Shown one piece after another: positions 1 through 64,000 of a stretch of 64,000 nucleotides of DNA. Positions within the stretch are counted from its first letter, which is position 1. Every line of letters begins with the position of its first letter. Where the stretch lies: NCBI GenBank assembly GCA_000092065.1, contig CP000590.1. The stretch is one strand, 5' to 3'. Below the pieces are notes generated by a model. It saw only the letters and a program-made list of their open reading frames with translations. It did not search any database and had not been told where the DNA came from. Source of the DNA: Ostreococcus lucimarinus. Lineage: Eukaryota. The translations under genes and the position numbers were made by a program.

Positions 1-5
1 TTTCA

Positions 6-1169
6 ATGTTCGTCCTGATTTCACAGATAGATACGGTGCTTCTACCGCGCCTTGGCGAGCGTTGCCGCACGGCAGACTTTACATACAACGCGGGCAGCGC
101 ATTTGAGCTGCGAGATGGGCGCGTTCGACGATATGAGCGTTGTTTAGCACCGCCGTGTTCCTACACTTTACCAGGTGGGAATTATTTTCTCGAATTAATT
201 TTTAAAACATTTCATTTGCTCCTACACGCGCGCTTTTTGCTGACCTTTGATTTTTCTACCGATCAAACAGGACTTTACGGTCGCGCTGGTGTGCGTATTT
301 CTGTAGAAGCTTTCGTGACGTACGACGCGTTACCAATTTGCGACTCGTGGTGCGTATTAATTTCTTGGTGGTGGTGTGTTCCGTGCACCGGAGTAGTAGC
401 TCAAACTATAGCCACGATCGGTGGATGTGCGCCCTATCAATCTCAGTGCGGTGGTTCCCTCGTTGTTTTCGTCACGGACGCGGGTGAAGTGCGATTTGGC
501 GTGCAAACGTTCATGGACTCCTACAATAATTTACCGCTCAGTTTGGGCGGTGGTTTGCGCATCGTCGACGTCTCGGTGCCAGGCAAGGGTTTTTTTGCGC
601 GCGACGGGATCGCGTTCAAAGTGCTCTGCACGTACGATGGCGTTTCGAATACGACAAAGATTTACATCAATGATAAGTTAAGGGGTATAGCAGATCCGTT
701 CGTCATGGGTCAGTTTTTGTTTCGCCCGTTCCACAACGTATCCGGGAACTTGCACGAGAAGATCACGATTGGCAACAGCATGCACTCGGCTGCTTCCGCC
801 ACGAACACTTTAACTGACTTTCAAGGTATGCACGAGACGAGTAATGGAACTCCAGATACACGAGATGGCACATTACCGGCAATTGGTCAATTTGCGACCT
901 ATGACGCCTCGCCGCTCTTCGACGGCTCCCCAACAACGCAATATTTCTTGCCGTGGAGGGGCACGATTCACGAGGTGTACGTGTATTTTGACAACGGACT
1001 ATATCAAGGGATTAGATATCCTTCAACTTGCGTGCACTTAGAGCCCGTCGAACCCGAAGCCGATGATTTTAGTGATTTTGTGACTCGTCGCCGCCGTCTC
1101 CACGAGACGCCGGTTTCCAGAGTGCGCGTTGGCCCTCGGCGGCGTAGTGACATTCGGGCTACTAGCTAG
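6..1169 (+). CDS. Hypothetical protein, possible concanavalin-A-like/LamG-type beta-sandwich domain (C-terminal pattern KITIGNS...FQG...IHEVYVYFDNG); lower GC than the rest of the window; may be 5' truncated at the window edge
   Basis: 387-aa ORF starting 5 nt from the window edge. No recognisable catalytic motif. The LamG-like F-x-G-x-I-x-x-V-x-V-Y motif is weak. Codon usage differs from neighbouring GC-rich genes. Confidence 0.3.
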   Translation: MFVLISQIDTVLLPRLGERCRTADFTYNAGSAFELRDGRVRRYERCLAPPCSYTLPGGNYFLELIFKTFHLLLHARFLLTFDFSTDQTGLYGRAGVRISVEAFVTYDALPICDSWCVLISWWWCVPCTGVVAQTIATIGGCAPYQSQCGGSLVVFVTDAGEVRFGVQTFMDSYNNLPLSLGGGLRIVDVSVPGKGFFARDGIAFKVLCTYDGVSNTTKIYINDKLRGIADPFVMGQFLFRPFHNVSGNLHEKITIGNSMHSAASATNTLTDFQGMHETSNGTPDTRDGTLPAIGQFATYDASPLFDGSPTTQYFLPWRGTIHEVYVYFDNGLYQGIRYPSTCVHLEPVEPEADDFSDFVTRRRRLHETPVSRVRVGPRRRSDIRATS

Positions 1170-1187
1170 AGGTCGAAACTACACAAA

Positions 1188-4100
1188 CTATAAGACTAAT
1201 GATTTGAGAATGTTTGCCGCGAAAGTCGCTTCCCTACTTTCCTTCCTGTCACCATCAAAGCAACACTCAGGCACGATGGCAGAAACAGGGGGAAGACTGA
1301 CTCGCTGCGATCCAGCCTCGGGCGCGACACTCCAGACTGGAGTGGGAATGTCAACCAAAAGACAGCCACGAGCCGCGGTTGCCATCGAGTATAGCCAAAC
1401 TTCATCACCGTTGACTTTTGCGAAAGCACGCGTTGCGTTCGCTGCGACGAGTCGCAAAGCCTCGTCGTCCTCCATGGCAAGCTTGGCCACGACGGGCACT
1501 GCCGCCCCGAGCAAATCGTGTAGCGCTTGCTTTGATTTTTCGCACGATGCGATGGATTCTAAAGTATCGCATATTTTGATACGGATGCGTCTCGTAAGCT
1601 CTGATGAAATCTCCGACTCAGCGATGAAGCTTGCATCGACGGTATCTGCCAGCGTAAGAAGTTCGAGCGATCGGTGTCGTTTGTCAACGTGACAAACACC
1701 TTGTTGCAAAACGCGCGACAGTATAGGCCATAGATCCGAGTTCATGCGTTTGGCGATGAAATCGCCACCACTTGTCGAAGCCATGGTTCGAAGTAACGAC
1801 AAACTCGCTTCGTACGCTTCAGCTTGAATCGAAATTTGAAATCGGTCGCTGAGCGATGATACCGCATGAGGCCAGATGTTATGGATGTGTGGCAGTACAC
1901 GGGCATCTTTGTAGAGGGAAGCCACATCAAAAGGCGTGGAATTCCTGCCTCCGTAAGCTTTGAGTACTTTTAAGACGTATTTATCATGCGTCAATGCAGA
2001 TTCTGCTGCTGAAAGGCTCTCAAGAGCGAACGAGCAAGCCGTTGCAGATAAACTTCGAACGCCGGCGTAAGGCGACTCCAGCAGCGCGCTGACCGATCTC
2101 AGCAAGTCTATCGCACAACCGACCATGGCCTGAAGGCGACGAACGCGCTCCAAGGACTGAGCCCGGGTGGTTTCAATGTCCTGCGAAAGCACCGAACGCA
2201 TTTCTTCGACAAAGACCTCCGTCAGCTCGTTCTCGTCTTCGCTGTCTGGCTCCTCCGGGTGATACTTTTGTATGCTAGCCACAACACCTCGCGAGTGTGT
2301 CTCTATCTCTCGCACCTCGAGCAACACTGCTGAACAATATTCATTCATTACGAGCAGAAAATCTTCGGAGTGCTCCGCATTTTTTTCTCTATTGACGATC
2401 AAAAATGTGCGCAACGCCAATCGAATCGGCTCTGCGAGAAGCTTCACCATGCTCTTTGCCGCATCAGTCCTCCTCAGAATAGCCGCAAAGAGTCGAGGAG
2501 CGCGTGAGTGCTTATCTAAATGCCGCATTTGTCGAGAAAGCATATCCACAACGTAGTCTGCGTTCGCAACGACAAGACTCGCTATTGGTGAATCATCGGT
2601 TGAATTGTATTCTCCGCTTTGAGCCAACTTGAGCAAAACAAGCGCTGCGGTGTCTCGCACCTCAAGCGATTCTTCACCGAGCTTATCGAGTAATGGACAA
2701 AGTACGTTTGTCAAAAATGCACTTGTTCGTATGTGATCTTTGCCGAGTCCTTCTCCGATGATCCCCATGCCTTCCATCAACACGCGTAGTAAAAGAGCGT
2801 TGTCCGGTTCCGCAGCGTCAAGATTCCACACCTCGCTGCATACGTACTCTTCGACGATCAAACTGGAGACGCGAACAAGATATTCTCTTTCGACTGCTGA
2901 TTCAGTGATGGCGCCAAAAAGCATTTCATTGAGCGCTATCAGGTGGGCTGCCGCGTTTCTTTGCCATGCACCCGCGGTGCCCAATGCGTCGAGCTCTGCA
3001 TCATTTCTCAATGTGCCGAGAAAGTATTGCGCCATTGGCACAAAATACGTTTCCAGTGAAGATTCGTTTGTGATTGATGCCGCTCGACCGAGTAATCTTA
3101 GCATTTTTGCAAAACTTTTGTACATGGATGCGTCGGGGAAGTACTGCAACCTAGGAGGCGCCCGTGGCAACCCTTGCGCCGTCGACACGCTGGCTTCGGT
3201 CAAATCAATTAAACTTATCATCTGCGCGCTGCCATCTCGTCGTTGAGAAGAAAATGTTTCGATGAGCAGACACTCCGCAATGGTAGAGCACAAATGTTCT
3301 CTCGAGCTCGGACGGGCGAATAGCGTTTCTTTCAAGCGCCGAGCGCCGGCGAATTCCAGAGCGATGAGCAAGCGCTGAAGATGCCCGACAGCCTTATCGG
3401 AAGAATCACGCAGCGTGTCTGCTATGTTGGACAAATCGTCTTTTATGATTGCCTCCAAGTCTGCTCGGACGACGTAGCCGAGGTTGTCAAGAGATCTCAA
3501 ATCTTCCAATATGGGCGTCGAGACTTGTGCCCAACTATCTCCCGCGAGCGTGAGTAAGCACTCCATCATTCTACGCCTCGTCTTCGCGCCCAGAACTTTT
3601 GCACAATGTTTTAAGACGCTACTCGCCATTTTTCCAGTCGCAAGTCTCACGGTCGCGCGCTGATGACTCGCTAAGGGTGGAATTGTCGCTAAGAGCGCCG
3701 CTTCAACGCGAGAGCTCGCGAGAGAGAGCCATTCTTTATCTCGAACCACCTTGAGATCTTTACCAGCGTTCGCAGGGGATACGGACGCGTTTTCGTCGTT
3801 CATATCCCTCGACATATTTTTTGCGTTCGATTCCAGCTGATCGTCTATCGATCGAGCGACGAGAGAACCCAGTGCGCTTTGCAACGCATTTGCACCTTCG
3901 CCCTCTGCGGAATCGCCGAGCTCTGATTCGTACAACGAGTCGTTCAGAACGCACGACAGAATGGACGCCATCGAACTCAGGGCAAACTCGACGCCATCTG
4001 CGCCAGTTCCTCCCGGCCCAGCGCCAACGTTTGGGCGAACACCACTCGCCGCGACTAACGCCTTGGTCAACCCAGACACCGTGCCCGGAAGGAAAAACGC

Positions 4101-4845
4101 GAGAGCATCGGCGTCGGCGACAAATCGAATCAAGCAATCGAGCGTGTTCAACGCACTCGAGCGCAGAAGCTTACTCCCTTGCGACCCCGCGCTTGTTTCT
4201 TCGTGCGAAATCGCAAGGAGCGTAGAAATCGTGAACCCGAGCATAGGTGCGATCTCGGAGGCGCCTCGAAATGCTGCTTGCACCTCTGTGGACGCCGCCG
4301 CGCAAAACGCGCGCGTCGCCTCCAAGACTTCCATGCATACCGTCTCGTACTCGCCTCGTCGCGGTAACGACAAGACACCGACAATCCCACTGAATATTCT
4401 CAATCCCATTTCTCGCGTACAGTCTTCCCCGCTTTTCGTCATCGCCTCTCCCGTCGTTCGCAGCGCGCTCTCGAGCAACCGCCGCCGGCGCGCCACATCC
4501 TTCGGCGCCGTCGTCGCTTCAACATCACTCGGCGCGCTCGACTCCTCCATCATTCGCGACACGTTCGCTCGAAGTATCTCCACGCACGGTATCGCGCACA
4601 GTTCCAGCGCGCGTCGCTCGCTCGGTGCTTCCGCGTGCGTCTTCCGTAGGCGCTCCACGGCGTCTCGCGCCTCGTCCGCGAACCGCGCCTCCGCGCGTCC
4701 TCGCGCCGCGCTCACCATCACCGCTCGACTGGCGTCGATGAGCGCATCGGTCGCGCCCGTCGTCGCCGTCGTCGTCGTCGTCGCGTCCCGTTCGTTCGTC
4801 GCTTCCGTCGACATCTCCGCGAAACGAGTTTCGCGCGGCGAATCC
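1188..4845 (-). CDS. Large alpha-helical HEAT/ARM-repeat protein (~1219 aa) of unknown function. The ORF-track N-terminal extension to 5384 is an arginine/leucine low-complexity artefact that overlaps the next gene's start region.
   Basis: Continuous 1398-aa ORF. The body is rich in amphipathic leucine helices (LLxxL, repeated ~40-aa helical pairs). First plausible ATG at 4845 (MDSPRETRF...). No catalytic motif seen. Confidence 0.5.
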
Positions 4846-5026
4846 ATCGAAATCTCTCGAATCAATCCAATCGACCCAATCGCTCGCGCGTTCGCGCGTT
4901 CGCGATCGGTGTCCGGCGCGCGCGCGATCGTCGACTCGAGTTCGTCGGTGCGTTCGCGCGCGTCATCGTCCGTCGCGTCCGTCGCGTTGTGCGACGCGCG
5001 TCGTCCGCAGTCGTCCTCGCGCGCGC

Positions 5027-5097
5027 AGTCAGTCAGTCGGTTCGGTCGTTCGGTCGTTCGGTCGTTCGTTCGGTCGTTCGTTCGTTCGTTCGTTCGG
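5027..5097. repeat. (GTCGTTCG)n-like microsatellite in the divergent promoter/5' region between the HEAT-repeat gene and the DBP2-like helicase
   Basis: Direct reading: cagtcagtcggttcggtcgttcggtcgttcggtcgttcgttcggtcgttcgttcgttcgttcgttcgg. Confidence 0.8.
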
Positions 5098-5150
5098 CGT
5101 CCCCGGTCCCGCCGCCGCCGCCGCGGACGACGCACAACTCGACGACGACG

Positions 5151-6743
5151 ATGGGGAAAGAGGGCAAGAGGGAGAAGAAGAAGGAGAAGAAGGAGAAGAA
5201 GGAGAAGAAGGAGAAGAAGGGCAAGCGCGAGCGCGACGCGAACCGCGACGGCGGCGCGCGGGAGTCGTCGAAACCCACCACGGCGACGAAAAAGGCAAAG
5301 ACGACGCGCGATGACGAGGGACAGACGTTCGGGATGGCGGCGGTGGGCGATCGATCGATCGCACAGTCCGGTGATACGTTTCAACGCGTGTTTTACGACG
5401 CCCCGGCGTCGTTGAAGTCGATGTCGGCGAGCGAGGTGCAGGCGGCGCGAGACGCGTTGGCGGTGACGCAGGTGGACGGTTTGTCGACGGATTTAGCGCC
5501 GGTGTCTTCATTCGCAGATGCGGGGTTTTCGAAGGAGCTGCTGCGAGTGACGGCACAGTTTAAGACGCCGTCACCGATTCAAGCGCAATCTTGGCCGATC
5601 ATCATGAGCGGGCACGACATGGTGGGGATCGCGGCGACGGGTTCCGGGAAGACGCTCGCGTTTGGGATGCCGGCGCTGACGCAGATTCACTCGCAACCAC
5701 CCTGCAAGCCCGGTCAGCCGATCTGTTTAGTGCTCGCACCGACGCGAGAATTGGCGCAACAAACGGCCAAGGTGTTTGACGACGCCGGCGAGGCTTCTGG
5801 GGTGAGGTGCGTATGCGTGTACGGGGGCGCTCCCAAGTACGAACAAAAGGCACAGATGAAGGCGGGCGGCGGAGCCGCGGTCATCGTCGCGACACCGGGT
5901 CGTCTTCGAGATTTCATGGAAGAGGGCGTGATTAAACTTGATAGAGTGACGATGTTAGTGCTCGATGAGGCCGATCGCATGCTGGATTTGGGTTTTGAGC
6001 CTGAAATTCGCGCCATCGCCGGCGCCACGCGCGCCGATCGACAAACCGTGATGTTTTCTGCGACGTGGCCTCAGAGTGTGCAAAGCCTCGCTTCGGAGTT
6101 TATGTGCAATCCTATCAAGGTTCGCATCGGTGCCGAAGGTTTGAAAGCTTCTCAAAGCATAACTCAAATCGTCGAAGTCGTCGAGCCGCAGGACAAGGAT
6201 AGACATTTGGCGCGAGTCATGAAGCAATATTTGGGCAAAGGCAAAGAGGTGCCTCGAACCCTCATTTTCGGTTTGTACAAGAAAGAGTGCGCAAATTTGC
6301 ACCAAAGACTTAGCCGTGAATGGCCAGCAGTGTGTATTCACGGCGACATGTCTCAGCATGATCGTGAAAAGTCGGTCGATGCGTTCAAGAAAGGCACGTC
6401 TCGAATCTTGATTGCCACCGACGTCGCCGCCCGAGGTCTCGACATTAAAGAGGTGGAGTATGTCATCAATTATACGTTTCCTCTCACCACGGAGGACTAT
6501 GTTCACAGAATCGGTCGTACCGGTCGCGCTGGTGCAACGGGCTTGGCTCACACATTTTTTACATTGCACGACAAGGCGAGAGCGGGCGAACTCGTCAACG
6601 TGTTACGAAAAGCTGGCGCAGAAGTTCCAGAAGAACTCACTAAGTTCGGCACGCACGTGAAGAAGAAAGAAAGTAAGTTGTATGGCGCGCATTTCAAGGA
6701 CGTGGACATGTCGGTGAAGGCTACGAAGATCACGTTCGATTAA
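5151..6743 (+). CDS. ATP-dependent DEAD-box RNA helicase, DBP2/DDX5 (p68)-like, with a K/E-rich N-terminus
   Basis: Q motif (FKTPSPIQAQSWP), motif [12 protein letters not shown], Ia [31 protein letters not shown] (WP is typical of the DDX5/DBP2 subfamily), VI HRIGRTGRAG. First ATG of the ORF-track frame at 5151 (MGKEGKREKKK...). Confidence 0.85.
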   Translation: MGKEGKREKKKEKKEKKEKKEKKGKRERDANRDGGARESSKPTTATKKAKTTRDDEGQTFGMAAVGDRSIAQSGDTFQRVFYDAPASLKSMSASEVQAARDALAVTQVDGLSTDLAPVSSFADAGFSKELLRVTAQFKTPSPIQAQSWPIIMSGHDMVGIAATGSGKTLAFGMPALTQIHSQPPCKPGQPICLVLAPTRELAQQTAKVFDDAGEASGVRCVCVYGGAPKYEQKAQMKAGGGAAVIVATPGRLRDFMEEGVIKLDRVTMLVLDEADRMLDLGFEPEIRAIAGATRADRQTVMFSATWPQSVQSLASEFMCNPIKVRIGAEGLKASQSITQIVEVVEPQDKDRHLARVMKQYLGKGKEVPRTLIFGLYKKECANLHQRLSREWPAVCIHGDMSQHDREKSVDAFKKGTSRILIATDVAARGLDIKEVEYVINYTFPLTTEDYVHRIGRTGRAGATGLAHTFFTLHDKARAGELVNVLRKAGAEVPEELTKFGTHVKKKESKLYGAHFKDVDMSVKATKITFD

Positions 6744-6777
6744 ATCTCTAGTGTGAACGCTACGTAATACGGGTATG

Positions 6778-8886
6778 CTATTGTTGTATGAGTGGTCGAA
6801 ACCCTCCATTAACTTCTATCAACGAATCCTTTCCTAGCAAATCTCTAATCACTTTTTCTGGATCTCTCGATCCCCCGTGTCGCAATAATTTGTCACGAAG
6901 ACTCTCCGCCGCGCCCGCCGCGAGGCTGTCGCCCTCAAAGTAACGCTTCCAAATGTCATCGGCCAGGACATCGGCGTACAGGTACGAGTAATATGTCGCT
7001 CCGTAGCCGACAAAGTGACCAAATCTAAGCTCCCAATTCGTACCGGACACAGGTTTGAACATACTGTGCTCGTTTTGAATCGTTGCAGCGAGATCAGCGA
7101 TCGATTTTGACGATAGTTCGGATGTTTGGTTGTGAAGCTCGAGATCGGTCAACGCGAAGACAACCTGTTGTTGCGACTCAATCGAACGAAATATATTCCT
7201 CGACTTGCGCAACGCGGAAATCATGGCGTCAGGTATGGGCTCGTGCGTCATGTAGTGTTTTCCAAGAAGCTTCAAAGCACTTGGATCCCACGCAAAGTGC
7301 TCGAATAAATGACTCGGAACCTCAACGATGTCCATTGGCGCTCGAGTTCCAGACAAATGTTGGAATTCTGTATCCGAAAGCACAGAGTGCATGGCGTGAC
7401 CAAACTCGTGTAAAAACGTTTCCACTTCTCCGTGACTTAACAAAGATCGCCCTTTGCCCGATACGGGAGGGAAGTTACACACGAGAGCGACCGATGGGTG
7501 CTGCCGTTCTGTGGGCGACACCATGCGGCTACACCGAATGACAAAGTGTGCGGCGTGATTAAACTTTCCCGGCCTCGGGAGCAAGTCCAAATAAATCGTC
7601 CCTCGCATGTCTCCATCACGAGTCTTCACCACTAGTTTCTTCAGGTCATTCGTCCATCCTTCGCCAGGTGCCAACTCCTGCAGTTCGATGCGTAAACCGA
7701 GAACTCTCGCAAGAAGCTCGCCGATGCCGACGATGACGCCTTCCAAAGGGAAATACTCCGCAATCGCGGCCGAATTGAATTCGCACTCGTGTCCACGCGC
7801 TTGTGCCATCGCGTAAGTTTTGTCCCACACCGATATGTGTTTGCCGTGATTATACTTTTCAATGACGGCGTACTCGTCCTTTGCGCTCTGCCGAAGGACA
7901 TCCGATAGACTCAACAAGAACTCGCGAACGGCGTCGGGTGATCGAGCAAGCAACGGTGCGGTGGCATATTTGGCATATGTTTCGAATCCTAGAGAATGCG
8001 CGACACCAGCACGAGAAGATATGAGGTTGGCCAAAACGTCTTTGTTTGGCTCGGGTCCAGTGTTCGCCGCTATGAAGACGTCTCGGCGCGCGTTTGAATC
8101 CCTCAGGTGTCTCAACATCAACGACGAGTTCGATGAATCTACCAACCCCGTCCATAGCTTACCATCATTACTTCGAAACTGGTCTCGCACTGTCTTCGGG
8201 AGCGAACTCAGCGTGCTCTTGTCGAGCGATACTCTGCTCGCTAACTCTGGGCGCAACAAATTCCGTTGAAACTCCATCCCGAGCTCAAGACTTCGCGACA
8301 AGCTCCCGTCGAAATCCCGTCGCCTCGCCGGGTCGAGATGAATACCTCCGCGTTCAAAATCTTCTTGCAAAGTAAGCGCCACGCGCGCGCCCTCGTCGCT
8401 CAAATTCTTTGCGTCCCTCTCTCGCGCGCTCCGCAACGCCTCGTACAAGTCGCCGTCGGCGTTCAAGCTTGCAACGTAATCTTGTAGTCGCACGTACGCC
8501 TTCTCCGCCGCGATGACGTATTCGCGCGAAGGATGCGTGTGACGACACACCTCCGCGACGTCCACGACTCGACAGACCTCATCAGATATCTCATCCAACG
8601 CCCCGACGCTCGCCGCGCTCGGCGCCGCCGCCTTGAGCGCGCGCGCCATCGCCTCGCACTTCGATATCGTCTCTCGCGCCAAGCGATCGAAATCTTCGGG
8701 CGCGCGCAAACCTTGAAGATCGTATAACCCCTGAGCGCTCGCCGTCGCCGTCGATCGCGCGCGATGCTCCGTCCACGGTCGACGAAACCCGTCGTGCGCG
8801 CCCAACGACCCATCGCCGTGTGACACATACTCGACCGTCCACGCGCGCGCGCGCCGCGTGAGACCGGTCCACGCGCGCCGCACCAT
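6778..8886 (-). CDS. MIP: Mitochondrial intermediate peptidase (M3 family zinc metallopeptidase, MIP/Oct1-like)
   Basis: HEXXH zinc site FLHEFGHAMHSVL followed by QHLSGTRAPMDIVEVPSHLFEHFAWD, which closely matches the MIP consensus (HEMGHAMHS...QHVTGTRC.TDFAEVPS). Arg-rich presequence from the first ATG at 8886; the ORF-track start at 8901 is a GTG. Confidence 0.75.
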   Translation of the reverse strand: MVRRAWTGLTRRARAWTVEYVSHGDGSLGAHDGFRRPWTEHRARSTATASAQGLYDLQGLRAPEDFDRLARETISKCEAMARALKAAAPSAASVGALDEISDEVCRVVDVAEVCRHTHPSREYVIAAEKAYVRLQDYVASLNADGDLYEALRSARERDAKNLSDEGARVALTLQEDFERGGIHLDPARRRDFDGSLSRSLELGMEFQRNLLRPELASRVSLDKSTLSSLPKTVRDQFRSNDGKLWTGLVDSSNSSLMLRHLRDSNARRDVFIAANTGPEPNKDVLANLISSRAGVAHSLGFETYAKYATAPLLARSPDAVREFLLSLSDVLRQSAKDEYAVIEKYNHGKHISVWDKTYAMAQARGHECEFNSAAIAEYFPLEGVIVGIGELLARVLGLRIELQELAPGEGWTNDLKKLVVKTRDGDMRGTIYLDLLPRPGKFNHAAHFVIRCSRMVSPTERQHPSVALVCNFPPVSGKGRSLLSHGEVETFLHEFGHAMHSVLSDTEFQHLSGTRAPMDIVEVPSHLFEHFAWDPSALKLLGKHYMTHEPIPDAMISALRKSRNIFRSIESQQQVVFALTDLELHNQTSELSSKSIADLAATIQNEHSMFKPVSGTNWELRFGHFVGYGATYYSYLYADVLADDIWKRYFEGDSLAAGAAESLRDKLLRHGGSRDPEKVIRDLLGKDSLIEVNGGFRPLIQQ

Positions 8887-8929
8887 GTCGAGCGAACGCA
8901 CGGGCGTCGACGAGCGGCGCGGGCGCTCG

Positions 8930-9010
8930 CGCGTGCCCCCGCGCGCGGCGCTGTGCCGTTTGACGCGCGTCGATCGAAGTGTACATATAAATACATATAA
9001 ATACTGATGA
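8930..9010. promoter_or_regulatory. AT-rich island with tandem TATA-like motifs (CATATAAATACATATAAATAC) in the divergent promoter between MIP (-) and the JmjC gene (+)
   Basis: Only AT-rich patch in an otherwise >65% GC spacer. Lies between two divergently oriented start codons (8886 and 9229). Confidence 0.35.
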
Positions 9011-9228
9011 TAGTACCATCAGAAAAGTCAGGGTTAATGTCATAAACATCCCGACACCCCGAACTCGCGCGAAAATGCACGGTCGCGTCGTCGTTTTCCT
9101 CGATCGAACGACGAGCGTTACTGCGAAACGGCCGACGCAGGACAGCACAGGCTGGCGCGACGGGGCGACGCGAGGCGCCACGGTGGACGACGCGCGCGGC
9201 CGGATCGTTTCATCAGACGTCCGTCGCG

Positions 9229-10875
9229 ATGGTCGACGACGCAAAGACGGTGACGCGCGCGCCCGCGTCGACGAAAGATTGTCGATTCGGTCGAGGTGTG
9301 GTCAAGGCGAGACGAGGACGTGCGAGGCGAGGCGAAGATGGGAGCGCGACGTCCGCGCTCGCGGTGATCGCACCGTTAGAAAAGGTGTTTCGCATGGATT
9401 TGATGTCGACTGAGGATGGAATGGGGCAGGAGCGCGACGATGATCCGCCGGCACGGTTTCCCGCTTCGACGGCGCCCGGGGGCGCTCGAGCGAGGCGCGA
9501 TTTTAAATCAATGAACGCCAGGGAGCATCACGAGTGCATGGGAGAGATGATGCGAAGTCAACCGATCGCACTCGCGAAAACTGGAGTTTTGGGGGACGTG
9601 AGCTCTAGATACGTCGCCGATCGCGTCGAAGGGTTAGAGCAAACGTGGGATTTTGACCGAGTCGCGTCGTCGCTCGGCTCGAGCGAGTGGGAGTGTTTGA
9701 TGTGTCCTTCAACCGAGCACAAATTTACGGTGTGCGACGACAGTAAGAACGCACACGGTTCTTATTATCACATACGTGAGCCCGCGGTTGAAAAGATGCT
9801 GTGTAAATTCAAAGACTTCGCGCAGTGCGCTCGAAGCTGGAGAGAAAAGTCAATCTTATTCGACGCAGAAATATTGCGCCCCGTGGCGAAGACGGGAGAG
9901 GACGGCGAGCGGCGAGACGATCTTCCGCTTGAAAGCGATTTTAATGGGAACTGTCCTAAGGACTTTATCGATGACATTCGTAAAGGTATCAATTGGAAGT
10001 GGTTGAACTCGCTGATTCGAGCGCAGCGCTTTGGCCGCCTGCTGTCTATGCGACTCGTCGCCGGCCATCGAGACGGCTTGACGCCGGCTCGATATATCTT
10101 GGAAGACTCAATTCATCTTCAAGTACACGGACGAAGGCGGATTTTATTGATTTCTCCAGAATACTCGTTTAAGGGTATGTATCCATACCCGGTAGCGCAT
10201 CCTTACGACGGCTACAGCATGGTTGACCTCGACGACGTCAATTACGGCCAGACGCCGGCGTTTGCTGCGGTGCGCGGTCAAAGCTTCATACTCGAGCCTG
10301 GAGACTTACTGTACATTCCACGCGGGTGGTGGAGACACGAGCAAGGATTATCAAAAGAGCACATATCGCTCGATTTGAGGTTCTCTCCCGGTAAACGAGC
10401 GCGAGATCGCCATGTCGCGGTACTTCCAGTTTCTCGCGACATCGAGGAACGACTGGCGAGAACCGAGGGCGTCGAGCAGATCAAACATTGGATCAAAGTA
10501 ATCGCAGAAGCGGATGATGCGAATTGGATAGACTTGAGCACTGTCAAGGGACACAGGCGTATTGTGATGGCCCAAATGGTGCGAGACGAAGTGGATTTGA
10601 GTCTTGGCCGAGGGACTTGGCAGGCGTTCCTTCGCACCGTCATCGACGGTAGACTCGACCCGACGCCTTGGTTGAACATCTCATTCAGAGAGCCGCTATA
10701 CCTGTCAGACAAACCCGTTCACGTCCCAGACACGCGAAGTGATCTCGAGAGCGAATTTCCAGAGTTCTTCGTCGCTAAGCTGAAAAAAGAAGGGTACAAC
10801 GTCGATTATACGCCCGTATCGGTTTTCAATCCAAATCATCCCGATACCATTGCGAAGGTCCCGCCGCCGCGATAG
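9229..10875 (+). CDS. JmjC-domain (cupin-like 2OG/Fe(II) oxygenase fold) protein
   Basis: Characteristic JmjC strand motif FILEPGDLLYIPRGWWRHEQ and upstream HxD-type region. 548-aa ORF. Exact subfamily not determinable by eye. Confidence 0.6.
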   Translation: MVDDAKTVTRAPASTKDCRFGRGVVKARRGRARRGEDGSATSALAVIAPLEKVFRMDLMSTEDGMGQERDDDPPARFPASTAPGGARARRDFKSMNAREHHECMGEMMRSQPIALAKTGVLGDVSSRYVADRVEGLEQTWDFDRVASSLGSSEWECLMCPSTEHKFTVCDDSKNAHGSYYHIREPAVEKMLCKFKDFAQCARSWREKSILFDAEILRPVAKTGEDGERRDDLPLESDFNGNCPKDFIDDIRKGINWKWLNSLIRAQRFGRLLSMRLVAGHRDGLTPARYILEDSIHLQVHGRRRILLISPEYSFKGMYPYPVAHPYDGYSMVDLDDVNYGQTPAFAAVRGQSFILEPGDLLYIPRGWWRHEQGLSKEHISLDLRFSPGKRARDRHVAVLPVSRDIEERLARTEGVEQIKHWIKVIAEADDANWIDLSTVKGHRRIVMAQMVRDEVDLSLGRGTWQAFLRTVIDGRLDPTPWLNISFREPLYLSDKPVHVPDTRSDLESEFPEFFVAKLKKEGYNVDYTPVSVFNPNHPDTIAKVPPPR

Positions 10876-10947
10876 TCCTCGCGATAGTCCTCAGCTGACG
10901 GTAGCGTTGAATTATAATGTACATTACAACAAAAATGTCACATCGTT

Positions 10948-12828
10948 TCATGAGTCGTGGCGCGATCGTGTCACGTCTCCTTGGGGGGGGCGAATTCTTT
11001 CATCGGCCCAGAAATCGACATATTCGTCAAACTTGGGGCAGCAGCGATGATGTCGAAACATTCCTGTTTCTTTTTCGAGTCGCTTGTAGACTTCGTTCAC
11101 TTCCTCCGCCGCGGGTTTCCAGTCCATGTACGCAAAGTTGACCGCAGCTTTCCAGCCGTCGCCCAAATTCACGCCCCAGTGAACGGATCCGTAGTCGGTG
11201 ACGACGTATTCGCCCGCTCTTTGAACGTGTCGATAAACATGGATCTTCTCTTCGCCATTCACGCGCTTTGAATTCCAATCCTGGATCCGCGCCGGATCGA
11301 GCCAAAGCCTGCGCATCTCGAGAATGTCAACCGTGTATTCCGCGCCGAGCGTTTCTTGCAAATACGTGTGCAGCAAGTACAGATCGGATCGAGGAATACT
11401 ATACCAAACGACCGCCGAATGCGAGTCCGGACGAGCCAAGATGACATTTGCCGAAGCGAACGCGTAGTCCTCGAAATGCAAGGGGAAAATAGACCCGACA
11501 CCCATGTAGTAAAGCCAAGGAGACACGATGCCGACGCCCCAGAGTCGAGTCTCGCTCGCCTTCTCCGTGGCCATCTCGGCGGCTTCTAAGACGGCGGCTT
11601 CTATCACAGTACCAGCGGAGCTGTGCTTTTTGCCCTTCTTCTTATCTTCTCGCCGTTCGATTCTCCGTTGAACGGCAGATTGGTCTACTTTCGTAACCAC
11701 TCCGCCCGTTCGCCCTTTCTCCTCCGCTCGGGCCTCCTCCGCCGACTGCGGCGTTGCGCAGTCCAGGGCGGCGTCGAGAGACAGCCTCTTATTCACCACG
11801 TTCTGGGTTTCACACAGCTCCAAACACCGTCGTAACACACTTGGCTTTCTCTGACCCAGTAATCGAGGATCCCAAGGATGGGTTTGGGGCGTTTCAGACG
11901 CGTCCACGGCTCGAACATTCTTCATGAGTGCCTCCATCGCGATGCCTTGAAGGTATGGAAACTGGAGTGGAAAACCAGAATGAATTTGCTGTAAGAACCA
12001 GCATTCACGAGCGTTGACGTCCATGAGTCTAAACTGATCGGCGTGCGTACGACATCGCTCTTGAAAATCTTCCACAAAGGCGCCGATTTCCATGTTGGAG
12101 TCCACGTCATTCATCGCTCGAAACGGCTCGAGCAGGCCCGTCTTTCTGTCCGGCAAGTTTTGTCTAATGTACTGATAGTCGGGTCCAAGGGTGCGGAGCT
12201 TGATGGATTTGGTGCCGACCCAAGACAAGTCACACAGCGCGCTCGTATCGTCTAAGATGTCCCACCCATCGCTAATCTTGATCACCATCGCCCCTTGCTT
12301 GCCGAACTCGCTCCACCACGCTTTGTCTTCGCCTTGCAACAGTTGCTCTGGCGTCACGCCTAGATTCATGCAACTGTACACCGTGGGCAGCGTCGACGTG
12401 TCGTTTTTCCGCATGCTTTTGTGCGTGCGCAGCTCGCACAGTTTGATCGATTCGGGCCCAGTTCGCGAGGGCTTGGACGTCACCGGGGGTGGCGTTCGTC
12501 CGCTCGTCGTCTCGTGTCGCAAGTGCACCGCCGTCTCCTCGCTCGAGTTCGCCCCTGAGCTCGAGTGGTGGTCGTGATCGCCGCTAACGATGGCATCCTC
12601 AAACGTCGCACCTTTACCGTCCCAAATCCCGCGCGCGCGCGCCGGCTCCTCGTACCTGTACGCCGGCTCTGGACTCAACTCGCCCGCCGCGAATTTCGCC
12701 GCGAATCTCGCCCTCTTCTCCTCAAAGTCTCGCTTCTCCTCCATCTCGTGCGGCTCCATCCGTTCGCGTTCACCGTTATCGCACACGTTCAACGCCCGAT
12801 GCGGTCGCTCGGCGTGATATCGCCGCAT
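10948..12828 (-). CDS. JmjC-domain protein of the KDM3/JMJD1 (hairless-type) family. The ORF-track extension to 14064 is CG-rich low complexity and would collide with the RING-CH gene on the other strand.
   Basis: C-terminal JmjC: PLHFEDYAFASANVILARPDSHSAVVWYSIP ... GEYVVTDYGSVHWGVNLGDGWKAAVNFA (KDM3-like HxD...H, G-K-W pattern). Start uncertain; candidate ATGs at 12828 or 12759. Confidence 0.55.
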   Translation of the reverse strand: MRRYHAERPHRALNVCDNGERERMEPHEMEEKRDFEEKRARFAAKFAAGELSPEPAYRYEEPARARGIWDGKGATFEDAIVSGDHDHHSSSGANSSEETAVHLRHETTSGRTPPPVTSKPSRTGPESIKLCELRTHKSMRKNDTSTLPTVYSCMNLGVTPEQLLQGEDKAWWSEFGKQGAMVIKISDGWDILDDTSALCDLSWVGTKSIKLRTLGPDYQYIRQNLPDRKTGLLEPFRAMNDVDSNMEIGAFVEDFQERCRTHADQFRLMDVNARECWFLQQIHSGFPLQFPYLQGIAMEALMKNVRAVDASETPQTHPWDPRLLGQRKPSVLRRCLELCETQNVVNKRLSLDAALDCATPQSAEEARAEEKGRTGGVVTKVDQSAVQRRIERREDKKKGKKHSSAGTVIEAAVLEAAEMATEKASETRLWGVGIVSPWLYYMGVGSIFPLHFEDYAFASANVILARPDSHSAVVWYSIPRSDLYLLHTYLQETLGAEYTVDILEMRRLWLDPARIQDWNSKRVNGEEKIHVYRHVQRAGEYVVTDYGSVHWGVNLGDGWKAAVNFAYMDWKPAAEEVNEVYKRLEKETGMFRHHRCCPKFDEYVDFWADERIRPPQGDVTRSRHDS

Positions 12829-13689
12829 CGCTCGCTTCGCCGCGTCGTTCCCTCGCCGCCGCTTCCCGCGTCGGCGTTCGCCTTCGCGTTCGCGTCCCGC
12901 CGCCTCCTTCCCTCGCCGCGCCCCCTCGCCGCGCCTTCCCGTCGTCCGTCGACGCGCGTTCGCCTCCGCGCTTTCGCACCATCTCGTCGCCGATCCCGGG
13001 CCGTCGTCTTCGCGCGCGCGCTCCCACGCCATGTCGAGATTCGCGTCTCCGACGACCGACGCTCGTCGACGACGCGCGCGCGGATCGCGGCGCGTCGACG
13101 CGCGTCGACGCGGCGCGCGAAGCGCCGAGAACGTCGACGAGCGTTCGCGTCGGAGCGCGTCGGACGCCGCGCTCTGACGCGCGCTGACGCGCGCTGACGC
13201 CGACGAATGACGATTCGTCGACGCCGAGACGCGACCGCGACGACGGACGCGCGCCGAGACGAACGCGCGCGTCGCGGGCGACGACGCGATTCGGGGCGTC
13301 GGCGTGCGTCGGCGTGCGTGGGTTCTCTCATGGCGTTCACGACGCGTTGAATGCGGAAACGTGACGGGTATAATTAGGGTTGCGACGGCATCACCGGACG
13401 GGACGCCAGGCTTTCTTCCCGACGCGACCGGCGCGACCGGCGCTCCGGCGCGTCGGCACTCGTCGACGCGATGGGCGGACGCGTGCGACGATCGAACGAT
13501 CGCGCGCGCGCGAACGACGCGACGCGCGCGGACGAAGAGATGGGCGACGCGGACGCCGCGCGGGCGAACGCGAACGCGAACGCGAACGACGCGACGACGG
13601 CGCCGCGCGGTGAAGGTGCGGGGAAAAATCGCGCGATTCGTTCGATTGATTGTCGCGTCGCGTCGACGCGTCGTGCGTTGGCGAGTTCG

Positions 13690-14739
13690 ATGAGACTGAC
13701 GAGGGCGCGCGCGCGCGGACGCACAGACGATCAGTGCTGGATTTGCCTGGACGGGGACACCGCGGACAGAGAGGTGCGCGCGCGACGACGCGCGACGACG
13801 CGCGCGACTCGATCGCCAAGATAGGCTTTTCCCATACAAATGTGACTTTTTGGGCGAAAATATCTTTCGCGCGAGATCCCGCGTTTTTGGTGGCGTGTGT
13901 GTAAACAAACGGTCGGACCGGGACCGGGACCGGTTCGCGTCGGACGCGTCCGGAGCGCCCGGAGCGCGACACGGGGGGTGGGCCGGAGCGATGAGACTGA
14001 CCGATGATCGCGCGTTCGCCTCGCGCAGTTGTATCATCCGTGCGCGTGTCCGCGATGGGCGCACGCCAAGTGCGTGGCGCGATGGCAGTTGCAGTGCTCG
14101 GGGAAGCCGGAGGAGGTGACGTGCAAATTTTGCGCGTCCAGACTGCCGGATTGGCGAGCGACGCTGTTCAAAGACGTAGTGCGCGCGAGTGACGACGCTG
14201 TGGTGCCGACGTCGACGAGTGGATCGAAGAAGAGAAACAGTATGGATGAACGTTTACTACGCAGTTCCGCGGACGGAGACGACCAAGAAGCGGGGACGCC
14301 CGGCGACGAAGAGACGGACCACAAAGACGGACCGGGAGAAATCAAGGGCGATATCATCGTCAAGTTTAATAATATCTCGTTCCGATGCCAAGTTCGCACC
14401 GGGCCGGATGGATTGGCGGATTTCATGCGGCAAATCAGAGAACGTTGCGGGATACCGGAGGAGAAGATGAAATCGCTCAACCTCACGTATCGGTGCAAGG
14501 ATCCGAACAACGGGATGCCGATGACGTTGGAAGGGCTGAACGAGAGCGCTTTCGATGCCGCGGTTTTATGCTCGGCGGTTCAAGATAAGATCAAGCATCA
14601 AGCTCGCGTCGATTCGGCGGTAAAGTCTTCTCGAACTACCGAAATTACGTCTAGATCCAATAGAAGGCGTTCCGGTGACCGCAACTCCTTCGAGGAAGGT
14701 CGCCGTGAACAAGTCTCAGCGTTTCGACGATTCGAATGA
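13690..14739 (+). CDS. RING-CH (RINGv/MARCH-type) zinc finger + PB1 domain protein. Two exons: 13690..13773 and 14029..14739, with a 255-bp intron.
   Basis: Exon 1 ends CWICLDGDTADRE|gtgcgc. Exon 2 begins after cgcgcag|LYHPCACPRWAHAKCVARWQLQCSG...CKFC, completing a C4HC3 RING-CH. Downstream IIVKFNNISFRCQV...PMTLEGLNESAFDAAV resembles a PB1 fold. Intron boundaries inferred from GT/AG positions and frame, not verified. Confidence 0.5.
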
Positions 14740-14944
14740 GGACCCGTAAGGAGCTTTCGTTGTCAACATCGTTCAAGACGAGTGGAATTTTTGTACACGA
14801 CGCAGCGATACGAGCTGTTTTTTTGTATTAAGCGCAAACTTTTGTACCGCGTATGTGCGGCGGTCGTTCTGTAATAAACGATCGTGTAACATTATGAATA
14901 AAATACTACAACCATGCACGCAAAAAACACGCTCAATCAAATTC

Positions 14945-16040
14945 CTAAAACATTTCCGCCACCATGCTCGCCGCGTCGTTTTGCCCTTGGAATCCGCTGA
15001 GCTCGGCGAGCTTTTCGAGCGTCTGTTCGCCTTCTAGTTTCTTCCCATTGATCACCCACGTCGGGAACCCCTCCACTTTCGCCGCATCACACGCCGTAGC
15101 CACGGGCGTGCCTCGTTCCCACCCATCTGGGAAGCACTCCACGTACGGAATCTGCGCCCCAGCGCCGAACGTCTCCTTTTGTTCGATGCAGTGCGAGCAC
15201 CAAAACGCGCCGTACATCTTCGCTCCGGTCTCTGCGAGATGTTTCGCGAGTGCGCGAGAGTATGCCGTAGACGTTTGCTCCAACTGCGCGGGCGCGTAGG
15301 CTAGTTTCAACCCTTGAGTGTTTTTCGCGTCCGGGCTCTCCGTGAGCACGATGCTCATCGTCAAAACCGTGACGACGTACAACGCGATGGCCGGCGGGAA
15401 CGCGTTGGCGCTCTCTCTCGAACTCAGACCCGCGAAACCGACGCCAAAAAGCGTGAGCGACAGAGCGGCGGACGTCAAGCAGTACAAGCACTCCACACCA
15501 CCGAGCTTGAAGGCTAAAACAAAAAGTAAATACGACGACACGCCGGCTAATCCCGTGGCGCCGAAGAAGAGTAACACGCGCGCCTTGCCGTAGGATGACT
15601 CCAAATCCTTATCGCGTCCGTCGTCGCCTTGCTTCACGAGCTCGTCTTGCATACCCGCCCCCCACCACGCCAGCGCGGCGACCAAACCGTACGCCACCGC
15701 CCCGAACGCGGACAGCGGAATCCCAAACAACTCGGCGTATCCGCTATTCAACGCCGTCTGACACCCGCCCACGGGACACGCCACTTCCCCCCCCGTGAGC
15801 TTTTGCACCGCCAAATACGTCGATTCTAACGCCCCGAATCCCGCTAACCCGGCCATCACGCGCAGAGGCGGACGCGGGAGCGGTCCGGGCGGCAGACTCG
15901 GAGCCGGTTTCGGCTTCGCCTTCGTCTCCGTCGCCGGCTCATCCGTCAGCGCCGGCGCGCTCGCGGGTTCACCGTTCTCCGCCTCGACGACGACCCGCGC
16001 GCGTCGTTCGCGCGCGTCGCGCGCGTCCCATCGTCTCGTT

Positions 16041-16081
<41 letters not shown>

Positions 16082-16144
16082 TCGTCGCGTCCATCGTCCT
16101 CGACGCACCGACGCGCGCGCACCGATCGTCCCCGTCGCCAACAT
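14945..16144 (-). CDS. LTO1: Thylakoid thiol-disulfide oxidoreductase LTO1-like: VKOR (vitamin K epoxide reductase) domain fused to a C-terminal thioredoxin-like domain
   Basis: VKOR region with CPVGGC and multiple transmembrane segments. C-terminal Trx-like WCSHC motif. The VKOR-Trx fusion is the plant/cyanobacterial architecture. N-terminal T13 tract inside a transit-peptide-like region. Confidence 0.7.
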
Positions 16145-16446
16145 CGCGCGCCGCCGTTCGCGTCCGCGCTCGCGTCGCGCGCGTCGAGCCCTCGACCGCG
16201 CCGCGCGCCGGCGTCACCGTCCTCGCGCGCGCGCGTCCGCGTCGTCGCCGCTCGCGCGCGCGTCGGATTTTGCGGATAACGCGTCGTCGATTCGTCGATT
16301 CGTCGATTCGCTCGACGCGGCACTCGCGCGCGCCGCGTCGCGCGCGACTCGCGTCGATGCGCGGCGCGGCTCGCGCGCGCGCGCGCGCGAGCCCCGCGCG
16401 CGCGTCGCCTCGCGCGCGTCGCGCGAGGGCGTCGACGACGCGCGCG

Positions 16447-17361
16447 ATGGCGTCCCCGTTCGGCGACGCGGGCGCGGCGAAAACGAGCGTCGATCCGTTC
16501 GCGTCGTCGGCGTCGCGGTCGCGGACGTCCGAGGCGACGACGACGCGCGCGAAAAATGCCGTCGACGCGACGCCGCGGGCGCGCGCGCCCGCGTACAGAG
16601 CGTGGGACGACGTCGAGGTGTTTGAAGTGCCGGAGACGCTGCGGCGAGACGGCGCGGCGCGAAACGAACGCTTCGTCGAACACGTCTCGCTCGAGGGATT
16701 GTTCGGCGCGACGTTCGCCGACGCGTTTCACGACGACGCATCGTTTCGCACGGACGTGCGACGCGCGATGCGGAAGGATTTGTTCGTGCCGGATGAAAAT
16801 TTAAGCGCCGAGGCGAACGCGGCGATGTCGGCGCTCTCGAGCTCGGTGCACGTCAACTGGTTTGAATCCCGCACGGGGTACGCGGCGCTGAGCGCGCTGT
16901 TCGCGTCGCGCGGAATCGAAGACGTCACCGGTGAGCGCTTCATTCGCGCGCTCGGTGGGTTGTGCGGCGAGCCTCGTCACGGCACGCTCATCGACATCGC
17001 GAGCCCCGTCGGCGCGCGAAAGATTTCTCACTCCTGGCACCAAGACTCTGGATACGACCGCCTCACCGTCATGCTCGGTTTCCCCGCCGCCGCGCCGAGC
17101 GAATCCATGGGTTTACCCTCCGGCGTCGGCGTCTTCTCGCACGCCGTGAAGCTCTCGCACGCGTTGCGTCGTCCCTCCCCTCCCGGCGCCGTGCTTCAGT
17201 GGGAAGACGTCGCCTCCGCGCGCGACGTCCGTCTCGACGCCCGTTTCGTCGCCCGTCCCGCGTTCGCGCGCCATCGCGAGATCATCGTCTATCGCGATTC
17301 ATCCATCCTGCACTCCGCGCCCGACGTCGCGCATCGCGAGGCCGTGTGGCGTTTCATGTAA
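16447..17361 (+). CDS. Hypothetical protein, weak resemblance to PhyH-like 2OG/Fe(II) dioxygenases (ISHSWHQDSGYD)
   Basis: First ATG of a 363-aa ORF (the upstream part is Arg/Ala low complexity). The only suggestive motif is W-H-Q-D. Confidence 0.35.
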   Translation: MASPFGDAGAAKTSVDPFASSASRSRTSEATTTRAKNAVDATPRARAPAYRAWDDVEVFEVPETLRRDGAARNERFVEHVSLEGLFGATFADAFHDDASFRTDVRRAMRKDLFVPDENLSAEANAAMSALSSSVHVNWFESRTGYAALSALFASRGIEDVTGERFIRALGGLCGEPRHGTLIDIASPVGARKISHSWHQDSGYDRLTVMLGFPAAAPSESMGLPSGVGVFSHAVKLSHALRRPSPPGAVLQWEDVASARDVRLDARFVARPAFARHREIIVYRDSSILHSAPDVAHREAVWRFM

Positions 17362-17508
17362 TCAATCTCTCAAATCACTCATTCGCGCATCTTTCCGCGT
17401 ATTTAACGCCGGGTCTGGGTCGACGCGCCGGTGACGCCGTGGATTCGATCTCGAACCCGCCGTGCATTAATGTCCGCACTAGTGCGCGCGTCGCCGCGAA
17501 GACGCCCG

Positions 17509-18471
17509 ATGGTGAAGCTCTCGGCGCTGTGTCGCCGCGCCGACGCGCACGACGACGCCGCTCTGTCGCTCGCGTGGTGCGTCGACGCCGCGTCGCCCGA
17601 TCGCGTCGCCCTGCTCACGGGATCGCTCGACGAGAGCGTCAAGCGATGGATGCCCGGCGACGGCGAGGCGCGACCGAGCGATTTAACGCGCGTCCACGCG
17701 TACGTGGGACACACGCTGGGGGCGTGCGCGCTGGACGCGAACGCCGCGGGCTCGGTCGCGGCGTCGGCGCTGGACGGCGTCGTCCGCGCGTGGGACGCGA
17801 AGACGGGGGAGACGAGCGCGGCGATGGAGAGCGCGCCGGGGGAATCGTGGGGGGTGAAATTCGACCCGAGCCCGGGATCGACGCTGCTCGCGATCGGTGG
17901 AGGAACGTCGCAGAGCGTGCGCGTGCACGACGCGCGCGATGGGGAGAGGAAACAGACGCTGGAGCTGCCGGCGACGACGGCGGAGACGCCGAAAAACGGA
18001 CGCTTCGCGCAGAGCGTGGCGTATTCGCCGGATGGGAAACGCATCGCGTGCGGGGCGATGGACGGTACCGTGGCGGTGTTCGACGTGAAAACGGGCAAGT
18101 GCGCGCACACGCTCGCCGGACACGTCGCGCCCGTGCGCGACGTCACGTTTTCTCCGGACGGGAAGACGTTGTACACGGCGAGCGACGACGGGTACGCGCA
18201 CGTCTACGACGCCCATAATAAATCATTGATCGAGTCCCTGAGCGGGCACAAGAGCTGGGTGCTGTCTCTCACCGCCTCTCCCGACGGCACCGCCCTCGTC
18301 ACCGGCTCCTCCGACGCCACGATCAAGCTTTGGGATTTAAAAACGCGCTCGTGCGCGCAAACCATGACGGATCACTCCGACGCCGTGTGGTGCGTTCGAT
18401 TTTCCCCCGACGGCGCCGCGCTCGCCGCCGCCTCCGCCGATCGCTCGGTCTCGCTGTTCAATTTCGCGTGA
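17509..18471 (+). CDS. SKI8: WD40-repeat protein WDR61/SKI8 homolog (PAF1C/SKI complex subunit)
   Basis: N-terminus [13 protein letters not shown]...[13 protein letters not shown] aligns with WDR61 AHDDAIWSVAWG...VVTGSLDDLVKVW. Later repeats [12 protein letters not shown] and [15 protein letters not shown]...KLWD match too. ~320 aa, all WD repeats. Confidence 0.75.
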
Positions 18472-18904
18472 GCGCGCGCCGCGCCGCGCGCCGCGTAGAA
18501 CGTACGTTTGTGCGATAATAAAACTAGCTCGTAGGTCGACGGGCGGCGCCGCCCGGTTTCTTTCTTCTCGCGCTTTTCTCGGTTCACGACTCGTCCCGAC
18601 CCCCCTCGACGACGGCCGGTCCTTCGAGCAGGCCGCGACGTCACCGCGGGGCATCGCGTCGCCATTCCGAGTCGCGCGCGTCGTCGACGACGCGTGTGCG
18701 CGCGCTCGCTCGCTCGAGGTGCGCTCGAGGTGCGCGCGCGCATCGCTCGCCGCGTCCCGAGCGCGTCGTCGTCGCGCGCGCGCGTCGCGACGCCGCGACG
18801 CGCGCGCCGCGTCGCACCGCCGCCTTTCGCGACTGGATAAAGCGACGACGACCGAAGGATCGACTGACGAACGACCGGGACTCGCAGGCGGACGACGGAC
18901 GAAG

Positions 18905-20161
18905 ATGTCGCAGTATGCGATGTGCCAGATGTGCCAGACGACGAGCGCGAGCGCGAGCGCGAGCGCGAGCGCGAGGCTGAGCTCGCGAAGGACGACGGCG
19001 GCGCTTCGGGACGGGACGGCGACGTCTCGACGACGAACGCGCGTGGTGACGATGGCGGGGCGGGATTACTACGACGTCTTGGGCGTGTCGCGATCCGCGG
19101 ACGGAAAAGAGTTGAAGCGAGCGTACAGACAGCTGGCGCGAAAGTTTCACCCGGACGTGAACAAGGAGCCGGACGCGGAGCAAAAGTTTAAGGAAATTTC
19201 CAACGCGTACGAGGTGCTGAGCGACGACCAGAAGAAGGCTATATACGATCGATTCGGGGAAGACGGGTTGAAGGGCGGCATGGGCGGCATGGGTGGTATG
19301 GGCGGCATGGGCGGCGACCCGTTCAGCAATCCGTTTGATTTGTTCGAATCCTTCTTCGGCGGCGGCATGGGCGGCGGCATGGGCGGCATGGGCGGCATGG
19401 GTGGACAGCGCCAAGCGCGTAACCGTCCAACGCAGGGCGATGACGAGAGATACGATCTTGAAATCGACTTCCTTGAGGCCGTTTTCGGGGTCGAGAAAGA
19501 GCTCGACACCATGCGCCTTGAAAATTGCGACAAGTGTTCCGGGAGCGGCGTCAAGGCTGGCACCAAGCCTGTGACGTGCGGGACGTGCGGCGGGCAAGGC
19601 CAAGTCGTCGCCACCGTGCGCACGCCGCTCGGTAACTTCCAGCAAGTCACTGGATGCCAAGCGTGCGGTGGGACCGGTCAGTCGTCGACACCGTGCCCCG
19701 CGTGCTCTGGAGACGGCCGCGTGCGACGCAGCAAGAAGATTCAACTTCGCGTACCGCCGGGTGTGGACAAGGGCTCGCGCTTGCGCGTTCGAGGCGAGGG
19801 TAACGCCGGCCGGCGCGGTGGACCGCCGGGTGATCTGTACGTGTTTATCAACGTGCGCGATGATCCGGAGTTGAAGCGTTTCGAAAACGTCAACATTAGC
19901 TCCACGGCGACCATTCCGTACACCAAGGCGATTCTCGGGTGCACCGTCAAGGTGCGCACCGTGGACGGGCCGGTGGATCTCAAGATCCCTCCTGGCGTGC
20001 AACCGGGAAGCACGCTTCTCATGGCGAAGCGAGGCGTCCCGAGACTCGGCAACGATTCCATTCGCGGCGATCATTACGTCACCGTGAAGGTCACCATCCC
20101 CGCCAAGCTCGGCGACGACGAACGCGCGTTGATCGAACAGCTCGACGCCAAGCAAAAGTAA
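18905..20161 (+). CDS. Type I DnaJ/Hsp40 co-chaperone (bacterial/organellar type) with Gly-Gly-Met-rich linker
   Basis: J domain [33 protein letters not shown] with HPD. (GGM)n/G-F region. Four CxxCxGxG zinc-finger repeats. C-terminal substrate domain. Preceded by a Ser/Ala/Arg-rich presequence from the ATG at 18905. Confidence 0.85.
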
Positions 20162-20163
20162 GC

Positions 20164-20200
<37 letters not shown>

Positions 20201-20444
20201 GCATCATCGCGGCAAAAATAAGATTAGCGTTTATATCGGCAAGATCTCTTTCCTTCTTTCCTCTTACAAATACACCTCGTCCCTCTAACGCAATCGGATC
20301 TATCCGCTCGCTCGCCGCCGCGCTCACGCCGAGCCCCACGCGAGGCGAACTCGACGCGCGATCGCGATCGCGAGCGCCAGCACCACGCTCGCGCACGCGT
20401 ACGCGCGCGCGACATCTCCCATCGTCCGTCGTTTCGTCGTCCCT

Positions 20445-20475
<31 letters not shown>

Positions 20476-20630
20476 CGCGCGTCGTCGCGCCGTCCTCGAC
20501 GCCGTCCCCATCTTTCCCATCTTTCGCGCCCTCGCGCGTCTCCCGTCGCTTGCGGCGCCGCCGCGGGAGCTCCGACCCCGCGAGTCCGATTCCCACCGCC
20601 TCGCCGTCCTCGATCTCGGTCAATCGCGCC

Positions 20631-21574
20631 ATGGCGACGGACGTCGGCGCGCGCCGCGGTGTCCCGACACTTCGCGTCGCGTCGACGACGACGACGACGA
20701 CGATGGCGACGCGCGTCCTCGGCGTCGTCCGTCGCGCGGCGCGCGCGATGTCGAGCGCGATGCGTCGACGCGAACCGCGCGCGCGCGCGACGGTGACGAC
20801 GCGCGCGTGGACGACGACGCTCGAGCGCGCGAACGTTCGAGCGCGCGCGTGGACGACGCCGGCGCGGAGGACGTACGCGCGCGAGCGCGGACGCGCGAGC
20901 GAGGGAGGGAAAAATCGACCGCGCGCGAACGATGAGGTGGGTCGAGGGCGCGGACGGCGAGGCGAGGCGAGGCGAGGCGAGGCGAGGCGACGCGACGGGC
21001 GAGCGCGCGGGACGCGCGGGACTGACGACGAGACGGGCGCGCGAACGAACGATAGATTAAAGCGAAAGTCGTTCGATTGGTGCGAGATGGGGAAGAGGGG
21101 GCGTCGGCGCACGAGGTGATGGCGCTGGAAGAGGCGATGGCGGCGGCGAAAGCGGCGGGAATGGATTTGGTTGAGGTGAACGGAAACGCGTCGCCGCCGG
21201 TGTGTCGAATATTGGATTACGAACGAGTGCGGTACGACATCAGGAAGCGGGCGAAAGAGCAGAAAAAGGCGGTCAGCGCGGCGCAAAAGCGGGACGTGAT
21301 AAAGGAGTTGCGATTGACGGCGAAAATCGACGTGCACGATTTGAATGTGAAGATAAATGGCGCAAAAAAGTTTCTCGACGCGGGAAATCGAGTGACGTTT
21401 CGAATCATGTTTAAGAACTCGGACGGAATAGCGCAGGACAAGCGCGCGACGCGCGGCGCAGAGATCATGGATAACATCATATCGATGCTTGAGGACGTTG
21501 AGGTCGTTCTCAAACCGAAAATGGTGGGTGCAAATCACATGACATGTTCTCTTAAACGACCGACGAAGAAGTGA
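20631..21574 (+). CDS. Organellar translation initiation factor IF3. Two exons: 20631..20945 and 21056..21574, with a 110-bp intron.
   Basis: Exon 2 reads IKAKVVRLVRDGEEGAS..MDLVEVNGNASPPVCRILDYERVRY...KELRLTAKIDVHDLNVKI...NRVTFRIMFKN, matching IF3 N- and C-domains (EVRLI..DGEQLGV..GLDLVEI.PNAEPPVCKIMDYGKF). Exon 1 supplies an Arg/Thr-rich presequence and ends ...RANDE|gtgggt. The acceptor gatag| at 21055 restores the IF3 signature I..EVRLI. The ORF track shows only fragments. Confidence 0.6.
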
Positions 21575-21642
21575 GAATGTTGTGTTGCGGCTTGCTCGCT
21601 CGCGAGTTGTAGTATTACAGTATATTAAGTAGAGATGAGAAA

Positions 21643-24582
21643 TCACCGCGGCTGCGAACGATCTTTCTTCTTGCGCCAGATTGCAAAGTCTTGTCCAGAA
21701 AGCACGCAATCCCACGCGTCGTCTGCATGAAAATGACCAGGTCCAATTTTCATCAAAAGTCGGTCATCGATGACGGCGGCGTACACGCTCTGCTCGCACT
21801 TGACGATTTTCACTTCGCTCCGGCAGTGAATACCGGACTGTTTGCGAATACGAATCATGTCTTCGATGGGTTTGTGCAAATGTCCCCAGTTGTTGTCAAA
21901 GATGTGATCCCAGAAGATTGTCGGCGTGCCCGGGTGGGTCAGGATGTACGCGTATCCTTGAAGCTCTTTGTCGCGAGGAAACCGCCAGTGGCCTTGCGTC
22001 GATCCAGTGTCGTGATTTTCTATGAAAGTCACCGCTCGACTAGGCCACCAACCCATGACACCCGGAGCCTTGCCTGCTTTATCCGATAAGCGCCAATACT
22101 CTTGGCGTTCAAATACGGCGTGCAGGATGCCCTTGGTGGTAACGTCGAACGCGCCGGCGTTTCCGCCGGCGGCGTTGAGCCAGTTCACGATCCGTTGTCG
22201 ATGACCATCTTGGTTGTAATCCAGAGCATCCATGTTATAGGCCAACGAATCCCAGTACTCACCGACCGCGAACTGCGGATTCGTCGCCTCCATGTAATCC
22301 TTCACGTGACCACCCCAGAAACCTCTCACGTAATCGAGTCGCCAACCGTCGTAGCCGACTTCTCGCATGAGCCAGCTCATCCAATCTTCGAGATCAGCCT
22401 TGACGAAAGCTTGATTATGGTCGATATTAGGAGCTGCATGGAACATTTCACCATCGGCTTTGTTTCCTCGGCCATGAAAATTGGGATCGTCTGCCACGAT
22501 GGCTGTCGCGTCCCACGGTAACTTGCCTCCAAACTTGTTGTACGTGCCGGGTACGTCGCCTATGAAATGGGCGCATCGATGGTTAAGCACGGCATCACCG
22601 AGCGCCATCACACCATTATCGTGCAAAGCCTTGATGGCGCCCTTTAATTCTTCCTTTGTGCCGTATCGAGAGTCCAAGTTATAATAATCCAGAGGCATGT
22701 AACCTTGCTCGCTGACGCTCGATGTCGGCGGAGGCAACCAAACCACCGTGAATCCTAGTTCCGCAATGGTGGGTGCAAGTCGCTCGACGGCTTGGTACCA
22801 TGGAGCCTTGCAAGACTCCCAGTTGAAGCCTTGAAGCAAAACTTCCCGACCGTTACCGACGGCTGATTTCTGAGGCTTTTGAATTCGCTCCGCCGGAGCA
22901 AAGTCGTCTTCGCTCAGTGGTGGAGTCGCCACCTCGTACTCGACTTGCATATTCATATCAAGCTCCTTCTCTTCGACTTCATCCATGGAGTCGAGATGCA
23001 ACTCCGCCGCACGAAACGCAGCGGCTGTGGCGACGTCTATCGCTTCCTTAGTCCGCTCACCAGTGAGATCGAGCGTGGTGCTTGCGTACGCCGGCTCGGG
23101 CATGGGAATGACAAAATCGTCGCCATTGCGATCAAGCCACCGTCCTTCTCCACCATTTTCTTTGAGAACAAACCGCATCGCAGTGGGTGCGTTTCCGAGC
23201 TGAAGCTCCGCATAACTCATCTGAATCCGATCGGACAGCGGGTTCTCGCATTTCTTCATGGGAGTCTCGCACGCTTTGCCCGTGTCCCCGACCACTGAAC
23301 CTTCTGGGCGCCATTGTTCCGGAGGCAACGTCCAAACATCCGCACGCGCGCCGCGAGGAACAATACCCCAATGCAAAACAATATTCCACGGAAGTTCAGC
23401 TTCTACACGCACCAAGACTCCACCACCCTCGACGTTCTTTTCCACTACGGCGCCAACTCTATAACTCACTTCTTTCTCGCGAATCAACTTTTCTTCAATG
23501 GTGTTCGTAGTGAGCCAAGGACCCTCCACCAACTTCACCGGCAGCGGTTCATCTATCGACTTAGTGATAGTGCGGGACTTTGTTACCATCCTCTTCACCT
23601 TTCGCATCCCAGTTTTGAGCGTCTTCGGCTTTTCCATGGGAGCCGCTTTGGCCAGTTCAAGTTCCGGTTCAGAGTCCTCATCCTCAGGCGGTCCTTCATC
23701 TCGCGCGGCGATTGGCTTGATAGATGTCAAACCGTTCGAACCAGCGCCAAAAAGTGACTCAACTAAGGCGTTAATATTCTCGTCTTTCGTGTCGAACGGC
23801 TTGGGGTCCACAGGCGGGGTTAGAAGACGTTTCCACGCGTTTGCCGGCTCGGAGATTTCTGACGACGCTGCTGAGACGACTTCCTCCTTGACGGGAGAGC
23901 TCGCGCGCGCGTTCAAATCGATGTTCACTTCGACCACTGATGAAAGTGAGGCGAGAGATTCGTCCAACTCTTGCTCCTCTTGTTCCTCTTCGTATTCTTC
24001 GTCCTCTTCAATCTCTTCCTCATAATCTTCCAGCATAGTAATCGTACGCGTCACTAACTCAGGTTCCGGCGGCTGTGGTATCGGCACGTGCCAATCTCTT
24101 CCGTTCGTGTTATGAATCCAGCGATCTTTCTTTGGTTCTTTGAACAGGAAGTTGATTGCGTAAAAGCCGTCCGCTACGTCACCTTCGATCGTAGCCGTGA
24201 GCGTGGGGCTCAAGCGTGACGACGTCGGCGTCATGCGCGTTTGACATACCCCCGTGGTTTCAATCGTAAACGGCGGTCTAATTTTTACTGGAGGTGTCTC
24301 CATGTTATCCCACGTTTCCTTACTAGTCGCCACGCCCCAATGCATGCGCAAATCTTGCCCTTCGGCGTCCATGTCCGTTTCCACGGTGACCTTGTACTTA
24401 ACACCATTCGTCTCGACCCGAACTTTCACAGAGGCTTCCACGCGCTCGCGCGCCTTGACGACGAAACTTTTCGTGTAAAACTCATCCTTGGCGAATTCAG
24501 CGGCGGCTTCGAGTTCAATCGTCGCCCCTCCCGCTTCTCCTCCGCTCATCGCTCGCGTCGTCGTCGTGGTCCCTCGCGGCAT
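21643..24582 (-). CDS. AMY3: Plastidial alpha-amylase, AMY3-type: N-terminal tandem CBM45-like starch-binding repeats plus C-terminal GH13 catalytic domain
   Basis: C-terminal plant alpha-amylase signature LLQGFNWES...GFTVVWLPPP...GDAVLNHR...DGWRLDYVRG...FVDNHDTG. Two upstream repeats around the HWG motif (RMHWGVATSKETWD and VLHWGIVPRGARADVW) are typical of CBM45. Start taken at the ATG at 24582; upstream sequence is low complexity. Confidence 0.8.
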   Translation of the reverse strand: MPRGTTTTTRAMSGGEAGGATIELEAAAEFAKDEFYTKSFVVKARERVEASVKVRVETNGVKYKVTVETDMDAEGQDLRMHWGVATSKETWDNMETPPVKIRPPFTIETTGVCQTRMTPTSSRLSPTLTATIEGDVADGFYAINFLFKEPKKDRWIHNTNGRDWHVPIPQPPEPELVTRTITMLEDYEEEIEEDEEYEEEQEEQELDESLASLSSVVEVNIDLNARASSPVKEEVVSAASSEISEPANAWKRLLTPPVDPKPFDTKDENINALVESLFGAGSNGLTSIKPIAARDEGPPEDEDSEPELELAKAAPMEKPKTLKTGMRKVKRMVTKSRTITKSIDEPLPVKLVEGPWLTTNTIEEKLIREKEVSYRVGAVVEKNVEGGGVLVRVEAELPWNIVLHWGIVPRGARADVWTLPPEQWRPEGSVVGDTGKACETPMKKCENPLSDRIQMSYAELQLGNAPTAMRFVLKENGGEGRWLDRNGDDFVIPMPEPAYASTTLDLTGERTKEAIDVATAAAFRAAELHLDSMDEVEEKELDMNMQVEYEVATPPLSEDDFAPAERIQKPQKSAVGNGREVLLQGFNWESCKAPWYQAVERLAPTIAELGFTVVWLPPPTSSVSEQGYMPLDYYNLDSRYGTKEELKGAIKALHDNGVMALGDAVLNHRCAHFIGDVPGTYNKFGGKLPWDATAIVADDPNFHGRGNKADGEMFHAAPNIDHNQAFVKADLEDWMSWLMREVGYDGWRLDYVRGFWGGHVKDYMEATNPQFAVGEYWDSLAYNMDALDYNQDGHRQRIVNWLNAAGGNAGAFDVTTKGILHAVFERQEYWRLSDKAGKAPGVMGWWPSRAVTFIENHDTGSTQGHWRFPRDKELQGYAYILTHPGTPTIFWDHIFDNNWGHLHKPIEDMIRIRKQSGIHCRSEVKIVKCEQSVYAAVIDDRLLMKIGPGHFHADDAWDCVLSGQDFAIWRKKKDRSQPR

Positions 24583-25190
24583 CTGTAAACTCTTTGTCCT
24601 CTTCGACTCCCCGAGCTCGAGTCTATCGTCACCGTCCCGTTCACCGACCGTCACCGATCGCGCGCGCGCAAACGTTCGACACCTCGCCCGCGTCGTCGTC
24701 GCGCATCGCGCGCCGCGTCGTCCATCTCTCTCCGCCTTCGCCTTCGCCTTCGCCTTCGTCCCGCCGCGTCCCCGCGCGTCGCGCGTCGTTCCCGCGACGT
24801 TCGCGCGCATCGACTCCATCGCGCGCGAAACACCCGCGCTTTCGTCGACGCTCGCGCGTCCGTCGCGCGCTCGTCGCGACGCGCGCCGAACCGAACGCGC
24901 GCGTCGTTCGATCGGTCGTCGTTCGCGCCAACGCTGTCACGATCGGCGTCGCGTCGTCGCGCGCGCGCTGCGGTGCGGTGCGGTGTCGCTCGCGACGACG
25001 CGCGCGCGCGACGATCGTCGTTCGTCGCGCGCGCTCGCGTGCGGCTCGGGCGTTCGACGCCGCGCGGCGCGAGGGCCAAGATGTGCCGAGGCGCCGGGGC
25101 GGTCGCCGCGCGCGCGTGTTTGAAATGGAGCGCGGGTCGGAGGTCGCGAGCGGTGTTGCGTGCTTACAAGCGAGCGGAAGCGTGATTAGT

Positions 25191-26990
25191 TTAAATAGTC
25201 GGGAAATCGAAGAGAATGTCTTCGTCGTTGACGTCGGCGTGGACGTTCGCTTTGATGGGCTCGTCGTCGAAGGACATGCGCGCGGTGGCGACGGAGACGG
25301 GGTGTTCGAAACCGGCGGACGCGTCGCGAGAGGGCGATTGTCGGACGCCGCCGGCCCGGTTTTGACTGACGTAAAGCTGTAAATCGCGGGATAGCTCTTG
25401 GTGCTTTTTCTGGAGGTCGTGGATCTCGGCCTCGAGGGCAACTTGCTCGCGGAGGTAGTCGCCCTGACTTGCGCCCGGAGCCTGGACCATGGAGACGTTG
25501 CACAGACGAAGCTTGACGTTTGCGTCGTGGAGATGCGCCACGGTGTGCGAGATTGCTTTTCGTAAAGACGCGAGCTTGGACGTATCCGGTAAGCACGCGG
25601 ACTGCTGCGTCATTTGATCGTCGTAACGGGCGAGTCGCTGATTCTGAAGCATCTCCAACCGCAACTGTTCGTTGGCGAGGTGCAGCGAGTTGCCCCAAGC
25701 CATGTCCGTGCTACTGTGCGCTCTCGCCCCGTTCTGGTGCTGCATGAATTGCGAGATGAAGTTGTCCGGATCGGTTTCATCGAATACACGTCTGAAGCCG
25801 TTTTCTTGTCGTTCCGCTTCTGTGAGTTTTCTTCTACCACTCGCCTTCGACGCCGGTTTCTGCTCCGCCGACTCGATGGGCTTCCTCTTCATCACCGTAC
25901 CTTTCACCGACATGGGCTTCAACTTGCTCACTCGCTCTCGGATCTGTGTTTGACGCTCACGCGATTGATTTTCCGGGCGCAGCAAACACGATTTTGGCGC
26001 CGTTTCAGTGCCGCACTTGCCCTTCTTACTGCGCTTGCAGACGTCGCATTTGAACGATGCCACGCGGCTGCGGCCAACCCTGGCGGACGTCACCGCGCCG
26101 CTCGGAGGACGCGTGGCGGTTTTCGGGCCAGCGTTTTTGAAGTCATTGAGACTTTTCATCCCAGGTGGTGCGTCGCACGAGTCGTCGTCCGATGCGTCGC
26201 TAAACTTGTTCAATCCTTGCGCCCGCCAAGTCGTGGTGAACATCAGCTCGGCTAAATCGCACAGCTTTCTCATTCTGCTAGACGACGGGTAACAGGACCG
26301 ACAGTTGGACCAAATCGAATTGCACGCTTTCCAAACCTCTCGAGACGACGCAAAGGCGTTCATTCTAAGTTTGTTCAGCACGATCGTCAGACCCATGGGC
26401 TCTTCCACCACGGACCCGTAATTCGCGCGCTCCACCGTCTGCGGATCGATGGGATCCCGGAAGTTCAACGCCTCGGGTTGATTTATGAAGTTTTCGAGTA
26501 AATGCTTGCATTTCTCCAGCTCCAATTGATTTTGAACGCGCTCATTCGCGAGCGCAACATCTGATCTAGGGAATAAATCCTTATCTTCCCGTCCTAACCC
26601 AACCTGCGTCGTGTTCGCGCCATCCGATCCCGCGCTCGTCGCAGCCGTGGAATCGAGCGAAAGCACGCTCGCAGATTTCGGCATCTCGAGCGCCTCCCGC
26701 GATATTCCCACGCTCGGAATGCACACTAACCCCCCAAGCTCGCCGATTCCTCTCGAGGTCCATTTATCGTCGAAATACGCGCGAACGACCCGAACGGCGT
26801 CTAGCCTCGACGTCGCTCCCTCCCTCGTCCACTTGTCTTCTAAAAACGCCCACGTGCGCTCCACGTCCACTTTGTAATCATCCGTCGTGTCGTACTTCCT
26901 ATCGTACGCCCGCTTGATCACCCACTCCAATCGTCCGCTCGGTCCATCGCCGTGCTCTCGTTCGATCTCCTCCGCTCGAACCGATCGCAC
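25191..26990 (-). CDS. Bromodomain-containing protein with C-terminal coiled coil; 5' end unresolved
   Basis: Bromodomain: FRDPIDPQTVERANYGSVVEEPMGLTIVLNKLRMNAFASSREVWKACNSIWSNCRSCY. The N-terminal ~100 aa contain an internal repeat (AFLEDKWTREG / AYFDDKWTSRG) but no ATG. The ORF-track start is a GTG, so an upstream exon or alternative start is likely. Confidence 0.55.
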   Translation of the reverse strand: MRSVRAEEIEREHGDGPSGRLEWVIKRAYDRKYDTTDDYKVDVERTWAFLEDKWTREGATSRLDAVRVVRAYFDDKWTSRGIGELGGLVCIPSVGISREALEMPKSASVLSLDSTAATSAGSDGANTTQVGLGREDKDLFPRSDVALANERVQNQLELEKCKHLLENFINQPEALNFRDPIDPQTVERANYGSVVEEPMGLTIVLNKLRMNAFASSREVWKACNSIWSNCRSCYPSSSRMRKLCDLAELMFTTTWRAQGLNKFSDASDDDSCDAPPGMKSLNDFKNAGPKTATRPPSGAVTSARVGRSRVASFKCDVCKRSKKGKCGTETAPKSCLLRPENQSRERQTQIRERVSKLKPMSVKGTVMKRKPIESAEQKPASKASGRRKLTEAERQENGFRRVFDETDPDNFISQFMQHQNGARAHSSTDMAWGNSLHLANEQLRLEMLQNQRLARYDDQMTQQSACLPDTSKLASLRKAISHTVAHLHDANVKLRLCNVSMVQAPGASQGDYLREQVALEAEIHDLQKKHQELSRDLQLYVSQNRAGGVRQSPSRDASAGFEHPVSVATARMSFDDEPIKANVHADVNDEDILFDFPTI

Positions 26991-27406
26991 CGCGAGCGCC
27001 CTCGAGTCCTCCCCGTCCTCGCTCGATTTCCCGCTCGTCGACGTCGGTTCGCTCGATCGCTCGAACGCCTCTCGCGCTCGCGCGTGTCTCAGCGCATCAA
27101 GCGTACACTACGATAAAATCGCGCGTCACGCGCGCGCGCGTCGTCAGTCACGTCGTCCCGATCGTTTCCTTCCCTCTTCCTCCGCTCGGCGTCGAGATAT
27201 TTCCTTCTATCCACAACCGCCTCGGCGTTTGAACCATCGTCCCGTCCTTCGCCGTCGTCCGCGCGTCCTCGCCGACCCTCTCTCTCGCTCGCGCGCGTCG
27301 CGCAACCTCCCCGCGCGTCGTTCATCGCGCGCCGTTCGCCCGCCTTCGCCTCGCGCGCGCGCCTCGGCTCGATAATCCATCGCCCCGCGTTCGATCGATC
27401 GTCCCT

Positions 27407-27447
<41 letters not shown>

Positions 27448-27705
27448 TCGCGCGCGTCGCGGCGCCTCGCGCGCGCGCCGCGACGCGCCGCGCGATCGTC
27501 GCGCCGAAGTCGCACCTCTATCGCCAGGCGTATCGCGCCCCCGCGCGCGAGCGCGTCGCCGTCCGCGCGCATCGCTGTGCGGTGCCGCGCGACGCGGCCG
27601 ACGCCCTCGCGGGTTCCGCGCGAACAACGGGCGCGAGACGGCGCAGAGTACGCGTCGTCGATCGGGTCGAGTGTTTATGCACACGGGGATTCGTTCGTAT
27701 TGTAG

Positions 27706-27725
27706 TTAGGGTCGTTAGGGTTTAT
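27706..27725. promoter_or_regulatory. Telo-box-like motif (TTAGGGTCGTTAGGGTTT, reverse complement of AAACCCTAA) ~105 bp upstream of the YchJ-like gene
   Basis: Direct reading. Same motif class as the sites at 30979 and 51687. Confidence 0.4.
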
Positions 27726-27829
27726 GAAAAGGCCGCGACGCGCCGGCGACCGCGCCGGGACGCGCGCGCGCGGCGTCGCACGCCGACGCGCGCGGCGCTC
27801 GAGCGCCGTCTTCGCGTCCGTCTCGCGCG

Positions 27830-28498
27830 ATGCGCGTCGCGTCGACGCGCGCGCGCGCGGGCGTCGCGGCGCCGCGAACGCGCGACGCGCGAGACCGCGG
27901 ACGCCGCCGGGACGCGACCGCGCGCGCGCGACGCGGGATGCTGGGCGACGCGATGCGCGAGCGCGACGACGCGAGCGAGGAGAGAACGGGGAAACAACGC
28001 GGCGCGTCGGGGTGCGCGTGCGGGAAAGACGCGAGCGTGGCGTACGAGGCGTGCTGCGGGCGGGCGCACGGGGACGCGAACGCGGCGGCGGCGCTCGCCG
28101 CCGAGGACGTGATGCGCGCGAGATTCACGGCGTACGTCGTCGGCGACGCGCAATATATCGTGAGCTCGACGCACGAAGAGTCCAAAGATCGCGCGCGGGA
28201 GTCCCTGCTGAGGGACGCGGAGAACACGATCAAGCGAATACGATTCCACTCGTTTCGAGCGAAGCGGTCGAGCGAGAAAGACGGCGAGGCGTACGTGACG
28301 TACGAGGCGGATTACACCCAAGGAAAGGGAAGGGGAAAGATGAAAACGTTAGCCGAACGCGCGCGCTTGCGAAGAGACGCGGAGACCGGAGGGTGGAAAT
28401 TTGTGGACGCCGTGGCGTTGGGCGCGAACGCGTCGCTCGACGACGCGGGCGACGCCGCCGCGCCGGGCGCGCCCGATCCCAGCCGCCGACCGATGTGA
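27830..28498 (+). CDS. YchJ/UPF0225-like protein with N-terminal SEC-C metal-binding motif and NTF2-like domain (bacterial-type)
   Basis: GCACGKDASVAYEACCG (SEC-C: CxCG...Y..CCG) followed by AEDVMRARFTAYVVGDAQYIVSSTHEE, typical of YchJ. Start could be the ATG at 27938. Confidence 0.55.
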   Translation: MRVASTRARAGVAAPRTRDARDRGRRRDATARARRGMLGDAMRERDDASEERTGKQRGASGCACGKDASVAYEACCGRAHGDANAAAALAAEDVMRARFTAYVVGDAQYIVSSTHEESKDRARESLLRDAENTIKRIRFHSFRAKRSSEKDGEAYVTYEADYTQGKGRGKMKTLAERARLRRDAETGGWKFVDAVALGANASLDDAGDAAAPGAPDPSRRPM

Positions 28499-28644
28499 CG
28501 ACGCGACGACGGACGCGTCTTCCGCTTGTGATGTAATGCACTCGATATTTGGTGCGCCCGCGCGATCCGCGACGCACCTCGAAACGTCTCCGCAGACGCC
28601 CGCGGCGCCGCACTTTGCGACGCGCTCGCGTCGATCGGTCCATC

Positions 28645-29331
28645 ATGTCCACGCCATCGCTCCGTCGCGCCTCCGCCGCGGTCGCGCGCGCGGCGTCGTC
28701 GGCGCTCGCGACGACGCGCGTGTCGTCGTCGCCCGCGATCTCGATCGCGCGCCGGGCGTTCGTCACCGCGCCGCGTCGCGACGATTTCTTTGACGCCGCC
28801 GTGAAATCGTCGTCGACGACGACGTCGTTCGCGGCGTCTCTCTCGCTCTCGCGCGCGTACGCGAGCAAGGGAAAGAAAGCGTCCAAGTCCAAGTCGTCGC
28901 AGGGCAAACGGACGAAAGGCAAGGGCATGGGCGCGCTCCCGATCAGCGCCAAGGCTGAGCACACGACCAAGGGCAATAAAAACACGTACCTCGAGGCGCT
29001 GACGAAGCTGGACGCGACGGAAATCGAGGAAAACCTGACGCCCGAGGAGCTCGCGGAGTACGAAGCGCGAGCGAAGGCGTACTCTCGAGAGAAGATGCGG
29101 GCAGAGCGCGCGTTTGCCGCAGATATTAACGAAAAGATTAGGATTAAAAAGGCGGCGATTGCGGCGTTGCCCGCGGGGGCGACGCGAGACGCGGCGATGG
29201 TGGAGGATGAAGATTTGTTTCCGTTGAAGCGTAAACTGCCCATGTACACGCCCGCGATTCCTGGGTTCTACGAGGATAAACAGAGGTTAGCCGAAGAGGC
29301 GGTGAGCGGTGGGGCGGCTTTGAAAAAGTAG
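28645..29331 (+). CDS. Small basic protein with mitochondrial-type presequence; possible mitoribosomal or other matrix protein
   Basis: Presequence MSTPSLRRASAAVARAASSALATTRVSSSPAISIARRAFVTAPRR, then a Lys-rich coiled segment. No diagnostic motif. Confidence 0.4.
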   Translation: MSTPSLRRASAAVARAASSALATTRVSSSPAISIARRAFVTAPRRDDFFDAAVKSSSTTTSFAASLSLSRAYASKGKKASKSKSSQGKRTKGKGMGALPISAKAEHTTKGNKNTYLEALTKLDATEIEENLTPEELAEYEARAKAYSREKMRAERAFAADINEKIRIKKAAIAALPAGATRDAAMVEDEDLFPLKRKLPMYTPAIPGFYEDKQRLAEEAVSGGAALKK

Positions 29332-29495
29332 AAGCGAAAACGCGAGAACGTTGCGATGAAGAATATTACTCATAGATTAGATTTCAACTTGCAGATCGGC
29401 GACAATACTAACGAGCACCAGCTTCCATCGCCGTAGTCTCCTATTCTCGTTTTCGTGTTTGTGCTATAATTGAATTCAGACGTTCTCGCGAACAT

Positions 29496-30836
29496 CTAAA
29501 TGTTCTCGCGAAGGACCTTGACGACGGACTTGAACGCGAACCACTCTGGAATGTCCTCGCCGCCTCTCAACATTTGGCGGAACTTGGTGCCGCTGAGCTT
29601 CTTGATGTTGAGACCCTTCTCCTTGGCGACATCGGCGGTGACGTAGCCTTCTTCTTCGGTGTACACGACGTTCAAGCTCGGGACGGTTTTCATGCCGAGC
29701 TCAGCCGCGTTCGCCTTGGCCAAGTCTTGGGCGTCGTACGCGCCGTAAAAGTCTTCTCCGTCGAGGGAAGACTTGGAACCAGCCATATCGCGACCGATGA
29801 TGAAGTGCGTGCAGCCGTAGTTCTTACGAATGATCATGTGCTGAATAGCTTCGCGCGGACCCGCCATGTGCATGGAGTACGGGAGGTAGGCCCAGCGAAT
29901 TTGCGGGTTCTTCACCTCTTCCGCGAGGACGACGTACGTCTTGTATCGCACCAAGCCCGAGATGTCGTCGTCTTGGGTCGGACCCATGGTCGGGTGAACG
30001 AGGCACACGGCGTCCTTACCGACGTTTTCCGCGTGCAAAGCGCGAGTGAAGAGCTCGTAGTGCGCGCGGTGCACCGGGTTGCGGCACTGGAACGCCACGA
30101 CATCCTTACCCGCGGGCAACCCCGCGCGCACCTCGGCGGGCGTCGGGCACGGAAACGGTCGCTGCGGAATGTTCAAACCCTCAATCTTACCACCGATGTA
30201 ATACTTGCGACGCTCCATGGAGATCATCGCCACGCCGGGATGCTCGATGGAGCTCGTCCCGTAGCACATCTTCGCCTCTTTCGGCTTATTCGGCTTCCAC
30301 TTCGACTCCACCGTCAGCACGCCGACGTCCTTGCCCTGATACTTGAGCAACACTCTGTCGCCCGCCTTGGTGTCCTCGCAATTCGTGTCCAACACGATCG
30401 GCAGCCCGAACAACAGCTCGCTCCCCTTCAACCGCATCGTCTCCACGCAGTGTTCGTACTCGTCCTCGTTCATGAACCCTCGCAGCGGCGAGAACCCCCC
30501 CGCGCTCAGCAGCTCGACGTCGCACGCGTTTCGATCCGACAGCTCGAGCGCCCGCGTGCACGACGCGATCGCCCTCGCCTTCGCCCCGTCGTCCTCGAGC
30601 ATCAGATTCACCAGCGCGCCGCCGTGCGGCGCGATCAACCCTTCGCTCTGCGACGCGAACGTCCGCTCGCGCGCCGTCATCGCGCGTCGCGCCGTCGCCG
30701 TCGCCGTCGCCGTCGAACCCTGAGGCGTCGTCGCCGCCGTCGCGAGCGCGTCGCGCGGCGCCCCCGGCGCGGGCCGCGTCACCGCGCATCGCGCGCGACG
30801 CAGCGCATCGCGCGCGAGTCTCGCGCGCATCGCCAT
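29496..30836 (-). CDS. ATPS: ATP sulfurylase (sulfate adenylyltransferase), plastid-targeted
   Basis: QCRNPVHRAHYEL (the QTRN..HRAH motif), a GRD loop, PUA-like N-domain, Ser/Thr/Ala-rich transit peptide. Confidence 0.85.
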   Translation of the reverse strand: MAMRARLARDALRRARCAVTRPAPGAPRDALATAATTPQGSTATATATARRAMTARERTFASQSEGLIAPHGGALVNLMLEDDGAKARAIASCTRALELSDRNACDVELLSAGGFSPLRGFMNEDEYEHCVETMRLKGSELLFGLPIVLDTNCEDTKAGDRVLLKYQGKDVGVLTVESKWKPNKPKEAKMCYGTSSIEHPGVAMISMERRKYYIGGKIEGLNIPQRPFPCPTPAEVRAGLPAGKDVVAFQCRNPVHRAHYELFTRALHAENVGKDAVCLVHPTMGPTQDDDISGLVRYKTYVVLAEEVKNPQIRWAYLPYSMHMAGPREAIQHMIIRKNYGCTHFIIGRDMAGSKSSLDGEDFYGAYDAQDLAKANAAELGMKTVPSLNVVYTEEEGYVTADVAKEKGLNIKKLSGTKFRQMLRGGEDIPEWFAFKSVVKVLRENI

Positions 30837-30978
30837 CGTCCGTCGTCGCGCCGTCGTCGTGTGTCGCGCCGCGCGCGCGGCGGCGATCGATCGCGGCCCG
30901 CGCCGCGTCGCCGTTCGAGCGTTTCTATTTAGACATCCACCTACCCGGAATACGCGCCGAATGGAGATATCAGAGCGA

Positions 30979-31013
30979 TCCTAAACCCTAAACCGATCCT
31001 CAACCCTAAACAC
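30979..31013. repeat. Interstitial plant-type telomere-like repeat (CTAAACCCTAAACC...CAACCCTAAAC) in the divergent ATPS/HSP60 promoter
   Basis: Direct reading. Corresponds to the AAACCCTAA telo-box cis-element class. Confidence 0.65.
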
Positions 31014-31169
31014 CCGGGCGTGGAAAAAGGCCCCCGACGCGACGCGTCCCACATCGCCACGCGACGACGCGACGAACGGCGCGATGCGACGACACGCGAC
31101 GCGCGCGATGCGAGCGCTCACGCGGTACGACGACGACGACGACGACGAACGCGTGCGATGCGCGCGAGC

Positions 31170-33384
<2,215 letters not shown>

Positions 33385-33455
33385 TCATACTTGACTAACG
33401 CTGCTTTTGTGAATCACAAATCTACAAATTATTTACATGAATAAAGCGGTCCTAT

Positions 33456-35078
33456 CTAAAAACATTTTTCGAGCTCGTCGTCGCCTATTTCGTCAAACGT
33501 TGGGGCGGCAAGCTCTTTGTCGTCTATCTCGTCAAAAGTCGGGGGCTTGTACAGCAACTTCAACAGTTCATGCGACTCATCCAATACATCTTTACTCAAT
33601 TTGTGCCACGCACCTCGGATACCACGGCAGTCGGGATCGTGGCATCTCTGATAGTACGCGTCCTCGCGGAAATCGATGACGAACATCACATTGTTGCTCT
33701 TGTGCGCTCGTTCGATGTTTTCGCAAAACCGATTCCCAAACAGATTGAGGATTAACACACCATACTCTGGAAACGCCTTCCACGAGCGCACGGCCGCACC
33801 GCCGTGACCGCTCCAGCGATCAAAGTCTTTGCAAACGAACGAAGCCGTGCGAGGACAAGGTCCGATTGCGTTGCCGTTGAACTCAGACGCGGTGCGCGCT
33901 AGGTGAGACCCGGTTCGATATCCTTGGAATGCTTGTCCGCGCAATACCGAAGTATGCGTGACGCCTTCGAATCGAATCACTTTGGCTTCCAAAATCAAAC
34001 ACGTCGCTGACACCAGCGATCGTTTGAAAGTTTCAAAACTTACTTCAGATTTACTCTTCCAAAATCGTCCGGTAGTCTTCAGAATCGGTTTATTCGTCTC
34101 TTCGCTGTGCTTGTTCGACAAGTAGAGGCGAAACACTCGATTTCGGGTGTACACACCAAGATCGATGAACGGCTCGGTCTTTTCGACGTCGTCTCTCTCT
34201 TTGCGTAAGAACATCGCGTCGCATCGGTCGTCCTCGCCGCGCCGCGACTCTACGGTGTGCCAAAGTTTTCTGACAAAGTGCGCACAATGCGAATTGTCGG
34301 CAAAGACTTGATCATCAGGAAGTTGTATGATCAAGTGACGACTGAACTTGGTCTCGCTTTCGCTATCGAGCTCGACGATGTGCTCCAGCTCATCAAACTT
34401 GGACGTGTCTATCTCCGGCGTCGCCTTCAGCTCCTCTACGATGAGCTGAACCAACCAATCCATCATTCGCACGCCGTCGACGTCTGGGTTTGAAACCTTG
34501 GAAAACTCAACGTCAAAGTACAAATGACAATGGGTATCTTCTCGCATGAGTTCGTAATAGTGGCGCTCCTTCAGACTTTCGTAATATTTCCAAAACGTGC
34601 GCAAGTCTTTCGGGCCGAGCATTCGAACCCCGACGTATTGTCGAAGCCCGCCTTTCTCTTCTAATTGGCGGCAAAAGTACATGTAGGGCTCTTGCACATC
34701 TTCCGAAAGTCTCCTTTGATCCACAGCTTCGAACAATTCTTGCTGCCTGTAACTTTTGATCCAGAATCGGTCTGGTTGCTTGCTCTCTCTTTCGTCCTCT
34801 TCTCGCACGACTCGCTTGCGCCTTTTCCTCGTGTCTTCCTCCTCTTTCTTTCGTTTCGTGTCTTCTCCGTCGTAGAAACTGCTGGGATCATACGGTCTTA
34901 TCGCGTCGAAATCTATGGATGTACGCGCTTTCGTGTTCTCGTCCTTCTTCGGAGGCGAAAGCCGTGGATCGTATATTTCTCGCATCTGCCGTCGTTCGTA
35001 AACCGTTGCGTCGCGGTCAGTCGCCGTCGCGTGTGAAATCGCACGAGTATGTAGACCAATTATGGCTCGATACGCCAT
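33456..35078 (-). CDS. PRIMPOL: Primase-polymerase PrimPol (archaeo-eukaryotic primase superfamily) with C-terminal UL52-type zinc finger
   Basis: AEP motif I HLYFDVEF (DxE), motif II KFSRHLII (SxH), motif III TRNRVFRLYLSNK, C-terminal CHDPDCRGI zinc finger. Confidence 0.75.
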   Translation of the reverse strand: MAYRAIIGLHTRAISHATATDRDATVYERRQMREIYDPRLSPPKKDENTKARTSIDFDAIRPYDPSSFYDGEDTKRKKEEEDTRKRRKRVVREEDERESKQPDRFWIKSYRQQELFEAVDQRRLSEDVQEPYMYFCRQLEEKGGLRQYVGVRMLGPKDLRTFWKYYESLKERHYYELMREDTHCHLYFDVEFSKVSNPDVDGVRMMDWLVQLIVEELKATPEIDTSKFDELEHIVELDSESETKFSRHLIIQLPDDQVFADNSHCAHFVRKLWHTVESRRGEDDRCDAMFLRKERDDVEKTEPFIDLGVYTRNRVFRLYLSNKHSEETNKPILKTTGRFWKSKSEVSFETFKRSLVSATCLILEAKVIRFEGVTHTSVLRGQAFQGYRTGSHLARTASEFNGNAIGPCPRTASFVCKDFDRWSGHGGAAVRSWKAFPEYGVLILNLFGNRFCENIERAHKSNNVMFVIDFREDAYYQRCHDPDCRGIRGAWHKLSKDVLDESHELLKLLYKPPTFDEIDDKELAAPTFDEIGDDELEKCF

Positions 35079-36045
35079 ATTTGTAGGCGTATCAAGATGG
35101 AAGGATGGCCATTGAATTTACCGAACGTAAATTATTCTCCCAAAGACGTGTGCGATGGGAAAGACTCAACAGTTCGGAGAGCGAGAAAAACCGCGCAAAG
35201 ATCAGATTTTCCTCGGATTACGGTTCATAATCACAGCAAAACTCAGCTGACACGCATGAATGATTGTTGTGCATTGTTCATCATCGGAATCTCTCTCTCT
35301 CGCGCGTCGCATTCAAGAAAAACCGTCCACCGGTGAGCCGGAAAACGCCGTCGACGCGTCAGACAAGGCTGAATGTTAATCCACAGGAGTGTTCAGACAC
35401 AAACGTATACGTCGTATGGTATATCGTCATCAGCCGCGTCGACATCACGTTCTCCGATCGCCTCACCGCCGCCTCCCTCGCGCGCGTTCCCGGTGTCCTC
35501 CCCGTCGTCGCGTTCCGAAACGGCTCAGTCTTATGCATAATGAGTTCATCGAACAATGGCCACAAAGTCTCGTACAAGAGGTGTCAGAATGTGGTGATCA
35601 TCATCGCCGTTTCGCAATCGCACGCCGTGGTCGCATTTCCTCGCGCGTCGCCCCCTCGCGCGTCCCGAGCGACCGTCCAGACGCCGCGCGAACGATCATT
35701 CACCGATGCAAACCCATCGCCCGCGCGCATCTTCACCGCGCTCGCGCTCTCGTTCGCGCGCGTTCGAGCCATCGCGCGCGCGCCTTCGCACGCACCGTTA
35801 TCGCGCGCACCGCATGGTCGCGTCGTCGTCGCGACGCGCGTCGACGCGCGTCGGAGTGGCGGTCTTCAGTCGCGGCGGCGGCACATCGCGACGACTCGAC
35901 GCGACGCGACGCGACGCGACGCGCACGACCCGCGGGACGACCGCGCGCGACCGCTCGAGATCGAGCGCGCGACGTCCGTCACCAGTCCTCACCGTCGCGA
36001 GCGCGTCGAACGCGAGCGAACGCGCGAGGCGCGAGTGGCGGCGGC

Positions 36046-37746
36046 ATGGGTGGCGGCGGCGAAGCGAAAAAGGCGAAAAAGGAAAAGCGCGCGAAGCGCG
36101 ACGGCGACGACGGCGAAAGGAAGAAGAAGGCGAAGAAGAGTAAAAAGACCGACGCGGGAGCGGGCGATGCGGACGATTCGAGCGGGCGCGAAACGCGCGA
36201 GGAGGAGGCGGTGGAGAGAATCGAAGCGCCGGTGGATGGAATACTGAGCGAGACGACGTTCGAGTCGCTCGAGTTGAGCGCGCCGACGATGAAAGGGATC
36301 GAACAGATGGGATTTAAGACGATGACCGAGGTACAAGCGCGGTGTGTGCCGCCGTTGCTGGCCGGGAAGGATGTGTTGGGGGCGGCGCGGACGGGGAGCG
36401 GAAAGACGCTGGCGTTTTTGGTGCCGAGCGTGGAGTTGTTGTACCACGCAAAGTTCATGCCGAGAAATGGGACGGGAGTGATGGTGCTGTCGCCCACGCG
36501 TGAATTGGCGCTGCAGATTTACAACGTCGCGCAACAGCTGATGGAGAAGCACTCGCAGACGCACGGATTAATCATCGGAGGCGCGAATCGACGCGCCGAA
36601 GCCGAACGCTTGATCAAGGGCGTCAACTTGCTCGTCGCCACGCCTGGACGGTTGCTGGATCACATGCAGAACACTCGTGGATTCACGTTTAGCTCGCTCA
36701 AGGTGTTTGTCATGGACGAAGCCGATCGCATGCTCGATATCGGGTTCGAGGAGGAGATGCGAACCATCGTGAAAATGTTGCCAAAGGAGCGGCAGACGAT
36801 GCTGTTTAGCGCGACGCAAACCACAAAGGTTGAAGATTTGGCGCGCTTGTCGTTGAAGAGTCCGATTTACATCGGCGTTGACGACTCGCGCGCGGTGTCC
36901 ACCGCCACGGGCGTCGAGCAAGGGTACTGCGTCGTCCCGAGCGAGCAAAGGTTTTTGCTCTTGTTTACGTTTTTGAAGAAGAACTTGAAGAAGAAAATTA
37001 TGGTTTTCTTTTCGTCGTGTAACTCGGTCAAGTATCACGCCGAATTGTTGAATTATATCGACATTCCCGTGAGCGACATTCACGGCAAGCAAAAGCAACA
37101 GCGAAGAACGACGACGTTCTTTGAGTTTTGCAAAGCCGACCGCGGCGTTTTGTTGTGCACCGACGTCGCGGCGAGAGGCTTGGACATCCCCGCGGTGGAT
37201 TGGATCATTCAGTACGATCCTCCAGACGACCCAAAGGAGTACATTCATCGCGTCGGGCGCACGGCGCGAGGGACGGACGGAAAAGGACGCGCATTGCTCT
37301 TCTTGATTCCAGAAGAGTTGTCGTTTTTAAAGTATCTCAAGTCGGCGAAGGTGCCGCTCAACGAGTACGAGTTCCCGACGAAAAAAATCGCCAACGTGCA
37401 GAGTCAGTTGGAGAAACTGGTGGAGAAAAATTATTACTTGCACACCAGCGCGCGCGACGCCTATCGAGCGTACATTCTGGCCTACAACTCGCACACGCTC
37501 AAGGATGTGTACAACGTGCACGCGCTCGACCTCAACGCCGTGGCGAGCTCGTTCGGTTTCCACAAACCTCCCAAGGTCCAACTCAACCTGGACTCCAAGG
37601 CGAGCAAAGGGCGCACGAAATCACGAGGCGACGGCGGTCCGGGAAGCGATTACCGTCGCCAGAAAGGCACCGGTCACAATTTTAGCGCGGAAAATCCATA
37701 CGGTAAAAAGGATTCGAGCGATTCGCGTCAATTCGTACGCATGTAG
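36046..37746 (+). CDS. HAS1: ATP-dependent DEAD-box RNA helicase HAS1/DDX18 (nucleolar ribosome biogenesis)
   Basis: Near-identity to HAS1 core: [53 protein letters not shown]...PTRELALQ...[16 protein letters not shown]...[18 protein letters not shown]...HRVGRTARG. First ATG at 36046 ([12 protein letters not shown]...). Confidence 0.88.
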
Positions 37747-38241
37747 TAGCCCGCGTATCACTAGCGATCAAAGACACCAATCACTCAGTATTCATCACTC
37801 TCGTTTTACAAACTCACTTATCCATCGGTTCCAGCACGACGGGCGTCGCGCTCCCCTCTCGCGGCCACGCCTTCATGCGCGCCTTCGTCGCGTCTTCCCA
37901 CTCCTTCGTCATCGTCGACGGCAACGGATCGCCTGCTCGCGCGCGCGCGCGCCCATCGTCAGTCCCCACCCCCTCCCGCGCGCTCGCGTCGATCGACCCT
38001 CCGCGCGCGCTCGCGCGCGTCCGTTCGCCCGTTCGTAGGGTCGCGCCTCGACCCCCCTCGATCGCGCGCGCGCGCCCGTTCGCGTCGCCCTCGCCGCGTC
38101 GCGCACCTCCGAACACTTTCGCGACGTTCACGGCGTAATACGTCACCCCCGCCGCGCCGCACAGCGCCGCCGTGGCGCTCGCCACCTGCGCGATCGACGC
38201 GCTCGTCATGGCGCGGCGTCGCGGTGTGGCGTCGCGCGCGG

Positions 38242-38440
38242 CGTCGTGATCGACTCGTCACGTATTTAAGGACTCTTCTTGGGTCGCGAACGGTCGATCG
38301 TCGTCGCGGCGTCGTGCTCGAGTCGTCACGTATTTAAGGACTCTTCTTGGGTCGCGAACGGTCGATCGTCGTCGCGGCGTCGTGATCGAGTCGTCACGTA
38401 TTTAAGGACTCTTCTTGGGTCGCGAACGGTCGAATTCAAA
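38242..38440. repeat. Near-perfect tandem repeat, ~68-bp unit x 2.9, each unit containing CACGTATTTAAGG (TATA-like), 260 bp upstream of DNA2
   Basis: Unit GTCGTG(A/C)TCGA(C/G)TCGTCACGTATTTAAGGACTCTTCTTGGGTCGCGAACGGTCGATCGTCGTCGCGGC, repeated starting at 38242, 38310 and 38379. Only 2 substitutions between copies; copy 3 diverges at its 3' end. Confidence 0.85.
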
Positions 38441-38700
38441 GCCCGCGACGACAGACGCGGCGTCGCGCGGCGTCGCGGCGCATCGCGACGCGCGCGAGCG
38501 GACGCGCGCGAACGCGCGAGCGCGCGACGCGCGACGCGCGCGTCGTCGTCCCGACGCGTCGAGAGCGCGGCGCGAGCGACGACGCGCGACGACGACGCGA
38601 CGCGAGGGGCGACGACGGGACGACGAGACGAGACGAGACCACGACGACGCCGACGACGCCGACGACGACGCGCGAGCGCTCGACGAGGGAAGGGAGCGAA

Positions 38701-41700
38701 ATGAGCGGGAAGAAACGCGCGCGGGGCGGGCGGCGGGTGACGGTGGACGCGGAGGTGGAGACGTCGCAGCGGGAGCGGGTGACGTACGGGGCGCCGAGCG
38801 GGACGACGACGACGACGACGACGGCGACGGCGACGACGACGACGGAGGCGAATGGGAGCGCGCGGCACGGTGATAGCGCGGCGATGGAACGATTGTTCGC
38901 GTTAGGCGCGGGAACGGTCGCGGGGGGGGGCGAAAACGATGCTGATGATGGATTAGGGGTGTGGTTGAGCGAGAGCGAATTCGGCGGCGGCGGCGGCGGC
39001 GCGAGGGGGAAGTCGAACGCGGTGGGCGCGAACGGCGAGCGTGGGAGGCTTTCCGTGCCCGTGGCGCCGGCGTGGGAAGAATCATCGGCGGAGAAGTCAC
39101 CGGGGGGGCGGAGACGACGGGCGAGCCGCGATGGCGAGGAGCGAAGACGATCGGAGGATTTGTTTGAGGAATTGTTGACAAACGTCGAGCGCGGCGCGCC
39201 GGCGCGAGACTCCGCGCCGGCGACGATGGAAGTCGCGACGACGACGACGGCGTCCGCGGTGAATACACGCAAAGAAGGTGACCACACGCTTGCGCTGGCG
39301 TCGATGGATCCCGATTGGAACGACGAGGATGAGGATAGTCAGGCGCTCATCGACGCCGTGACGCTCGCGGAGAAGCGCGCCAAGATGGCAAAGTCGGCTT
39401 CTGCGACGACGACGCAAGCGAGTAACGCCGTGCCTTCGCTGAGCGATATAACCCTAGACGATGGCGATGACGACGACGACTTATTCGCCGCCGCGGTGGA
39501 TATGGCTGAAAAAGCGCGCGACAGTCGCGTTGAGTCCGGAACGCCGTCCACGGCGACTTCCCCTAGGAAATCGCCTAGGAAATCCGCCGCGGTCGCGGCT
39601 TGCGCGCGCACGCAATCGGCGACTGCGCGAGTTAAAATTGAAGATGGCTTTATGGAAGATTGCAAGGCGGAGTTGCAGAAAGCGTTGGAATTCGCGAGAG
39701 AAGAAGCGGAGGCAGAGACTGAAATTCTAGGCACCTGGTTCGTCGAAAGCGTCGCGTCGCCGCGGATTGGCTGCGTCGAATCCCTCGTCCTGACGAAGGC
39801 TAGCGGTGCAAAGAAGACTGTCGTGCTGAAGGGTTATTGGCGAGAAACCCTGGTTTCAGTGGGAGATTCTCTGATCTTGTACTGTTTGCCCGGCGTGGCG
39901 CGCAAAGAAGACGTCGCGAAGGATATTGTCGAAGTCACTGACGATGGAGGGGTGATGATTATTCTTTTCCCGGCGTACTTGATAAGTGCGACGACGATAG
40001 GGAATGGTATGGACTGCCCTCGACAATCAGTGTTGCAGCAACAACTGCAGACGACGTGGGGTGACGCGAACGAGGCGGCGACGATCGGTACTATTATGCA
40101 CGATCTCGTTGAGCACGCGCTCCTCGTCGGATCGAGCCGAGCACTCGTGCCGATGGCTTCCAAGGTGAAGAGCGTGATCGAAAGCAACGTGGACAATATA
40201 TTCGCCATCGATTCAACCGAAAAGAAGCTGCAGCAAAGAATAGATGCGACCATTCCAGGTGTGGAATCATGGGCTAACAAGCTCACGGCGGCGTCTCGTG
40301 TGCCAAAGCTTGGTCGCGCGAAGCCCGGCGGCAACGCCCAGGTGCGAATGAACAGAAAAGCTGCGCACGATAAGCTTCGAAGAAAGTGCACTGTGGGCGT
40401 CGAGGCAAGCTTGGATTACAATACGTCTGCAACGTTGCAAGTTGACGACATGATTGACATAGAAGAACTCATTTGGGCTCCAAAACTTGGATTAAAAGGC
40501 ATCTTGGACGGCGTCGCAAACGCCGTCATACGTCAATCGAAGGAAGATTTACCATTGCCGAGCGTCGTTCCGATCGAGTTGAAGACGGGTAAGTGGAAGT
40601 CTGTCGGTCACGACGCACAAGTCTTGTTTTATAATCTTATGATCGGCGAACGCTACGGCAAAGTGTCTCCTTTCGGCGTATTGCACTACACCACGGACGA
40701 TAATGACGACGAAGGCACGAGTAAAATTTTCACGAATAAGCCGGCTAACATCAGCGCTCTGATGCAGCGTCGGAATCACCTTGCGGCAATGTTAAGACCG
40801 ACGCCCGAAGAAGCGATGCAACACAACGCTCCAGTCCCGCACGGCAAGGCCCGTCTCGGGAACGGTAAGCTGCCGAAGATGCAGCCACAAAGCTGGTGTG
40901 AGCGTTGCTTCTCACAGCACGAGTGTTTCAGCTTGCATCGCGCGCTCGAGGGAGGAGACGGCGAAACAAGCGAGCTCGGCAATTTGTTCATCGGCGCCAC
41001 CTCGCATCTGAACCAGACTCACGAAACAGCAATCCGTCACTGGATTCATCTGATTGATTTGGAATCTTCCGAGTCTTTGCGCAAGCGTGCAACTCCGTGG
41101 CTTCCGGTTGAACTCGTCAATCGTCGCGCGAGCGACACGTACGCGATCGACGACCTCGCTTTTGTTCGTGAAAGCACGCAAGAGAAGTCTGCATTCGTCG
41201 GTGATAATCACTATTACATATTCAAACCCTCAAGTTCTGTCGCAGAAAGCGTTCTGAAGAGAGTTGGGATCGCCGATCGCGTCGTCTTGAGTCGCGACAA
41301 AGGCTTGACGGTGATTTCTCGCGCACAAATCATTCGCATCTCAAATGATTCTGGCGAGGTCGTCATCGAAATGGCTACAGAACGACCATTACGCCGGGAT
41401 ACCGCAAATAATGCGATGGCACCGTTACCGGGATCGTCCGAAGAGAGCGCGCTATGGAGAATCGATAAAGACGGGGCTTCTCTCACCATGGCCGCGAGGA
41501 CTCGTGGAAACGTTCTCGCGTTGTTTACCCAAACAGAACGCGCCGCTATCATTCGTCGACGCATCATCGATTTGGAGCGACCCAAGTTCGCTCCAATTGG
41601 TGACCATAAGAGGAAAATCGAAGTCGCACTCAAAGATCTCGGCTTCCCTTTGAACGACGAGCAGCTTTTGGCAGTCGAAAAGATCGTTACGGCTGAAGAT

Positions 41701-42948
41701 TACGTCCTCGTGCAGGGCTTTCCGGGTGCCGGCAAAACAGCCATGCTCGTCGCCGCCGTGAAAGCTCTTCGAGCGCAAGGAAAATCGGTGTTGATCACGT
41801 CCCACACGCACAGCGCCATCGATAACGTCTTCTCTAGGCTTCCAGGAGTTGGAGTTCACGAGTTTATGCGCATCGGCGACGAAGTGAAAGTCGTCGACGC
41901 CGTGCAAGAATACAGGCTTGGATCAAAGCGATGGCCGTGCTCGAATTCGGATGACTTGCGTAAGGTATCAGAGCGCGCTATGGTCGTCGGTGCAACGTGC
42001 CACGCCATGGGTCACGCGTATTTCCAGCGTAAAATGTTTGACGTTGTTCTCATCGATGAGTCGGGGCAGATTACGCTTCCGAGCATTCTCCCTCCGCTCT
42101 TTGCGGCAAAGACGTTCGTGCTCGTCGGCGATCACCATCAGCTCCCGCCGCTCGTGAAGTCAAAACAGGCAATTGCCGGTGGACTTGGTCGATCTCTTCT
42201 TGCCATGCTGTGTGACGCACATCCAGACATGGTGACGAAATTGTCTTCGCAGTACCGCATGGCAGAGCCGCTGACTCGATTACCAAACATTTTGACGTAC
42301 GACGGAAAGTTGCGCTGTGGTACGGAGTCGGTCGCGAAACAGTTACTTTCGCTCGCGCCTCTCAAAGATGCTTTCTCCTGCGCTCCGCAGTGGTTAGCGC
42401 ACGTCATGAATCCCGCGAATCACACCGTTTTCTTGGATACGAGCGCGCTCGGCGCCGCGGCGCGCGAAACGCCTAAGCCGTATATTAATGAGGCAGAGAT
42501 GGACTTGGTGCTGACGACAGTCAGTGCGCTCACAACTCACGGCGCCACGAGTGTGTGCGCATTATCACCATTTAACGCCCAGGTCGACGCCATCAAAGCT
42601 CGCTTGAACGGATTCAAAGCGCTCAGCGGCGACGACGCGCCTCGAGCGCTCACAATTGACAAAGCGCAAGGCCAGGATATGGACGCGGTGTGCATCTCCT
42701 TCGTCTGTTCGAACGATGAAGCCAAGGTGAACGTTTTGCTGAATGACACCAGTCGCTTTAACGTTGCGATCACGCGTGCAAAGAAAAAGCTGATCCTCAT
42801 CGGTAACGCCGAAACGTTGCGATCCTCTCCGGTGCTCGCGCGAGCGCTCGAATTTTATCGCGCCGAGGGGTGGATCGTGCCGCTCACCATCGAAGCGCTG
42901 GATTTCACGAACTTCGTCCTCGGGACGTTCGAACCGAGCGTTCTCTAG
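38701..42948 (+). CDS. DNA2: DNA replication helicase/nuclease DNA2 (PD-(D/E)XK nuclease with Fe-S cysteines + SF1B helicase)
   Basis: Nuclease region with conserved Cys (CPRQSVLQQ...C..C) and the IELKTGKW motif. Helicase: GFPGAGKT (Walker A), VLIDESGQI, VLVGDHHQLPPLV, TIDKAQGQDMDAVCISFV, NVAITRAKKKLILIGN. Disordered N-terminus. Confidence 0.85.
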   Translation: MSGKKRARGGRRVTVDAEVETSQRERVTYGAPSGTTTTTTTATATTTTEANGSARHGDSAAMERLFALGAGTVAGGGENDADDGLGVWLSESEFGGGGGGARGKSNAVGANGERGRLSVPVAPAWEESSAEKSPGGRRRRASRDGEERRRSEDLFEELLTNVERGAPARDSAPATMEVATTTTASAVNTRKEGDHTLALASMDPDWNDEDEDSQALIDAVTLAEKRAKMAKSASATTTQASNAVPSLSDITLDDGDDDDDLFAAAVDMAEKARDSRVESGTPSTATSPRKSPRKSAAVAACARTQSATARVKIEDGFMEDCKAELQKALEFAREEAEAETEILGTWFVESVASPRIGCVESLVLTKASGAKKTVVLKGYWRETLVSVGDSLILYCLPGVARKEDVAKDIVEVTDDGGVMIILFPAYLISATTIGNGMDCPRQSVLQQQLQTTWGDANEAATIGTIMHDLVEHALLVGSSRALVPMASKVKSVIESNVDNIFAIDSTEKKLQQRIDATIPGVESWANKLTAASRVPKLGRAKPGGNAQVRMNRKAAHDKLRRKCTVGVEASLDYNTSATLQVDDMIDIEELIWAPKLGLKGILDGVANAVIRQSKEDLPLPSVVPIELKTGKWKSVGHDAQVLFYNLMIGERYGKVSPFGVLHYTTDDNDDEGTSKIFTNKPANISALMQRRNHLAAMLRPTPEEAMQHNAPVPHGKARLGNGKLPKMQPQSWCERCFSQHECFSLHRALEGGDGETSELGNLFIGATSHLNQTHETAIRHWIHLIDLESSESLRKRATPWLPVELVNRRASDTYAIDDLAFVRESTQEKSAFVGDNHYYIFKPSSSVAESVLKRVGIADRVVLSRDKGLTVISRAQIIRISNDSGEVVIEMATERPLRRDTANNAMAPLPGSSEESALWRIDKDGASLTMAARTRGNVLALFTQTERAAIIRRRIIDLERPKFAPIGDHKRKIEVALKDLGFPLNDEQLLAVEKIVTAEDYVLVQGFPGAGKTAMLVAAVKALRAQGKSVLITSHTHSAIDNVFSRLPGVGVHEFMRIGDEVKVVDAVQEYRLGSKRWPCSNSDDLRKVSERAMVVGATCHAMGHAYFQRKMFDVVLIDESGQITLPSILPPLFAAKTFVLVGDHHQLPPLVKSKQAIAGGLGRSLLAMLCDAHPDMVTKLSSQYRMAEPLTRLPNILTYDGKLRCGTESVAKQLLSLAPLKDAFSCAPQWLAHVMNPANHTVFLDTSALGAAARETPKPYINEAEMDLVLTTVSALTTHGATSVCALSPFNAQVDAIKARLNGFKALSGDDAPRALTIDKAQGQDMDAVCISFVCSNDEAKVNVLLNDTSRFNVAITRAKKKLILIGNAETLRSSPVLARALEFYRAEGWIVPLTIEALDFTNFVLGTFEPSVL

Positions 42949-43016
42949 CTTATTGACTACTATAGATCTAAAAATTATCTGTTGTACACACTACTCCTAC
43001 GTCTTCGAGCGAGGAC

Positions 43017-43541
43017 TCAGAACAGCAACTCGTCCAAAGTCTCTGTAATCGTGCACGCCCCCGGCTCGTACCGCGCAAACTCAAACGCGCTTCCATCATC
43101 CGCTAACGCCTCGATCGCTTCCAGCAACCCCTCAGGCACGCACCACCGCAAGCACTTCCTTTCCCCGAGCTCCTCCGCGAGCTCGCGTTGATGATTATCC
43201 ATCAGCGTCTCGTTCACCACGACCAACAGCGGCCGTCTCGCGCGCAGCGTCTCGAACACCGACCCAGCTCCCGCGTGCGAGATCACCAGCGCCGCCCGCG
43301 CGATCTCACGATCGATGCTCGGTAAGTAGTCGACTATTTCGACGTCGAACGCGCGCGCGTTCGCGATGCGTCGAGGACGGTAGGCGCCGCGTCCGATTTG
43401 CATCGTTAATCCAGTAAAGCCTTTACGAACGAGCGCGTCGACGATTCGAGGGTCGTCCATCGCGCGCGCGAGGGCGTCGAACGACGTCGTGCCGACGGTG
43501 ACGAACACGCGACGCGACGGGGGTTTGGCGCGAGGGGGCAT
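43017..43541 (-). CDS. ALG13: UDP-GlcNAc transferase subunit ALG13 (GT28 C-terminal domain)
   Basis: VFVTVGTTSFDAL...VISHAGAGSVFETLRARRPLLVVVNETLMDNHQRELAEEL matches ALG13/MurG C-domain. Confidence 0.7.
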   Translation of the reverse strand: MPPRAKPPSRRVFVTVGTTSFDALARAMDDPRIVDALVRKGFTGLTMQIGRGAYRPRRIANARAFDVEIVDYLPSIDREIARAALVISHAGAGSVFETLRARRPLLVVVNETLMDNHQRELAEELGERKCLRWCVPEGLLEAIEALADDGSAFEFARYEPGACTITETLDELLF

Positions 43542-43701
43542 GTCGCGCGCGGCGGCGCGGCGCGCTTCTGGCTGTGCGGTCGGTTACAACGTAACCGAAC
43601 GTTTCGTCGTGACGGCGCCGCGTCAAATAATGTGTCTAATAGCGTGTCAAATAGCGTACCAAACAAGGAATCATCATCCATGCCGAGCGCGCGGGCGTGG
43701 A

Positions 43702-44915
43702 TCAGTCGGAGATGAGAATCACGTCGGCGTCTCGGTCGAGTTTCTGCTGCTTCGCGCGGCGCGCGTTCTCTTCTTCGTCTTCGTCTTCGTTTTCGCCTTC
43801 GTCGTCGTCGTCTTCTCGCTTGTGCAGAGAAAGGTGAATCATGCAGTGATCGGAATCCATGAAACAAGACATAGGCATCGATTGTGCCGTGGTGTCGTCG
43901 AATCGATCGGTGGAGGTTTCGCACGACTTGATGCGCGCGACCAACTTACGCGGCACGACGAAGTAGTCTAATCGCATGCCCTGCCAACCGTCCAAACCTT
44001 GACCTCGCGTAGAACGCCAAGTGTACGTCAAACGATCGCCGTTAAAGGCGCGATAAGTGTCCACCATATCCGTCGCGGCTAAAATGTCGGTGAATCGTCG
44101 GCGTTCCGGGAGCGTAAAACCGCCCACCCCCTCGAAGAGCCGTGGACTCGGTCCGACGTCATGATCCTGGTGTGCCACGTTCAAATCACCCATCCACACC
44201 ACATCCTTCTTCCCTCTGTAGTTTTCCAGAAACCTTTGAACTCGAAAGTCCCACAGCGCGCGCTTTTCGTACCGCTCGGCGTTGCTCCCGTTGTGCGGCA
44301 CGTACGTGTTCAACACAATCATCTTTTCGTATTCGAGCATCAGCACTCGCCCTTCGTTCGTGTCGATTTCATCGGGCGTCACGTCCCGCCCATCGAGCGC
44401 CAACGTCCTGGCGACTCGAATCGGTTTCGCCAAACATTTCTTCACCATCGTGATGACGCCGGCGCGCCGCGCGTTCGCCAAACAATAATACGCGTCGTAA
44501 TTCTTAAACGGCCGTCGCCCCATCAGTGCCTCGATGAATGCCTTCTCGTCTCGTAACTTTTTATCCTCAGCCCCCATCTTCGCGTGATCCCTGCGCGTTT
44601 CGATCGAATCACCGTCAGTCCTTCGTCTCGCGCGTCTCGCGCGTCGCCGACGAATCAAAGCACATCGAATCGAATCTCGCACCATTTGCCCGTTCCCTTT
44701 CCCATCTCCTCGCACTTCAGCCACACCTCCTGCAACGCTATCACGTCCGGTCGTTTTCGCATCACGTTTTCGCTCAGCGCGAGCAGCGCACGCGTGCGTC
44801 GTCCGTTCGGGTCGCTCTTGTCTCTGATTCTGTTGAGCAATCCGTTCGCGTTCCACGACGCGAACGACAGCGGCTCGGACGCGTCCTCGACCGTGAACGC
44901 CTCCGTCATCGCCAT
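43702..44915 (-). CDS. AP endonuclease / exodeoxyribonuclease III family (APE1/ARP-like). Two exons: 44683..44915 and 43702..44590, with a 92-bp intron.
   Basis: Exon 1: SFASWNANGLL...PDVIALQEV. Exon 2: YDAYYCLANARRAGV...GRVLMLEYEKMIVLNTYVPHNG...VVWMGDLNVAHQDHD...YTWRST...GMRLDYF...SDHCMIHL. Donor AAATG|gtgcga and acceptor cgcgcag|G give a phase-2 junction. Start at the ATG 44915 or 44909. Confidence 0.7.
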
Positions 44916-45024
44916 GAGTTCGCGCTCGAGCGCGCTCGCGCCCGACGTCGACGCGTCGCCCATGTCGAGTTTAATCGACGCTCGCGGCGAAGTGTCGTCA
45001 CTTTTCGACGGCGTTTCGCGCGCC

Positions 45025-46077
45025 ATGACGCTCTACGGCGCGTTCATGGCGCTCGTCGAGCGCAACGCGGTGCCAGACGTCGTGCTGCGCGCGGGAATAC
45101 GCCGTAACCTGCGCGTGAAGTGCCTGAAAACGTTCGCGAACGTCGAAGATGAGCTGCGATGCGAGCAGGATTTCATCGAGGATTTGCGCCGACGGGAAAC
45201 GATCGCGATCGAGACGGACAAGGCGAACGAACAGCACTACGAGGTGCCGACGTCGTTTTACGAGCTCTGCCTCGGGTCTAAGAAGAAGTACTCGTGCTGC
45301 TTGTACGAGGACGCGAGGACGACGCTGGACGACGCCGAGACGGCGATGCTGGAAAAGTATTGCGAGCGAGGCGAATTGAAAGACGGGATGGCCGTGCTCG
45401 AGCTCGGGTGCGGATGGGGGTCGCTGTCGCTGTATCTCGCGGAAAAGTACCCGAAATCGAAGATCTGTGGGGTGAGCAACAGTAAGACGCAAAAAGAGTT
45501 TATCGACGGCGAGGCGGCGAAACGAGGGCTGACGAATTTGGAAATCGTCACGCAAGACGTGAATAAGTTTGAACCGCCGGGAGGGTTGGGGTCGTACGAT
45601 CGAATCGTTTCCATCGAAATGTTTGAGCACATGAAGAATTACGACACGCTGTTCCAGCGGTGCGAGACGTGGTTGAAACCGGGTGGGTGCATGTTCGTCC
45701 ATATATTTTGCCACAAGACGTACCCGTTTCACTACGACGTCGAGGACGAGAGCGATTGGATGTCCAAGTATTTTTTCACCGGTGGCACGATGCCGACGGA
45801 TAGGATGTTTGCGTACTTTGCGCGAAAGTTGCACTTAAAGCGACAGTGGCGCGTGAATGGAAAGCATTATTCGAGGACGTGCGAGGATTGGCTCCGAAAT
45901 CTCGACAAAAACTATAAAAAAGCGGCGCCGATTTTGGACGAAACGTACGGCAAACAAAATCGCACGAAGTGGTACGTGTATTGGAGGTTGTTCTTTCTCA
46001 GCTGTTCCGAGCTCTTCAATTACAACGACGGCAATGAGTGGTACGTCGGGCACTATTTGTTCGAGAAGCTCGCGTGA
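45025..46077 (+). CDS. SAM-dependent methyltransferase of the cyclopropane-fatty-acyl-phospholipid synthase (CFA synthase/CMAS) family
   Basis: HYEVPTSFYELCLGSKKKYSCCLYED (CMAS HYDL.N.FY...YSCAYF), SAM motif VLELGCGWGSL, IVSIEMFEHM, GGCMFVHIF. Alternative in-frame ATGs at 44914 and 44962 would overlap the divergent APE gene. Confidence 0.7.
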   Translation: MTLYGAFMALVERNAVPDVVLRAGIRRNLRVKCLKTFANVEDELRCEQDFIEDLRRRETIAIETDKANEQHYEVPTSFYELCLGSKKKYSCCLYEDARTTLDDAETAMLEKYCERGELKDGMAVLELGCGWGSLSLYLAEKYPKSKICGVSNSKTQKEFIDGEAAKRGLTNLEIVTQDVNKFEPPGGLGSYDRIVSIEMFEHMKNYDTLFQRCETWLKPGGCMFVHIFCHKTYPFHYDVEDESDWMSKYFFTGGTMPTDRMFAYFARKLHLKRQWRVNGKHYSRTCEDWLRNLDKNYKKAAPILDETYGKQNRTKWYVYWRLFFLSCSELFNYNDGNEWYVGHYLFEKLA

Positions 46078-46140
46078 GACGACGACGCCGCGGCGTCTTT
46101 CATTTAATATTTCACAGTTTTACAACACAGCTGTACAACA

Positions 46141-47183
46141 CTAGCCCCCTTCGCGATTGATCTCCGCGAGCTCGGCACGAATCATATCTTGAATCGTCTG
46201 CGCGCCCTTACTCTTGACGTTCATCGTGAACGACGATTCGTCGTCCCAATCTTCGTCTTCGTCTTCGTCGTCCCATTCGTCTTCGTCGCCGTCGCTCGCG
46301 TCGCTCGTCGGCTTCTTCGCGCCCTCCTTCTTCTTTGGACGAGACTTCCCCATCGCCAAGCCTTTAGCCTCGTACTTTGCGTCTTTGACAGATTTTGCCT
46401 TTTCTCGCCGCTTCGCCTTCTTGCGCTCCTCGTTCCGCTCGCGACGGTAGACGATTAAACTGCTCACGAATTTGAGCACCTCGTCGCGACCCTCCGCGGT
46501 GACGCTGCTCGTGGAAATCATCGACGGCAAGCGATGCCACTTCTCGTCCAACTTGCGCCGCAGCGCCGCTTTGTTTTCATCCACGCTCGGCATCCCGGGT
46601 TTGTCTCGATCACACTTCGTGAACACGATCGTGAACGGCGTCTCGTGTTCGATGAGCCAATTCGCGTATCGCTCGTCGTTCTCCGTCGGCGGCACGCTCG
46701 CGTCCACCAACAAAAGCACCCCCGCGAGATTTTCCCTGCGCACGAAGTAATCCTTCGTGAACGCGTCCCATCGCTCGATCGCCTCCGCGTCCGCCTTCGC
46801 GTATCCGTACCCCGGCAAATCCACCAACCGCCACTTTTTATCCACTAAATAATGATTCATGCTCACCGTCGTCCCCGGCTTCGCGCTCACCGCCGCCGCG
46901 CCCGCGCCGAACGTGATCGAATTCAACAGCGACGACTTCCCCACGTTCGACCTTCCGATGAGCGCGATTTCCGGCAATCCATCGCTCGCCGGCGCATCGC
47001 TCGCGTCCTCGCTCGAGCTTTCGAACGCCACCTTCGCCATCTTCTTCTCCCGCGTCAGCTTTTCGTTCGGCGGCGGCAGCGTCTGCGCGCGCGCGCCCAC
47101 GCGCAGCACCGGTCGCGCGTCTCGCCGTCCCAGCGGCGCCGTCGGATCGAACCCGGCCACGAACACCGCGCCTTCCCTCGCGC

Positions 47184-47230
<47 letters not shown>

Positions 47231-47364
47231 CGTCCGCGCCCACCGCGTCCCGGCGGCGCCGCGCGCCCGCGTCCACCGCGTCCACCGCGCGCGCCGCTCG
47301 CCCGCGCGCGCGGCGCCGCGAATCCTCGACGCATCGCGCGCGTCGTCGTCGCGCGCGTCGCCAT
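46141..47364 (-). CDS. engB: Ribosome-biogenesis GTPase EngB/YihA (organellar), with N-terminal transit peptide (T17 tract) and C-terminal K/E- and acidic-rich tail
   Basis: G1 GRSNVGKSSLLN, G2 GTT, G3 DLPGYG, G4 TKCDRDK. Family spacing matches EngB. Confidence 0.8.
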
Positions 47365-47621
47365 CGCGACGCGTCGACGTGTGCGCGCTCGCGCGAACGA
47401 TCGATCGTCCGCATTCCGCGCGCGCGGCGACGCGCGGCCGACCGTCGCGTCGTCGCGCGCGACGCCGCGTCGACCGCGCGCGCGCGAGGGTCGACGCGAA
47501 AAAAATTCGCGCGCGCGACGCGGCGACGCGGCGTCGCGTCGCGCGTCGCGTCGCGGCGCGGACGCCGCTCGAGCGTCGCGCGCGCGGCGGACCGCGACAC
47601 AACGACGCGCGACGGGCGTCG

Positions 47622-48679
47622 ATGGGGAAGCGCGCGGCGCCCGACGCGACGACGGGCGACGCGGAGAGCCGACGGGTCGAGCGCGAGGCGAAGTGTCGCG
47701 GGACGGTCGAGGCGCTGAACGCGCAGTTCGCGGCGTGGATCGCGCGACGCGCGATCGAATCGCCGATCGTGAGTTGGCGTCGAGGGTGCGAGGATTACTT
47801 GAAACATCTCGATCGCGTCAAGGTGCGCGAACGCCCGGGCGATGCGATGCGCGCGCGCGAGTTTTTGCTCGCGACGAGGCGACGCGCGACGCGACGAGGC
47901 GACGCGTCGACGCGAACGTGAGGACTGAATGAATGAGACGACGACGCGCGCAGGTTGATTTCGGCGACGTGTTGGAACGCGTCGAGGACGAGAACGACGG
48001 AGAGACGACGAAGGCGACGACGACGGCGAGCGATGGGCGCGTGGACGCGAAGGGGAGCGTGAATCCGTTCGGGGGGGGCGCGGTGGCGGCGGTGCCGGCG
48101 GCGGGATCGATTTTTGGGAGTTTGCCGACGGCGCCGGGATCGACGTTTGGCGCGCCGTTCGGCGGCGGCGGGGGGCTGTTCGGCGGTGGGACGGCGCCGG
48201 GCGCGGGGACGGCGGCGGACGACGAGGACGAGGATGAGCCCGCGCGACCGAGCTCGCCGTCGTATCAGGCCAACGAGGCGGTGGAGGACGAGAAAGAGGT
48301 GGTGCTCTTGCGCGTCGGCAAGGTGAAATTTCACACGAAGAAGGACGCCGGGGATAAAAATTGGGCCGATCGCGGGGTGAATAGCTTTGAGTTTAGACGC
48401 GAAAAGGCGCCGAGCGAGGGCGACGTGAAGCGCTGTAGGTTGCTGATGCGAAACACCATCGGTAAAGCGGTGTTAAACGCGGGTTTGTACCCGAAAATGT
48501 CCTCGCAATTGACTGAAAAGAAGATGAAGGATGGGAGCGCCGTTCAAAACGGCTTGATCGCCACCGTGTTCAACGCCGAGGAAGAAAACCAAAAAGTCAT
48601 GGTTTATTTACGTTTCGGCAAGGAGAGCGACGCGAAAGAGTTACACAAGCTCATCTCCGAAAACGTGGCGACGCTTTAG
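47622..48679 (+). CDS. NUP50: Nucleoporin NUP50/Nup2-like with C-terminal Ran-binding domain. Two exons: 47622..47822 and 47944..48679, with a 121-bp intron.
   Basis: N-terminal MGKRAAPDATTGD...LNAQFAAWIARRAIESPIVSWRRGCEDYLKHL parallels NUP50 MAKR...LNCSVRDWIVKHV..NPLCDLTPIFKDYEKYL. C-terminal RanBD: KEVVLLRVGKVKFHTKK...CRLLMRNTIGKAVLNAGLYPKMS...KVMVYLRFGKESDAKELHKLISE. Donor AAG|gtgcgc, acceptor gcgcag|GTT. Confidence 0.65.
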
Positions 48680-48755
48680 CAAACATAATTATTGAACCGC
48701 GTGCTTCGCAATTAATTACAAGAGAAATCGAGCGACGACGTCAATCGAAACTCAA

Positions 48756-49619
48756 TTAATCCCCCTCTCGGCGCCCACCGCCCCAACTCGTGAGCTCCTC
48801 GACCTCCTCCCACGCGATCGCGCACGCCTCTCTCGTCGCCCCGCTCGCGCACAGTTCGATCGCGCGCGCCACCGCCGCCTCCACCGCGCTCCGCCTCGCC
48901 GCGCTCGGATCCGCCTCGCCGCTCGTCGCCGCGTCTCCGTCCTCCTCTCTCGCCATCAACCGTCCGCGCGCCTCGAGCGTGCCCTCCGCCACCGTGCACT
49001 CCCCCAACCCTCGACACGGCAGCGATCCCATGAGCGGATCCTTCGCTAATCGTTCGCGCATCTCCTTCGCCTTGGCCCGTTTCGCCGCCTCCTCCGCCTT
49101 CGTCGTCTTCCCGCGCGCGTTCAAATCCAAATCCTCCCCCTCTCCGCGCGTTCGCACCCCCGCTCGAGACGCCGCGTCTCGCACCTCCGCCACCTCTTCC
49201 CACGCCGTCACGCAGCTCGCGCTCGCCGTCCCCTCTTCCTCGCACGACGCCTTCGCGCGTTCCACGGCTTCGCGTAAAATCATCTCCAGTCGTCCCCTCC
49301 GCGCGTCGTCCCTCGCCGTCGTCGCCGCGTCCTCGTCCGCTCGCGTCGCGCCGTACAGCGTCTCCAGCGCCACCGCCGCGATCTTCGCCTGCGCCGCGCT
49401 CAGCTCGACGCGCCGCTCGACGCGCGCGCCGTCGTCGTCGTCGCGGGACGTCGCGTCGGCTTTGAAATCGTCGAAATCATCGTCTTCGCGCGCGCCTCGC
49501 GCTCGACCCGTCGCGCGTCGCGCTCGACGGCTCGCGCGCGACGCGCGGGAAGGGCGCGCGAACGACCTCGAGCGCTGATTCGGCGCCCGCACCGCCGCGG
49601 GCGTCGCGAGACGCGTCAT
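48756..49619 (-). CDS. CP12-domain protein with two CP12-like C-terminal motifs (Calvin-cycle GAPDH/PRK regulator family), chloroplast transit peptide
   Basis: Two copies of Cx(7-9)C-AWEEV(E/A)E(L/V): SCEEEGTASASCVTAWEEVAEV and CASGATREACAIAWEEVEELTS. Start at the ATG 49619 (MTRLATPAAVRAP...). The ORF-track extension to 50264 is poly-Arg low complexity. Confidence 0.5.
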   Translation of the reverse strand: MTRLATPAAVRAPNQRSRSFARPSRASRASRRARRATGRARGAREDDDFDDFKADATSRDDDDGARVERRVELSAAQAKIAAVALETLYGATRADEDAATTARDDARRGRLEMILREAVERAKASCEEEGTASASCVTAWEEVAEVRDAASRAGVRTRGEGEDLDLNARGKTTKAEEAAKRAKAKEMRERLAKDPLMGSLPCRGLGECTVAEGTLEARGRLMAREEDGDAATSGEADPSAARRSAVEAAVARAIELCASGATREACAIAWEEVEELTSWGGGRREGD

Positions 49620-50062
49620 GAGACGCGGCCGGTGCGGCGCGGAGTGCCGCACATCGCCGCGCCGCGACGCGCATGCCGTGCGCGCACTGCGAGCGCATCG
49701 CGCGCGTCGCGGACGACGCGCTCCGCGACGCCGCGCGCGCGCTGCGAGCGACGACGCGCGAGCGCGACGCGCTGGCGCGAGAGCTCGCGCGCGCGCGCGA
49801 GACGGTGACGGAGACGCAGCGCGCGGCGAACGACGCGCTCGTCGCCGCGCTCGAGGCGGCGACGAGGCGCGGAGGCGCGGAGGCGTTCGCGCGCGATCGG
49901 GGGAGCGAGACGAAGGCGCGCGGCGTTCGGGCGGTGTTCGACGACGTCGGGCCGGTGCCGACGACGCCGACGGGACGCGACGGGCGACGGAACGAGTAGA
50001 GAGGGAACGGGCGTCGTCGATGCGATGCGTCGCGTCGGTAGCGTGTATTATTATTATTAGAT

Positions 50063-51073
50063 TTATCGCGGTGCGCCGTCGGTGGACGTCGGCGCGTCGT
50101 CGTCGTCGTCGGCGGTCGGCGACGCGTCTTCGTCTTCGTCTTCGTCTTCGTCTTCGTCTCGCGCGCGCTCGGCGTCTTTGATTTTCGCGTCCGCCTCGTT
50201 CGATCGATTCGCGATTTTCACCACCTTGCGCGCGGGCACGACGGCTTCTATGGCTTCGCCCCAATCGCCGCGCTCGAGAAACGACGTCAAGACGTCCGCC
50301 GTTTGGTTCACGGTGAGCACGGGCGCGCCGCGCGTCTCGAGAAACTCGCCGATCGGCAACCGCGCGTGTTCGACGCCCAATTCCCGAGCCTTGCGCAGCG
50401 TCAGCCCTTTGTGTCGATTACGATCGATGAACCCACCGATGACGTACGTCTTCCCCGCCTCTATCTCGCGCAGTTCGCGCTCGCTATCGGCGGTGAGATA
50501 CACGAGCGACTTCGCCGTCGTCTCGCTCTCCGCCGCCGTCTCCCTCAACGTCTTCCCCAACCGCACGACGTGCCAATTCTCCCACCCCGCGTTCATCCTT
50601 CCCATCTGTTCCTCGAACGCTTCGCTCATTCGCGTGAAGCTCATCTTAAACGGCGCCGTCGTCTTACAATTCCTCTCGTACGCCGCGCGCAACTGTTTCA
50701 TCAAGCTCCCCCACCGCTCGCGTTCCATCGTCGTCGTCAGATCCTCGTCGCAATCGATCGTCAATCCGTACGCCGACGAGAGCTGCGCCCGTCGCCTTTC
50801 CTTCCTCTCCGCCGTCTCGCGTCGTCGCGCCTCGATCCTCGCGCCGCGCTCGACGAAAAACGCGTCCCGCGCCTCGCTCGACATCGCGTTCACTTTGGAG
50901 TGAAACGCCGCCTTGGTCGACGCCGCGACGTCGGCTTTGCGCCTCTTCGCCTCGGCGCGCTTCGCGAGCTTGGCGTCGCATCGTCGCTGTCGCTTGAGCC
51001 GCTTTTTCATCGCGCGCTTGCTCTCGGCGCGCCGGACGACGTCGCCATCGTCGCCGTCGTCGCGGGTCGCCAT
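50063..51073 (-). CDS. TRM10: tRNA (guanine/adenine-9-N1)-methyltransferase TRM10/TRMT10 (SPOUT class)
   Basis: LTIDCDEDLT...SLVYLTADSERELREIEAGKTYVIGGFIDRNRHKGLTLRKARELGVEHARLPI...PVLTVNQTADVL matches the TRM10 SPOUT core. Basic N-terminus from the ATG at 51073. Confidence 0.7.
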   Translation of the reverse strand: MATRDDGDDGDVVRRAESKRAMKKRLKRQRRCDAKLAKRAEAKRRKADVAASTKAAFHSKVNAMSSEARDAFFVERGARIEARRRETAERKERRRAQLSSAYGLTIDCDEDLTTTMERERWGSLMKQLRAAYERNCKTTAPFKMSFTRMSEAFEEQMGRMNAGWENWHVVRLGKTLRETAAESETTAKSLVYLTADSERELREIEAGKTYVIGGFIDRNRHKGLTLRKARELGVEHARLPIGEFLETRGAPVLTVNQTADVLTSFLERGDWGEAIEAVVPARKVVKIANRSNEADAKIKDAERARDEDEDEDEDEDASPTADDDDDAPTSTDGAPR

Positions 51074-51129
51074 GACGCGCGCGCCGCGCTCTATCACCGT
51101 CGTTTTCGCTCTACATCCGTCGGCGGACG

Positions 51130-51142
51130 ATAACCCTAAATC
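51130..51142. promoter_or_regulatory. Telo-box-like AACCCTAAA motif about 60 bp upstream of the TRM10 start codon
   Basis: gataaccctaaatc read directly. Confidence 0.35.
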
Positions 51143-51321
51143 AGAAGGAGATTATTTGTTACACAAAATTGTTCACGACTACGACGCGAAGACATATAAA
51201 TAGAGCGCTCAAGACTTGGTAAACGACCGTCCGCGCCCCGAAACGCGGCGTCACACGCGCGCGCGGGACCACTCGCGAGCGAACGAACGAACGAGCGACA
51301 CGTTTCAAATTTCTTTTCTTC

Positions 51322-51477
51322 ATGGCGTGCGATAAGTGCGGCGACGCGTGCGCGTGCGGCCCGGGTGCGTGCGCGTGCGCGAGCGCGCTGACGTGTCATG
51401 CGTGCGGGCACAAGAGTTGCGGCTGCGCGCGATGTAGATGCGCGTGCGATTCGTGCCAGTGCCAGACGAAGAAGTGA
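51322..51477 (+). CDS. Candidate metallothionein-like small Cys-rich protein (51 aa, 15 Cys), not in the >=60-aa ORF track
   Basis: MACDKCGDACACGPGACACASALTCHACGHKSCGCARCRCACDSCQCQTKK. Repeated CxC/CxxC pairs. ATG in TTCATGG context. TATAAATA at 51197..51206 (~115 bp upstream). Sits alone in a 370-bp gap between the TRM10 promoter and TRAP1. Caveat: GCGTGC-rich DNA can yield Cys-Ala runs by chance. Confidence 0.35.
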   Translation: MACDKCGDACACGPGACACASALTCHACGHKSCGCARCRCACDSCQCQTKK

Positions 51478-51686
51478 TGATTGCGTCACTTTTTTCGTCG
51501 GCGCATTCCGCCGCGCGCGCTCGGGGCGCGAGTTCCGAGGGCGACCGCGGAGGATGCGACCGAGGGCGACCGCGGAGGATGCGACCGAGGGGAAGGATGA
51601 AAGTTACCGTGGCAACACTCAATAGCAGTGCTTTTCAATCAATCAATACACGATTTTCCACTGAAACAACTTTTTAATGAATAATA

Positions 51687-51706
51687 CTAAACCCTAAACC
51701 CTAAAC
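51687..51706. repeat. Interstitial plant-type telomere repeat (CTAAACCCTAAACCCTAAAC, ~3 units) in the TRAP1 promoter
   Basis: Direct reading, 140 bp upstream of the TRAP1 ATG. Confidence 0.7.
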
Positions 51707-51846
51707 TAAGTAAGGCGTTAATGAATAATAAGGCGTCGCGCGCGTCTTTGTATGGGTCGGTCGGTCGGTGTCGCGTCGCGTCCTTCGCGCGTCCACGGCG
51801 TTCGCGACGCCGAAATCCGCGTCGCACGACGACGCGGATTTCGGCG

Positions 51847-53949
51847 ATGCTGACGGTGGCGCGCGCGTGTCGACGGCGCGCCGCGCGCGCGGTCCGGCGC
51901 GGCGTCGCGGACGCGCGCGCGACGCGCGGGGCGTCGACGACGACGGATCGCGCGTGGGACACATCTTCATCATCTGCGTCGGCGTCGGCGCGGACGTCGA
52001 CGGCGCGGACGACGAGGCGCGGACGGGCGACGGAGCGCCTGGCGTTCCGCGCGGAGACGAAACGATTGCTGGACATCGTGACGAACTCGCTGTACGAGGA
52101 CAAGGAGGTGTATCTGCGAGAGCTGGTGTCGAACGCGAGCGACGCGCTGGAGAAGGCGCGACACGCGGCGCTGACGGAGACGCCGAACGAGGAGGAACTC
52201 GCGATAAAGATCGCGACGGATGAGGGCGAGGGGAAGGTGCTGGTGGTGTCGGATAACGGGGTCGGGATGACGCGGGAGGAGCTGATGGAGAATTTGGGGA
52301 CGATCGCGCGGAGCGGGAGCAAGGCGTTTTTGGAGGGGTTGGACGCGGACGCGGACGCGGCGTCGAACATCATCGGGAAATTCGGCGTGGGGTTCTACGC
52401 GAGTTTCATGGTGAGCGATAAGGTGGAGGTGATCTCGAACGCGGGCGCGCGAGGGGATGGGAAGGCGTGGAAGTGGAGCTCGACCGGGGATGGAGAGTTT
52501 ACGATTGAGGAGGCGACGGAGAGCGACGAGGCGCCGACGCGGGGGACGAAAATCGTGATGCACATCAAAAGCGACGATAAACACTTGACGTCCAAGTGGG
52601 GGGTGGAGACGGTGCTGAAAAAGTACAGCTCGTTCGTCGCGTTCCCGGTGCTGTTGAATGGGCACAAGATGAACGACGTCGGGGCGCTTTGGATGAAGGA
52701 TGAAAAGGACATAACCGACGACGATTCCATCGCGTTTTACCGCTTTGTGAGCGGCGCGAGCGACATGCCGCCGTTTCGCATGTCGTTCAAAGCCGATGCG
52801 CCCATGACGATTCGAAGCTTGCTGTACTTTCCCGAAGAAAATCCCGAACGCGTCGCCGGATTCGGCGGGCAGACGAATTCGGGCGTGTCGCTGTACGCCA
52901 GGCGCGTGATGATTCAAGAGAAGACGGAAAAATTGCTCCCGGCGTTTTTGCGCTTTGTGCGCGGCGTGGTCGATTGCGAAGACATCCCGCTGAACATCTC
53001 GCGCGAGTCGCTTCAAGATTCCATGCTCGTCATGCGGCTCGGCCAAATAATCACAAAGCGCGTGCTCAAGTTTTTGGATGAAAAGGCGAAGAAGGAGCCG
53101 GAAAAGTACAACAAATGGTTCGCCAATCTCGGCTTCTTCTTGAAGGAGGGCGTGTGCTCGGAGTACGCGTACAAACTCGAACTCGCAGAGCTGTTGCGTT
53201 ACGAATCGAGCTCGACGGAGACTGGAAAATTGACGTCTTTCCGCGAGTACGCCGCGCGCATGCCCGAGGGACAAGACAAAGTGTATTACATCGTCGCGCC
53301 GTCGCGGCTGCAAGCCGAAGCGTCGCCGTATTTGGAAGCGGCGAAGTCGCGGGGCTACGAAGTTTTGTTCTTGTACGCTCACATCGATGAGTTCGTGATG
53401 CAGCACTTAATGAGCGTCGCGGGCAAGCAATTGGTGAGCGTTGAAGCCGCAAATCTCGACGTCGACGGCGAAAAAGCCGACGGTGAAGAGTCAAAATCAA
53501 ACGACGCCGCGGCGTTGGACGACGCCGCGGGCGCGGAACTTTGTAAGTGGTTCAGCGACGACGCTCTCGCGGGAAAGCTCAAGGAGGTGAAGCTGAGTAA
53601 CAGATTGGTGAGCTCTCCCGCGCTCATCTCCGGACACGAGCCCGAAGCCATGAGACGGTACCGCATGGTTCAAACCATGGCGAGCGACGCGGCGGCGAGT
53701 AAAAAGCTCGCCGAGATGTCCAACGACTTCTCCATGATGACGCTCGAGTTGAATCCGAAACACGAAATGATCAAAAGGATCAACGCCGCGCGCACGAGCG
53801 AAGACGCCGGCACGCGAAGATTAGCCGCGCTGGTCGCCGAACAAATATTTGACAACGCGCGCGTCGCCGCGGGATCTTTAGACGATCCTCGAGCGATGCT
53901 CGGTCGTCTGAACGAAATTCTCGAAAAGACGCTTCCGGCGAAGGAGTAG
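51847..53949 (+). CDS. TRAP1: Mitochondrial HSP90 paralogue TRAP1
   Basis: Extended collinearity with TRAP1: FRAETKRLLDIVTNSLYEDKEVYLRELVSNASDALEKARH, GTIARSGSKAF, IGKFGVGFYASFMV, LRFVRGVVDCEDIPLNISRE, KLTSFREYAARM, NPKHEMIKRIN, DPRAMLGRLNEIL. Arg-rich presequence. Start at the first ATG 51847; the ORF-track start at 51721 is non-ATG. Confidence 0.9.
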   Translation: MLTVARACRRRAARAVRRGVADARATRGASTTTDRAWDTSSSSASASARTSTARTTRRGRATERLAFRAETKRLLDIVTNSLYEDKEVYLRELVSNASDALEKARHAALTETPNEEELAIKIATDEGEGKVLVVSDNGVGMTREELMENLGTIARSGSKAFLEGLDADADAASNIIGKFGVGFYASFMVSDKVEVISNAGARGDGKAWKWSSTGDGEFTIEEATESDEAPTRGTKIVMHIKSDDKHLTSKWGVETVLKKYSSFVAFPVLLNGHKMNDVGALWMKDEKDITDDDSIAFYRFVSGASDMPPFRMSFKADAPMTIRSLLYFPEENPERVAGFGGQTNSGVSLYARRVMIQEKTEKLLPAFLRFVRGVVDCEDIPLNISRESLQDSMLVMRLGQIITKRVLKFLDEKAKKEPEKYNKWFANLGFFLKEGVCSEYAYKLELAELLRYESSSTETGKLTSFREYAARMPEGQDKVYYIVAPSRLQAEASPYLEAAKSRGYEVLFLYAHIDEFVMQHLMSVAGKQLVSVEAANLDVDGEKADGEESKSNDAAALDDAAGAELCKWFSDDALAGKLKEVKLSNRLVSSPALISGHEPEAMRRYRMVQTMASDAAASKKLAEMSNDFSMMTLELNPKHEMIKRINAARTSEDAGTRRLAALVAEQIFDNARVAAGSLDDPRAMLGRLNEILEKTLPAKE

Positions 53950-54055
53950 ACGCGTCGCACGTGCGAGAATCGTAGCGACCTAACAACACATTATTTAATC
54001 GATCACAACGATCCTTGACGCTATTCGCTCAAACGTCGCCGAAGCCTCGCGCGCG

Positions 54056-55027
54056 TCAGCAGAATTTCCACCGGTTGCCGCACTCGACACACGTCACGAA
54101 TGTCGTCATAGGTTCATCCGCGGAGCGCGTCTGCAGTTGATAATACGTGCACTTGCGCTGTTTGCACTTGCCGCACTTGAACGCGTCCGTGCTGGCTTCT
54201 TGTTGTTGCCCGCGCACGGCTTCCCACTCCGCCAACTCGCGAATGCGCTCGTTCGCGTTCCGTCGCTCGTTCGAACCCAACTCTTCGGGAGACAAATCGA
54301 TCAACACCCCCGCACTAATCTCACCGGTCGCTAAGTTGGTGCGCAGATCCGGATTCTTCGCATCCTTGAGATTGAAGGCCAACTGCCGCACTTTCGCCTT
54401 GTAATCCTTGCCGCCGCTCGGCCACTTCGCCGTCATCGAGTTCTCAATCTGATCCACGATCGACGCCAACTTTTTCGCATCCACGCTCTCAATCTTACCA
54501 TCCGTCACGCACAGCGCCAACGCGTCGGCGAATATTTCCCGCGTTCGATCCCTCGCCGCGTCGTTCACGCGCGTCAACCGCTTCTTCACATCCGCCCTCG
54601 CCTCGACCAACGCCGCGTCCTCCTCCTCCCCCCCACCGCGCTCTTTCGCCGCCGTCTCGACCTCGCGCTTCACCTCCTTCGTTTTCTCGCTCTTCCCGCT
54701 CGTCTGTTCGACGATCATCGCCGTCCATCTCGCCTTGACCGCCGCCGCCGCGTCCCGCACGCCCTCCGCCTCGTGTCGCTTTCGCAGCTGATTCACAATC
54801 TTCCCGCACGCCGCGAACCGCGCGTCCAGGAGCGTCTCCCTCGGCAGCGCTTCCTTCGACAGCGTCAACACCCGTCGCAGCGCGTCCACCGCTCGGCCGC
54901 TCTCCCCCGCCTTCGCGTCTCGCGCCGCTCGACACAGCGTCGCGATCGTCTCGAGCGAACCCTCCCGCGCGTCTTCGTCCGCCGTCCGCGCGTCGCTCGC
55001 GCCTTCTTCGCCGCCGTCGACCGCCAT
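54056..55027 (-). CDS. TFIIS: Transcription elongation factor TFIIS (S-II)
   Basis: C-terminal zinc ribbon FKCGKCKQRKCTYYQLQTRSADEPMTTFVTCVECGNRWKFC. Central domain (RNLATGEISAGVL...LSPEEL). N-terminal LW domain. First ATG at 55027. Confidence 0.8.
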   Translation of the reverse strand: MAVDGGEEGASDARTADEDAREGSLETIATLCRAARDAKAGESGRAVDALRRVLTLSKEALPRETLLDARFAACGKIVNQLRKRHEAEGVRDAAAAVKARWTAMIVEQTSGKSEKTKEVKREVETAAKERGGGEEEDAALVEARADVKKRLTRVNDAARDRTREIFADALALCVTDGKIESVDAKKLASIVDQIENSMTAKWPSGGKDYKAKVRQLAFNLKDAKNPDLRTNLATGEISAGVLIDLSPEELGSNERRNANERIRELAEWEAVRGQQQEASTDAFKCGKCKQRKCTYYQLQTRSADEPMTTFVTCVECGNRWKFC

Positions 55028-55342
55028 GTCGACGCCGGTCGTTCGCACGCGCGCGCGACTCCGCGCGAGCGCCGCGACGCGCGACGGATCGCGACGCGAC
55101 GCGTCGATGAGTGACGACGCCGCCGCGATCGGGGGAACGACCGCCGTCGTTTCGACGCGGCGTCGCCGCAGAGCGCGACGCCGCGCCGCGCGCGACCGCC
55201 GTCTCGCCGCTCGAGCGCTCGGAAACGGTCAAACGTAAAATCCTTCGCGCGTCGACGCGCTCGAGCGGCGCGACGCGCGCGACGAGACGCGTCGAATCGC
55301 GCGAAAAGACGAAAGACGACGGTTGGTGTCGCGGCGCCGACG

Positions 55343-56188
55343 ATGGCGCCGCGACGCGCCGCGCGGCGACCGGCGACGACGGCGGCGACGACGATGACGC
55401 TGGTCGTGATCACCGGACCGTGCGCGGGACGAGAGTTCGAGCTGCGTCGCGACGGCGAGAGCGCGATCGGGCGAACGAAGCGAGGGAACGCGGTGTGGAT
55501 CAAGGGCGACGGCGCGGTGTCGCAGTCGCACGCGACGTGCCGGTGGTGCGCGAAACGCGAGGCGTGGACGATCTCGGACGCGGGGTCGTCGAATGGGACG
55601 GAAGTGGACGGGAAGGACGTGGAGGAGGGAGGCGAGGGGGCGACGCTGAGGGATGGGAGCGTGATTAAATTGGGGACGGAGACGACGGTGGTGTGCCGAA
55701 CGCGAGCGGCGGACGAGAGGGGCGAGGCTGGAACGGTGGGTGAGGAGGAAGATGAGGAAAACGGAAATCGTGAAAACGCAGTCGTGGTGAACGAGGGAGG
55801 TCGAGGCGCGGTCGGCGACGGCGGAAAGGCGTCGGCGGCGAAGACGAAGAGCGGCAAGCGAGACGCGTACGCGTTCGATTTGGACGAACCGAAATCGGTG
55901 ACGAAAGTCGCCGCGGCGCGGAAACGCGCCAAGGCGACGACCGTGACCGCGAAACAAGCGCACGAGTCGACGACTGCGGCGAGCGAAACCGCGGAGGTTG
56001 CGACGAAGGCTGAGTCCCGAGCCGCCGCCGAAGTCGGCTTCGACGTTCCCACCGTGCACGAGTACGCCACCGCGCAGCTCGAGCGCCTGCAAGCCGTCAT
56101 TCGCGCCGACGCGCGCGCCAGCGTCGAAGCCTTTCGCGCCGACGCGCGCGGATTGCTCGCAGACCTTCTCCAGGACATCAAAGCGTAG
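55343..56188 (+). CDS. FHA (forkhead-associated) domain protein with acidic/lysine-rich C-terminal half
   Basis: FHA core: LVVITGPCAGREFELRRDGESAIGRTKRGNAVWIKGDGAVSQSHATCRW...WTISDAGSSNGTEVDGKDV...GSVIKLGTETTVV. Confidence 0.6.
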   Translation: MAPRRAARRPATTAATTMTLVVITGPCAGREFELRRDGESAIGRTKRGNAVWIKGDGAVSQSHATCRWCAKREAWTISDAGSSNGTEVDGKDVEEGGEGATLRDGSVIKLGTETTVVCRTRAADERGEAGTVGEEEDEENGNRENAVVVNEGGRGAVGDGGKASAAKTKSGKRDAYAFDLDEPKSVTKVAAARKRAKATTVTAKQAHESTTAASETAEVATKAESRAAAEVGFDVPTVHEYATAQLERLQAVIRADARASVEAFRADARGLLADLLQDIKA

Positions 56189-56454
56189 CGCGCGCGTCCG
56201 CGCCAATCGGCGCCGAGCCAGCTGGCGACATTCGCGCCGCGCGCGCCGTCGTCCATCACCCGACGCCGCATGTAACACCGCACCCATTCAATTCGCACGA
56301 AACACTCTCGATTTAATATTTTCTAAACCACCAGAGCGCATCTCGCGCCTCGTCGACCGCGCGCGTCGCGCATCCGCGTCGCGCGCTCGGCGACGTCGTC
56401 CGCGGCGCGCGCCGAACGACTGCGACACTTCGCGGCGCGGCGCCGCCGCGCGCG

Positions 56455-59163
56455 ATGTCGAGCCTCGTCCGCGCGCTGTCGCGACGCGTCAGTCGCGCGG
56501 CGCGCGAGGCCGCGGACGCCCCCGAAGACGCGCCCGCGCCCTCGGCGCCGCCGTTGAGCGCCGAAAGCGCCGACTCGGCGAACGACCACCTGACACCGTC
56601 GCCCGCGCAAGAAATGACGAAAACCGCCGCCGCCGACGGCGACGCGGCGTCGAGCGACGCGGAAGAGACCGCGCTCGACGCCGGCGAGGTTATTCTCGAG
56701 CGAGACGACGCCAGGGTGCCGGTGCTGCTGAAGCAAACGTCGTCGACGCTGCTGCCTCGCGACGAGGCGAAGAGGCTCGAACGAATGTTGTCGACGGATG
56801 TGCGGGACATGATGGCGAAGGAGGTGTGGGCGTGTCGACCGTCGACGTTCATCAGACTCACGATGCGGGCGCCGGTGCTGATGATGATTTTGTCGATTAT
56901 TTTTTGGGTGGCGGCGGGCGCGTACGCGCTGGTGCGGAAACCGCCAAAGGTGGAGACGGATGTCGCGGGATTTAGCATTCGCGATCATCCCACGGCGAGG
57001 CTTAAGGATGCGATTTGGAGCGCGGAGAGTGAGTCGGAGTTTAATTGGGACGCCATGTTGACCGCGGGTGGGTCGGCGAGCGTGGGGACGATTCCGTACG
57101 TGACGAGTTGGCTCGATTCGGGTGGATATTTGACGTCGCCTTCGGCGGTGCGAAAGATGCGTCGATTGCAATCGTACGTCGCGACAGAAAGACCGAGCTC
57201 ATATAGTTCGTTTCAGCTCGTTTACACGTCCACGCGTGGGGAGAATGTGTTACGCGAGGAGGTGATGAAATTCGCGTTGGATTTGGAGGGCAAAATTACG
57301 CGACTCCCGGGCTACGCAGAGACGATGTGCTTGCAGATCGCAGACACGGAGTATTTAGGCTCGAACGGATGCACGCCGCCAAATTCCATAGCACCTTTAT
57401 TCTTCGCGACGACGGTGAGCGGGACTTACTACAGAAATACCGTCGATGTCACCATGAGTTTGGCGTCGAGGGGGTTGTATGTCTACGTCGACAAGGATTT
57501 CGACGCCGCGAACGGCACCGCGTCGTCGTTTAGAACGAGCTTTCCAATCGGTCAGCCTAGTAAGGCAGTGTGGAAAAAGTGGATGAAGAGCACTCTAGTT
57601 CCGTTTTTACGAGCAAACACGAGAGATGAGGCAAAAGGCATTCGATGTCTCTATGGGGGCAAAGAAATCACCCAGTATGAAGCCGATTTGGCAATCTTGC
57701 ACGACGCGAAACTCATCATTGCCGGCTTGTCGCTCGTGGTCGTGTACACATACTTTCACACCGGCTCTGTTTTCATCACGTTTGCGGGAATATTTGAAAT
57801 TATTCTATCTTTTCCCGTCGCGTACGCGTTTTACGCATACGTTTTGAAGTTGGAGTCGATTAGCGTGATGCAGTTTTTGGCGATTTTCATCATACTCGGC
57901 ATCGGCGTCGACGACGTCTTTGTATTTTACGATTCTTTCGAGGATGCTTCGCGCGCCGTGGGGATACGCGGTGACACCCTCGAAGCACGATTAAATTATG
58001 CTTATGATCACGCTGGAAGAGCGATGCTGGTGACTTCGATGACTTCAGGCGCGGCATTCGCCGCAAACCTCGCCTCCGCCATTCCGGCGGTGCAAATATT
58101 TGGTGTCTTTATCGCTGTGATGGTTTTGGTAAATTACTTCCTCGTCATCACCTGGTTTCCCGCATGTTTGTGCGCGTACGAGCGATACTGGCGAGTTTCC
58201 AAAGATTTCAACTATTGTGGCCTCGGAGGCTTGCGTACGAAGCACCTCCCTTCCGCTGAAATGGATGCTCGCGCGGCGCAACGCGCCGAATCTTGTTTGA
58301 GCTGCATCAAGCGTGTCGCTTGCTTTGGTCAAAAGTTGAACCAATATCAAAACGTCATGGCAGCGCAAAAGAAGAAACGTTCGATCTTTACATGGAGAAC
58401 TTACGGTGCATACTTGGATGTTTTCAAGTACATCTTGCTCGTCATTTGCCTCGGATCGATGGCAGTGACTGGATATTTCTCAACCAAGACGGAGGCGAGC
58501 GGGCAACCGCCAGAGCTGTTTCCGGCAGACTCGAATCAGCAAATGTTCATCAAGTGGACGGAATCGCAATTCGAGAGCGATAAATTCGCCTGCACGAGCT
58601 TTGCGCACTGTCAGCAACAGGCTGGGACTGTGCTACAGCAAAACGGTGTGACGCTGTCGCCGCCGCCACCGTCGCCGTCTCCTCCTCCTCCTCCCAGGTC
58701 GCAAGTCGGAACCATCACTTCTCCAGAGATTGATCAATTAGCAGACGTAGTATTCAATACTTTCGACAGCGACGCGAATGGTTGGCTGGACACGACGGAG
58801 TATGACTCTTTCGCAGCGGCGGTAACGACGACGACGAGCCTACCACCCGCGAACACCGTGATGAGCGCGTACGGCACGCCGCAAGGTGTCACAAAACCGG
58901 GATTTGTTCTCGCCCTGGATACAGCTGCTGGCGTAAACGACGCACCGGTACTAGATGCGTATTCGCTCCTCGTCTTAGGCACAGCAAGATCGAGCCCTCC
59001 TCCACCAAGTCCACCGCCGTCACCCCCGCCTTCGCCGCCGTCACCGCCGCCACCCCCGCCTTCGCCGCCGTCACCGCCGCCGCCGCCGTCACCGCCGCCA
59101 CCCCCGCCTTCGCCGCCGTCACCGCCGCCGCCGCCGTCGCCGCCACCGAGTTCCAATCCATCA

Positions 59164-59195
<32 letters not shown>

Positions 59196-60777
59196 GTCAC
59201 CGCCGCCGCCGCCGTCACCGCCGCCGTCACCGCCGCCGTCGCCGCCGCCGCCGCCGTCACCGCCACCGTCGCCACCGCCGCCGGAGGCGCTCCAAGCTGC
59301 CGAGCGCGTCGCGGGGACGAATTACGAAAAGGCGCAACTCGTGTGGGGCATCGAAGATATTCAAGACGATTCTGCGCCATATGCTCCGCGAGAGGTTGAC
59401 GCTAATCCGGTGGTCAACCCCGCGTTTAACATCGGCGACCCCACGACTCAAGTCCGCATGTTGAAGTTCTGCGAAGCGTTGCAAAACAGAACGGACCTCG
59501 CGAGTTCGTTTAAGGAGTGCCCGATGCAGATTCTCAAAAACGTTGGAACGACGCTTTCATACCCTTGGCCGATGAGCTCGGCGCAAATCTTAAGTGTCAT
59601 CACGTCCATCGCGACGCAGAATCCCGGGTACAGAAAAATCTACGGCTTACAGACGGTGACGTCGGGCGGCGCCTCCACCCAACGCGTCGCTTGGGTCAAG
59701 GCGAACTTCTTGTCGGGGATTCCATTTCGAATGTCGGCGACGAAGCTTGAACAAGAATATTTCAAGTTTCTCGATTTCATCGCCGAGTTTGAAGCAACAA
59801 CGTTTCAGTACTCCGCGACGAATGCGAACGGGTCGGTGACGCTCCATTCCGCCCCTCCCACGGCGTCGGCGACAGTGAGAGTGACCTCCGAGTGTTGGGT
59901 GCGCATGGCAACGGAGCTGCAAGCCATTCGAGGCACGGTGAGCTCGATCGCAGTGTCCCTCGCGTTTGCCGTTTTCGCCACGCTCATTTTCACCGGCGAC
60001 GTCTTTGTGGCTCTCATGGCGCTGCTGAGCATGCTCGCCATCATCCTCGCCGTCATCGCGATTCTAGTCGCGCTCAAGGTGAAGTTTGGCATCGTCGAAG
60101 CGATTTCGCTCACAATTCTCGTCGGCATCTCTGTCGACTTCAGCTTGCACTTGGCCGAGTCGTTCACGCGCTCACACTTCACGAGTCGCGGCTTGCGCGG
60201 CGTCGACGCGGTCTCGCGCGTCGGTTATCCGATTTTCTCCGCCGCGATGACGACCATGTCCGCCGTCATACCGATGCTTTGGTGTCAAGTCCAAGTTCTC
60301 GTGCGCTTCGGACAAATCATTCCTCTGTGCATCGTGATGTCGTTGGTGTACGGCGTACACTTCTTCCTCCCGATGCTCATGTCGTTCGGGCCCAACGTTC
60401 CCGGCGGCGGCGCCGGAAAATGGTTGTGCCACATGGGAAAGCTTCCCGGCTTGCTCTTCAGCACGCAAACTCGCCGCATGATTTTCCTCGTCGCCTCCGG
60501 CATGATCTTCGGCTTTTTGCTCCCCGCCACGCGCGCGCTCCTGTACGAGGACGGCGGCTCCGCCTTCGCCGTCGTCGCCGGCGGCTTCGCCTTCCTCTCC
60601 GCCGTCGCCGTCTTCGTCGAGCGACGATGTCATCTCCGCGCCGTCGCCGCCGCCGACCCCTCCGCGCGGTCCCACGTCGCTCGCGCCGCTCGACTCGCCG
60701 CCGCTCGACTCGCCGTCCCCGCCCCGCGTCCGCGTCCCGTCGACGCGCGACCTTCGCCTTTGCCCTCGCGCGCGTGA
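56455..60777 (+). CDS. RND-superfamily membrane protein with sterol-sensing domain (Patched/Dispatched/NPC1-like 12-TM topology). Its large second extracytoplasmic loop carries a canonical EF-hand and an extensin-like (S)Pn block.
   Basis: SSD signature GIGVDDVFVFYDSF. Second RND repeat with ISLTILVGISVDFSLHLAESF. Multiple predicted TM helices. EF-hand loop DSDANGWLDTTE (58769..58804). (SPPPP)n at 58990..59283. Confidence 0.7.
58990..59283 (+). repeat. Coding proline-rich repeat ((S)P3-5 extensin-like, ~100 residues) inside the RND/SSD gene
   Basis: SPPPPSPPPSPPPSPPSPPPPPPSPPSPPPPPSPPPPPPSPPSPPPPPSPPPSSNPSSSPPPSPPPPPSPPPPPSPPPSPPPSPPPPPSPPPSPPPP read in frame. Confidence 0.85.
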
Positions 60778-61045
60778 AAACACTTCAGACTTTTTTTCCC
60801 GCCAAAAAGCGAGTCGACGTCATGGCGAACGCGTCGCGCGTCATCGCGTCACTCTCCCGCGCGTGTCATCGCGCTTCGCGCGCCGCGACCGACGCGCGCG
60901 ACGCGCCTCGGACGCTCGCGTCGACGACGCCCGCCCCTTCGCGCGTCGCGATCGCGCGTCGAATCGCACGCGCGATCGATTCGAATCGATTGTTTAAACA
61001 ATCTTATCGCGTCGCGTCGCGATCGCGATCGCGCGGCGCGACGCG

Positions 61046-61795
61046 ATGTCGAGCGCGCGCGCGACGACGCGCGCGACGATCGCGTCGAGGTCGGTGACGG
61101 CGAGGCGCGCGCTCGGCGCGAGGGCGGCGCGAAAGACGACGCGGCGACGCGCGAAGGGCGACGAGGCGACGACGGCGGAGACAGCGCTGGCGGCGACGAA
61201 TCCGACGGATAAAAAGTACGTCGCGTTGAACGGGGTGAAACTGGTCGTGGACTTTGAGATGCACTACGAGACGAAGTTTGGGGAGACGGTGTGCGTGCTG
61301 GGGAGCCACGAGGCGATGGGGGCGTGGGAATTGGAGCGGGCGACGGCGCTGGAGTGGCACGAGGGGTCGGTTTGGAAGCTGAGCGTGGAGTTGCCGGCGG
61401 GGGGGGTGTTCTTTTACAAGTACATCGTCAAGGGCGCGAACGGTGAGGTGTTGCGGTGGCAAGACGGAAGTAACTCCATGCTCGTGCTTCCGGAGAGCTG
61501 GAACGTGCCGAACGGATCGCACTACCTCGTCGAGGATAACTTTGCGGGCGTGCCGAACGAAACGACGGAGATTTCCGAACACTTGCTCGCGGGTAAGCTC
61601 GTGGACGCGCAAGGCGAAAAGACGCAATTGTTGCAACAACTCGAGGTGCAAAAGACGATGACGCAAACCGCGCTCGAAGAACTTTTGCTCGCGCGCGAAG
61701 ATCTCGCCAGAGCGCAATCAAAGTTGTTGTCGGCGTCTTCCGAAACCGCCGCCTACGACGTCAACAATGGCAACCAAAACGGATTCTCCCGCTAA
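61046..61795 (+). CDS. CBM20 starch-binding domain protein with C-terminal coiled coil, plastid transit peptide
   Basis: CBM20 fold signature KYVALNGVKLVVDFEMHYETKFGETVCVLGSHEAMGAWELERATALEWHEGSVWKLSVELPAGGVFFYKYIV...EVLRWQDGSNSMLVLPESW. Then heptad-rich LLQQLEVQKTMTQTALEELLLAREDLARAQSKLL. N-terminal S/T/R/A-rich presequence. Confidence 0.7.
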   Translation: MSSARATTRATIASRSVTARRALGARAARKTTRRRAKGDEATTAETALAATNPTDKKYVALNGVKLVVDFEMHYETKFGETVCVLGSHEAMGAWELERATALEWHEGSVWKLSVELPAGGVFFYKYIVKGANGEVLRWQDGSNSMLVLPESWNVPNGSHYLVEDNFAGVPNETTEISEHLLAGKLVDAQGEKTQLLQQLEVQKTMTQTALEELLLAREDLARAQSKLLSASSETAAYDVNNGNQNGFSR

Positions 61796-61942
61796 TTGCG
61801 CGCCGCGAGGCGCCGCAACCGTCGATACTTTCAAGCAACGCGATAAACTGTATTTCAACGAAGTAATATCCAAGTCAAGCAGAATCATTTCAACATTAAA
61901 CGTTTCTTTCTTCTAACGCATTCGCCTCGAGCGCGCGGCGCG

Positions 61943-63352
61943 TCATCGAGCGTCTAGCTTTTCACGAATCGCGCGCACGACCTCTTCCGCATTCGCCTTC
62001 GCGGACACTTTCCCAGCATCGATTGTATCCGGAATTGGGGCGGGAAACGGCGGAAGGAAACTCAAACCGGCTAAATTTTGTGCCCACTTGTACGGCTTGG
62101 CGTTGGATGGCGCGCACGAAGCGTCAAACGTAAAATTGGGTGCCACCACGGCGACGGCGTGATTCGGCATCTCAGACCCGTCGTCATCTGGAAACAATTC
62201 TCCGAGAAATTTCTCATCTTCCGGTTTCGATGACACGACGACGACGTGTAATTTCGTGAGATAGGTGAAGAAAACTTTCGTAGCACCAAAGCCGACCTCG
62301 ACTCGGAGTGGATGTTCCTCATATAACGACGACGACGCACTCGCCGCTTGCCGCCCGCCCCTCGCTTTCCGCTTTTTGCTTCTACGATTATTCTCAGCAC
62401 CTTCGTCCACGAGTTCGCCCTCCTCTTCGCTTGCCTTTTTCTGCTTGAAATTTTGCGCGTCGTCGATTCTCCCCACCAGTTCGACTTTGATTTCCTCTTC
62501 GTTCTGCTGCAAGTGCTTCAACTGCGCGTACAGCACGTGCAACGGCACTGGAAGTAGTCCGATCCGCGCGTCGAGATCTTCCGTGCTCGCGTACGCGAGA
62601 TCAAACATTCGCCTCAACGGTTCGGCAGATTTGCGCACATTCGTCATCGTCGCCTCTAAACTCCCCCCCAACAGCTTCTTCTTCTCCGCTACCTGTTGTT
62701 GTAACGCCGCTAACTCCGCTTTCAACGCGTTTTGTTCCTCTACCATCTCCCTCCGCACGATGAGCTCGTGCGCTAACCGTCGCGTCATCAGTTCGTATTC
62801 GTCCCGCGGCTTCTTCGTCGGCAAACCGCGTCTCTTGGCGTCCGCCTCGTACTCCTTCAATTCCATCAACTCGATCCCTCCCGCGCTCACTCCCCCACCA
62901 CTTCCCTCTGCATCCGCGTGTCGCTTCAGCGCGCTCTCTCGCCACGCTGTCTCGTACGCCACCGTCGCCGCGCGCACTCGCGCCGGGTCCGTTTCCTTGT
63001 CCCGCCGCCGCGTCCCCGCCTTGAGGTATTCCAGTCCCATCAACGCTCGCCTCTGCGCCGTTCGCACGCTCGCGAGCGTCTTCATGCACGTCTCTACGGT
63101 AGGTTTACGCGCATCGCTCGTCTTCGTTCCCTCTTCGACGAGCTGCGCGACGTTTTCGCGCAATTCTTGCGTGAGCTCTTGAATCAGCTCAAACTGTGCT
63201 TCGGTGCTCTCGGGCGTCGCATCCTCGGCGTTGGGCGCGGGCGAGGGCGCGCCGACGCGCGAAGGGACGTCGAGAGACGTCGTCGTGCGATGGGCGGCGA
63301 CGGGGGAGGTTGGTTCGCTCGGTGCGCTCGCGGCGCGCTTGCGCGGCGGCAT
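61943..63352 (-). CDS. Coiled-coil protein, possibly THO complex subunit 5 (FMIP)-like
   Basis: 469-aa ORF. Long heptad regions and a conserved-looking LPVPLHVLYAQLKHL segment. Assignment to THOC5 is by gestalt only. Confidence 0.3.
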   Translation of the reverse strand: MPPRKRAASAPSEPTSPVAAHRTTTSLDVPSRVGAPSPAPNAEDATPESTEAQFELIQELTQELRENVAQLVEEGTKTSDARKPTVETCMKTLASVRTAQRRALMGLEYLKAGTRRRDKETDPARVRAATVAYETAWRESALKRHADAEGSGGGVSAGGIELMELKEYEADAKRRGLPTKKPRDEYELMTRRLAHELIVRREMVEEQNALKAELAALQQQVAEKKKLLGGSLEATMTNVRKSAEPLRRMFDLAYASTEDLDARIGLLPVPLHVLYAQLKHLQQNEEEIKVELVGRIDDAQNFKQKKASEEEGELVDEGAENNRRSKKRKARGGRQAASASSSLYEEHPLRVEVGFGATKVFFTYLTKLHVVVVSSKPEDEKFLGELFPDDDGSEMPNHAVAVVAPNFTFDASCAPSNAKPYKWAQNLAGLSFLPPFPAPIPDTIDAGKVSAKANAEEVVRAIREKLDAR

Positions 63353-63451
63353 CGCGCTTCGCGAAGTGCGGGCGGCGCGCGCGGCGAATGTTGGTTTGAC
63401 CGAGATTGGTCGATTCGTAATGATAATGATACACGTCTACGTCGAATGCAA

Positions 63452-64000
63452 CTAGTCTTGATCTTCGTCGTCGTAATTATCGTCGCCGTCGTCGTCGTCG
63501 AGCGCGCGCGCGCGTAAGTCTTCGGTCTCCATGCGACTGCGCCGGCGCGATACGCGACGATGGGACTTGGTCTCGAGCTTGGCCTCGGTGCGCGTCGCGT
63601 CCTTGCCCGCCGCGGATTTAGTTTTCGTTCGCGATTCTCGACCGGACGCCATGCGTTCGGTGTCGGCGATCTGCTTGACCTCTTCGAACAGGTCGTAGTA
63701 TAAATCGTAGCGACGCTCTTCCCAGCACTCGTCGACGACGACGCATCCGGGCTCGTGACGATGGGTGCAGTCGGAAAACTGGCATCGCGCGTCAGAGCTC
63801 GCGAGGGCGTCGCGAATCTCGGGAAAACACATCGCGAGCTTGTCGGTGTCAAAGCCTTCGAGGGAAGGGTAGCCGAACCCTGGTGTGTCCGCGAGGAAAC
63901 CACCGACGTCGAGTCGAAGCAAGCTGACGTGCCGCGTCGTGTGTTTACCTCGACCGCTTCGCGTGCCCACGCCCTTGACGGATTGTAAATCTAAGTTTGA
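63452..64000 (-). CDS. rsgA: Ribosome small-subunit biogenesis GTPase RsgA/YjeQ, 3' (C-terminal) part. The gene continues beyond the window end, and the G1 motif is upstream and out of view.
   Basis: GRGKHTTRHVSLLRLDVGGFLADTPGF (RsgA G2/G3 region GRGRHTT...GG.L.DTPG). C-terminal zinc finger CQFSDCTHRHEPGC. Reading frame is open to the window edge. Confidence 0.6.
   Translation of the reverse strand, partial: SNLDLQSVKGVGTRSGRGKHTTRHVSLLRLDVGGFLADTPGFGYPSLEGFDTDKLAMCFPEIRDALASSDARCQFSDCTHRHEPGCVVVDECWEERRYDLYYDLFEEVKQIADTERMASGRESRTKTKSAAGKDATRTEAKLETKSHRRVSRRRSRMETEDLRARALDDDDGDDNYDDEDQD

Follow-up and report, generated by a model that had tools for sequence, protein, structure and literature searches.

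An AMY3-type alpha-amylase, a CBM20 protein and a divergent CP12-like protein encoded in one stretch of Ostreococcus lucimarinus nuclear DNA

The window analysed here, a 64,000-nt stretch of nuclear DNA from the very small marine green alga Ostreococcus lucimarinus CCE9901, contains genes for an AMY3-type alpha-amylase, a CBM20 protein and a CP12-like protein, together with ~30 unrelated housekeeping genes. The O. lucimarinus genome was published in 2007; in GC-rich Ostreococcus DNA, long but spurious ORFs are common on either strand. The alpha-amylase is encoded on the (-) strand by a single intron-free ORF (21643..24819), which specifies 1058 aa and a stop codon (21643-21645). An earlier note on this DNA had placed the gene at 21643-24582. 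The frame was confirmed but the start was not: the ORF extends to 24819, and position 24582 corresponds to Met80. Candidate starts in this one frame are Met1 (24819), Met80 (24582) and Met91 (24549). Residues ~1-123 (24451..24819) make up an N-terminal extension rich in Arg, Ala, Thr and Lys that is modelled as disordered (aa 1-110 have a pLDDT <50 in the AF2 model) and that may comprise a plastid presequence and a spacer. Comparable extensions of 110-140 aa, rich in Arg, Ser and Ala, are present on the amylase homologues P0005, P0006 and P0007. If Met1 is the start, the extension may serve to target the amylase to the plastid. The AF2 model of the full-length protein has a mean pLDDT of 56 and was used for secondary-structure hints only.

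Pfam searches with the full-length amylase found PF23166 at 1e-32 in two stretches, followed by PF00128 and PF07821. PF23166 is annotated as the GWD1 N-terminal Ig-like domain, which we take to be the CBM45 module. CBM45-type module 1 (~aa 124-248; 24076..24450) carries the HWG motif at aa 160-162, with W234 as its other conserved tryptophan; scanned alone it scores 54.6 bits against a cut-off of 27, and the region is beta-rich in the AF2 model with a pLDDT of 72-92. It is followed by an acidic, low-complexity linker (EDYEEEIEEDEEYEEEQEEQE...; ~aa 249-447; 23479..24075), of which most of aa 273-406 has a pLDDT <50; the acidic stretch is also found in the Mamiellophyceae homologues. CBM45-type module 2 (~aa 448-573; 23101..23478) bears HWG at aa 483-485 and W561 and scores 68.4 bits against the same cut-off of 27. 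The two modules share 29% identity (E = 7e-12). In an alignment of algal and plant sequences W561 is invariant and H483, W484 and G485 are nearly so. A second linker (~aa 574-654; 22858..23100) with one short conserved helix at aa 591-606 (AIDVATAAAFRAAELH) leads to the GH13 catalytic (beta/alpha)8 domain (PF00128; ~aa 655-994; 21838..22857), in which the catalytic motifs GWRLD829YVRG, GE854YW and FIENHD937 are intact. The domain matches the rice and barley alpha-amylase structures with E values of about 1e-110 (to 6e-111), with WRLD, GEYW and NHD aligned. The protein ends with the plant-type alpha-amylase C-terminal beta-sheet domain (PF07821, 65.1 bits, cut-off 27; aa 995-1048; 21676..21837). 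The AMY3 architecture described in the earlier note, two HWG-containing CBM45 modules ahead of GH13, is thus borne out by the HMM search, both modules lying above the cut-off.

With P0001, a metagenome protein, the amylase shares 99% identity; for other Mamiellophyceae homologues the figure is 54-66%. A homologue search with all 1058 aa returned just 11 matches, low-complexity words probably dominating, and was repeated with the catalytic domain. The best named matches, at 60-63% identity, were land-plant proteins that also bear PF23166, among them 'Alpha-amylase 3, chloroplastic' of Mucuna. Judged from these best matches, the catalytic domain is nearest to land-plant AMY3 and not to the secreted or cytosolic alpha-amylases. 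As cited in PMC12046210, Glaring et al. had noted such AMY3-like genes by 2011, in Micromonas as well as in O. lucimarinus, and the gene is of this already documented type.

The second gene (61046..61795, (+) strand) encodes a protein of 249 aa that is identical to O. lucimarinus XP_001419899.1 / A4S3D1. The small CBM20 protein announced for these coordinates is indeed there: PF00686 matches aa 68-152 with 66 bits (cut-off 23.3). A presequence from aa 1 to ~60 precedes the CBM20 domain (aa 65-165; nt 61238-61540) and a C-terminal helix (aa 172-245; nt 61559-61780). The AF2 model, with a mean pLDDT of 81, shows a beta-sandwich over aa 65-165 and then one helix of 74 residues over aa 172-245. 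Foldseek places the fold closest to the glucoamylase and STBD1 CBM20 domains, with an rmsd of 1.3-1.7 A, and the aromatic binding residues W94, W104, W110, Y124, Y126 and W138 are conserved across 24 sequences of the family. A fixed-register heptad count over the helix gave 0.33 against a background of 0.24; because this signal is weak, we speak of a 74-residue helix and regard a coiled coil as plausible. The layout given in the earlier note, which it called reminiscent of PTST-like scaffolds, stands for the N-terminal CBM and the C-terminal helix. Membership of the PTST proteins was rejected on the CBM48 score (14.5 bits, under the cut-off of 22.4, compared with 66 bits for CBM20) and on the reversed domain order. 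The protein is also not uncharacterised in kind, as had been thought. Matches over query aa ~66-230 were obtained in Chlamydomonas, Tetradesmus, Nephroselmis, Cymbomonas, Parachlorella and Trebouxia, and by sequence it is a member of a family spread across green algae in which homology spans both the CBM20 and the helix. The match to Chlamydomonas Cre09.g415600 takes in both parts (E = 2.9e-16 for query aa 6-220), and this protein sits at the pyrenoid starch sheath (PMC10473226).

The third gene (48756..49619, (-) strand, 48756 being the stop end) encodes 287 aa, with a presequence of ~45 aa and a mature protein of ~230-240 aa. PF02672 matches with 40.4 bits (cut-off 22.7) in two stretches. 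The HMM search that the earlier note had proposed as a check, for CBM45, CBM20 (PF00686) and CP12 (PF02672), thus placed all three domains above their cut-offs. Module 1 (aa 115-153; nt 49161-49277) contains C126-x9-C136 followed by AWEEVAEV, and module 2 (aa 245-277; nt 48789-48887) contains C257-x8-C266 followed by AWEEVEEL; an invariant loop, DPLMGSLPC202-x5-C208, lies between them in mid-protein (nt 48963-49040). Taken singly, both modules clear the Pfam gathering threshold and align to CP12-2 (PDB 6KEZ, 3QV1), and the matches cover positions 4/5 to 37/43 only of the 70-position CP12 profile. The PDB profile search was run by single module; designed repeat proteins, which topped a search with the CP12-like alignment, were discarded as spurious summed repeats. 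Neither CxxxPxxxxC nor a Y(D/E) C-terminus, the GAPDH-binding half of CP12, was found in the protein, whose sequence ends ...WGGGRREGD. The earlier note had seen a CP12 protein, a Calvin-cycle redox regulator, at 48756: the PF02672 domain is confirmed but a canonical CP12 is not, as the N-terminal type of module occurs twice and the C-terminus that binds GAPDH is missing.

Could this frame be spurious or degenerating, a non-functional product of GC-rich DNA? Long chance ORFs are plentiful in Ostreococcus, and the CP12-like protein evolves faster than its neighbours, with 50-63% identity compared with 72-84% for HSP90 and CMAS. Against this, the gene occupies the slot between TRM10 and RanBP1 in the same frame in 24 loci from metagenomes that represent several Ostreococcus clades. 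An alignment of 13 sequences, with 49-86% identity otherwise, shows no change in any of the protein's six cysteines or in either AWE.VE core, and either module passes the gathering threshold by itself. We consider a non-functional frame extremely unlikely. A scan of metagenomes for distant relatives of the protein found Ostreococcus-type loci only; P0231, a candidate distant homologue, proved to be a frame-scrambled gene call. A literature search on CP12 in Micromonas and Ostreococcus found nothing relevant.

The earlier note had pointed out that the three genes lie within 40 kb, which is correct: measured from the amylase ORF (24819), the CP12-like gene is ~24 kb away and the CBM20 gene ~36 kb. 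It had also suggested that they are functionally linked, and a physically linked, co-regulated module of plastid carbohydrate metabolism would agree with this proximity. All three proteins have N-terminal extensions rich in Arg, Ala, Ser and Thr that are consistent with plastid targeting, and a CBM20 protein with a long helix could plausibly recruit starch enzymes. The arrangement itself argues against such a module. The amylase and CP12-like genes are on the (-) strand and the CBM20 gene is on the (+) strand, and at distances of 24 and 36 kb they are interspersed with housekeeping genes such as TTI1, DEAD-box helicases, Dna2, HSP90, TFIIS and THOC5. Moreover, the category of genes was set after the fact. 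We estimated how often such a neighbour would occur by chance, assuming a genome of ~13 Mb. The estimate used 43-100 candidate genes, 43 being the number of starch-related genes in O. tauri (PMC3056741), and gave about 0.2-0.45 (0.23-0.45 for a neighbour within +/-40 kb). In a Mamiellales lineage of 69-70% GC, the other two genes were not found within +/-10 kb of the amylase or CBM20 orthologues, to be compared with a span of 36 kb here. The amylase orthologue, with no CBM20 or CP12 gene within 10 kb, still adjoins IF3 and peptidase M3, and the CBM20 orthologue has entirely different neighbour genes. While the domain matches of all three proteins are far beyond chance, the co-location of their genes is not. 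With ~30 unrelated housekeeping genes sharing the window, the proximity of the three genes fits chance and the neighbourhood is coincidental; a linked module is very unlikely.

The earlier note had also linked the amylase's architecture to redox-regulated breakdown of transitory starch. The columns of the AtAMY3 cysteines Cys499 and Cys587 were set via the numbering in PMC12046210, the constant interval of 88 residues seen in plants, and the AtAMY3 sequence. Five of the six full-length land-plant AMY3-type sequences carry Cys at the Cys499 position, with the second Cys following at a distance of exactly 88 residues, in the context EILCQGFNWES ... NHRC. In the window amylase the two positions are Leu662 and Cys749. 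The Cys499 column is Leu or Ile in 8/8 Mamiellophyceae sequences (the window amylase and seven homologues), and the second Cys is kept. Since position 499 is Leu, the Arabidopsis Cys499-Cys587 disulfide cannot form. In the alignment with plant AMY3, the hairpin segment IINEIRNLV...KEAQESILQEIEKLAAEAYSIF, the BAM9 site, has no counterpart in the window amylase, and AF2 predicts a single helix (aa 591-606) with low confidence between CBM45-2 and GH13. Algal AMY3-like proteins are stated in the literature to be without the alpha-alpha hairpin (PMC12046210). The BAM9-binding helical hairpin thus appears to be absent, a reading that rests mainly on the alignment and the literature because the full-length AF2 model is poor. 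Leu or Ile at position 499 and the apparent absence of the hairpin leave Arabidopsis-style redox control unsupported.

Redox regulation through another disulfide could be imagined, as the counterpart of AtAMY3 Cys587, Cys749, is still present. A candidate partner is the Ostreococcus-specific Cys670 (NWESC), 8 residues past the position of the missing Cys499, which would pair with Cys749 (NHRC); it occurs in the window amylase and in P0002, P0003, P0004 and P0005, the closer Ostreococcus homologues. Cys670 is not order-wide: P0006 and P0007 have Ser at this position, while P0009 and P0010 have Ala. Furthermore, Ostreococcus AGPase and GWD are without plant redox motifs, as published for O. tauri, and there is no TR-BAMY analogue (PMC3056741). 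We regard the alternative disulfide as improbable. With neither the Cys499-Cys587 disulfide nor the BAM9 hairpin, control of the amylase would more likely be transcriptional, following the diel cycle, in line with proposals for further starch enzymes of Ostreococcus. The missing Arabidopsis-style regulation agrees with the published absence of redox motifs in AGPase and GWD. Because Mamiellophyceae lack the disulfide and, it appears, the hairpin, AMY3 architecture should not be equated with redox regulation.

Taken together, the observation made in the earlier note is confirmed and its interpretation is partly supported. Very probably we are dealing with three separate nuclear genes, whose products presumably all go to the plastid, and no functional cluster: a Mamiellophyceae counterpart of the AMY3-type amylases, a CBM20 adaptor and a divergent tandem CP12-like protein. 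As first stated, the finding is mostly of little consequence, the amylase being documented and the neighbourhood argument failing. The amylase would act as an endo-acting GH13 alpha-1,4-glucan hydrolase, most likely anchored on the one starch granule of the alga by its pair of CBM45 modules. The starch affinity of CBM45 modules is low, with a Kd of 0.38-0.68 mM for beta-cyclodextrin in the case of potato GWD1 CBM45-2. We infer that the enzyme takes part in a starch breakdown that sets in at dusk and continues overnight. Two of the four O. tauri alpha-amylase isoforms peak at dusk (PMC3056741), profiles that are not assignable to the orthologue of the window amylase. The CBM20 protein is probably a non-catalytic starch-granule adaptor, whose CBM20 would bind the granule and whose long helix would recruit or oligomerise partner proteins.

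Among the three, only the CP12-like protein is mildly new. It matters because Mamiellophyceae have recently been reported to be without CP12, a statement that it qualifies, and it is a concrete candidate for how phosphoribulokinase (PRK) might still be regulated in these algae. The protein represents a divergent tandem form of the PRK-binding half of CP12. Tentatively, and as one possibility among others, the CP12 system of Ostreococcus, perhaps of Mamiellophyceae generally, could have been split and not simply lost: the PRK-binding half would survive, duplicated, in a conserved plastid protein of 287 aa, whose two modules could bind and inactivate or cross-link PRK (one per module) under oxidising dark conditions, with no classical GAPDH-CP12-PRK complex.

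The closest known system for the amylase is Arabidopsis AMY3 (At1g69830) with its land-plant orthologues, which have the same order of presequence (putative in the window amylase), CBM45, CBM45, linker, GH13 and C-terminal beta domain and share the catalytic motifs and the HWG and Trp positions of CBM45. At 1058 aa the window amylase is longer than Arabidopsis AMY3 (~890 aa), and its ~200-aa acidic linker between the CBM45 modules is a further difference.

The CBM20 protein shares with the CBM20 plus coiled-coil proteins of green algae a presequence, an N-terminal CBM20, a long helix downstream and no catalytic domain. Cre09.g415600 (443 aa) and BSG1 (Cre02.g091750, 792 aa) are far larger than its 249 aa, and Chlamydomonas BSG1, which has the same order of parts, is likened to it by layout. 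Velazquez et al., in Plant Mol Biol in 2022, reportedly characterised CBM20CP of O. tauri biochemically; we take CBM20CP to be the putative orthologue of the window protein. A protein of this type would be expected to bind starch as well as a starch enzyme, SSIII-B for example. Land-plant PTST1-3 follow a similar non-catalytic adaptor logic, with one starch-binding module and a coiled coil for partners. However, they carry a C-terminal CBM48 and an N-terminal coiled coil, whereas here the CBM comes first and the helix last.

In the CP12-like protein, either module can be aligned to the N-terminal Cys pair plus AWD_VEEL core of canonical CP12 (Arabidopsis CP12-2) and of cyanobacterial CP12. Canonical CP12 has the GAPDH-binding CxxxPxxxxC and a Y(D/E) tail, in place of which the CP12-like protein has only the DPL...C-x5-C loop. 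The mature form of canonical CP12 is ~80 aa, in contrast to the ~230 aa found here with a tandemly duplicated N-terminal half. [quoted passage not shown]

The amylase is encoded on the minus strand as a single ORF of 1058 aa (21643..24819). The start assumed in the earlier note (24582) falls on Met80 of the ORF; Met91 would be a further possibility. Since related algal amylase homologues carry Arg/Ser/Ala-rich N-terminal extensions of 110–140 aa before the first module, Met1 appears to be the more plausible start, if the protein enters the plastid. Pfam places PF00128 and PF07821 in the protein, along with two stretches of PF23166 (1e-32); this N-terminal Ig-like domain, known from glucan, water dikinase 1, is treated here as the CBM45 module. 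Scanned singly, module 1 (about aa 124–248) scored 54.6 bits and module 2 (about aa 448–573) 68.4 bits at a PF23166 cut-off of 27; the two share 29% identity (E = 7e-12). HWG motifs are located at aa 160–162 and aa 483–485, and the Trp residues downstream of them (W234 and W561) are conserved, W561 being invariant in algal and plant sequences. The HWG Trp and the downstream Trp are reported to be the residues through which CBM45 binds starch (Mikkelsen et al. 2006; Glaring et al. 2011). Rice and barley alpha-amylase structures are matched by the catalytic domain at E of about 1e-110, and its WRLD (nucleophile), GEYW (acid/base) and NHD motifs line up with those of the two enzymes. The arrangement described in the earlier note, two HWG-bearing CBM45-like modules followed by GH13 at this place, is thereby confirmed, and both CBM45 and the CBM20 domain of the protein discussed below score above the Pfam cut-offs.

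Among named proteins, those closest to the catalytic domain are from land plants (60–63% identity) and likewise contain PF23166; a relative from Mucuna is annotated as ‘Alpha-amylase 3, chloroplastic’. The closest GH13 homologues of core chlorophytes (Chlorella, Coccomyxa, Tetraselmis, Bryopsis) are devoid of PF23166, and some core-chlorophyte GH13 relatives bear an ACT domain (PF01842) in place of the CBM45-type domain. Among the green algae sampled, the CBM45-bearing GH13 form is apparently restricted to Mamiellophyceae, whose homologues have the full architecture in common (54–66% identity). A 2025 paper (PMC12046210) credits Glaring et al. (2011) with having already noted AMY3-like genes in both Micromonas pusilla and O. 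lucimarinus, and the O. lucimarinus protein Osluci_46693 stands beside AT1G69830 in a 2019 survey of plant alpha-amylases. The AMY3-like amylase of O. lucimarinus is an ordinary and already known enzyme.

Inactivation of Arabidopsis AMY3 has been reported to involve a disulfide between Cys499 and Cys587 (PMC12046210). Five of six full-length land-plant AMY3-type sequences have a Cys in ‘EILCQGFNWES’ and another in ‘NHRC’, exactly 88 residues apart, which equals 587 minus 499. In the amylase and seven other Mamiellophyceae homologues the first of these positions is occupied by Leu or Ile and the second Cys alone is kept. Therefore, unlike in Arabidopsis AMY3, this disulfide cannot form in these Mamiellophyceae amylases, and the redox regulation that the earlier note had tied to the architecture finds no support in these eight sequences. 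Cys670 (NWESC) is confined to the closer Ostreococcus homologues and, so confined, is a weak candidate for a replacement redox Cys. The alignment contains no counterpart of the plant linker segment that forms the BAM9-bound alpha-alpha hairpin, in agreement with the literature (PMC12046210); a single short conserved helix is predicted with low confidence in the amylase linker (aa 591–606). Two homologues from a GC-rich Mamiellales lineage, P0009 and P0010 (L025 10001-13960), are 1319–1403 aa long and contain an Ala/Glu-rich, apparently helical insertion of ~350 aa between the second CBM45 module and GH13, at the position of the short BAM9-binding hairpin in land plants.

In its working, the amylase resembles Arabidopsis AMY3 only in part. 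In O. tauri, AGPase and GWD are without the plant redox motifs and a TR-BAMY analogue is absent; transcriptional control has been proposed to take over in starch metabolism, and of the four alpha-amylase isoforms, two have their peak at dusk (PMC3056741). The O. tauri orthologue of the present amylase should be one of Ot16g00380, Ot02g05490, Ot10g00260 and Ot07g02010. CBM45 modules bind starch with low affinity (PMC6243121). The domains and motifs of the amylase are observed directly; its location, timing and mode of control are inferred. The protein would most likely be an endo-amylase tethered to the granule through its two CBM45 modules, it would act in starch breakdown at dusk and during the night, and its control would be exerted chiefly via the expression level.

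The CBM20 protein (61046..61795, plus strand, 249 aa) matches exactly a ‘predicted protein’ of O. lucimarinus CCE9901 (XP_001419899.1, ABO98192.1, UniProt A4S3D1). By this match the window is nuclear DNA from a picoplanktonic green alga of the Mamiellophyceae, with a genome sequence that has been public for a long time. PF00686 was found at 66 bits (aa 68–152), and CBM48 scored below the Pfam threshold. An AF2 model based on a 24-sequence alignment (mean pLDDT 81) shows ~60 disordered N-terminal residues, a beta-sandwich at aa 65–165 (pLDDT 86–97) and an unbroken helix at aa 172–245 (pLDDT 87–97). With Foldseek, the sandwich fits the CBM20 domains of glucoamylase and STBD1 at an rmsd of 1.3–1.7 Å. 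A fixed-register heptad count over the helix was only weakly positive, so that a coiled coil is no more than plausible; of the proposed layout, an N-terminal CBM followed by a coiled coil, the CBM20 domain and a long downstream helix stand. The layout had also been called reminiscent of PTST-like scaffolds; a PTST identity was rejected. When 1.84 billion representative proteins were searched exhaustively with HMMER, 262 matched at E <= 1e-10, many of them over both the CBM20 domain and the helix. Named family members come from Chlamydomonas (Cre09.g415600), Tetradesmus, Nephroselmis, Cymbomonas, Parachlorella, Apatococcus and Trebouxia, and the haptophyte Diacronema is present in one cluster. 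The O. tauri orthologue is presumably ‘CBM20CP’, which in work of Velazquez and colleagues from 2022 reportedly binds starch and stimulates starch synthase III-B. Several JGI/IMG records label the protein as ‘NOL1/NOP2/fmu family ribosome biogenesis protein’, a label that does not fit its domains and is apparently an annotation error passed on between records. Cre09.g415600 is located at the pyrenoid starch sheath (PMC10473226). Loss of Chlamydomonas BSG1 leads to abnormal starch granules, and the order of its parts (transit peptide, CBM20, coiled coil) matches that of the CBM20 protein (PMC6374437). Judged by its sequence, the protein belongs to a recognised family of non-catalytic starch-granule adaptors. 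Given a green-algal family with a starch-sheath member and the CBM20CP work, the protein, which the earlier note took to be uncharacterised, is not really so.

The amylase, the CBM20 gene and the gene of a CP12-like protein (48756..49619, minus strand, 287 aa) were proposed to be functionally linked. The CP12-like and CBM20 genes do lie within 40 kb of the amylase (24 and 36 kb, respectively), on differing strands. The window is dense in genes, mostly without introns, and has a GC content of 51–70%. Whole-window annotation gives ~32 genes, all but these three being housekeeping genes: TTI1, two DEAD-box helicases, an M3 peptidase, JmjC/cupin proteins, a VKOR-domain protein, a WD40 protein, DnaJ, IF3, a bromodomain protein, ATP sulfurylase, Cpn60, a primase-like protein, Dna2, an Alg13-like glycosyltransferase, a methyltransferase, a GTPase, RanBP1, a tRNA methyltransferase, HSP90, TFIIS, an FHA protein, a Patched/SSD protein and THOC5. 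The O. tauri genome measures ~13 Mb. Taking the 43 annotated starch genes of O. tauri (PMC3056741) and this size, the chance of another starch gene within +/-40 kb of a given one is 0.23; it rises to 0.45 for a broader class of 100 ‘plastid carbohydrate’ genes, and the class was picked after the genes had been seen. In a Mamiellales lineage of 69–70% GC, the amylase orthologue is still paired convergently with IF3 and has an M3 peptidase close by, and no CBM20 or CP12 gene lies within 10 kb of it. The CBM20 orthologue of that lineage is found amid proteasome, glycerol-3-phosphate-dehydrogenase-like and ion-channel genes, none of which adjoins the CBM20 gene in the window. Chance, in a genome this compact, best accounts for the proximity of the three genes. 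The observations of the earlier note are thus confirmed. Its interpretation finds partial support, in that the architecture stands and the redox regulation, the functional linkage and the ‘uncharacterised’ status do not.

Further features were seen in the window. The organellar translation initiation factor IF3 (21077-21574, plus strand) and the amylase form a convergent pair that recurs, with the nearby M3 peptidase, on a Mamiellales contig of 69% GC (L025 10001-15726); this microsynteny is therefore older than the split between the genera. The VKOR (vitamin K epoxide reductase) domain lies in a 399-aa protein with an Arg/Thr-rich presequence (14945-16144, minus strand) that is similar to the plastid thiol-oxidising LTO1 type, a further redox-related plastid candidate. 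The Cpn60/TCP-1 family gene is split into two plus-strand ORFs (31327-32124 and 32302-33384, profile positions 1–155 and 241–488), a split that a short intron or a frameshift could account for; the stretch otherwise has almost no introns. A 540-aa protein (33456-35078, minus strand) matches PF03121, the Herpesviridae UL52/UL70 DNA primase domain, at 44 bits and is probably a PrimPol-type cellular primase. The 1440-aa sterol-sensing/Patched domain protein (56455-60777, plus strand) contains a long extensin-like SPPPP/PPSPP run in its middle.

Some novelty attaches to the CP12-like protein alone. Pfam CP12 matches two separate stretches, each over threshold singly (28.8 and 27.0 bits vs 22.7), and both cover the N-terminal half of the profile only (positions 4/5 to 37/43 of 70). 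The CP12 domain assigned in the earlier note is therefore present, although not as a canonical CP12. In the solved GAPDH-CP12-PRK complexes the N-terminal half of CP12 contacts PRK, and the C-terminal CxxxPxxxxC loop and Y(D/E) tail insert into GAPDH. Both stretches align with the N-terminal Cys pair and the AWDEVEEL core of Arabidopsis CP12-2 (PDB 6KEZ, 3QV1) and of cyanobacterial CP12; the CxxxPxxxxC loop and Y(D/E) tail are absent from the protein. A third invariant Cys pair, ‘DPLMGSLPC-x5-C’, is located between the modules and may be a remnant of the C-terminal loop. The six cysteines and both cores are invariant across 13 homologues (49–86% identity), and 24 metagenome loci, which represent several clades of Ostreococcus, have the gene in the same slot between TRM10 and RanBP1. 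The gene is real and under constraint. In a July 2026 paper, Mamiellophyceae were scored as keeping GapB but lacking CP12, with proteins retained only if they showed the core motif together with the two canonical Cys pairs (PMC13491260), a filter that the CP12-like protein would fail. The one modest lead is that this CP12-like protein, tandem and tail-less, occurs in a lineage that has been reported to be without CP12: whereas canonical CP12 carries a GAPDH-binding C-terminus, this protein, to judge from its domain matches, instead duplicates the PRK-binding half in tandem.

Follow-up and report, generated by a model that had tools for sequence, protein, structure and literature searches.

Telo-box-like telomere repeats in the promoters of Ostreococcus lucimarinus

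Introduction

Telo-boxes are among the best-conserved words of plant promoters. The first enrichment of these words in promoters, together with the TRB proteins that read them, has been placed at the root of the streptophyte lineage (PMC10167121; bioRxiv 10.64898/2026.09.09.750301). The 2026 preprint that inferred the first telobox enrichment near this point has Chlamydomonas reinhardtii as the only non-streptophyte green alga in its genome list (bioRxiv 10.64898/2026.09.09.750301), and the TRB family itself arose in streptophytes, with none found outside them (PMC10167121). A short cluster of telomere repeats lying between the genes for ATP sulfurylase and a mitochondrial-type HSP60 in the chlorophyte alga Ostreococcus lucimarinus raises the question of whether words of this kind are also at work in promoters on the other side of the green lineage. 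In the literature that we searched, promoter telo-boxes are not reported for Ostreococcus.

We use “the window” for the whole 64,000-nucleotide stretch of O. lucimarinus DNA that was analysed. The open reading frame at 61943-63352 (minus strand) matches XP_001420073.1 (strain CCE9901) without a difference, and several more in the window cluster with O. lucimarinus or O. tauri proteins.

Results

A telomere-repeat cluster in the ATP sulfurylase-HSP60 promoter

Read directly from the window, positions 30979-31013 are TCCTAAACCCTAAACCGATCCTCAACCCTAAACAC. This cluster, which we call site 3 since the sites are numbered by position, and the genes on either side of it are as follows.

30976..31011, plus strand: site-3 cluster, an 18-bp unit present twice, CGATCCTAAACCCTAAAC / CGATCCTCAACCCTAAAC (Tandem Repeats Finder)
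30981..30994, plus strand: distal copy of site 3, CTAAACCCTAAACC, two telomere units, polymorphic
31001..31011, plus strand: proximal copy of site 3, CAACCCTAAAC, within a decayed array of ~2.5 units, TCCTCAACCCTAAACACCC
29496..30836, minus strand: ATP sulfurylase gene (ATG 30836), 446 aa, PUA_2 plus ATP-sulfurylase, with an N-terminal extension
31327..33384, plus strand: mitochondrial-type HSP60 gene (ATG 31327), Cpn60_TCP1, two coding blocks with an intron near 32125-32300

The two 18-bp units differ at one base, and the tandem duplication that they form bears CTAAACCCTAAAC and CAACCCTAAAC, with AAACCCTAA at 30983-30991 and CAACCCTAAAC at 31001-31011. The divergent promoter that holds them is 490 bp long. 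The cluster lies 143 bp from the ATG of ATP sulfurylase, to which the motif is antisense, while the HSP60 ATG, relative to which it is in sense orientation, lies 314 bp downstream; these measurements bear out the motif and the two distances given in an earlier note on this DNA. Amongst matches to solved structures, the Cpn60 gene product fits mitochondrial HSP60 best (E = 1e-71, against 2e-50 for chloroplast Cpn60B1). The HSP60 5' region also contains microsatellites, (ACG)7, (ACGA)10 and (GAAT/GAAC)n, at 31127-31225, whose lengths vary between conspecific haplotypes.

[quoted passage not shown] The motif is identical both to this unit and to the plant telo-box AAACCCTA(A), just as the earlier note had it (PMC2794166). 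A core, AACCCTAA, is found at all five telomere-repeat loci of the window, and the longer AAACCCTAA at sites 2, 3 and 5.

Further sites lie mostly between divergent genes

The three additional sites listed in the earlier note all exist (27706-27723, 51132-51140 and 51687-51707), and a fifth is present at 13374-13381. The sites and two of the genes that they adjoin are these.

13374..13381, minus strand: site 1, a single AACCCTAA between a JmjC gene (minus) and a RING-CH-like gene (plus, ATG 13471)
27706..27723, minus strand: site 2, AAACCCTAA-CG-ACCCTAA, with AAACCCTAA at 27715-27723 (minus)
51132..51140, plus strand: site 4, AACCCTAAA
51687..51707, plus strand: site 5, CTAAACCCTAAACCCTAAACT, 2.9 units, with AAACCCTAA within 51689-51704
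50063..51073, minus strand: gene for a TRM10-type tRNA m1G methyltransferase, the divergent partner at sites 4 and 5
51847..53949, plus strand: gene of the HSP90 family, TRAP1 (mitochondrial HSP90), downstream of the 2.9-unit array

Site 2 is flanked by a bromodomain gene (minus, probable first-exon ATG at 27325) and a YchJ-like gene (plus, ATG at 27830) that is followed by an MRP-L28-like gene. Site 4 lies 59 bp from the TRM10 ATG (51073, minus) and 182 bp upstream of a Cys-rich open reading frame of 51 aa, and site 5 stands in sense orientation 140 bp upstream of the TRAP1 ATG (51847). Contigs that reach ~10 kb past the right end of the window reveal a sixth site, ~3.2 kb past that end: a telomere-repeat cluster (L035:6806-6826) reading AACCCTAAACCCTAA(G / ACCCT / ...), in the divergent promoter of SRP54 and a mitochondrial-carrier gene.

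Several other features of these regions were noted. The Cys-rich reading frame between TRM10 and TRAP1 (51322-51477, plus strand; MACDKCGDACACGPGACAC...) is metallothionein-like; it has no Pfam match and no annotation at the orthologous position in O. tauri, and it is kept, with two amino-acid changes, in haplotype L018. A perfect hairpin with a 17-bp stem (51808-51846, plus strand; CGCCGAAATCCGCGTCG ... CGACGCGGATTTCGGCG) runs right up to the TRAP1 start codon (51847) and is likewise kept in L018; a sub-threshold, miRNA-like Rfam match at 51784-51870 corresponds to it. A tRNA-Ala (CGC) gene occupies intergenic DNA between the alpha-amylase and bromodomain genes (24957-25036, plus strand).

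All the window sites fall within promoter-bearing intergenic regions, 40-400 bp from an ATG. The setting is divergent for four of the five, and for five of six loci once site 6 is counted. The 40-bp flanks of the sites are never higher, and mostly lower, in GC than the remainder of the same intergenic segment, and TATA-like words occur near sites 3 and 4 only.

A position between divergently transcribed genes at five of six loci would also fit motifs that are functional as chromatin-boundary or Polycomb-type nucleation sites rather than as activating telo-boxes. PRC2 components are retained in Ostreococcus, and telomere repeats recruit PRC2 in both plants and fungi (PMC8788455); the same word is found at gene 5' ends in the telobox PREs of Arabidopsis (TRB-PRC2) and in the ITS-seeded H3K27me3 of Neurospora. 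Nevertheless, we consider this explanation improbable, as the neighbouring genes, amongst them HSP60, TRAP1, SRP54, ATP sulfurylase and TRM10, are housekeeping genes expected to be active, and as TRB, the plant PRC2 adaptor, has not been found outside streptophytes (PMC10167121). It is in these housekeeping neighbours and in the absence of the adaptor family that the Ostreococcus sites, known here from their sequence alone, differ from telobox PREs.

The core word is enriched and confined to promoter DNA in two species

A gene map combining a codon-usage score, Pfam matches and the genes annotated in the syntenic part of O. tauri assigned about 15% of the window to intergenic DNA (9.7 kb in 34 segments), which is GC-rich at gene 5' ends (0.62-0.74) and AT-rich at 3' ends. 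The core AACCCTAA occurs seven times at five loci: 13374 (minus), 27715 (minus), 30984 and 31002 (plus), 51132 (plus), and 51690 and 51697 (plus). Whole-window shuffles predict 0.27 copies; for intergenic DNA a second-order Markov model predicts 0.036, and per-segment Markov-1 shuffles predict 0.027. Genic DNA has no copy, all seven being intergenic (p = 8e-5 for all five loci being intergenic by chance). AACCCTAA is the most over-represented non-microsatellite 8-mer of the window's intergenic DNA; the only coding AACCCTA in the window is a AACCCTAG inside Dna2. Five of about 20 promoter-bearing intergenic regions in the window carry the motif.

One-mismatch variants are only marginally enriched in intergenic DNA (4 against 1.2 expected). 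As exact copies (7) outnumber them, AACCCTAA behaves as a sharply specified word. Furthermore, copies at sites 3, 5 and 6 recur with the 7-bp telomere period, implying that this is genuine telomere-repeat sequence and no coincidental 8-mer.

The analysis as a whole drew on ~74 kb of DNA of the O. lucimarinus type and ~58 kb from O. tauri. In the O. tauri sequence, 9.4 kb of intergenic DNA contains three copies of AACCCTA (0.08 expected), at two loci, and 48.8 kb of genic DNA contains none. Both loci are divergent promoters, one shared by Dna2 and a DUF1138 gene and the other by a methyltransferase gene and the gene for biotin synthase. At least two species of Ostreococcus thus show enrichment that is restricted to promoters. 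The equal frequency in coding and intergenic DNA that the earlier note had named as a result that would count against it was not what we found: in the window every AACCCTAA is intergenic, and the same holds for O. tauri.

These figures bear on a group of more prosaic explanations, that the motifs arose by chance, are relics of an ancestral chromosome end or fusion, or represent a telomerase-RNA template. Each motif is indeed short (8-21 bp), and a telomerase RNA template comprises ~1.5 C-strand units. Chance is nevertheless excluded by seven copies against 0.03-0.3 expected and by the probability of all loci being intergenic (p = 8e-5), and we regard the group as a whole as very improbable. 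A fusion or ancestral-telomere scar was rejected, since the arrays have at most three units, run in one direction, and sit within a gene order that O. tauri and other clades also keep; the synteny there of the HSP60-ATP sulfurylase and TRM10-TRAP1 gene pairs upholds the earlier note's view that no chromosome end or fusion scar is involved. A telomerase-RNA template was also rejected, given six loci of which several are polymorphic and the lack of an Rfam match at the motifs of sites 3-5, a weak test as green-algal telomerase RNAs are perhaps unmodelled. An Rfam scan of the whole window at gathering thresholds returned only snoR1 (35522-35608), and E-value scans of 50900-52000 and 30750-31400 returned nothing at the motifs.

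Cores are retained while copies vary within O. lucimarinus

More than 20 conspecific metagenome haplotypes, 98.9-99.7% identical across aligned segments, were available for comparison; a metagenome scan by Dna2 gave eight loci, all of them conspecific, and that scan was thus a narrow sample. The cores of site 1, of the main copy of site 2 and of the proximal copy of site 3 are present in all 9-11 informative haplotypes. Site 1 is invariant across nine conspecific haplotypes, and at site 2 the main copy is invariant while a degenerate second copy varies. Amongst 26 core positions no variable position was seen where ~2 would be expected from the flanks, a comparison without power (Poisson ~0.13).

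The distal copy of site 3 is an indel polymorphism: of 11 informative haplotypes, four (the window, L020, L024 and L027) have TCCTAAACCCTAAA where the seven others have CGA, the outgroups being unalignable and the allele unpolarised. On the G-strand the window reads ...CGGT/TTAGGGTTTAGG/A/TCGCTC, as against ...CGGT/CG/TCGCTC in other haplotypes. Judged from this sequence, the extra bases would extend the telomere register from a GGT 3' end, as addition by telomerase would, and an 18-bp duplication combined with a 7-bp deletion and one substitution would explain the allele equally well. Repeat number varies elsewhere too: site 5 has 2.9 units in the window and about 2 in haplotype L018, and site 6 differs in both repeat number and 3' end across four haplotypes (L035-L038).

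Site 4 is a hypervariable segment with three mutually unalignable haplotypes, one of which adjoins a PIF/Harbinger transposase fragment. Each of the three contains a telomere-like heptamer (TAACCCTAAAT, GAAACCCTAGT and ATTTTAGGGGC), for which we estimate a chance of about 0.02 per haplotype in so short a segment.

Two structural observations belong with these comparisons. In L012 (12714-14232) and L013 (12150-12431), corresponding to the window from ~51089 onward, lower-GC DNA replaces the sequence past the TRM10 promoter; it codes for the C-terminal part of a PIF/Harbinger transposase (Plant_tran 4.5e-9, DDE_Tnp_4 2.4e-7), and this variant coincides exactly with the position of site 4 in the window. 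Separately, the independent metagenome contigs L001, L003 and L004 all end at window ~27860-27950, in the GC-rich, low-complexity start of the YchJ-like gene; this common break just downstream of the bromodomain-YchJ promoter suggests a repeat that is hostile to assembly.

This variability would fit the repeats being a neutral by-product, in which telomerase adds one to three units to 3' ends at breaks in open and recombination-prone promoter DNA, or short arrays grow through slippage or duplication, with no regulatory function; such insertions would persist only in non-coding DNA and would soon decay or be deleted. Promoter bias alone is also expected from a promoter-targeted mutational process (Gaspin et al. 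2010, PMC3022908), and an origin of this kind has already been published as a model for plant telo-boxes (Gaspin et al., PMC3022908). The indel and copy-number polymorphism at sites 3, 5 and 6, the extra bases at site 3 that prolong the telomere register from a GGT 3' end, the position of site 4 in a structurally unstable segment with a Harbinger-type transposase fragment in some strains, and the scarcity of decayed one-mismatch copies, consistent with young insertions, all fit such a process. The Ostreococcus arrays likewise resemble the short interstitial telomeric sequences left by break repair in having one to three units, haplotype indels, a GGT-end register (site 3) and a location in promoters or unstable DNA (PMC3022908). 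They differ from them in their non-telomeric spacers, in the 18-bp duplication at site 3 and in the presence of cores in all informative haplotypes. The short ITS of vertebrates are further examples of break-repair insertions made by telomerase.

Other evidence is harder to reconcile with neutrality. Cores are kept in every informative haplotype, and a telomere-like heptamer recurs in each of three site-4 haplotypes that cannot be aligned with one another. At sites 2 and 3, non-telomeric spacers stand between the copies, and the copies thus resemble homotypic binding-site clusters more than the product of a single processive telomerase event, the pair at site 3 fitting an 18-bp duplication equally well. 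In addition, a density of five in about 20 regions would require a very active process in a strongly compacted genome. Taken together, we view a purely neutral origin as a serious possibility that falls somewhat short of probable.

The testable sites are not shared with O. tauri or, where checked, with other Ostreococcus clades

None of the five O. tauri promoters orthologous to those of sites 2, 3, 4, 5 and 6 contains the motif, and ~46 kb of contigs representing at least two further Ostreococcus clades lack sites 2-5. Gene order is unchanged in these other-clade contigs, whose ATP sulfurylase is 83-91% and TRAP1 76-82% identical to the window, and the HSP60-ATP sulfurylase and TRM10-TRAP1 pairs are syntenic both there and in O. 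tauri. In phylogenetic footprinting, the promoters of O. tauri and the other clades could not be aligned with the window and lacked the motif. The O. tauri site between Dna2 and DUF1138 has no counterpart in the window: the O. tauri Dna2 promoter carries a double telo-box (L011:2111-2131) where the window has a tandem repeat of a 68-bp unit.

That repeat, upstream of Dna2 at 38237-38433, comprises 2.9 copies with 97% matches. The O. tauri promoter between HSP60 and ATP sulfurylase contains two different tandem repeats, and Ostreococcus promoters seem to evolve largely via tandem duplication.

If half of all functional sites were retained, finding none of five shared would have p = 0.03. This result, based on five sites only, argues against strong gene-specific conservation and is compatible with weak conservation or none; species-specific sites are also what neutral insertion would leave. 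A single positive sign of conservation, no more than a hint, comes from a Micromonas-like contig with one AACCCTAG 62 bp upstream of SRP54, where by an estimate from base composition ~1 per contig is expected by chance.

The earlier note had argued from the recurrence of the motif for a conserved regulatory role rather than chance. The second half of this argument stands, as seven copies against 0.03-0.3 expected exclude chance; the first does not, with the motif at 0 of 5 orthologous promoters in O. tauri and 0 of 4 checked in other clades, a distal copy at site 3 in only 4 of 11 haplotypes, and no partner motif (see below).

Likeness to land-plant telo-boxes, with no significant link to gene function

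In land plants the telo-box (AAACCCTAA) is the same word as in Ostreococcus, and in both cases it is the host's own telomere unit. It lies in 5' flanking DNA near gene starts and in roughly 10-25% of promoters, as the Ostreococcus motif does, and the set of genes that bear it turns over strongly between species, again as in Ostreococcus (PMC3022908; bioRxiv 10.64898/2026.09.09.750301). Land-plant promoters with telo-boxes include those of eEF1A, ribosomal-protein, snoRNA and many other genes, with TRB and Pur-alpha as binders. The plant element is further marked by a narrow placement about the transcription start site (about -50 to +50, or in the 5' UTR), by its association with site II or TEF boxes, and by being shared between orthologous promoters of related species beyond chance; for the Ostreococcus motif, position is given by its 40-400 bp distances to ATGs.

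The Ostreococcus motif differs from this pattern in being found in a chlorophyte, where the TRB family has not been found (PMC10167121), in being absent from all five orthologous promoters of a sister species, and in lacking both a site II/TEF partner and a demonstrable link to translation genes. A search of the +/-90 bp around each site in the window found no site II (TGGGCY) or other partner motif, only CG-rich low-complexity words being common to the five. The functions of flanking genes are mixed. Those downstream in sense orientation include HSP60, TRAP1 and the mitochondrial carrier, and the over-representation of mitochondrial functions is not significant (p = 0.15). Amongst translation-related genes of the window, IF3, the SPB4-like helicase and snoR1 are without a telo-box, in a window that has no cytosolic ribosomal-protein gene. 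The association with translation and organelle biogenesis that the earlier note carried over from land plants is accordingly only suggestive.

The snoR1 gene (RF00345), a C/D-box snoRNA at 35522-35608 on the minus strand, scores 66 bits where the gathering threshold is 49; it is flanked by the genes for the primase large subunit and the SPB4-like DEAD helicase. There is no telo-box upstream of it, unlike many plant snoRNA genes.

The observation is clearly non-random, and concerns a telo-box-like promoter word that is not conserved at the same genes and has no significant tie to a functional class. We assign the motif to the broad kind of promoter-embedded short telomere repeats, with no demonstrated membership of the plant telo-box regulon.

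Discussion

We favour a reading in which the repeats are telo-box-like promoter elements with rapid turnover, read by a candidate telomere-repeat-binding Myb protein, and give it an even chance of being correct. It draws on enrichment in two species, core retention, homotypic clusters, and the heptamers in unalignable site-4 haplotypes. A regulatory role for these promoter telomere repeats is plausible, if unproven, and most likely the Ostreococcus element would work in the manner of the land-plant telo-box.

In this model, arrays of 1.3-3 TTTAGGG units with the core AACCCTAA, lying in short and often bidirectional Ostreococcus promoters, would be bound near the core promoter by a Myb protein that recognises double-stranded telomere repeats. 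Because the TRB family is absent, the binder in this chlorophyte would belong to the TRFL class; two class-I TRFL Myb proteins are known from O. lucimarinus (PMC3400083), XP_001421395.1 and XP_001416857.1, and proteins of this type are the probable binders. Binding, we infer, would help to open, activate or delimit the promoter, much as at the sites of Tbf1, Teb1 and Rap1 in fungi. The elements themselves may arise through telomerase-templated addition, an 18-bp duplication or 7-bp slippage at promoter breaks, and their fast birth and change would lead to the gene sets bearing the motif differing between sister species.

Tbf1 and Rap1 of S. cerevisiae, Candida Tbf1 and S. pombe Teb1 are telomere proteins of the Myb/SANT kind that act as general promoter-opening or insulating factors. 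Their sites, like those in Ostreococcus, are telomere-repeat-like words in compact promoters, and they mark conserved regulons (ribosomal protein, snoRNA and histone genes). In Ostreococcus, where the elements have been followed in DNA sequence only, no regulon is evident.

Regulatory use and neutral origin are not exclusive, as elements can arise neutrally and then gain a use. A bolder extension, which we find rather unlikely as it stands, would have promoter telo-boxes be older than the streptophyte TRB proteins, with telomerase or slippage creating, enlarging and removing them on population time-scales, and read by a TRFL-type protein acting as a general factor of bidirectional promoters. 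Its population-time-scale component draws on the site-3 indel, the differing repeat numbers of sites 5 and 6, and the haplotype replacements seen at site 4.

Ostreococcus is a practical system for separating selection from mutational footprint, having promoters of ~200-500 bp, few transcription factors, luciferase reporters and rich population metagenomes. If the repeats prove to be a mutational footprint only, our findings amount to a modest note on genome dynamics. If instead they are elements of the kind that we favour, their promoter-restricted enrichment in two Ostreococcus species would extend the phenomenon to chlorophytes, or else imply that it evolved twice, and would indicate a different reader protein, of the TRFL class. 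Were birth and loss on population time-scales to hold true as well, these promoters, in the most compact of all free-living eukaryotes, would offer a live example of the telomere machinery seeding the birth of cis-elements.

Follow-up and report, generated by a model that had tools for sequence, protein, structure and literature searches.

A copy-number-variable 68-bp minisatellite in the DUF1138–DNA2 spacer of Ostreococcus, a putative bidirectional promoter

Variable tandem repeats are known from a range of promoters, with the MAOA-uVNTR and the insulin VNTR as examples. Promoter repeats that are unstable reportedly confer transcriptional evolvability (Vinces et al. 2009). A different kind of short repeated sequence, the introner elements of Micromonas, was reportedly described by Worden et al. 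2009 and in later work. Human promoter microsatellites likewise constitute variable promoter repeats (PMC3566118). In Aspergillus fumigatus, the TR34 and TR46 tandem repeats in the cyp51A promoter duplicate factor-binding sites, and both the bound factors (SrbA, AtrR and the CCAAT-binding complex) and an effect on expression and phenotype have been demonstrated (PMC9239056, PMC4954732). Our literature search for promoter repeats and TATA or start-site data in Mamiellophyceae, and for DUF1138, returned nothing directly relevant. Here we describe a 68-bp tandem array that differs in copy number among wild haplotypes of a marine picoalga and that would lie within a promoter shared by two divergent genes.

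The array and its gene context

The window (i.e. the whole 64-kb stretch of Ostreococcus lucimarinus DNA that was analysed) carries in succession HAS1 on the plus strand, a DUF1138 gene on the minus strand, a head-to-head spacer of 491 bp, and DNA2 on the plus strand. The features of this locus are:

36046..37746, plus strand: CDS of the HAS1/DDX18 DEAD-box helicase, 566 aa
37814..37932, minus strand: exon 2 of the DUF1138/COX4-like gene including the stop codon, from Pfam, the exons of relatives and the spliced translation
37933..38106, minus strand: GT...AG intron of 174 nt in the DUF1138 gene, about 77% G+C
38107..38209, minus strand: first exon of the DUF1138/COX4-like gene, with its ATG at 38209-38207, from the spliced translation
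38441..38700, plus strand: CG/GA-rich stretch from the array to the DNA2 ATG, 72-82% G+C
38701..42948, plus strand: CDS of the DNA2 nuclease-helicase, 1415 aa in a single ORF, with Pfam domains Dna2, AAA_11 and AAA_12

An initial sequence-only reading had located the repeats between HAS1 (ending at 37746) and DNA2, which was right as to position but overlooked the minus-strand DUF1138 gene. When left unspliced, the minus-strand ORF at 37814-38209 matched DUF1138 through its C-terminal part only. Removal of the 174-nt intron yielded a 73-aa protein and thereby restored a contiguous Pfam DUF1138 match, running end-to-end with E=1.1e-11 and 45.1 bits (cut-off 34.8). This protein also resembles COX4, albeit more weakly and below threshold. 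Both exons were found in relatives by tblastn, and the neighbouring gene in Micromonas commoda is annotated with DUF1138. Metagenome gene callers read straight through this in-frame intron and consequently predict a spurious product of 131 aa. On the other side of HAS1, a minus-strand gene of 540 aa (approximately 33455-35077) that encodes a Pfam Herpes_UL52 domain of the primase type is divergent from HAS1 across a spacer of about 970 bp. A CP12-domain gene near the locus is consistent with a green alga.

Tandem Repeats Finder (TRF) revealed a single tandem array at 38237-38433 with a period of 68, 2.9 copies, 97% matches, no indels and a score of 380, and a repeat search of the window placed the copies in the register 38237-38304 / 38305-38372 / 38373-38440. 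The units are:

38237..38304: repeat unit 1, 68 bp, variant GTGATCGACTC, from TRF and the repeat search
38305..38372: repeat unit 2, 68 bp, variant GTGCTCGAGTC, from TRF and the repeat search; missing in two-copy haplotypes
38373..38433: repeat unit 3, partial (61/68 nt), variant GTGATCGAGTC; the repeat is left at 38434

After its first 61 nt (at 38433), unit 3 passes into the unique sequence ATTCAAAGCC in place of TCGTCGT. Two sites vary between the units, namely unit position 13 (38249/38317/38385), which reads A/C/A, and unit position 18 (38254/38322/38390), which reads C/G/G. Both searches thus agree with the initial description of three near-identical 68-bp head-to-tail copies differing at two positions. 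The coordinates given at that time (38242-38440) denote the same array, but their register was off by 5 nt and their 7 final bases are not repeat sequence. The array shows the head-to-tail arrangement of a 10-100 bp unit (68 bp x 2.9) that typifies minisatellites and VNTRs. Its 43-nt core occurs three times, as opposed to 0 times in 100 dinucleotide shuffles. As the length of the unit is not divisible by 3 and neither of its strands contains an ATG, it is not a coding repeat.

Among the tandem repeats of the 64-kb window, the array scored highest and was the only long-period, high-identity one without CG low-complexity. Other repeats in the window include a degenerate CCGCCG-rich tract at 59011-59283 (30 bp x 9, score 266, also with periods of 18 and 48), which is probably a coding low-complexity tract. 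Interstitial telomere-like AAACCCTAA repeats of the telobox type are found in intergenic DNA at 30976-31011, 51138-51148 and 51686-51706, one of them upstream of an HSP90-family gene.

The array is separated from the DUF1138 ATG by 27 nt and from the DNA2 ATG by 267 nt. Given that the divergent DUF1138 start codon is 27 nt away, the array belongs to a spacer that is shared with DNA2, rather than being merely upstream of DNA2. Any promoter reading must consequently include the DUF1138 gene, and distance favours this gene for the proximal unit. A composition profile showed the array to be an island of low G+C (54-65%) between spacer flanks of 72-82% G+C. The stretch at 38441-38700 is the probable 5′ leader of DNA2, judging from its composition. 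No plus-strand ATG is present in this stretch, and depletion of upstream ATGs in the spacer was not significant (P=0.29). A strand-skew switch was also considered as a general signature of 5′ leaders and was abandoned, as the upstream skews of 14 neighbouring genes were inconsistent and some of the coordinates were off.

Non-coding DNA of the window, whether spacer, leader or the DUF1138 intron (37850-38240, 38441-38700 and most other spacers), has 72-82% G+C and consists of degenerate CG/GAC low-complexity repeats, with further examples at 13057-13600, 16145-16446 and 27761-27977. Coding sequence has approximately 50-60% G+C, so that the usual pattern is reversed.

Copy number and uniqueness among environmental contigs

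The locus was compared with 13 environmental contigs of the same species as the window, in which the unit was confined to this locus. The DNA2 protein was found exactly on the 46-kb ENA metagenome contig L001, and is 52% identical to that of Ostreococcus tauri. For HAS1, only metagenome-derived proteins reach 100% identity, while a sister taxon has 94-95% and Micromonas commoda 87%. These comparisons assign the window to a Mamiellophyceae picoalga. Searching 241 million metagenome records with a 25-mer of the unit (allowing one degenerate position) retrieved six contigs, all of which represented this locus at about 99% identity. Allowing up to 3 mismatches, no further copy of the unit was present in the 64-kb window, and its exact pattern had 0 matches among viral contigs.

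Six contigs that span the array (L001, L003, L004, L005, L011 and L013) hold two units each, although these are short-read assemblies and some may represent collapsed three-copy alleles. A single-copy allele was not seen among the spanning contigs. Two other contigs end within the array and thus provide minimum figures, being at least 2.8 units for L002 (two full units and 56 nt of a third) and at least 2.5 units for L006 (two full units and 32 nt). In total, L002, L006, L007, L012, L014 and L015 end or start inside the array. Copy number therefore differs between haplotypes (2 in the spanning short-read contigs vs 2.9 in the window).

The two variable sites were distributed differently over the units of the various haplotypes. 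The window reads A-C / C-G / A-G, while L011 reads A-C / A-G, L003 reads C-G / C-G, L006 reads C-G / A-G / C-G..., and L004, L005 and L013 each read A-G / A-G. Across the window, L001, L003, L004, L006 and L011, the units in which the A/C and C/G variants fall are not the same, and in some haplotypes the variants have been homogenised (all-C in L002 and L003, all-A in L004, L005 and L013). The last unit of L001 additionally bears two private substitutions, i.e. CACGT>CGCGT, by which the ACGT core is lost, and GGACTC>GGAGTC. Because these substitutions affect the ACGT core and GACTC, strong constraint on every copy is unlikely.

Such a pattern of copy number and variants is typical of minisatellites that are unstable through unequal exchange or conversion. 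It bears out the earlier suggestion of a recently expanded minisatellite, in that copy number varies among wild haplotypes and variants are shuffled or homogenised between units. Copy-number variation between strains, which had been proposed as a check at that point, was indeed encountered in the environmental contigs (2 vs at least 2.5-2.8 units).

Candidate motifs and the spacer in related species

The unit had previously been described as carrying a TATA-like element together with CACGT, and both the AT-rich TATA-like patch and CACGT were recovered. The following motifs were considered:

38251..38261: motif CGACTCGTCAC of unit 1, after which comes the ACGT core
38319-38329 and 38387-38397: CGAGTCGTCAC, the form of CGACTCGTCAC in units 2 and 3
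38263..38270: proximal copy of the TATA-like TATTTAAG (minus strand CTTAAATA), upstream of the DUF1138 ATG by 54-61 nt
38331-38338 and 38399-38406: further copies of TATA-like TATTTAAG
38434..38440, plus strand: ATTCAAA, directly 3′ of the array

All three occurrences of TATTTAAG in the window are inside the array, compared to an expectation of 0.31, and both TATTTAAG and its complement CTTAAATA fit TATAWAWR at 6/8 positions. Since the canonical TATA box of the window is TATAAATA (three occurrences vs 0.07 expected), we refer to TATTTAAG as merely TATA-like. A transcriptional start about 30 nt downstream of the proximal TATA-like box would leave the DUF1138 gene with a leader of about 25 nt, and the distal TATA-like box is located approximately 35 nt upstream of ATTCAAA. 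Both box geometries would be compatible with a core promoter.

Canonical TATA boxes CATATAAATA are located at 8980-9004 and 51193-51202 of the window. The one at 8982-9004 is itself a tandem repeat (10 bp x 2.3), and the one at 51193-51202 precedes a Cys-rich, metallothionein-like ORF of 51 aa (51322-51477), at a distance of 127 nt from its ATG. Downstream of this ORF, a tandem repeat with a period of 25 bp and 2.3 perfect copies (CCGAGGGCGACCGCGGAGGATGCGA) extends over 51535-51591.

Further candidate motifs of the unit are the ACGT core, GA[C/G]TC, and an 11-mer common to the array of the sister species (see below). Of the 9-mer TGACGAGTC, the window has a single occurrence, at 38252-38260 in unit 1, with units 2 and 3 holding a form with one mismatch. 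GASTC, or the AP-1-like TGASTCA, was dropped as evidence by itself of a conserved site, with about 0.8-1 chance matches expected per 400 bp.

Analysis of k-mer sharing revealed TTCAAA (38435-38440) as the only non-CG hexamer common to the spacers of at least 5/6 lineages on the same strand, the k-mers shared across the 6 being dominated by CGCG low-complexity words. By eye, TTCAAA was spotted in L009, L018, L019, L024, L026 and L029. ATTCAAA may be an initiator or other conserved promoter element for DNA2. Its generalized form ATTCAAR was discarded as a genome-wide initiator (18 matches vs 11.7 expected, not significant).

The synteny of HAS1, DUF1138 and DNA2 is kept in L009, L017, L022 (M. 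commoda RCC299), L024, L026 and L029, and is broken in the low-G+C relative L028. The 68-bp unit as a whole does not appear to be conserved, since Smith-Waterman alignments of the last unit and its flank to the spacers of 7 relatives did not beat dinucleotide shuffles (P 0.08-0.81, none significant). In the spacers of Micromonas, TATTT(T)CTTGAGTCA and (A/G)TTCAAAACG(G/C)GCACCC were seen by eye to be conserved. The TATTTAAG-GACTC and GAACGGTCGAATTCAAAGCCCGC sequences of the window seem, again by eye, to resemble these blocks, which we mention as a lead in view of alignments that were no better than shuffles.

In the closest sister (L017, with a HAS1 that is 95% identical), the orthologous spacer could not be aligned with that of the window. 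This DUF1138-DNA2 spacer nevertheless contains an array of its own at 6873-7001 (49 bp x 2.6, 97% identical), which is unrelated to the 68-bp unit, and a second contig of the same taxon (L008) begins right after this 49-bp array. Across the window and about 108 kb of related loci, the 68-bp and 49-bp arrays were the only long-period, high-identity ones. The sole overlap between their units is the exact 11-mer CGACTCGTCAC (P about 0.018 upon shuffling of the 49-bp unit). The distance between the related 9-mer TGACGAGTC and the DUF1138 ATG is 42-61 nt in L017, L009 and the window, where the 9-mer is inverted.

A number of other features were observed in these spacers. In L017, the 49-bp unit contains the palindrome CGAGTC-AC-GACTCG, the 16-mer TGACGAGTCGTGACTC is present near the DUF1138 ATG as one inverted copy (at about 6685-6700), and 6700-6870 comprises approximately 170 bp of unique sequence that is not CG-rich (ggcccaatacgggttggctgttttcagcgtcaatttgc...) and has no counterpart in the window. 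Another relative, with a HAS1 that is 88% identical, is represented by three contigs of separate samples, each of which stops at a (GATT)n microsatellite on the DUF1138 side of the spacer (L018 at 6080-6100, L019 at 6068-6090, and the end of L020). The DUF1138-DNA2 spacer seems repeat-prone in several lineages. Finally, the conserved blocks TATTTTCTTGAGTCA and AAATTCAAAACGGGCACCC are opposite in orientation and unchanged in order between L022 (M. commoda RCC299, 9070-9130) and its close relative L026 (5470-5555), which suggests two small local inversions.

Origin of the array and comparison with known systems

With slightly better than even confidence, we regard the array as a young, locus-specific and copy-number-variable minisatellite that derives from the core of a bidirectional promoter shared by the DUF1138 gene and DNA2. 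We infer this promoter module from position and composition, and likewise infer its activity, which unit goes with which gene and a possible influence on expression, whereas the structure of the array, its gene context, its confinement to one locus and its polymorphism are matters of observation. The array would have originated when a 68-bp segment of this promoter was duplicated in tandem, whether by slippage during replication or by unequal exchange. Each unit repeats the only AT-rich patch of the spacer, the TATA-like TATTTAAG / CTTAAATA, preceded by CGA[C/G]TCGTCACGT, and two- and three-unit alleles therefore possess two and three copies of this putative promoter module, respectively. The unit adjoining the DUF1138 gene, with its TATA-like box at about 55-60 nt from the ATG, would serve that gene, while the unit abutting ATTCAAA would serve DNA2. 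Extra internal units would add binding sites as well as 68 bp of spacing, and might so tune but not abolish expression, for which reason copy number would be free to vary in this working model. By analogy with known promoter repeats, a regulatory effect of copy number is plausible. A triplicated core promoter providing DNA2 with several start sites, as initially proposed, is a possibility that would likewise have to take in the DUF1138 gene.

Nearly as likely, and a serious possibility although short of an even chance, is a selectively neutral minisatellite with the same slippage origin, the extra units of which have no measurable effect on transcription and the motifs of which are incidental. 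Copy number indeed ranges freely from 2 to at least 3 in wild haplotypes, the L001 substitutions strike the ACGT and GACTC motifs, and the unit aligns to the spacers of relatives at the level of shuffles. In addition, each flanking gene keeps a proximal unit in every allele, meaning that internal gain or loss may change little. These points have to be set against the location of the array, which forms the only AT-rich core of a compact head-to-head spacer where neutral sequence is scarce, against the lack of a one-copy allele among the spanning contigs, and against the independent array sharing the 11-mer in the orthologous spacer of the sister, with none elsewhere in about 170 kb.

Other explanations fared less well. 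The shortness of the unit, the near-identity of its copies and the introner elements carried by Micromonas relatives could bring to mind a remnant of a small mobile or introner-like element that inserted and was then locally amplified, as had been suggested initially. This idea was given up as very improbable, given that the unit was confined to a single locus in the window (up to 3 mismatches) and in metagenomes, matched no viral contig and has no splice signals at its ends, and that the array lacks surrounding terminal inverted repeats and is intergenic, outside the only nearby intron (37933-38106). A length of 68 nt and a TATA-like box in each unit would also suit a tandem cluster of small-RNA genes (snoRNA, tRNA-like or Pol III), one per unit. 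However, the array yielded no Rfam match at E up to 10 and no tRNA with ARAGORN, the unit (folded as DNA) folded no better than shuffles on either strand (z=+0.9), and it is devoid of a T-run terminator, so that we hold such a cluster to be equally improbable. Short-read contigs often break at the array, where assemblers struggle, and the third copy in the window might accordingly be spurious or have collapsed elsewhere. Yet the independent contigs L002 and L006 also display two full internal-type units and part of a third, the two variant sites tell the units apart, and two-copy contigs have distinctive SNPs of their own (L001). Furthermore, a 197-bp array with a period of 68 should by reasoning be resolvable at k=141, which altogether makes an assembly artefact highly unlikely.

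The polymorphism has as its neighbours one gene of core replication and another that is respiratory-chain-like. If copy number tunes expression, it would represent a natural and easily genotyped cis-regulatory polymorphism in an abundant marine picoalga, and the parallel array of the sister would offer a small test case for recurrent evolution of promoter repeats. If it is not regulatory, the array would still be useful as a hypervariable marker by which strains can be typed in metagenomes, and contig breaks at this locus would have a known cause. A more far-reaching and rather doubtful proposition is that two sister species independently amplified this head-to-head promoter around CGACTCGTCAC / TGACGAGTCG, owing to either selection or a slippage hotspot. 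If true, this might in turn indicate recurrent selection for the site of one factor, tuning DNA2 or the COX4-like gene, and thus an adaptive promoter VNTR in wild phytoplankton; alternatively, the bound motif itself might create a hotspot for replication slippage.

Among known systems, the introner elements of Micromonas have in common with the array a short near-identical sequence in a Mamiellophyceae genome. Introner elements are dispersed, intronic and number hundreds to thousands, whereas the 68-bp unit is intergenic, in tandem and restricted to a single locus. Its head-to-tail unit of 10-100 bp, copy-number polymorphism and allele-specific interspersion of variants are those of classical minisatellites (VNTRs), but there are only 2-3 copies, and these are found not in subtelomeric or intronic DNA but in a gene-dense algal genome, with a start codon on either side. 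With the promoter repeats of yeast and human, it shares a polymorphic tract in what would be the nucleosome-free or promoter region of a compact intergenic spacer, and copy number as a fast-mutating variable. However, the yeast cases are mostly short AT-rich microsatellites acting via nucleosome exclusion, while the algal array is a minisatellite of complex 68-bp sequence in 2-3 copies. Like TR34 and TR46, it is a locus-unique duplication of tens of bp with natural differences in copy number, although its promoter and factor sites are putative ones. Its unit is longer than theirs (68 bp) and contains a TATA-like box, and its putative promoter is bidirectional. Going by these features, the 68-bp array most likely belongs with the promoter VNTRs and would otherwise be an ordinary promoter minisatellite, the independent array of the sister species in the same spacer being its one feature beyond the ordinary.

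Follow-up and report, generated by a model that had tools for sequence, protein, structure and literature searches.

On the minus strand of Ostreococcus lucimarinus contig CP000590.1 (assembly GCA_000092065.1), at positions 48756-49619 of the 64,000-nucleotide stretch analysed here (the window), lies a complete, single-exon gene for a CP12-like protein. Translation of this interval gave 287 amino acids followed by a stop codon, in agreement with the polypeptide of about 288 residues proposed in an initial annotation of the locus. The DNA of the coding region was found to be 100% identical to contigs of O. lucimarinus CCE9901 (SRR847307), and the encoded protein is identical to a 287 amino acid product (P0001) for which public contigs already carry a gene call. 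In a mechanically generated list of open reading frames the same frame starts at a TTG codon (position 50264) and is 502 amino acids long; this version had been regarded as inflated, and rightly so, as the additional upstream part is Arg-rich filler and both the gene callers and the orthologues begin at the ATG at 49619. The extension also overlaps a conserved plus-strand gene of 108 amino acids and the 3' end of a TRM10-type gene. The coordinates of all features are given in Table 1.

The 108 amino acid ORF and the CP12-like gene are transcribed divergently, their start codons lying only 53 bp apart; the ORF is 85% identical in a sister genome and resembles an Ala/Arg-rich coiled coil, while no Pfam family could be assigned to it (DUF745 was reached at E 0.022 only). 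On the other side a gene for a RanBP1-domain protein is convergent with the CP12-like gene (76 bp between the stop codons). The product of the TRM10-type tRNA (guanine-1) methyltransferase gene carries a long acidic DEDEDED tail. The order RanBP1, CP12-like, small ORF, TRM10, HSP90 and TFIIS was found to be kept in a related genome. The GC content is 54% over positions 1-8000 of the window and 58-64% elsewhere in the window.

Many long spurious ORFs arise on both strands here from the GC-rich Ostreococcus DNA, and the CP12-like frame could in principle be another such chance ORF or a decaying pseudogene. This was ruled out by conservation and the probability that remains for it is negligible: the domain architecture and six cysteines are common to 22 close and approximately 30 distant relatives, and complete orthologue transcripts are present in MMETSP. 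In comparison with the nearest orthologue, dN/dS was approximately 1.07 over the N-terminal ~66 residues (the leader and an acidic stretch) and 0.43 over the remainder, the mature part, although the latter value is based on only 30 substitutions and is weak taken alone. The ORF is thus confirmed as a real gene.

Table 1. Location of the CP12-like gene, its parts and its neighbours. Nucleotide positions are those of the window; residues are those of the 287 amino acid protein.
Feature	Residues	Positions	Strand	Basis or sequence
RanBP1-domain protein gene		47933-48679	+	Pfam, 28.2 bits
CP12-like coding sequence, complete, single exon	1-287	48756..49619	-	287 codons plus stop, by translation
Stop codon		48756-48758	-	
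Module 2, second CP12 N-terminal-type hairpin	237-281	48777..48911	-	hhalign, phmmer, AlphaFold
Module 2, AWEEVEEL		48792-48815	-	
Module 2, Cys266	266	48822-48824	-	
Module 2, Cys257	257	48849-48851	-	
Central Cys loop	194-219	48963..49040	-	Invariance in orthologues; DPLMGSLPCRGLGECTVAEGTLEARG
Central loop, Cys208	208	48996-48998	-	
Central loop, Cys202	202	49014-49016	-	
Charged linker, predicted helix at 174-192	159-193	49041..49145	-	AlphaFold
Module 1, CP12 N-terminal-type hairpin	105-158	49146..49307	-	hhalign, phmmer, AlphaFold
Module 1, AWEEVAEV		49182-49205	-	
Module 1, Cys136	136	49212-49214	-	
Module 1, Cys126	126	49242-49244	-	
Amphipathic helix	72-90	49350..49406	-	Conserved, Mamiellophyceae only; ELSAAQAKIAAVALETLYG
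Presumed plastid transit peptide	1-44	49488..49619	-	Composition: 14 Arg, 11 Ala, no Asp or Glu
Start codon (ATG)		49617-49619	-	
False upstream extension of the 502 amino acid ORF, outside the gene		49620..50264	-	Arg-rich filler
108 amino acid ORF		49673-49999	+	Called on public contigs
TRM10-type tRNA (guanine-1) methyltransferase gene		50063-51097	-	Pfam, 85 bits

The protein contains two repeated motifs, as had been noted from its sequence: SCEEEGTASASCVTAWEEVAEV at residues 125-146 and CASGATREACAIAWEEVEELTS at residues 257-278. Both had been described as having Cx8C spacing, which is correct for the second cysteine pair (C257/C266), while the first (C126/C136) is spaced Cx9C. The proposed membership of the CP12 family was borne out by Pfam, in which the CP12 family (PF02672) matched the protein at 40.4 bits (gathering cut-off 22.7; E 5.3e-10) in two separate stretches, with no other family matching at E <= 1. 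The resemblance goes far beyond chance. All 15 relatives in an alignment of diverse sequences also matched PF02672 (best E 2e-17) and no other family, and both modules were found to be kept in the orthologues.

The modules were compared with a profile of canonical CP12 constructed from 121 angiosperm sequences and covering the 78-residue mature protein (the Arabidopsis query used was 100% identical to its UniRef entry). Module 1 aligned to positions 2-53 of this profile (hhalign, E 4.4e-14) and module 2 to positions 2-49 (E 1.2e-12), and in a profile comparison the modules aligned to one another at E 7e-10 with their cysteines in register. A phmmer search of the PDB gave the same placement, with residues 110-160 matching residues 5-60 of Arabidopsis CP12-2 (6kez_M, 3qv1) and residues 237-281 matching residues 3-48 of 6kez_M and residues 5-49 of Thermosynechococcus elongatus CP12 (6gfo). 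No alignment of either module to the C-terminal part of CP12 was found, whether in the solved CP12s or in the canonical profile. The core motif reads AWEEVEEL in module 2 and is relaxed to AWEEVAEV in module 1. Across the 15 diverse relatives, Cys126 and Cys136 of module 1 are invariant, as are C257, C266, A269, W270 and V273 of module 2. When a profile of the full family was searched against the PDB the top matches were designed helical repeat proteins; these were dismissed as compositional because they involve short Ala/Glu-rich helices and have per-domain E-values >10.

The initial annotation had taken the unit of cysteine pair and AWD_VEEL motif to be the C-terminal clamp by which CP12 holds GAPDH, and had suggested that such a dual-clamp variant might stand in for the PRK-binding N-terminal loop. 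Neither proposal agrees with the alignments: both modules align to the N-terminal half of CP12, and the PRK-binding head has therefore been duplicated rather than replaced. The N-terminal cysteine pair, for which a check had been recommended, is present twice and in register with that of the solved CP12s. The protein is almost certainly a relative of CP12 with two N-terminal-type heads and without the canonical GAPDH clamp.

The structure was predicted with AlphaFold in two runs, one using 22 close orthologues and the other the 15 diverse relatives, and the results agreed. Module 1 was predicted as a long first helix extending to residue 129, a turn at 130-133 and a second helix at 134-152 (pLDDT 95-97), and module 2 as helices at 238-258 and 263-277/281 (pLDDT 90-96). 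In both, the cysteine pair straddles the turn at the apex of the hairpin. The leader, linker and central loop were predicted with low confidence; the overall pTM was ~0.3 (0.32), and the modules are therefore best pictured as beads on a string. When the model was compared with the PDB using Foldseek, the only high-probability matches were CP12 N-domains (6ghl_F, 6gfo_F and those of CBS-CP12, 5nvd/5nmu), the best being 6ghl_F at 0.6 A rmsd over 43 columns. The motif is small, and no significant Foldseek E-value against the PDB was obtained for the whole model.

Between the modules lie a charged linker, which differs in sequence and length among the 15 aligned relatives, and a central Cys loop, in which invariance among the 22 orthologues is higher than anywhere else in the protein. 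In the diverse alignment L196, P201, C202 and C208 of this loop do not vary, and G213 and T214 hardly do. Its motif takes the form DPL..PCx4-5C..GTL, with a cysteine spacing of 4-5 residues among relatives and of 5 in O. lucimarinus; there is no proline between C202 and C208, and TVAEGTLEARG follows. The loop was predicted at pLDDT 54-60. The central region showed no significant match to the C-terminus of canonical CP12 in a profile comparison (E 0.14) and no match at E <= 10 to any PDB sequence. It was also considered as a third N-type module, which was rejected (E 0.34 against module 1 and 0.1 against module 2).

The canonical C-terminal CxxxPxxxxC, with its central proline and free Y-D tail, is missing from the protein, which terminates in GGGRREGD. 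None of the Cys-pair loops in any of the 15 aligned relatives has the canonical central proline, and, the central loop being internal, there is no free Y-D tail. The order of the parts (hairpin, linker, DPL, Cys pair) is nevertheless collinear with that of a whole CP12 (sDPLEEYCKDNPETNEC), and a permissive profile alignment starting in module 1 extended across DPL..C..C as far as position 74 of the 78 of Arabidopsis CP12-2. The central Cys loop is thus possibly a remnant of the C-terminal loop of CP12, the argument for its homology to the GAPDH-binding loop being one of collinearity only.

The N-terminal 44 residues are poorly conserved in both alignments (22 orthologues and 15 diverse relatives) and have a pLDDT <50; their composition fits a transit peptide, and the protein is presumed on that basis to be targeted to the plastid. 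An additional amphipathic helix at residues 72-90, predicted as helical at pLDDT ~90, has I80, A81, A82, A84 and L85 invariant in the 22 orthologues and is missing from the Chloropicon-type relatives in the 15-sequence alignment. This helix (AQAKIAAVALETLY) was merged with the first helix of module 1 into one long helix in the AlphaFold model made with the diverse alignment. It could serve for dimerisation, as the coiled coil does in diatom CP12.

A word-indexed search identified 22 proteins at 46-100% identity which align end to end, 21 of them with a precomputed Pfam CP12 hit. When 1.84 billion representative proteins were scanned with an HMM, only 54 matched at E <= 0.001, so that the family is small. 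The whole architecture (module 1, DPL..PC..C..GT(L/F), module 2) is kept in a dozen distant matches and overall is common to approximately 50 relatives from the Mamiellophyceae and Chloropicophyceae, with exceptions lacking the central cysteines. Named relatives include those of Mamiellaceae sp. RCC2288 (EukProt label Mantoniella beaufortii) and Chloropicon maureeniae CCMP2111 (Chloropicophyceae), and at a guess one further relative is Bathycoccus-like, as judged by a low-complexity insert. The 15-sequence diverse alignment, whose members are 25-54% identical to the query, shows six invariant cysteines; exactly six is the total in most members, and a few have one or two extra, apparently in their leaders. 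The Trp and the acidic residues of the motif are kept in module 2 of all 15 and in module 1 of most.

Several distant relatives, namely P0093/P0140, P0124 and P0136-P0138, depart from this pattern through lineage-specific decay. In P0093 the cysteine pair of module 1 is kept, and the Trp and acidic motif are lost (CVDANEDARAI). P0124 and P0136-P0138 retain DPL..P…G(T/S)L and have no central cysteines. Since module 2 stays canonical in all of these, it is suggested to be the indispensable head. A public variant of the O. lucimarinus protein, P0098 (120 amino acids), is without residues ~86-251 and is left with a single head; its junction falls exactly at the AAVA common to the 72-90 helix and the first helix of module 2 (…AQAKIAAVA joined to RAIELCAS…), and either a mis-assembly or a deletion between repeats might account for it. 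The matches to the family profile include two other double-headed types of CP12 protein. P0128 (193 amino acids) has two canonical-looking N hairpins, ends in DPLDSFRN and has no C-terminal Cys pair. P0122 (194 amino acids) resembles a head-to-tail fusion of two land-plant CP12 units, which may be an artefact of the gene model. There may have been more than one duplication of the CP12 head.

CP12 is a switch protein of the Calvin cycle. Its N-terminal hairpin consists of two antiparallel helices with a disulfide at the apex and AWDA(V/L)EEL on the second helix. This hairpin plugs the active site of PRK through its AWD_VEEL patch (PMC6800369), and a separate C-terminal CxxxPxxxxC loop with a free tail binds GAPDH (PMC6800369, PMC9406205). 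On their own CP12 and PRK do not make a stable binary complex; it is avidity that keeps the ternary complex together (PMC6800369).

Our preferred reading, to which we assign a probability of roughly 50%, is that the Ostreococcus protein is a redox-switched, two-headed binder and inhibitor of PRK which does not need GAPDH as an anchor. In a dark, oxidising stroma a disulfide would close each hairpin, whose acidic face with the Trp would then meet the active-site cleft of PRK in the manner of canonical CP12. With two heads per chain, intramolecular avidity could be achieved either by chelating both active sites of a PRK dimer or by cross-linking dimers. The result would be a GAPDH-independent redox inhibitor of PRK in cells where GAPDH regulates itself via the tail of GAPB, and in the light reduction by thioredoxin would free PRK. 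The central Cys loop might contribute a third redox sensor or a residual contact with GAPDH.

Some features of the sequences speak against binding to PRK. In T. elongatus CP12, Glu14 contacts Lys54 of PRK (PMC6800369); at the equivalent position, five residues before the first Cys, both modules have Arg in 7 of the 15 sequences (O. lucimarinus and the closer Mamiellophyceae). The motif of module 1 is relaxed: the EE pair begins with Ala, Ser or Gly instead of Glu, and the Trp is gone altogether in P0093. The same charge reversal favours a different view, in which this member of the CP12 family has been recruited elsewhere, as a redox-sensitive scaffold, a chaperone or a metal binder whose partner is neither PRK nor GAPDH, in line with proposals for CBS-CP12 and further non-canonical CP12-like proteins. 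The central loop and the 72-90 helix, which are family-specific and have no CP12 counterpart, would be in keeping with such a task, as would the wider roles of CP12-like proteins stressed in the literature (PMC3906501, PMC6142219) and the coexistence of the protein with canonical CP12 in Chloropicon. As Chloropicon has both the two-headed protein and a reported canonical CP12, the former is there a paralogue, maybe with a separate job, and not a replacement. Recruitment to another partner is nevertheless considered unlikely: selection has maintained the Trp and acidic motif that contacts PRK, in module 2 of all relatives and in module 1 of most, and Pfam found no further domain that would hint at a different partner.

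It is about equally doubtful that the protein still operates as a ternary-complex CP12, with the central loop binding GAPDH (A4 or A2B2) and one GAPDH site linked to two PRK sites, which would make it a more elaborate version of the GAPDH-CP12-PRK dark complex. The collinearity with whole CP12 and the permissive alignment described above are in its favour, and the central motif, being the most invariant stretch, clearly does something. Against this, the central region alone matched neither the CP12 C-terminus significantly nor any PDB entry, its cysteines are 4-5 residues apart instead of 8, the canonical proline is found in no Cys-pair loop of the 15 aligned relatives, and P0124 and P0136-P0138 dispense with the central cysteines. 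Far less probable again is the model put forward in the initial annotation, of two C-terminal clamps bridging two GAPDH tetramers; the two repeated Cys-pair motifs are the only point in its support, and it is contradicted by the alignment of both modules to the N-terminal half of CP12 and by the lack of a CxxxPxxxxC loop and of a Y-D tail in both.

The Mamiellophyceae are very abundant marine algae. In papers from 2014 to 2026 Ostreococcus and the Mamiellophyceae are treated as the example of a photosynthetic lineage without CP12 (PMC3906501, PMC9406205, PMC13491260): CP12 is given as 'not present' in O. tauri and O. lucimarinus (PMC9406205), and a survey of July 2026 states that the Mamiellophyceae 'retain GAPB but lack CP12' (PMC13491260). 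BLAST hits entered that survey only if they had the central motif together with both cysteine pairs (PMC13491260), a filter which the Ostreococcus two-headed protein fails. It is also reported there that GAPB shows no interaction with PRK and that Chloropicon keeps GAPA, GAPB and CP12 (PMC13491260). Since GAPB does not bind PRK, the regulatory link between PRK and GAPDH that CP12 mediates is unaccounted for in the Mamiellophyceae. Models of independent CP12 loss and of regulation by GAPB only have been built on the absence of CP12 (PMC3906501, PMC9406205, PMC13491260). No description of this protein was found in the open literature searched on tandem or double CP12 and on CP12 in these taxa. 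The domain itself is already detected in databases, and the novelty lies in the interpretation of the protein.

The gene described here is a concrete, clonable candidate for filling this gap in the Mamiellophyceae, and it extends the CP12 family of green algae to a tandem architecture. The gene also makes it possible to ask, as a natural experiment, if the avidity otherwise supplied by GAPDH can be replaced by two CP12 heads per chain. We would go further only tentatively, and at somewhat less than even odds, in suggesting that CP12 has been rebuilt in the Mamiellophyceae rather than lost, an old prasinophyte paralogue, found in Chloropicophyceae too, having doubled its PRK-binding head, lost the tail for GAPDH and so become a self-sufficient, bivalent, three-disulfide redox clamp for PRK that works beside the self-regulating GAPB form of GAPDH. 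If this were true, the two halves of CP12 function would be split between two proteins, and the switching off of PRK in the dark would be explained in algae listed as being without CP12.

With canonical CP12 (Arabidopsis CP12-2, 6kez/3qv1; Thermosynechococcus, 6gfo/6gve) the Ostreococcus protein shares PF02672, the hairpin with cysteines at its apex and the acidic AWD_VEEL motif, together with a conditionally disordered, beads-on-a-string organisation; the plastid location of canonical CP12 may be shared as well. It differs in having two PRK-binding hairpins rather than one and in its length of 287 amino acids (~240 after the presumed transit peptide) compared with ~80 mature residues. Where canonical CP12 has the GAPDH-inserting CxxxPxxxxC and Y-D tail, the Ostreococcus protein has an internal Cx4-5C followed by GT(L/F), and its extra helix at 72-90 has no counterpart in canonical CP12.

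N-modules outside the usual N+C arrangement are also known from cyanobacterial CBS-CP12 (5nmu/5nvd) and from CP12 variants with the N-terminal Cys pair only (PMC6142219, PMC3906501). The hairpins superpose at 0.6 A (Foldseek on the predicted model), and CBS-CP12 lowers PRK activity without a GAPDH-CP12-PRK ternary complex (PMC6142219). In contrast to CBS-CP12, the Ostreococcus protein has no CBS domain by Pfam, is eukaryotic and nuclear-encoded, and combines tandem hairpins with a central Cys loop, and it shows no sign of AMP sensing or hexamer formation.

The C-terminal extension of GAPB, the mode of GAPDH regulation reported for Ostreococcus, and the CP12-like tail of ADK3 are likewise partial derivatives of CP12 that carry one half of its function. 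They have the C-terminal, GAPDH-binding CxxxPxxxxC part only, whereas the Ostreococcus protein has N-terminal-type heads only, and neither an enzyme domain nor a CxxxPxxxxC tail of the GAPB/ADK3 type was found in it (Pfam, motif inspection). Finally, the CP12 of the diatom Thalassiosira pseudonana (PMC7992989) is a dimeric coiled coil with one AWD_VEEL motif and two cysteines (the C-terminal pair), compared with the two motifs and three cysteine pairs of the Ostreococcus protein.

Follow-up and report, generated by a model that had tools for sequence, protein, structure and literature searches.

An operational definition of metallothioneins (MTs; Ziller & Fraissinet-Tachet 2018, quoted in PMC7216689) covers proteins of at most 300 amino acids with 15–35% cysteine, less than 10% aromatic residues and CxC or CxCxC motifs. 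The same review, published in 2020, counts one GenBank protein annotated as metallothionein in Ostreococcus, which is left unspecified, and none in other Mamiellophyceae. We found no study of a Mamiellophyceae MT in the literature, and MTs are almost uncharacterised in marine picophytoplankton. Among the described systems that invite comparison are the plant type-4 (Ec) MTs, such as wheat Ec-1 (PF02068; PDB 2KAK, 2L61 and 2MFP). These proteins of ~80 amino acids carry 17 Cys in three Cys-rich regions (6+6+5 Cys) with Cys-free linkers, and two conserved His in the sequence ...GEH..CGCGEHCGC.... Plant MTs of types 1–3 and algal MTs such as that of Fucus (PF01439) are likewise MTs of eukaryotic phototrophs: they have two Cys-rich ends and a long Cys-free spacer, and often contain aromatic residues. 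The cyanobacterial and bacterial SmtA–BmtA MTs are short peptides that bind Zn through Cys and His; in SmtA there are 9 Cys along with aromatic residues, and part of the fold resembles a zinc finger. In yeast, CUP1 is an MT gene whose copy number and location shift through tandem amplification and extrachromosomal circles.

Here we describe an open reading frame (ORF) of 51 codons in a 64-kb stretch of Ostreococcus DNA (64,000 nucleotides, hereafter the window), which encodes the peptide MACDKCGDACACGPGACACASALTCHACGHKSCGCARCRCACDSCQCQTKK. Like the Ec-type MTs, the peptide is small, aromatic-free and of the green lineage, and the potential ligands in both are Cys together with conserved His. 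Their N-termini are alike: MACDKCG...CxC.GPG..CxC in the peptide and MGCDDKCGC...CPGG..CRC in wheat Ec-1. A stretch of the form G-H-x-x-C-G-C...CxC..CxC is common to the peptide and the Ec type, and GHKSCGCARCRCACDSCQC in the peptide resembles EHTTCGCGE-HCGCNPCAC in wheat Ec-1. The differences are nevertheless substantial: the peptide has 51 residues, 15 Cys and one invariant His, is missing a third Cys-rich region and any Cys-free linker, and carries its Cys in one continuous run, and the Cys spacing of its N-terminal block is unlike that of the Ec type.

The other systems are more distant. The peptide shares CxC motifs with the type 1–3 and algal MTs but is Cys-rich throughout; it does not match PF01439 (Metallothio_2), and its alignments to these MTs score z <1.4 against shuffled sequences. 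With SmtA it has C-G-H-x-x-C-x-C in common (CGHKSCGC in the peptide, CGHTGCNC in SmtA). The alignment is not significant (z=1.8), there is no Pfam match, and neither the aromatic residues nor the fold element of SmtA are evident in the peptide. Cup1 shows no sequence similarity to the peptide (z=0.1). The likeness to CUP1 lies in structural polymorphism, which in Ostreococcus takes the form of presence or absence at one site, three different neighbourhoods and a permuted copy; unlike at CUP1, we saw neither circular DNA nor a tandem array of the Ostreococcus gene.

Composition and class membership of the peptide

The first-pass annotation of the window had proposed an unannotated ORF with 29% Cys as a candidate MT gene, and its position, translation and composition are all as claimed (Table 1). 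The ORF ends in a TGA backed by a second in-frame TGA. Cys accounts for 15 of the 51 residues (29.4%), there is no F, W or Y, and the only hydrophobic residues are M1 and L23. Among the 271 ATG-initiated ORFs of at least 40 amino acids in the six frames of the window, the runner-up has 11% Cys, and only one other stop-free 51-residue segment in the window has at least 9 Cys, with exactly 9. The Cys content of the ORF is thus a more than 2.5-fold outlier within the window. The Cys residues are arranged as CxxC-x3-CxC-x4-CxC-x5-CxxC-GH-x2-CxC-x2-CxCxC-x2-CxC (spacing 2-2-3-1-4-1-5-2-4-1-2-1-1-2-1-4), that is, in five CxC or CxCxC units and two CxxC, and the longest stretch free of Cys is 5 residues. 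The start context, which had been called good, reads ttcttcATGG: the G at +4 bears this out, the T at −3 does not.

Table 1. Features of the locus in the window, and the clades of its homologues
Feature	Position	Strand	Remarks
Lineage-specific block filling the TRM10–TRAP1 divergent intergenic region	51080-51801	.	722 nt, against 91 nt in L008
Segment X, containing TATAAATA	51152-51219	+	Corresponds to L026 5406-5476, 88.7% (blastn)
Relocated gene unit	51222-51607	+	~100 nt leader, CDS and ~130 nt 3' region
Conserved upstream element, promoter or 5' leader	51247-51300	+	Near-invariant in four clades with unrelated surroundings
CDS of the 51-aa Cys-rich peptide (MT-like gene)	51322-51477	+	ATG to TGA; from translation and homologues
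Conserved 3' region, presumed 3' UTR	51478-51607	+	94% identity to clade B, 72% to clade C (first 100 nt)
Right flank of the block	51608-51801	+	AT-rich in the first ~120 nt, GC-rich near the right junction
Clade A			Window type
Clade B			L009, L024-L032
Clade C			L018-L021; 50 aa
Clade D			L010, L022-L023, L033-L037

In terms of the operational definition, the peptide is far below the size limit, lies within the range of Cys content with all 15 Cys invariant in 10 distinct peptides, is devoid of aromatic residues and has its Cys in the expected motifs. Together with the conserved Cys pattern, these properties lend support to the candidate-MT reading of the first-pass annotation. Known families do not accommodate the peptide. 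An exact look-up found no entry for it in a collection of 15 billion proteins (the TRM10 and TRAP1 proteins encoded on either side gave no match either), and a word-indexed homologue search with the peptide returned nothing. With the peptide or its alignment as the query, no Pfam, NCBIfam or PDB-profile match was obtained at E<=10. Specifically, representatives of the four clades described below did not match PF02068 at E<=10 (gathering threshold 31.8 bits), whereas wheat Ec-1 and Arabidopsis MT4a, included in the same run as controls, score 92–94 bits.

We compared the peptide with twelve textbook MTs, as a lead only; the wheat Ec-1 sequence was verified against PDB 2KAK, 2MFP and 2L61, and PF02068 served to confirm both Ec-type sequences. 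Wheat Ec-1 gives a Smith–Waterman score of 102; composition-preserving shuffles average 61.6 (z=4.5), and none of the 500 reaches that score. For Arabidopsis MT4a z is 2.2, and for all others of the twelve it is below 2. An hhalign comparison with the Ec-type MTs gives a probability of 9.5% (P=0.0034) over 18 columns. Since the PF02068 threshold is missed, the hhalign probability is low and the architecture differs, homology to the Ec type is unproven. The peptide may best be described as MT-like with its nearest, weak likeness to the plant type-4 (Ec) MTs, and would constitute a sequence family of its own within the MT class; no HMM or profile places it in a known MT family. The AlphaFold single-sequence model (pLDDT 61, pTM 0.30) contains no confident autonomous fold, and low confidence is what is expected for an apo-metallothionein.

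We estimate with a probability of roughly 0.7 that the ORF is a gene and that its product acts as a metallothionein. As such, the peptide of 50–51 residues would be cytosolic, as no signal peptide precedes its MACDKC start, and with no hydrophobic core it would fold only around metal ions. The 15 Cys thiolates and His30 would form metal–thiolate clusters with ~5–6 Zn(II) or Cd(II), or with more Cu(I), and the peptide would buffer essential Zn and Cu and sequester toxic Cd and Cu. That the His is conserved and that the peptide weakly resembles the plant Ec-type proteins would make zinc the favoured metal, an expectation for which His-containing MTs form the background.

An unlikely alternative is that the gene encodes a real Cys-rich micro-protein that is not a metal store: a zinc-ribbon-like regulatory or interaction protein, a thiol redox or ROS scavenger, a Cu or Fe–S chaperone-like protein, or a disulfide-rich peptide. 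The absence of sequence membership in any MT family would suit such a protein, and CxxC pairs with a conserved His occur in zinc fingers too. Against this, 16 potential ligands in 51 residues far exceed the need of a zinc finger, the peptide has no core, and its pattern resembles specifically that of the Ec-type MTs. A secreted disulfide-rich peptide is made unlikely by the missing N-terminal signal peptide, and AlphaFold shows no confident fold of the zinc-ribbon or knottin kind. The GenBank MT entry from Ostreococcus may be the same gene in another species. Short Cys-rich genes are systematically lost in annotation, and this conserved, selected 51-aa candidate, missed by gene callers, offers an opening onto Zn, Cu and Cd buffering in a minimal-genome alga.

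Conservation of the reading frame in Ostreococcus

A phmmer search of 1.84 billion representative proteins recovered two real matches, P0121 (E=9.5e-18) and P0122 (E=1.4e-10). Both are over-extended prokaryote-style gene calls, with the peptide as their C-terminal 50–51 residues. Scanning JGI metagenomes with a degenerate pattern confirmed 25 loci, in all of which the frame is open: 20 complete copies are intact, and the other 5 lie on contigs that end inside the ORF, with no stop or frameshift in the part present. Further haplotypes carrying the gene (L012, L038–L040) were found through TRAP1-anchored look-ups. Overall, an intact homologue is present on ~30 contigs (among them loci L009, L010, L012–L032 and L038–L040), all of them metagenomic and assigned to Ostreococcus by flanking-gene similarity and GC content. 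They represent 12 distinct coding sequences and 10 distinct peptides, which fall into four clades (A–D, Table 1). The gene has so far been seen only in the genus Ostreococcus.

The peptide is 50–51 amino acids long in every clade. Without exception, the four clades keep the ATG and M1, each of the 15 Cys and His30, and the stop shifts by no more than one codon. Of the 150 aligned nucleotide columns 44 are variable, and the variation is distributed unevenly: Cys codons show no change at any of their 30 first and second positions, compared with changes at 24 of 68 such positions elsewhere (Fisher P=3e-5), while the third positions of Cys codons toggle between TGC and TGT at 4 of the 15. Between clades the ORF is 80–83% identical without a single gap, and the 150 nt on either side of it are 29–72% identical with up to 17 gaps. 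The dN/dS ratio, computed over only ~150 nt, is 0.16–0.35 for all inter-clade pairs, and it is near or above 1 in some very close pairs with 5–7 substitutions.

Two antisense frames are likewise stop-free across the ORF in every clade. This follows from the GC-rich composition and means that an open frame alone proves nothing. The periodic variation is specific to Cys codons and fits the sense frame only: the TGC/TGT changes would be non-synonymous if read in the antisense frames. Judged from these substitution patterns, the gene is under purifying selection, and the ORF is very probably a real protein-coding gene. The first-pass annotation had looked to relatives for a conserved ORF with synonymous-biased substitutions, and for frameshifts, stop codons or loss of the Cys pattern as signs to the contrary. 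In the four Ostreococcus clades we found the former and none of the latter: ORF, frame and Cys pattern are kept, with synonymous changes in Cys codons and dN/dS in the range given above.

It is very unlikely that the conserved entity is a non-coding element (a promoter, UTR or structured RNA) in which the open frame is incidental. The conservation of the leader motif and of the 3' region, described below, would be in line with such an element, as would the open antisense frames. The conservation is nevertheless codon-periodic, with TG invariant in 15 of 15 Cys codons and a third base of C or T. Start and stop are kept, and the 153–156 nt between clades are free of indels, which are many in the flanks. 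No Rfam family matched over the ORF, and the antisense reading of the Cys codons fails for the reason stated above.

The TRM10–TRAP1 site and relocation of the gene unit

In the window, the ORF lies between TRM10 (Pfam PF01746), on the minus strand with its ATG at 51073-51071, and TRAP1/HSP90 (PF00183), on the plus strand with its real ATG at 51847, 370 nt downstream of the ORF. The TRAP1 protein is 79% identical to that of O. tauri and 97–99% identical to metagenomic proteins, one of which clusters with an NCBI entry. A longer TRAP1 ORF starting at 51721 is a spurious in-frame extension that begins in inserted AT-rich DNA: the inserted block creates a false upstream ATG for TRAP1. The gene order CP12-like, TRM10, TRAP1, TFIIS, FHA is common to O. 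tauri and several metagenomic Ostreococcus lineages. From the TRAP1 identities and this gene order, the window belongs to a nuclear chromosome of Ostreococcus with ~60% GC. The Cys-rich ORF is absent from the syntenic TRM10–TRAP1 gap in O. tauri (L001), L002–L004, L005–L007, L042/L043 and L008. The site is empty both in L042/L043, a lineage with a 557-kb contig that is 87–91% identical to the window, and in L008, which is 98–98.7% identical to the window over 6.7 kb. Comparison of these haplotypes shows that the block was inserted into the TRM10–TRAP1 region recently. The placement of the ORF alone between the two genes, as first annotated, is correct as to the neighbours, and the gene is a recent arrival there and not an old resident. 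Because a close haplotype lacks it at this site, the gene may be dispensable, or it may lie elsewhere.

Occupied haplotypes are common and differ from each other (L012–L017, L038–L040). The fullest ones, L038 and L039, contain 62 nt of ancestral spacer followed by a block of ~0.94 kb. This block opens with an AT-rich stretch of ~234 nt; segment X and the gene unit come next, and ~190 nt of flank close it. The window lacks 296 nt on the left, having lost both the 62-nt spacer and the ~234 nt of AT-rich DNA, and in L016/L017 the left end of the block differs. The right flank, with a GC content of 0.28–0.44 in 50-nt bins, is present in all occupied haplotypes and absent from the clade B, C and D loci and from the empty sites. 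Tandem Repeats Finder detects in it the telomere-type heptamers CTAAACC x2.9 at 51687-51706, together with AATGAATAATA repeats; the heptamer stretch is deleted in L016. We asked whether the telomere-like AACCCTAA on the flanks of the block marks an insertion, and rejected this: the motif occurs at four other sites in the window and is enriched there generally (7 observed, 0.27 expected).

Absence from the syntenic site at first appeared to count against conservation and turned out to reflect relocation. In blastn and tblastx comparisons, the gene unit is the sole part of the window shared with the clade B, C and D loci. It is 94.5–95.6% identical to clade B (L026 4897-5261 at 94.6% by blastn). 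Clades B and C have the gene downstream of a common gene set (83.5% nucleotide identity over 5.4 kb), and in clade D it occupies a third neighbourhood. The unit and its upstream motif are the only sequence common to three unrelated neighbourhoods, which argues for an independent gene. A- and B-type contigs never came from the same sample, a hint that there may be one copy per genome.

This arrangement bears directly on the possibility, which we regard as highly improbable, that the ORF is a uORF of the TRAP1 mRNA or belongs to its 5' leader. The ORF is on the same strand as TRAP1 and close to it, and the spurious in-frame extension of TRAP1 reaches 51721. In clades B, C and D, though, the unit is away from TRAP1, in clade B the next downstream gene is convergent on it, and the TRAP1 genes of empty-site relatives work without it. 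Scarcely credible is a chance ORF in low-complexity GC-rich DNA of the (GCGTGC)n type, the caveat of the first-pass annotation: the genome is ~60% GC, a composition that yields many long spurious ORFs, and at 51345-51387 Tandem Repeats Finder reports an array of (CGCGTG)x6.7, which is weak (score 38, 72% matches), but the array spans 43 of 156 nt and so accounts for a minority of the ORF, the Cys content is the outlier noted above, and the intact frame in four clades and three genomic contexts effectively refutes this explanation.

The independent gene has also been rearranged relative to segment X. The segment lies directly upstream of the unit in the window and ~145 nt downstream of it in clade B, and the window copy is circularly permuted with respect to clade B (X+unit against unit...X). 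The permuted order suggests that the unit was copied where two tandem duplicates meet or was re-integrated from a circular intermediate; either route would explain the two arrangements. Hallmarks of a transposable element or mobile cassette were looked for and not found: neither end of the ~0.94-kb block of L038 shows terminal repeats or a convincing target-site duplication, the 64-kb window holds no other copies of the block or its flanks, and the coding capacity of the block is limited to the 51-aa ORF, with no transposase. A scan of viral contigs for a prasinovirus origin gave no confirmed match.

We propose tentatively, as a rather doubtful scenario, that the MT-like gene travels as a sub-kb cassette by way of a tandem-duplication junction or an extrachromosomal circle; this would be compatible with the family being a distant sister of the plant Ec-type MTs. 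Were the cassette scenario true, presence/absence and positional polymorphism in natural populations could tune metal tolerance, as CUP1 does in yeast, and such dynamics would operate in a free-living eukaryote whose genome ranks among the smallest. Were the sister relationship true, the origin of the Ec type would move towards the base of the green lineage. The presence or absence of the gene between 98.7%-identical haplotypes and its clade-specific locations provide natural material for the study of gene relocation and possibly of local metal adaptation.

Sequences upstream and downstream of the gene

The first-pass annotation assigned the gene a TATA box of its own. The motif TATAAATA is indeed present at 51195-51202, 120–127 nt upstream of the ATG, and conservation is lacking: L016/L017 have TACAAATA, L012 has CTAAAATA, a deletion there removing the TATA, and the motif is altered in clade B as well. 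Segment X, which contains it, follows the gene in clade B and has no counterpart in clades C and D. We therefore rejected the TATA motif as the conserved promoter of the gene, as it is altered or missing in the other haplotypes and clades.

A GC-rich motif, GCGTCACACGCGCGCGCGRGACSACTCGCGAG followed by CGAA repeats, is common to all clades 43–68 nt before the ATG. In the window its core CACGCGCGCGCGGGACCACTCGCGAG occupies 51254-51279, ahead of a (CGAA)n run. These 26 nt occur nowhere else in the 64-kb window, with 0 occurrences expected by chance. We infer that the motif may serve the gene itself as a promoter or leader element. On the other side of the gene, clades A, B and C share ~95 nt of conserved sequence past the stop, and the 3' region cannot be aligned in clade D. 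Hairpins and a consensus fold predicted for the 3' region show no covariation or compensatory changes. The region also contains a perfect 25-nt tandem duplication at 51535-51591 (Tandem Repeats Finder).

Structural haplotypes of the TRM10–TRAP1 spacer

The spacer between TRM10 and TRAP1 exists in at least five structural haplotypes within approximately 2% sequence divergence. Most haplotypes that carry the inserted, lineage-specific block with the Cys-rich gene also have an AT-rich segment of ∼234 nt between TRM10 and the gene unit; this segment is deleted in the window, and nothing matching it is present there or at the loci of the other Ostreococcus clades (B, C and D). In the empty-site allele (L008), the place where other haplotypes hold the block contains a direct repeat of a short sequence, GTCAAATCGC ... 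GTCAAATCGC. This repeat may be either ancestral or a footprint left by excision.

Coordinates of features in and around the TRM10–TRAP1 spacer
Feature	Sequence	Position	Remarks
AT-rich segment	L012	1-243	
AT-rich segment	L013	77-372	
AT-rich segment	L014	3628-3897	
AT-rich segment	L038	1945-2240	
Direct repeat GTCAAATCGC ... GTCAAATCGC	L008	1436-1461	empty-site allele
Octamer AACCCTAA	window	51132, 51690, 51697	flanking the inserted block
Octamer AACCCTAA	window	13374, 27715, 30984, 31002	outside the block; apparently non-coding (judged by eye)
Tandem duplication, CCGAGGGCGACCGCGGAGGATGCGA x2.3	window	51535-51591	25 nt, perfect; after the Cys-rich ORF, in its presumed 3' UTR
Inverted repeat	window	51799-51855	26 nt, 85% complementary, 5-nt loop; end spans the TRAP1 start codon

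Repeats around and within the Cys-rich gene

The telomere-type octamer AACCCTAA occurs seven times in the 64-kb window against an expected count of 0.27, and three of the seven copies flank the inserted block. It was not found in the clade B, C or D loci. The octamer resembles the 'telo-box' promoter motif of plants or, alternatively, interstitial telomere repeats of short length. Downstream of the Cys-rich ORF, the CCGAGGGCGACCGCGGAGGATGCGA repeat is present as a single copy in clade B, and its copy structure varies among the sister haplotypes.

In five independent clade D metagenome contigs (L033-L037), the Cys-rich ORF is interrupted by the contig end. Short-read assemblies seem to be broken by the GCGTGC-rich coding sequence of this gene, and such breaks may contribute to its going unnoticed.

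The start of TRAP1 and its inverted repeat

The apparent TRAP1 ORF starts at an ATG at 51721, where the inserted block is AT-rich. In relatives that lack the block, TRAP1 begins at the position equivalent to 51847 (MLTVARA...). The upstream ATG is an annotation trap: 51721-51846 would add 42 spurious N-terminal residues to a mitochondrial presequence.

The inverted repeat at the TRAP1 start codon is also kept in the empty-site relative. Compared with Rfam, it gives a sub-threshold match to MIR7486, a plant miRNA precursor family (34.6 bits; gathering score, 67). The repeat may form a hairpin that controls translation, or it may have arisen by chance in GC-rich DNA.
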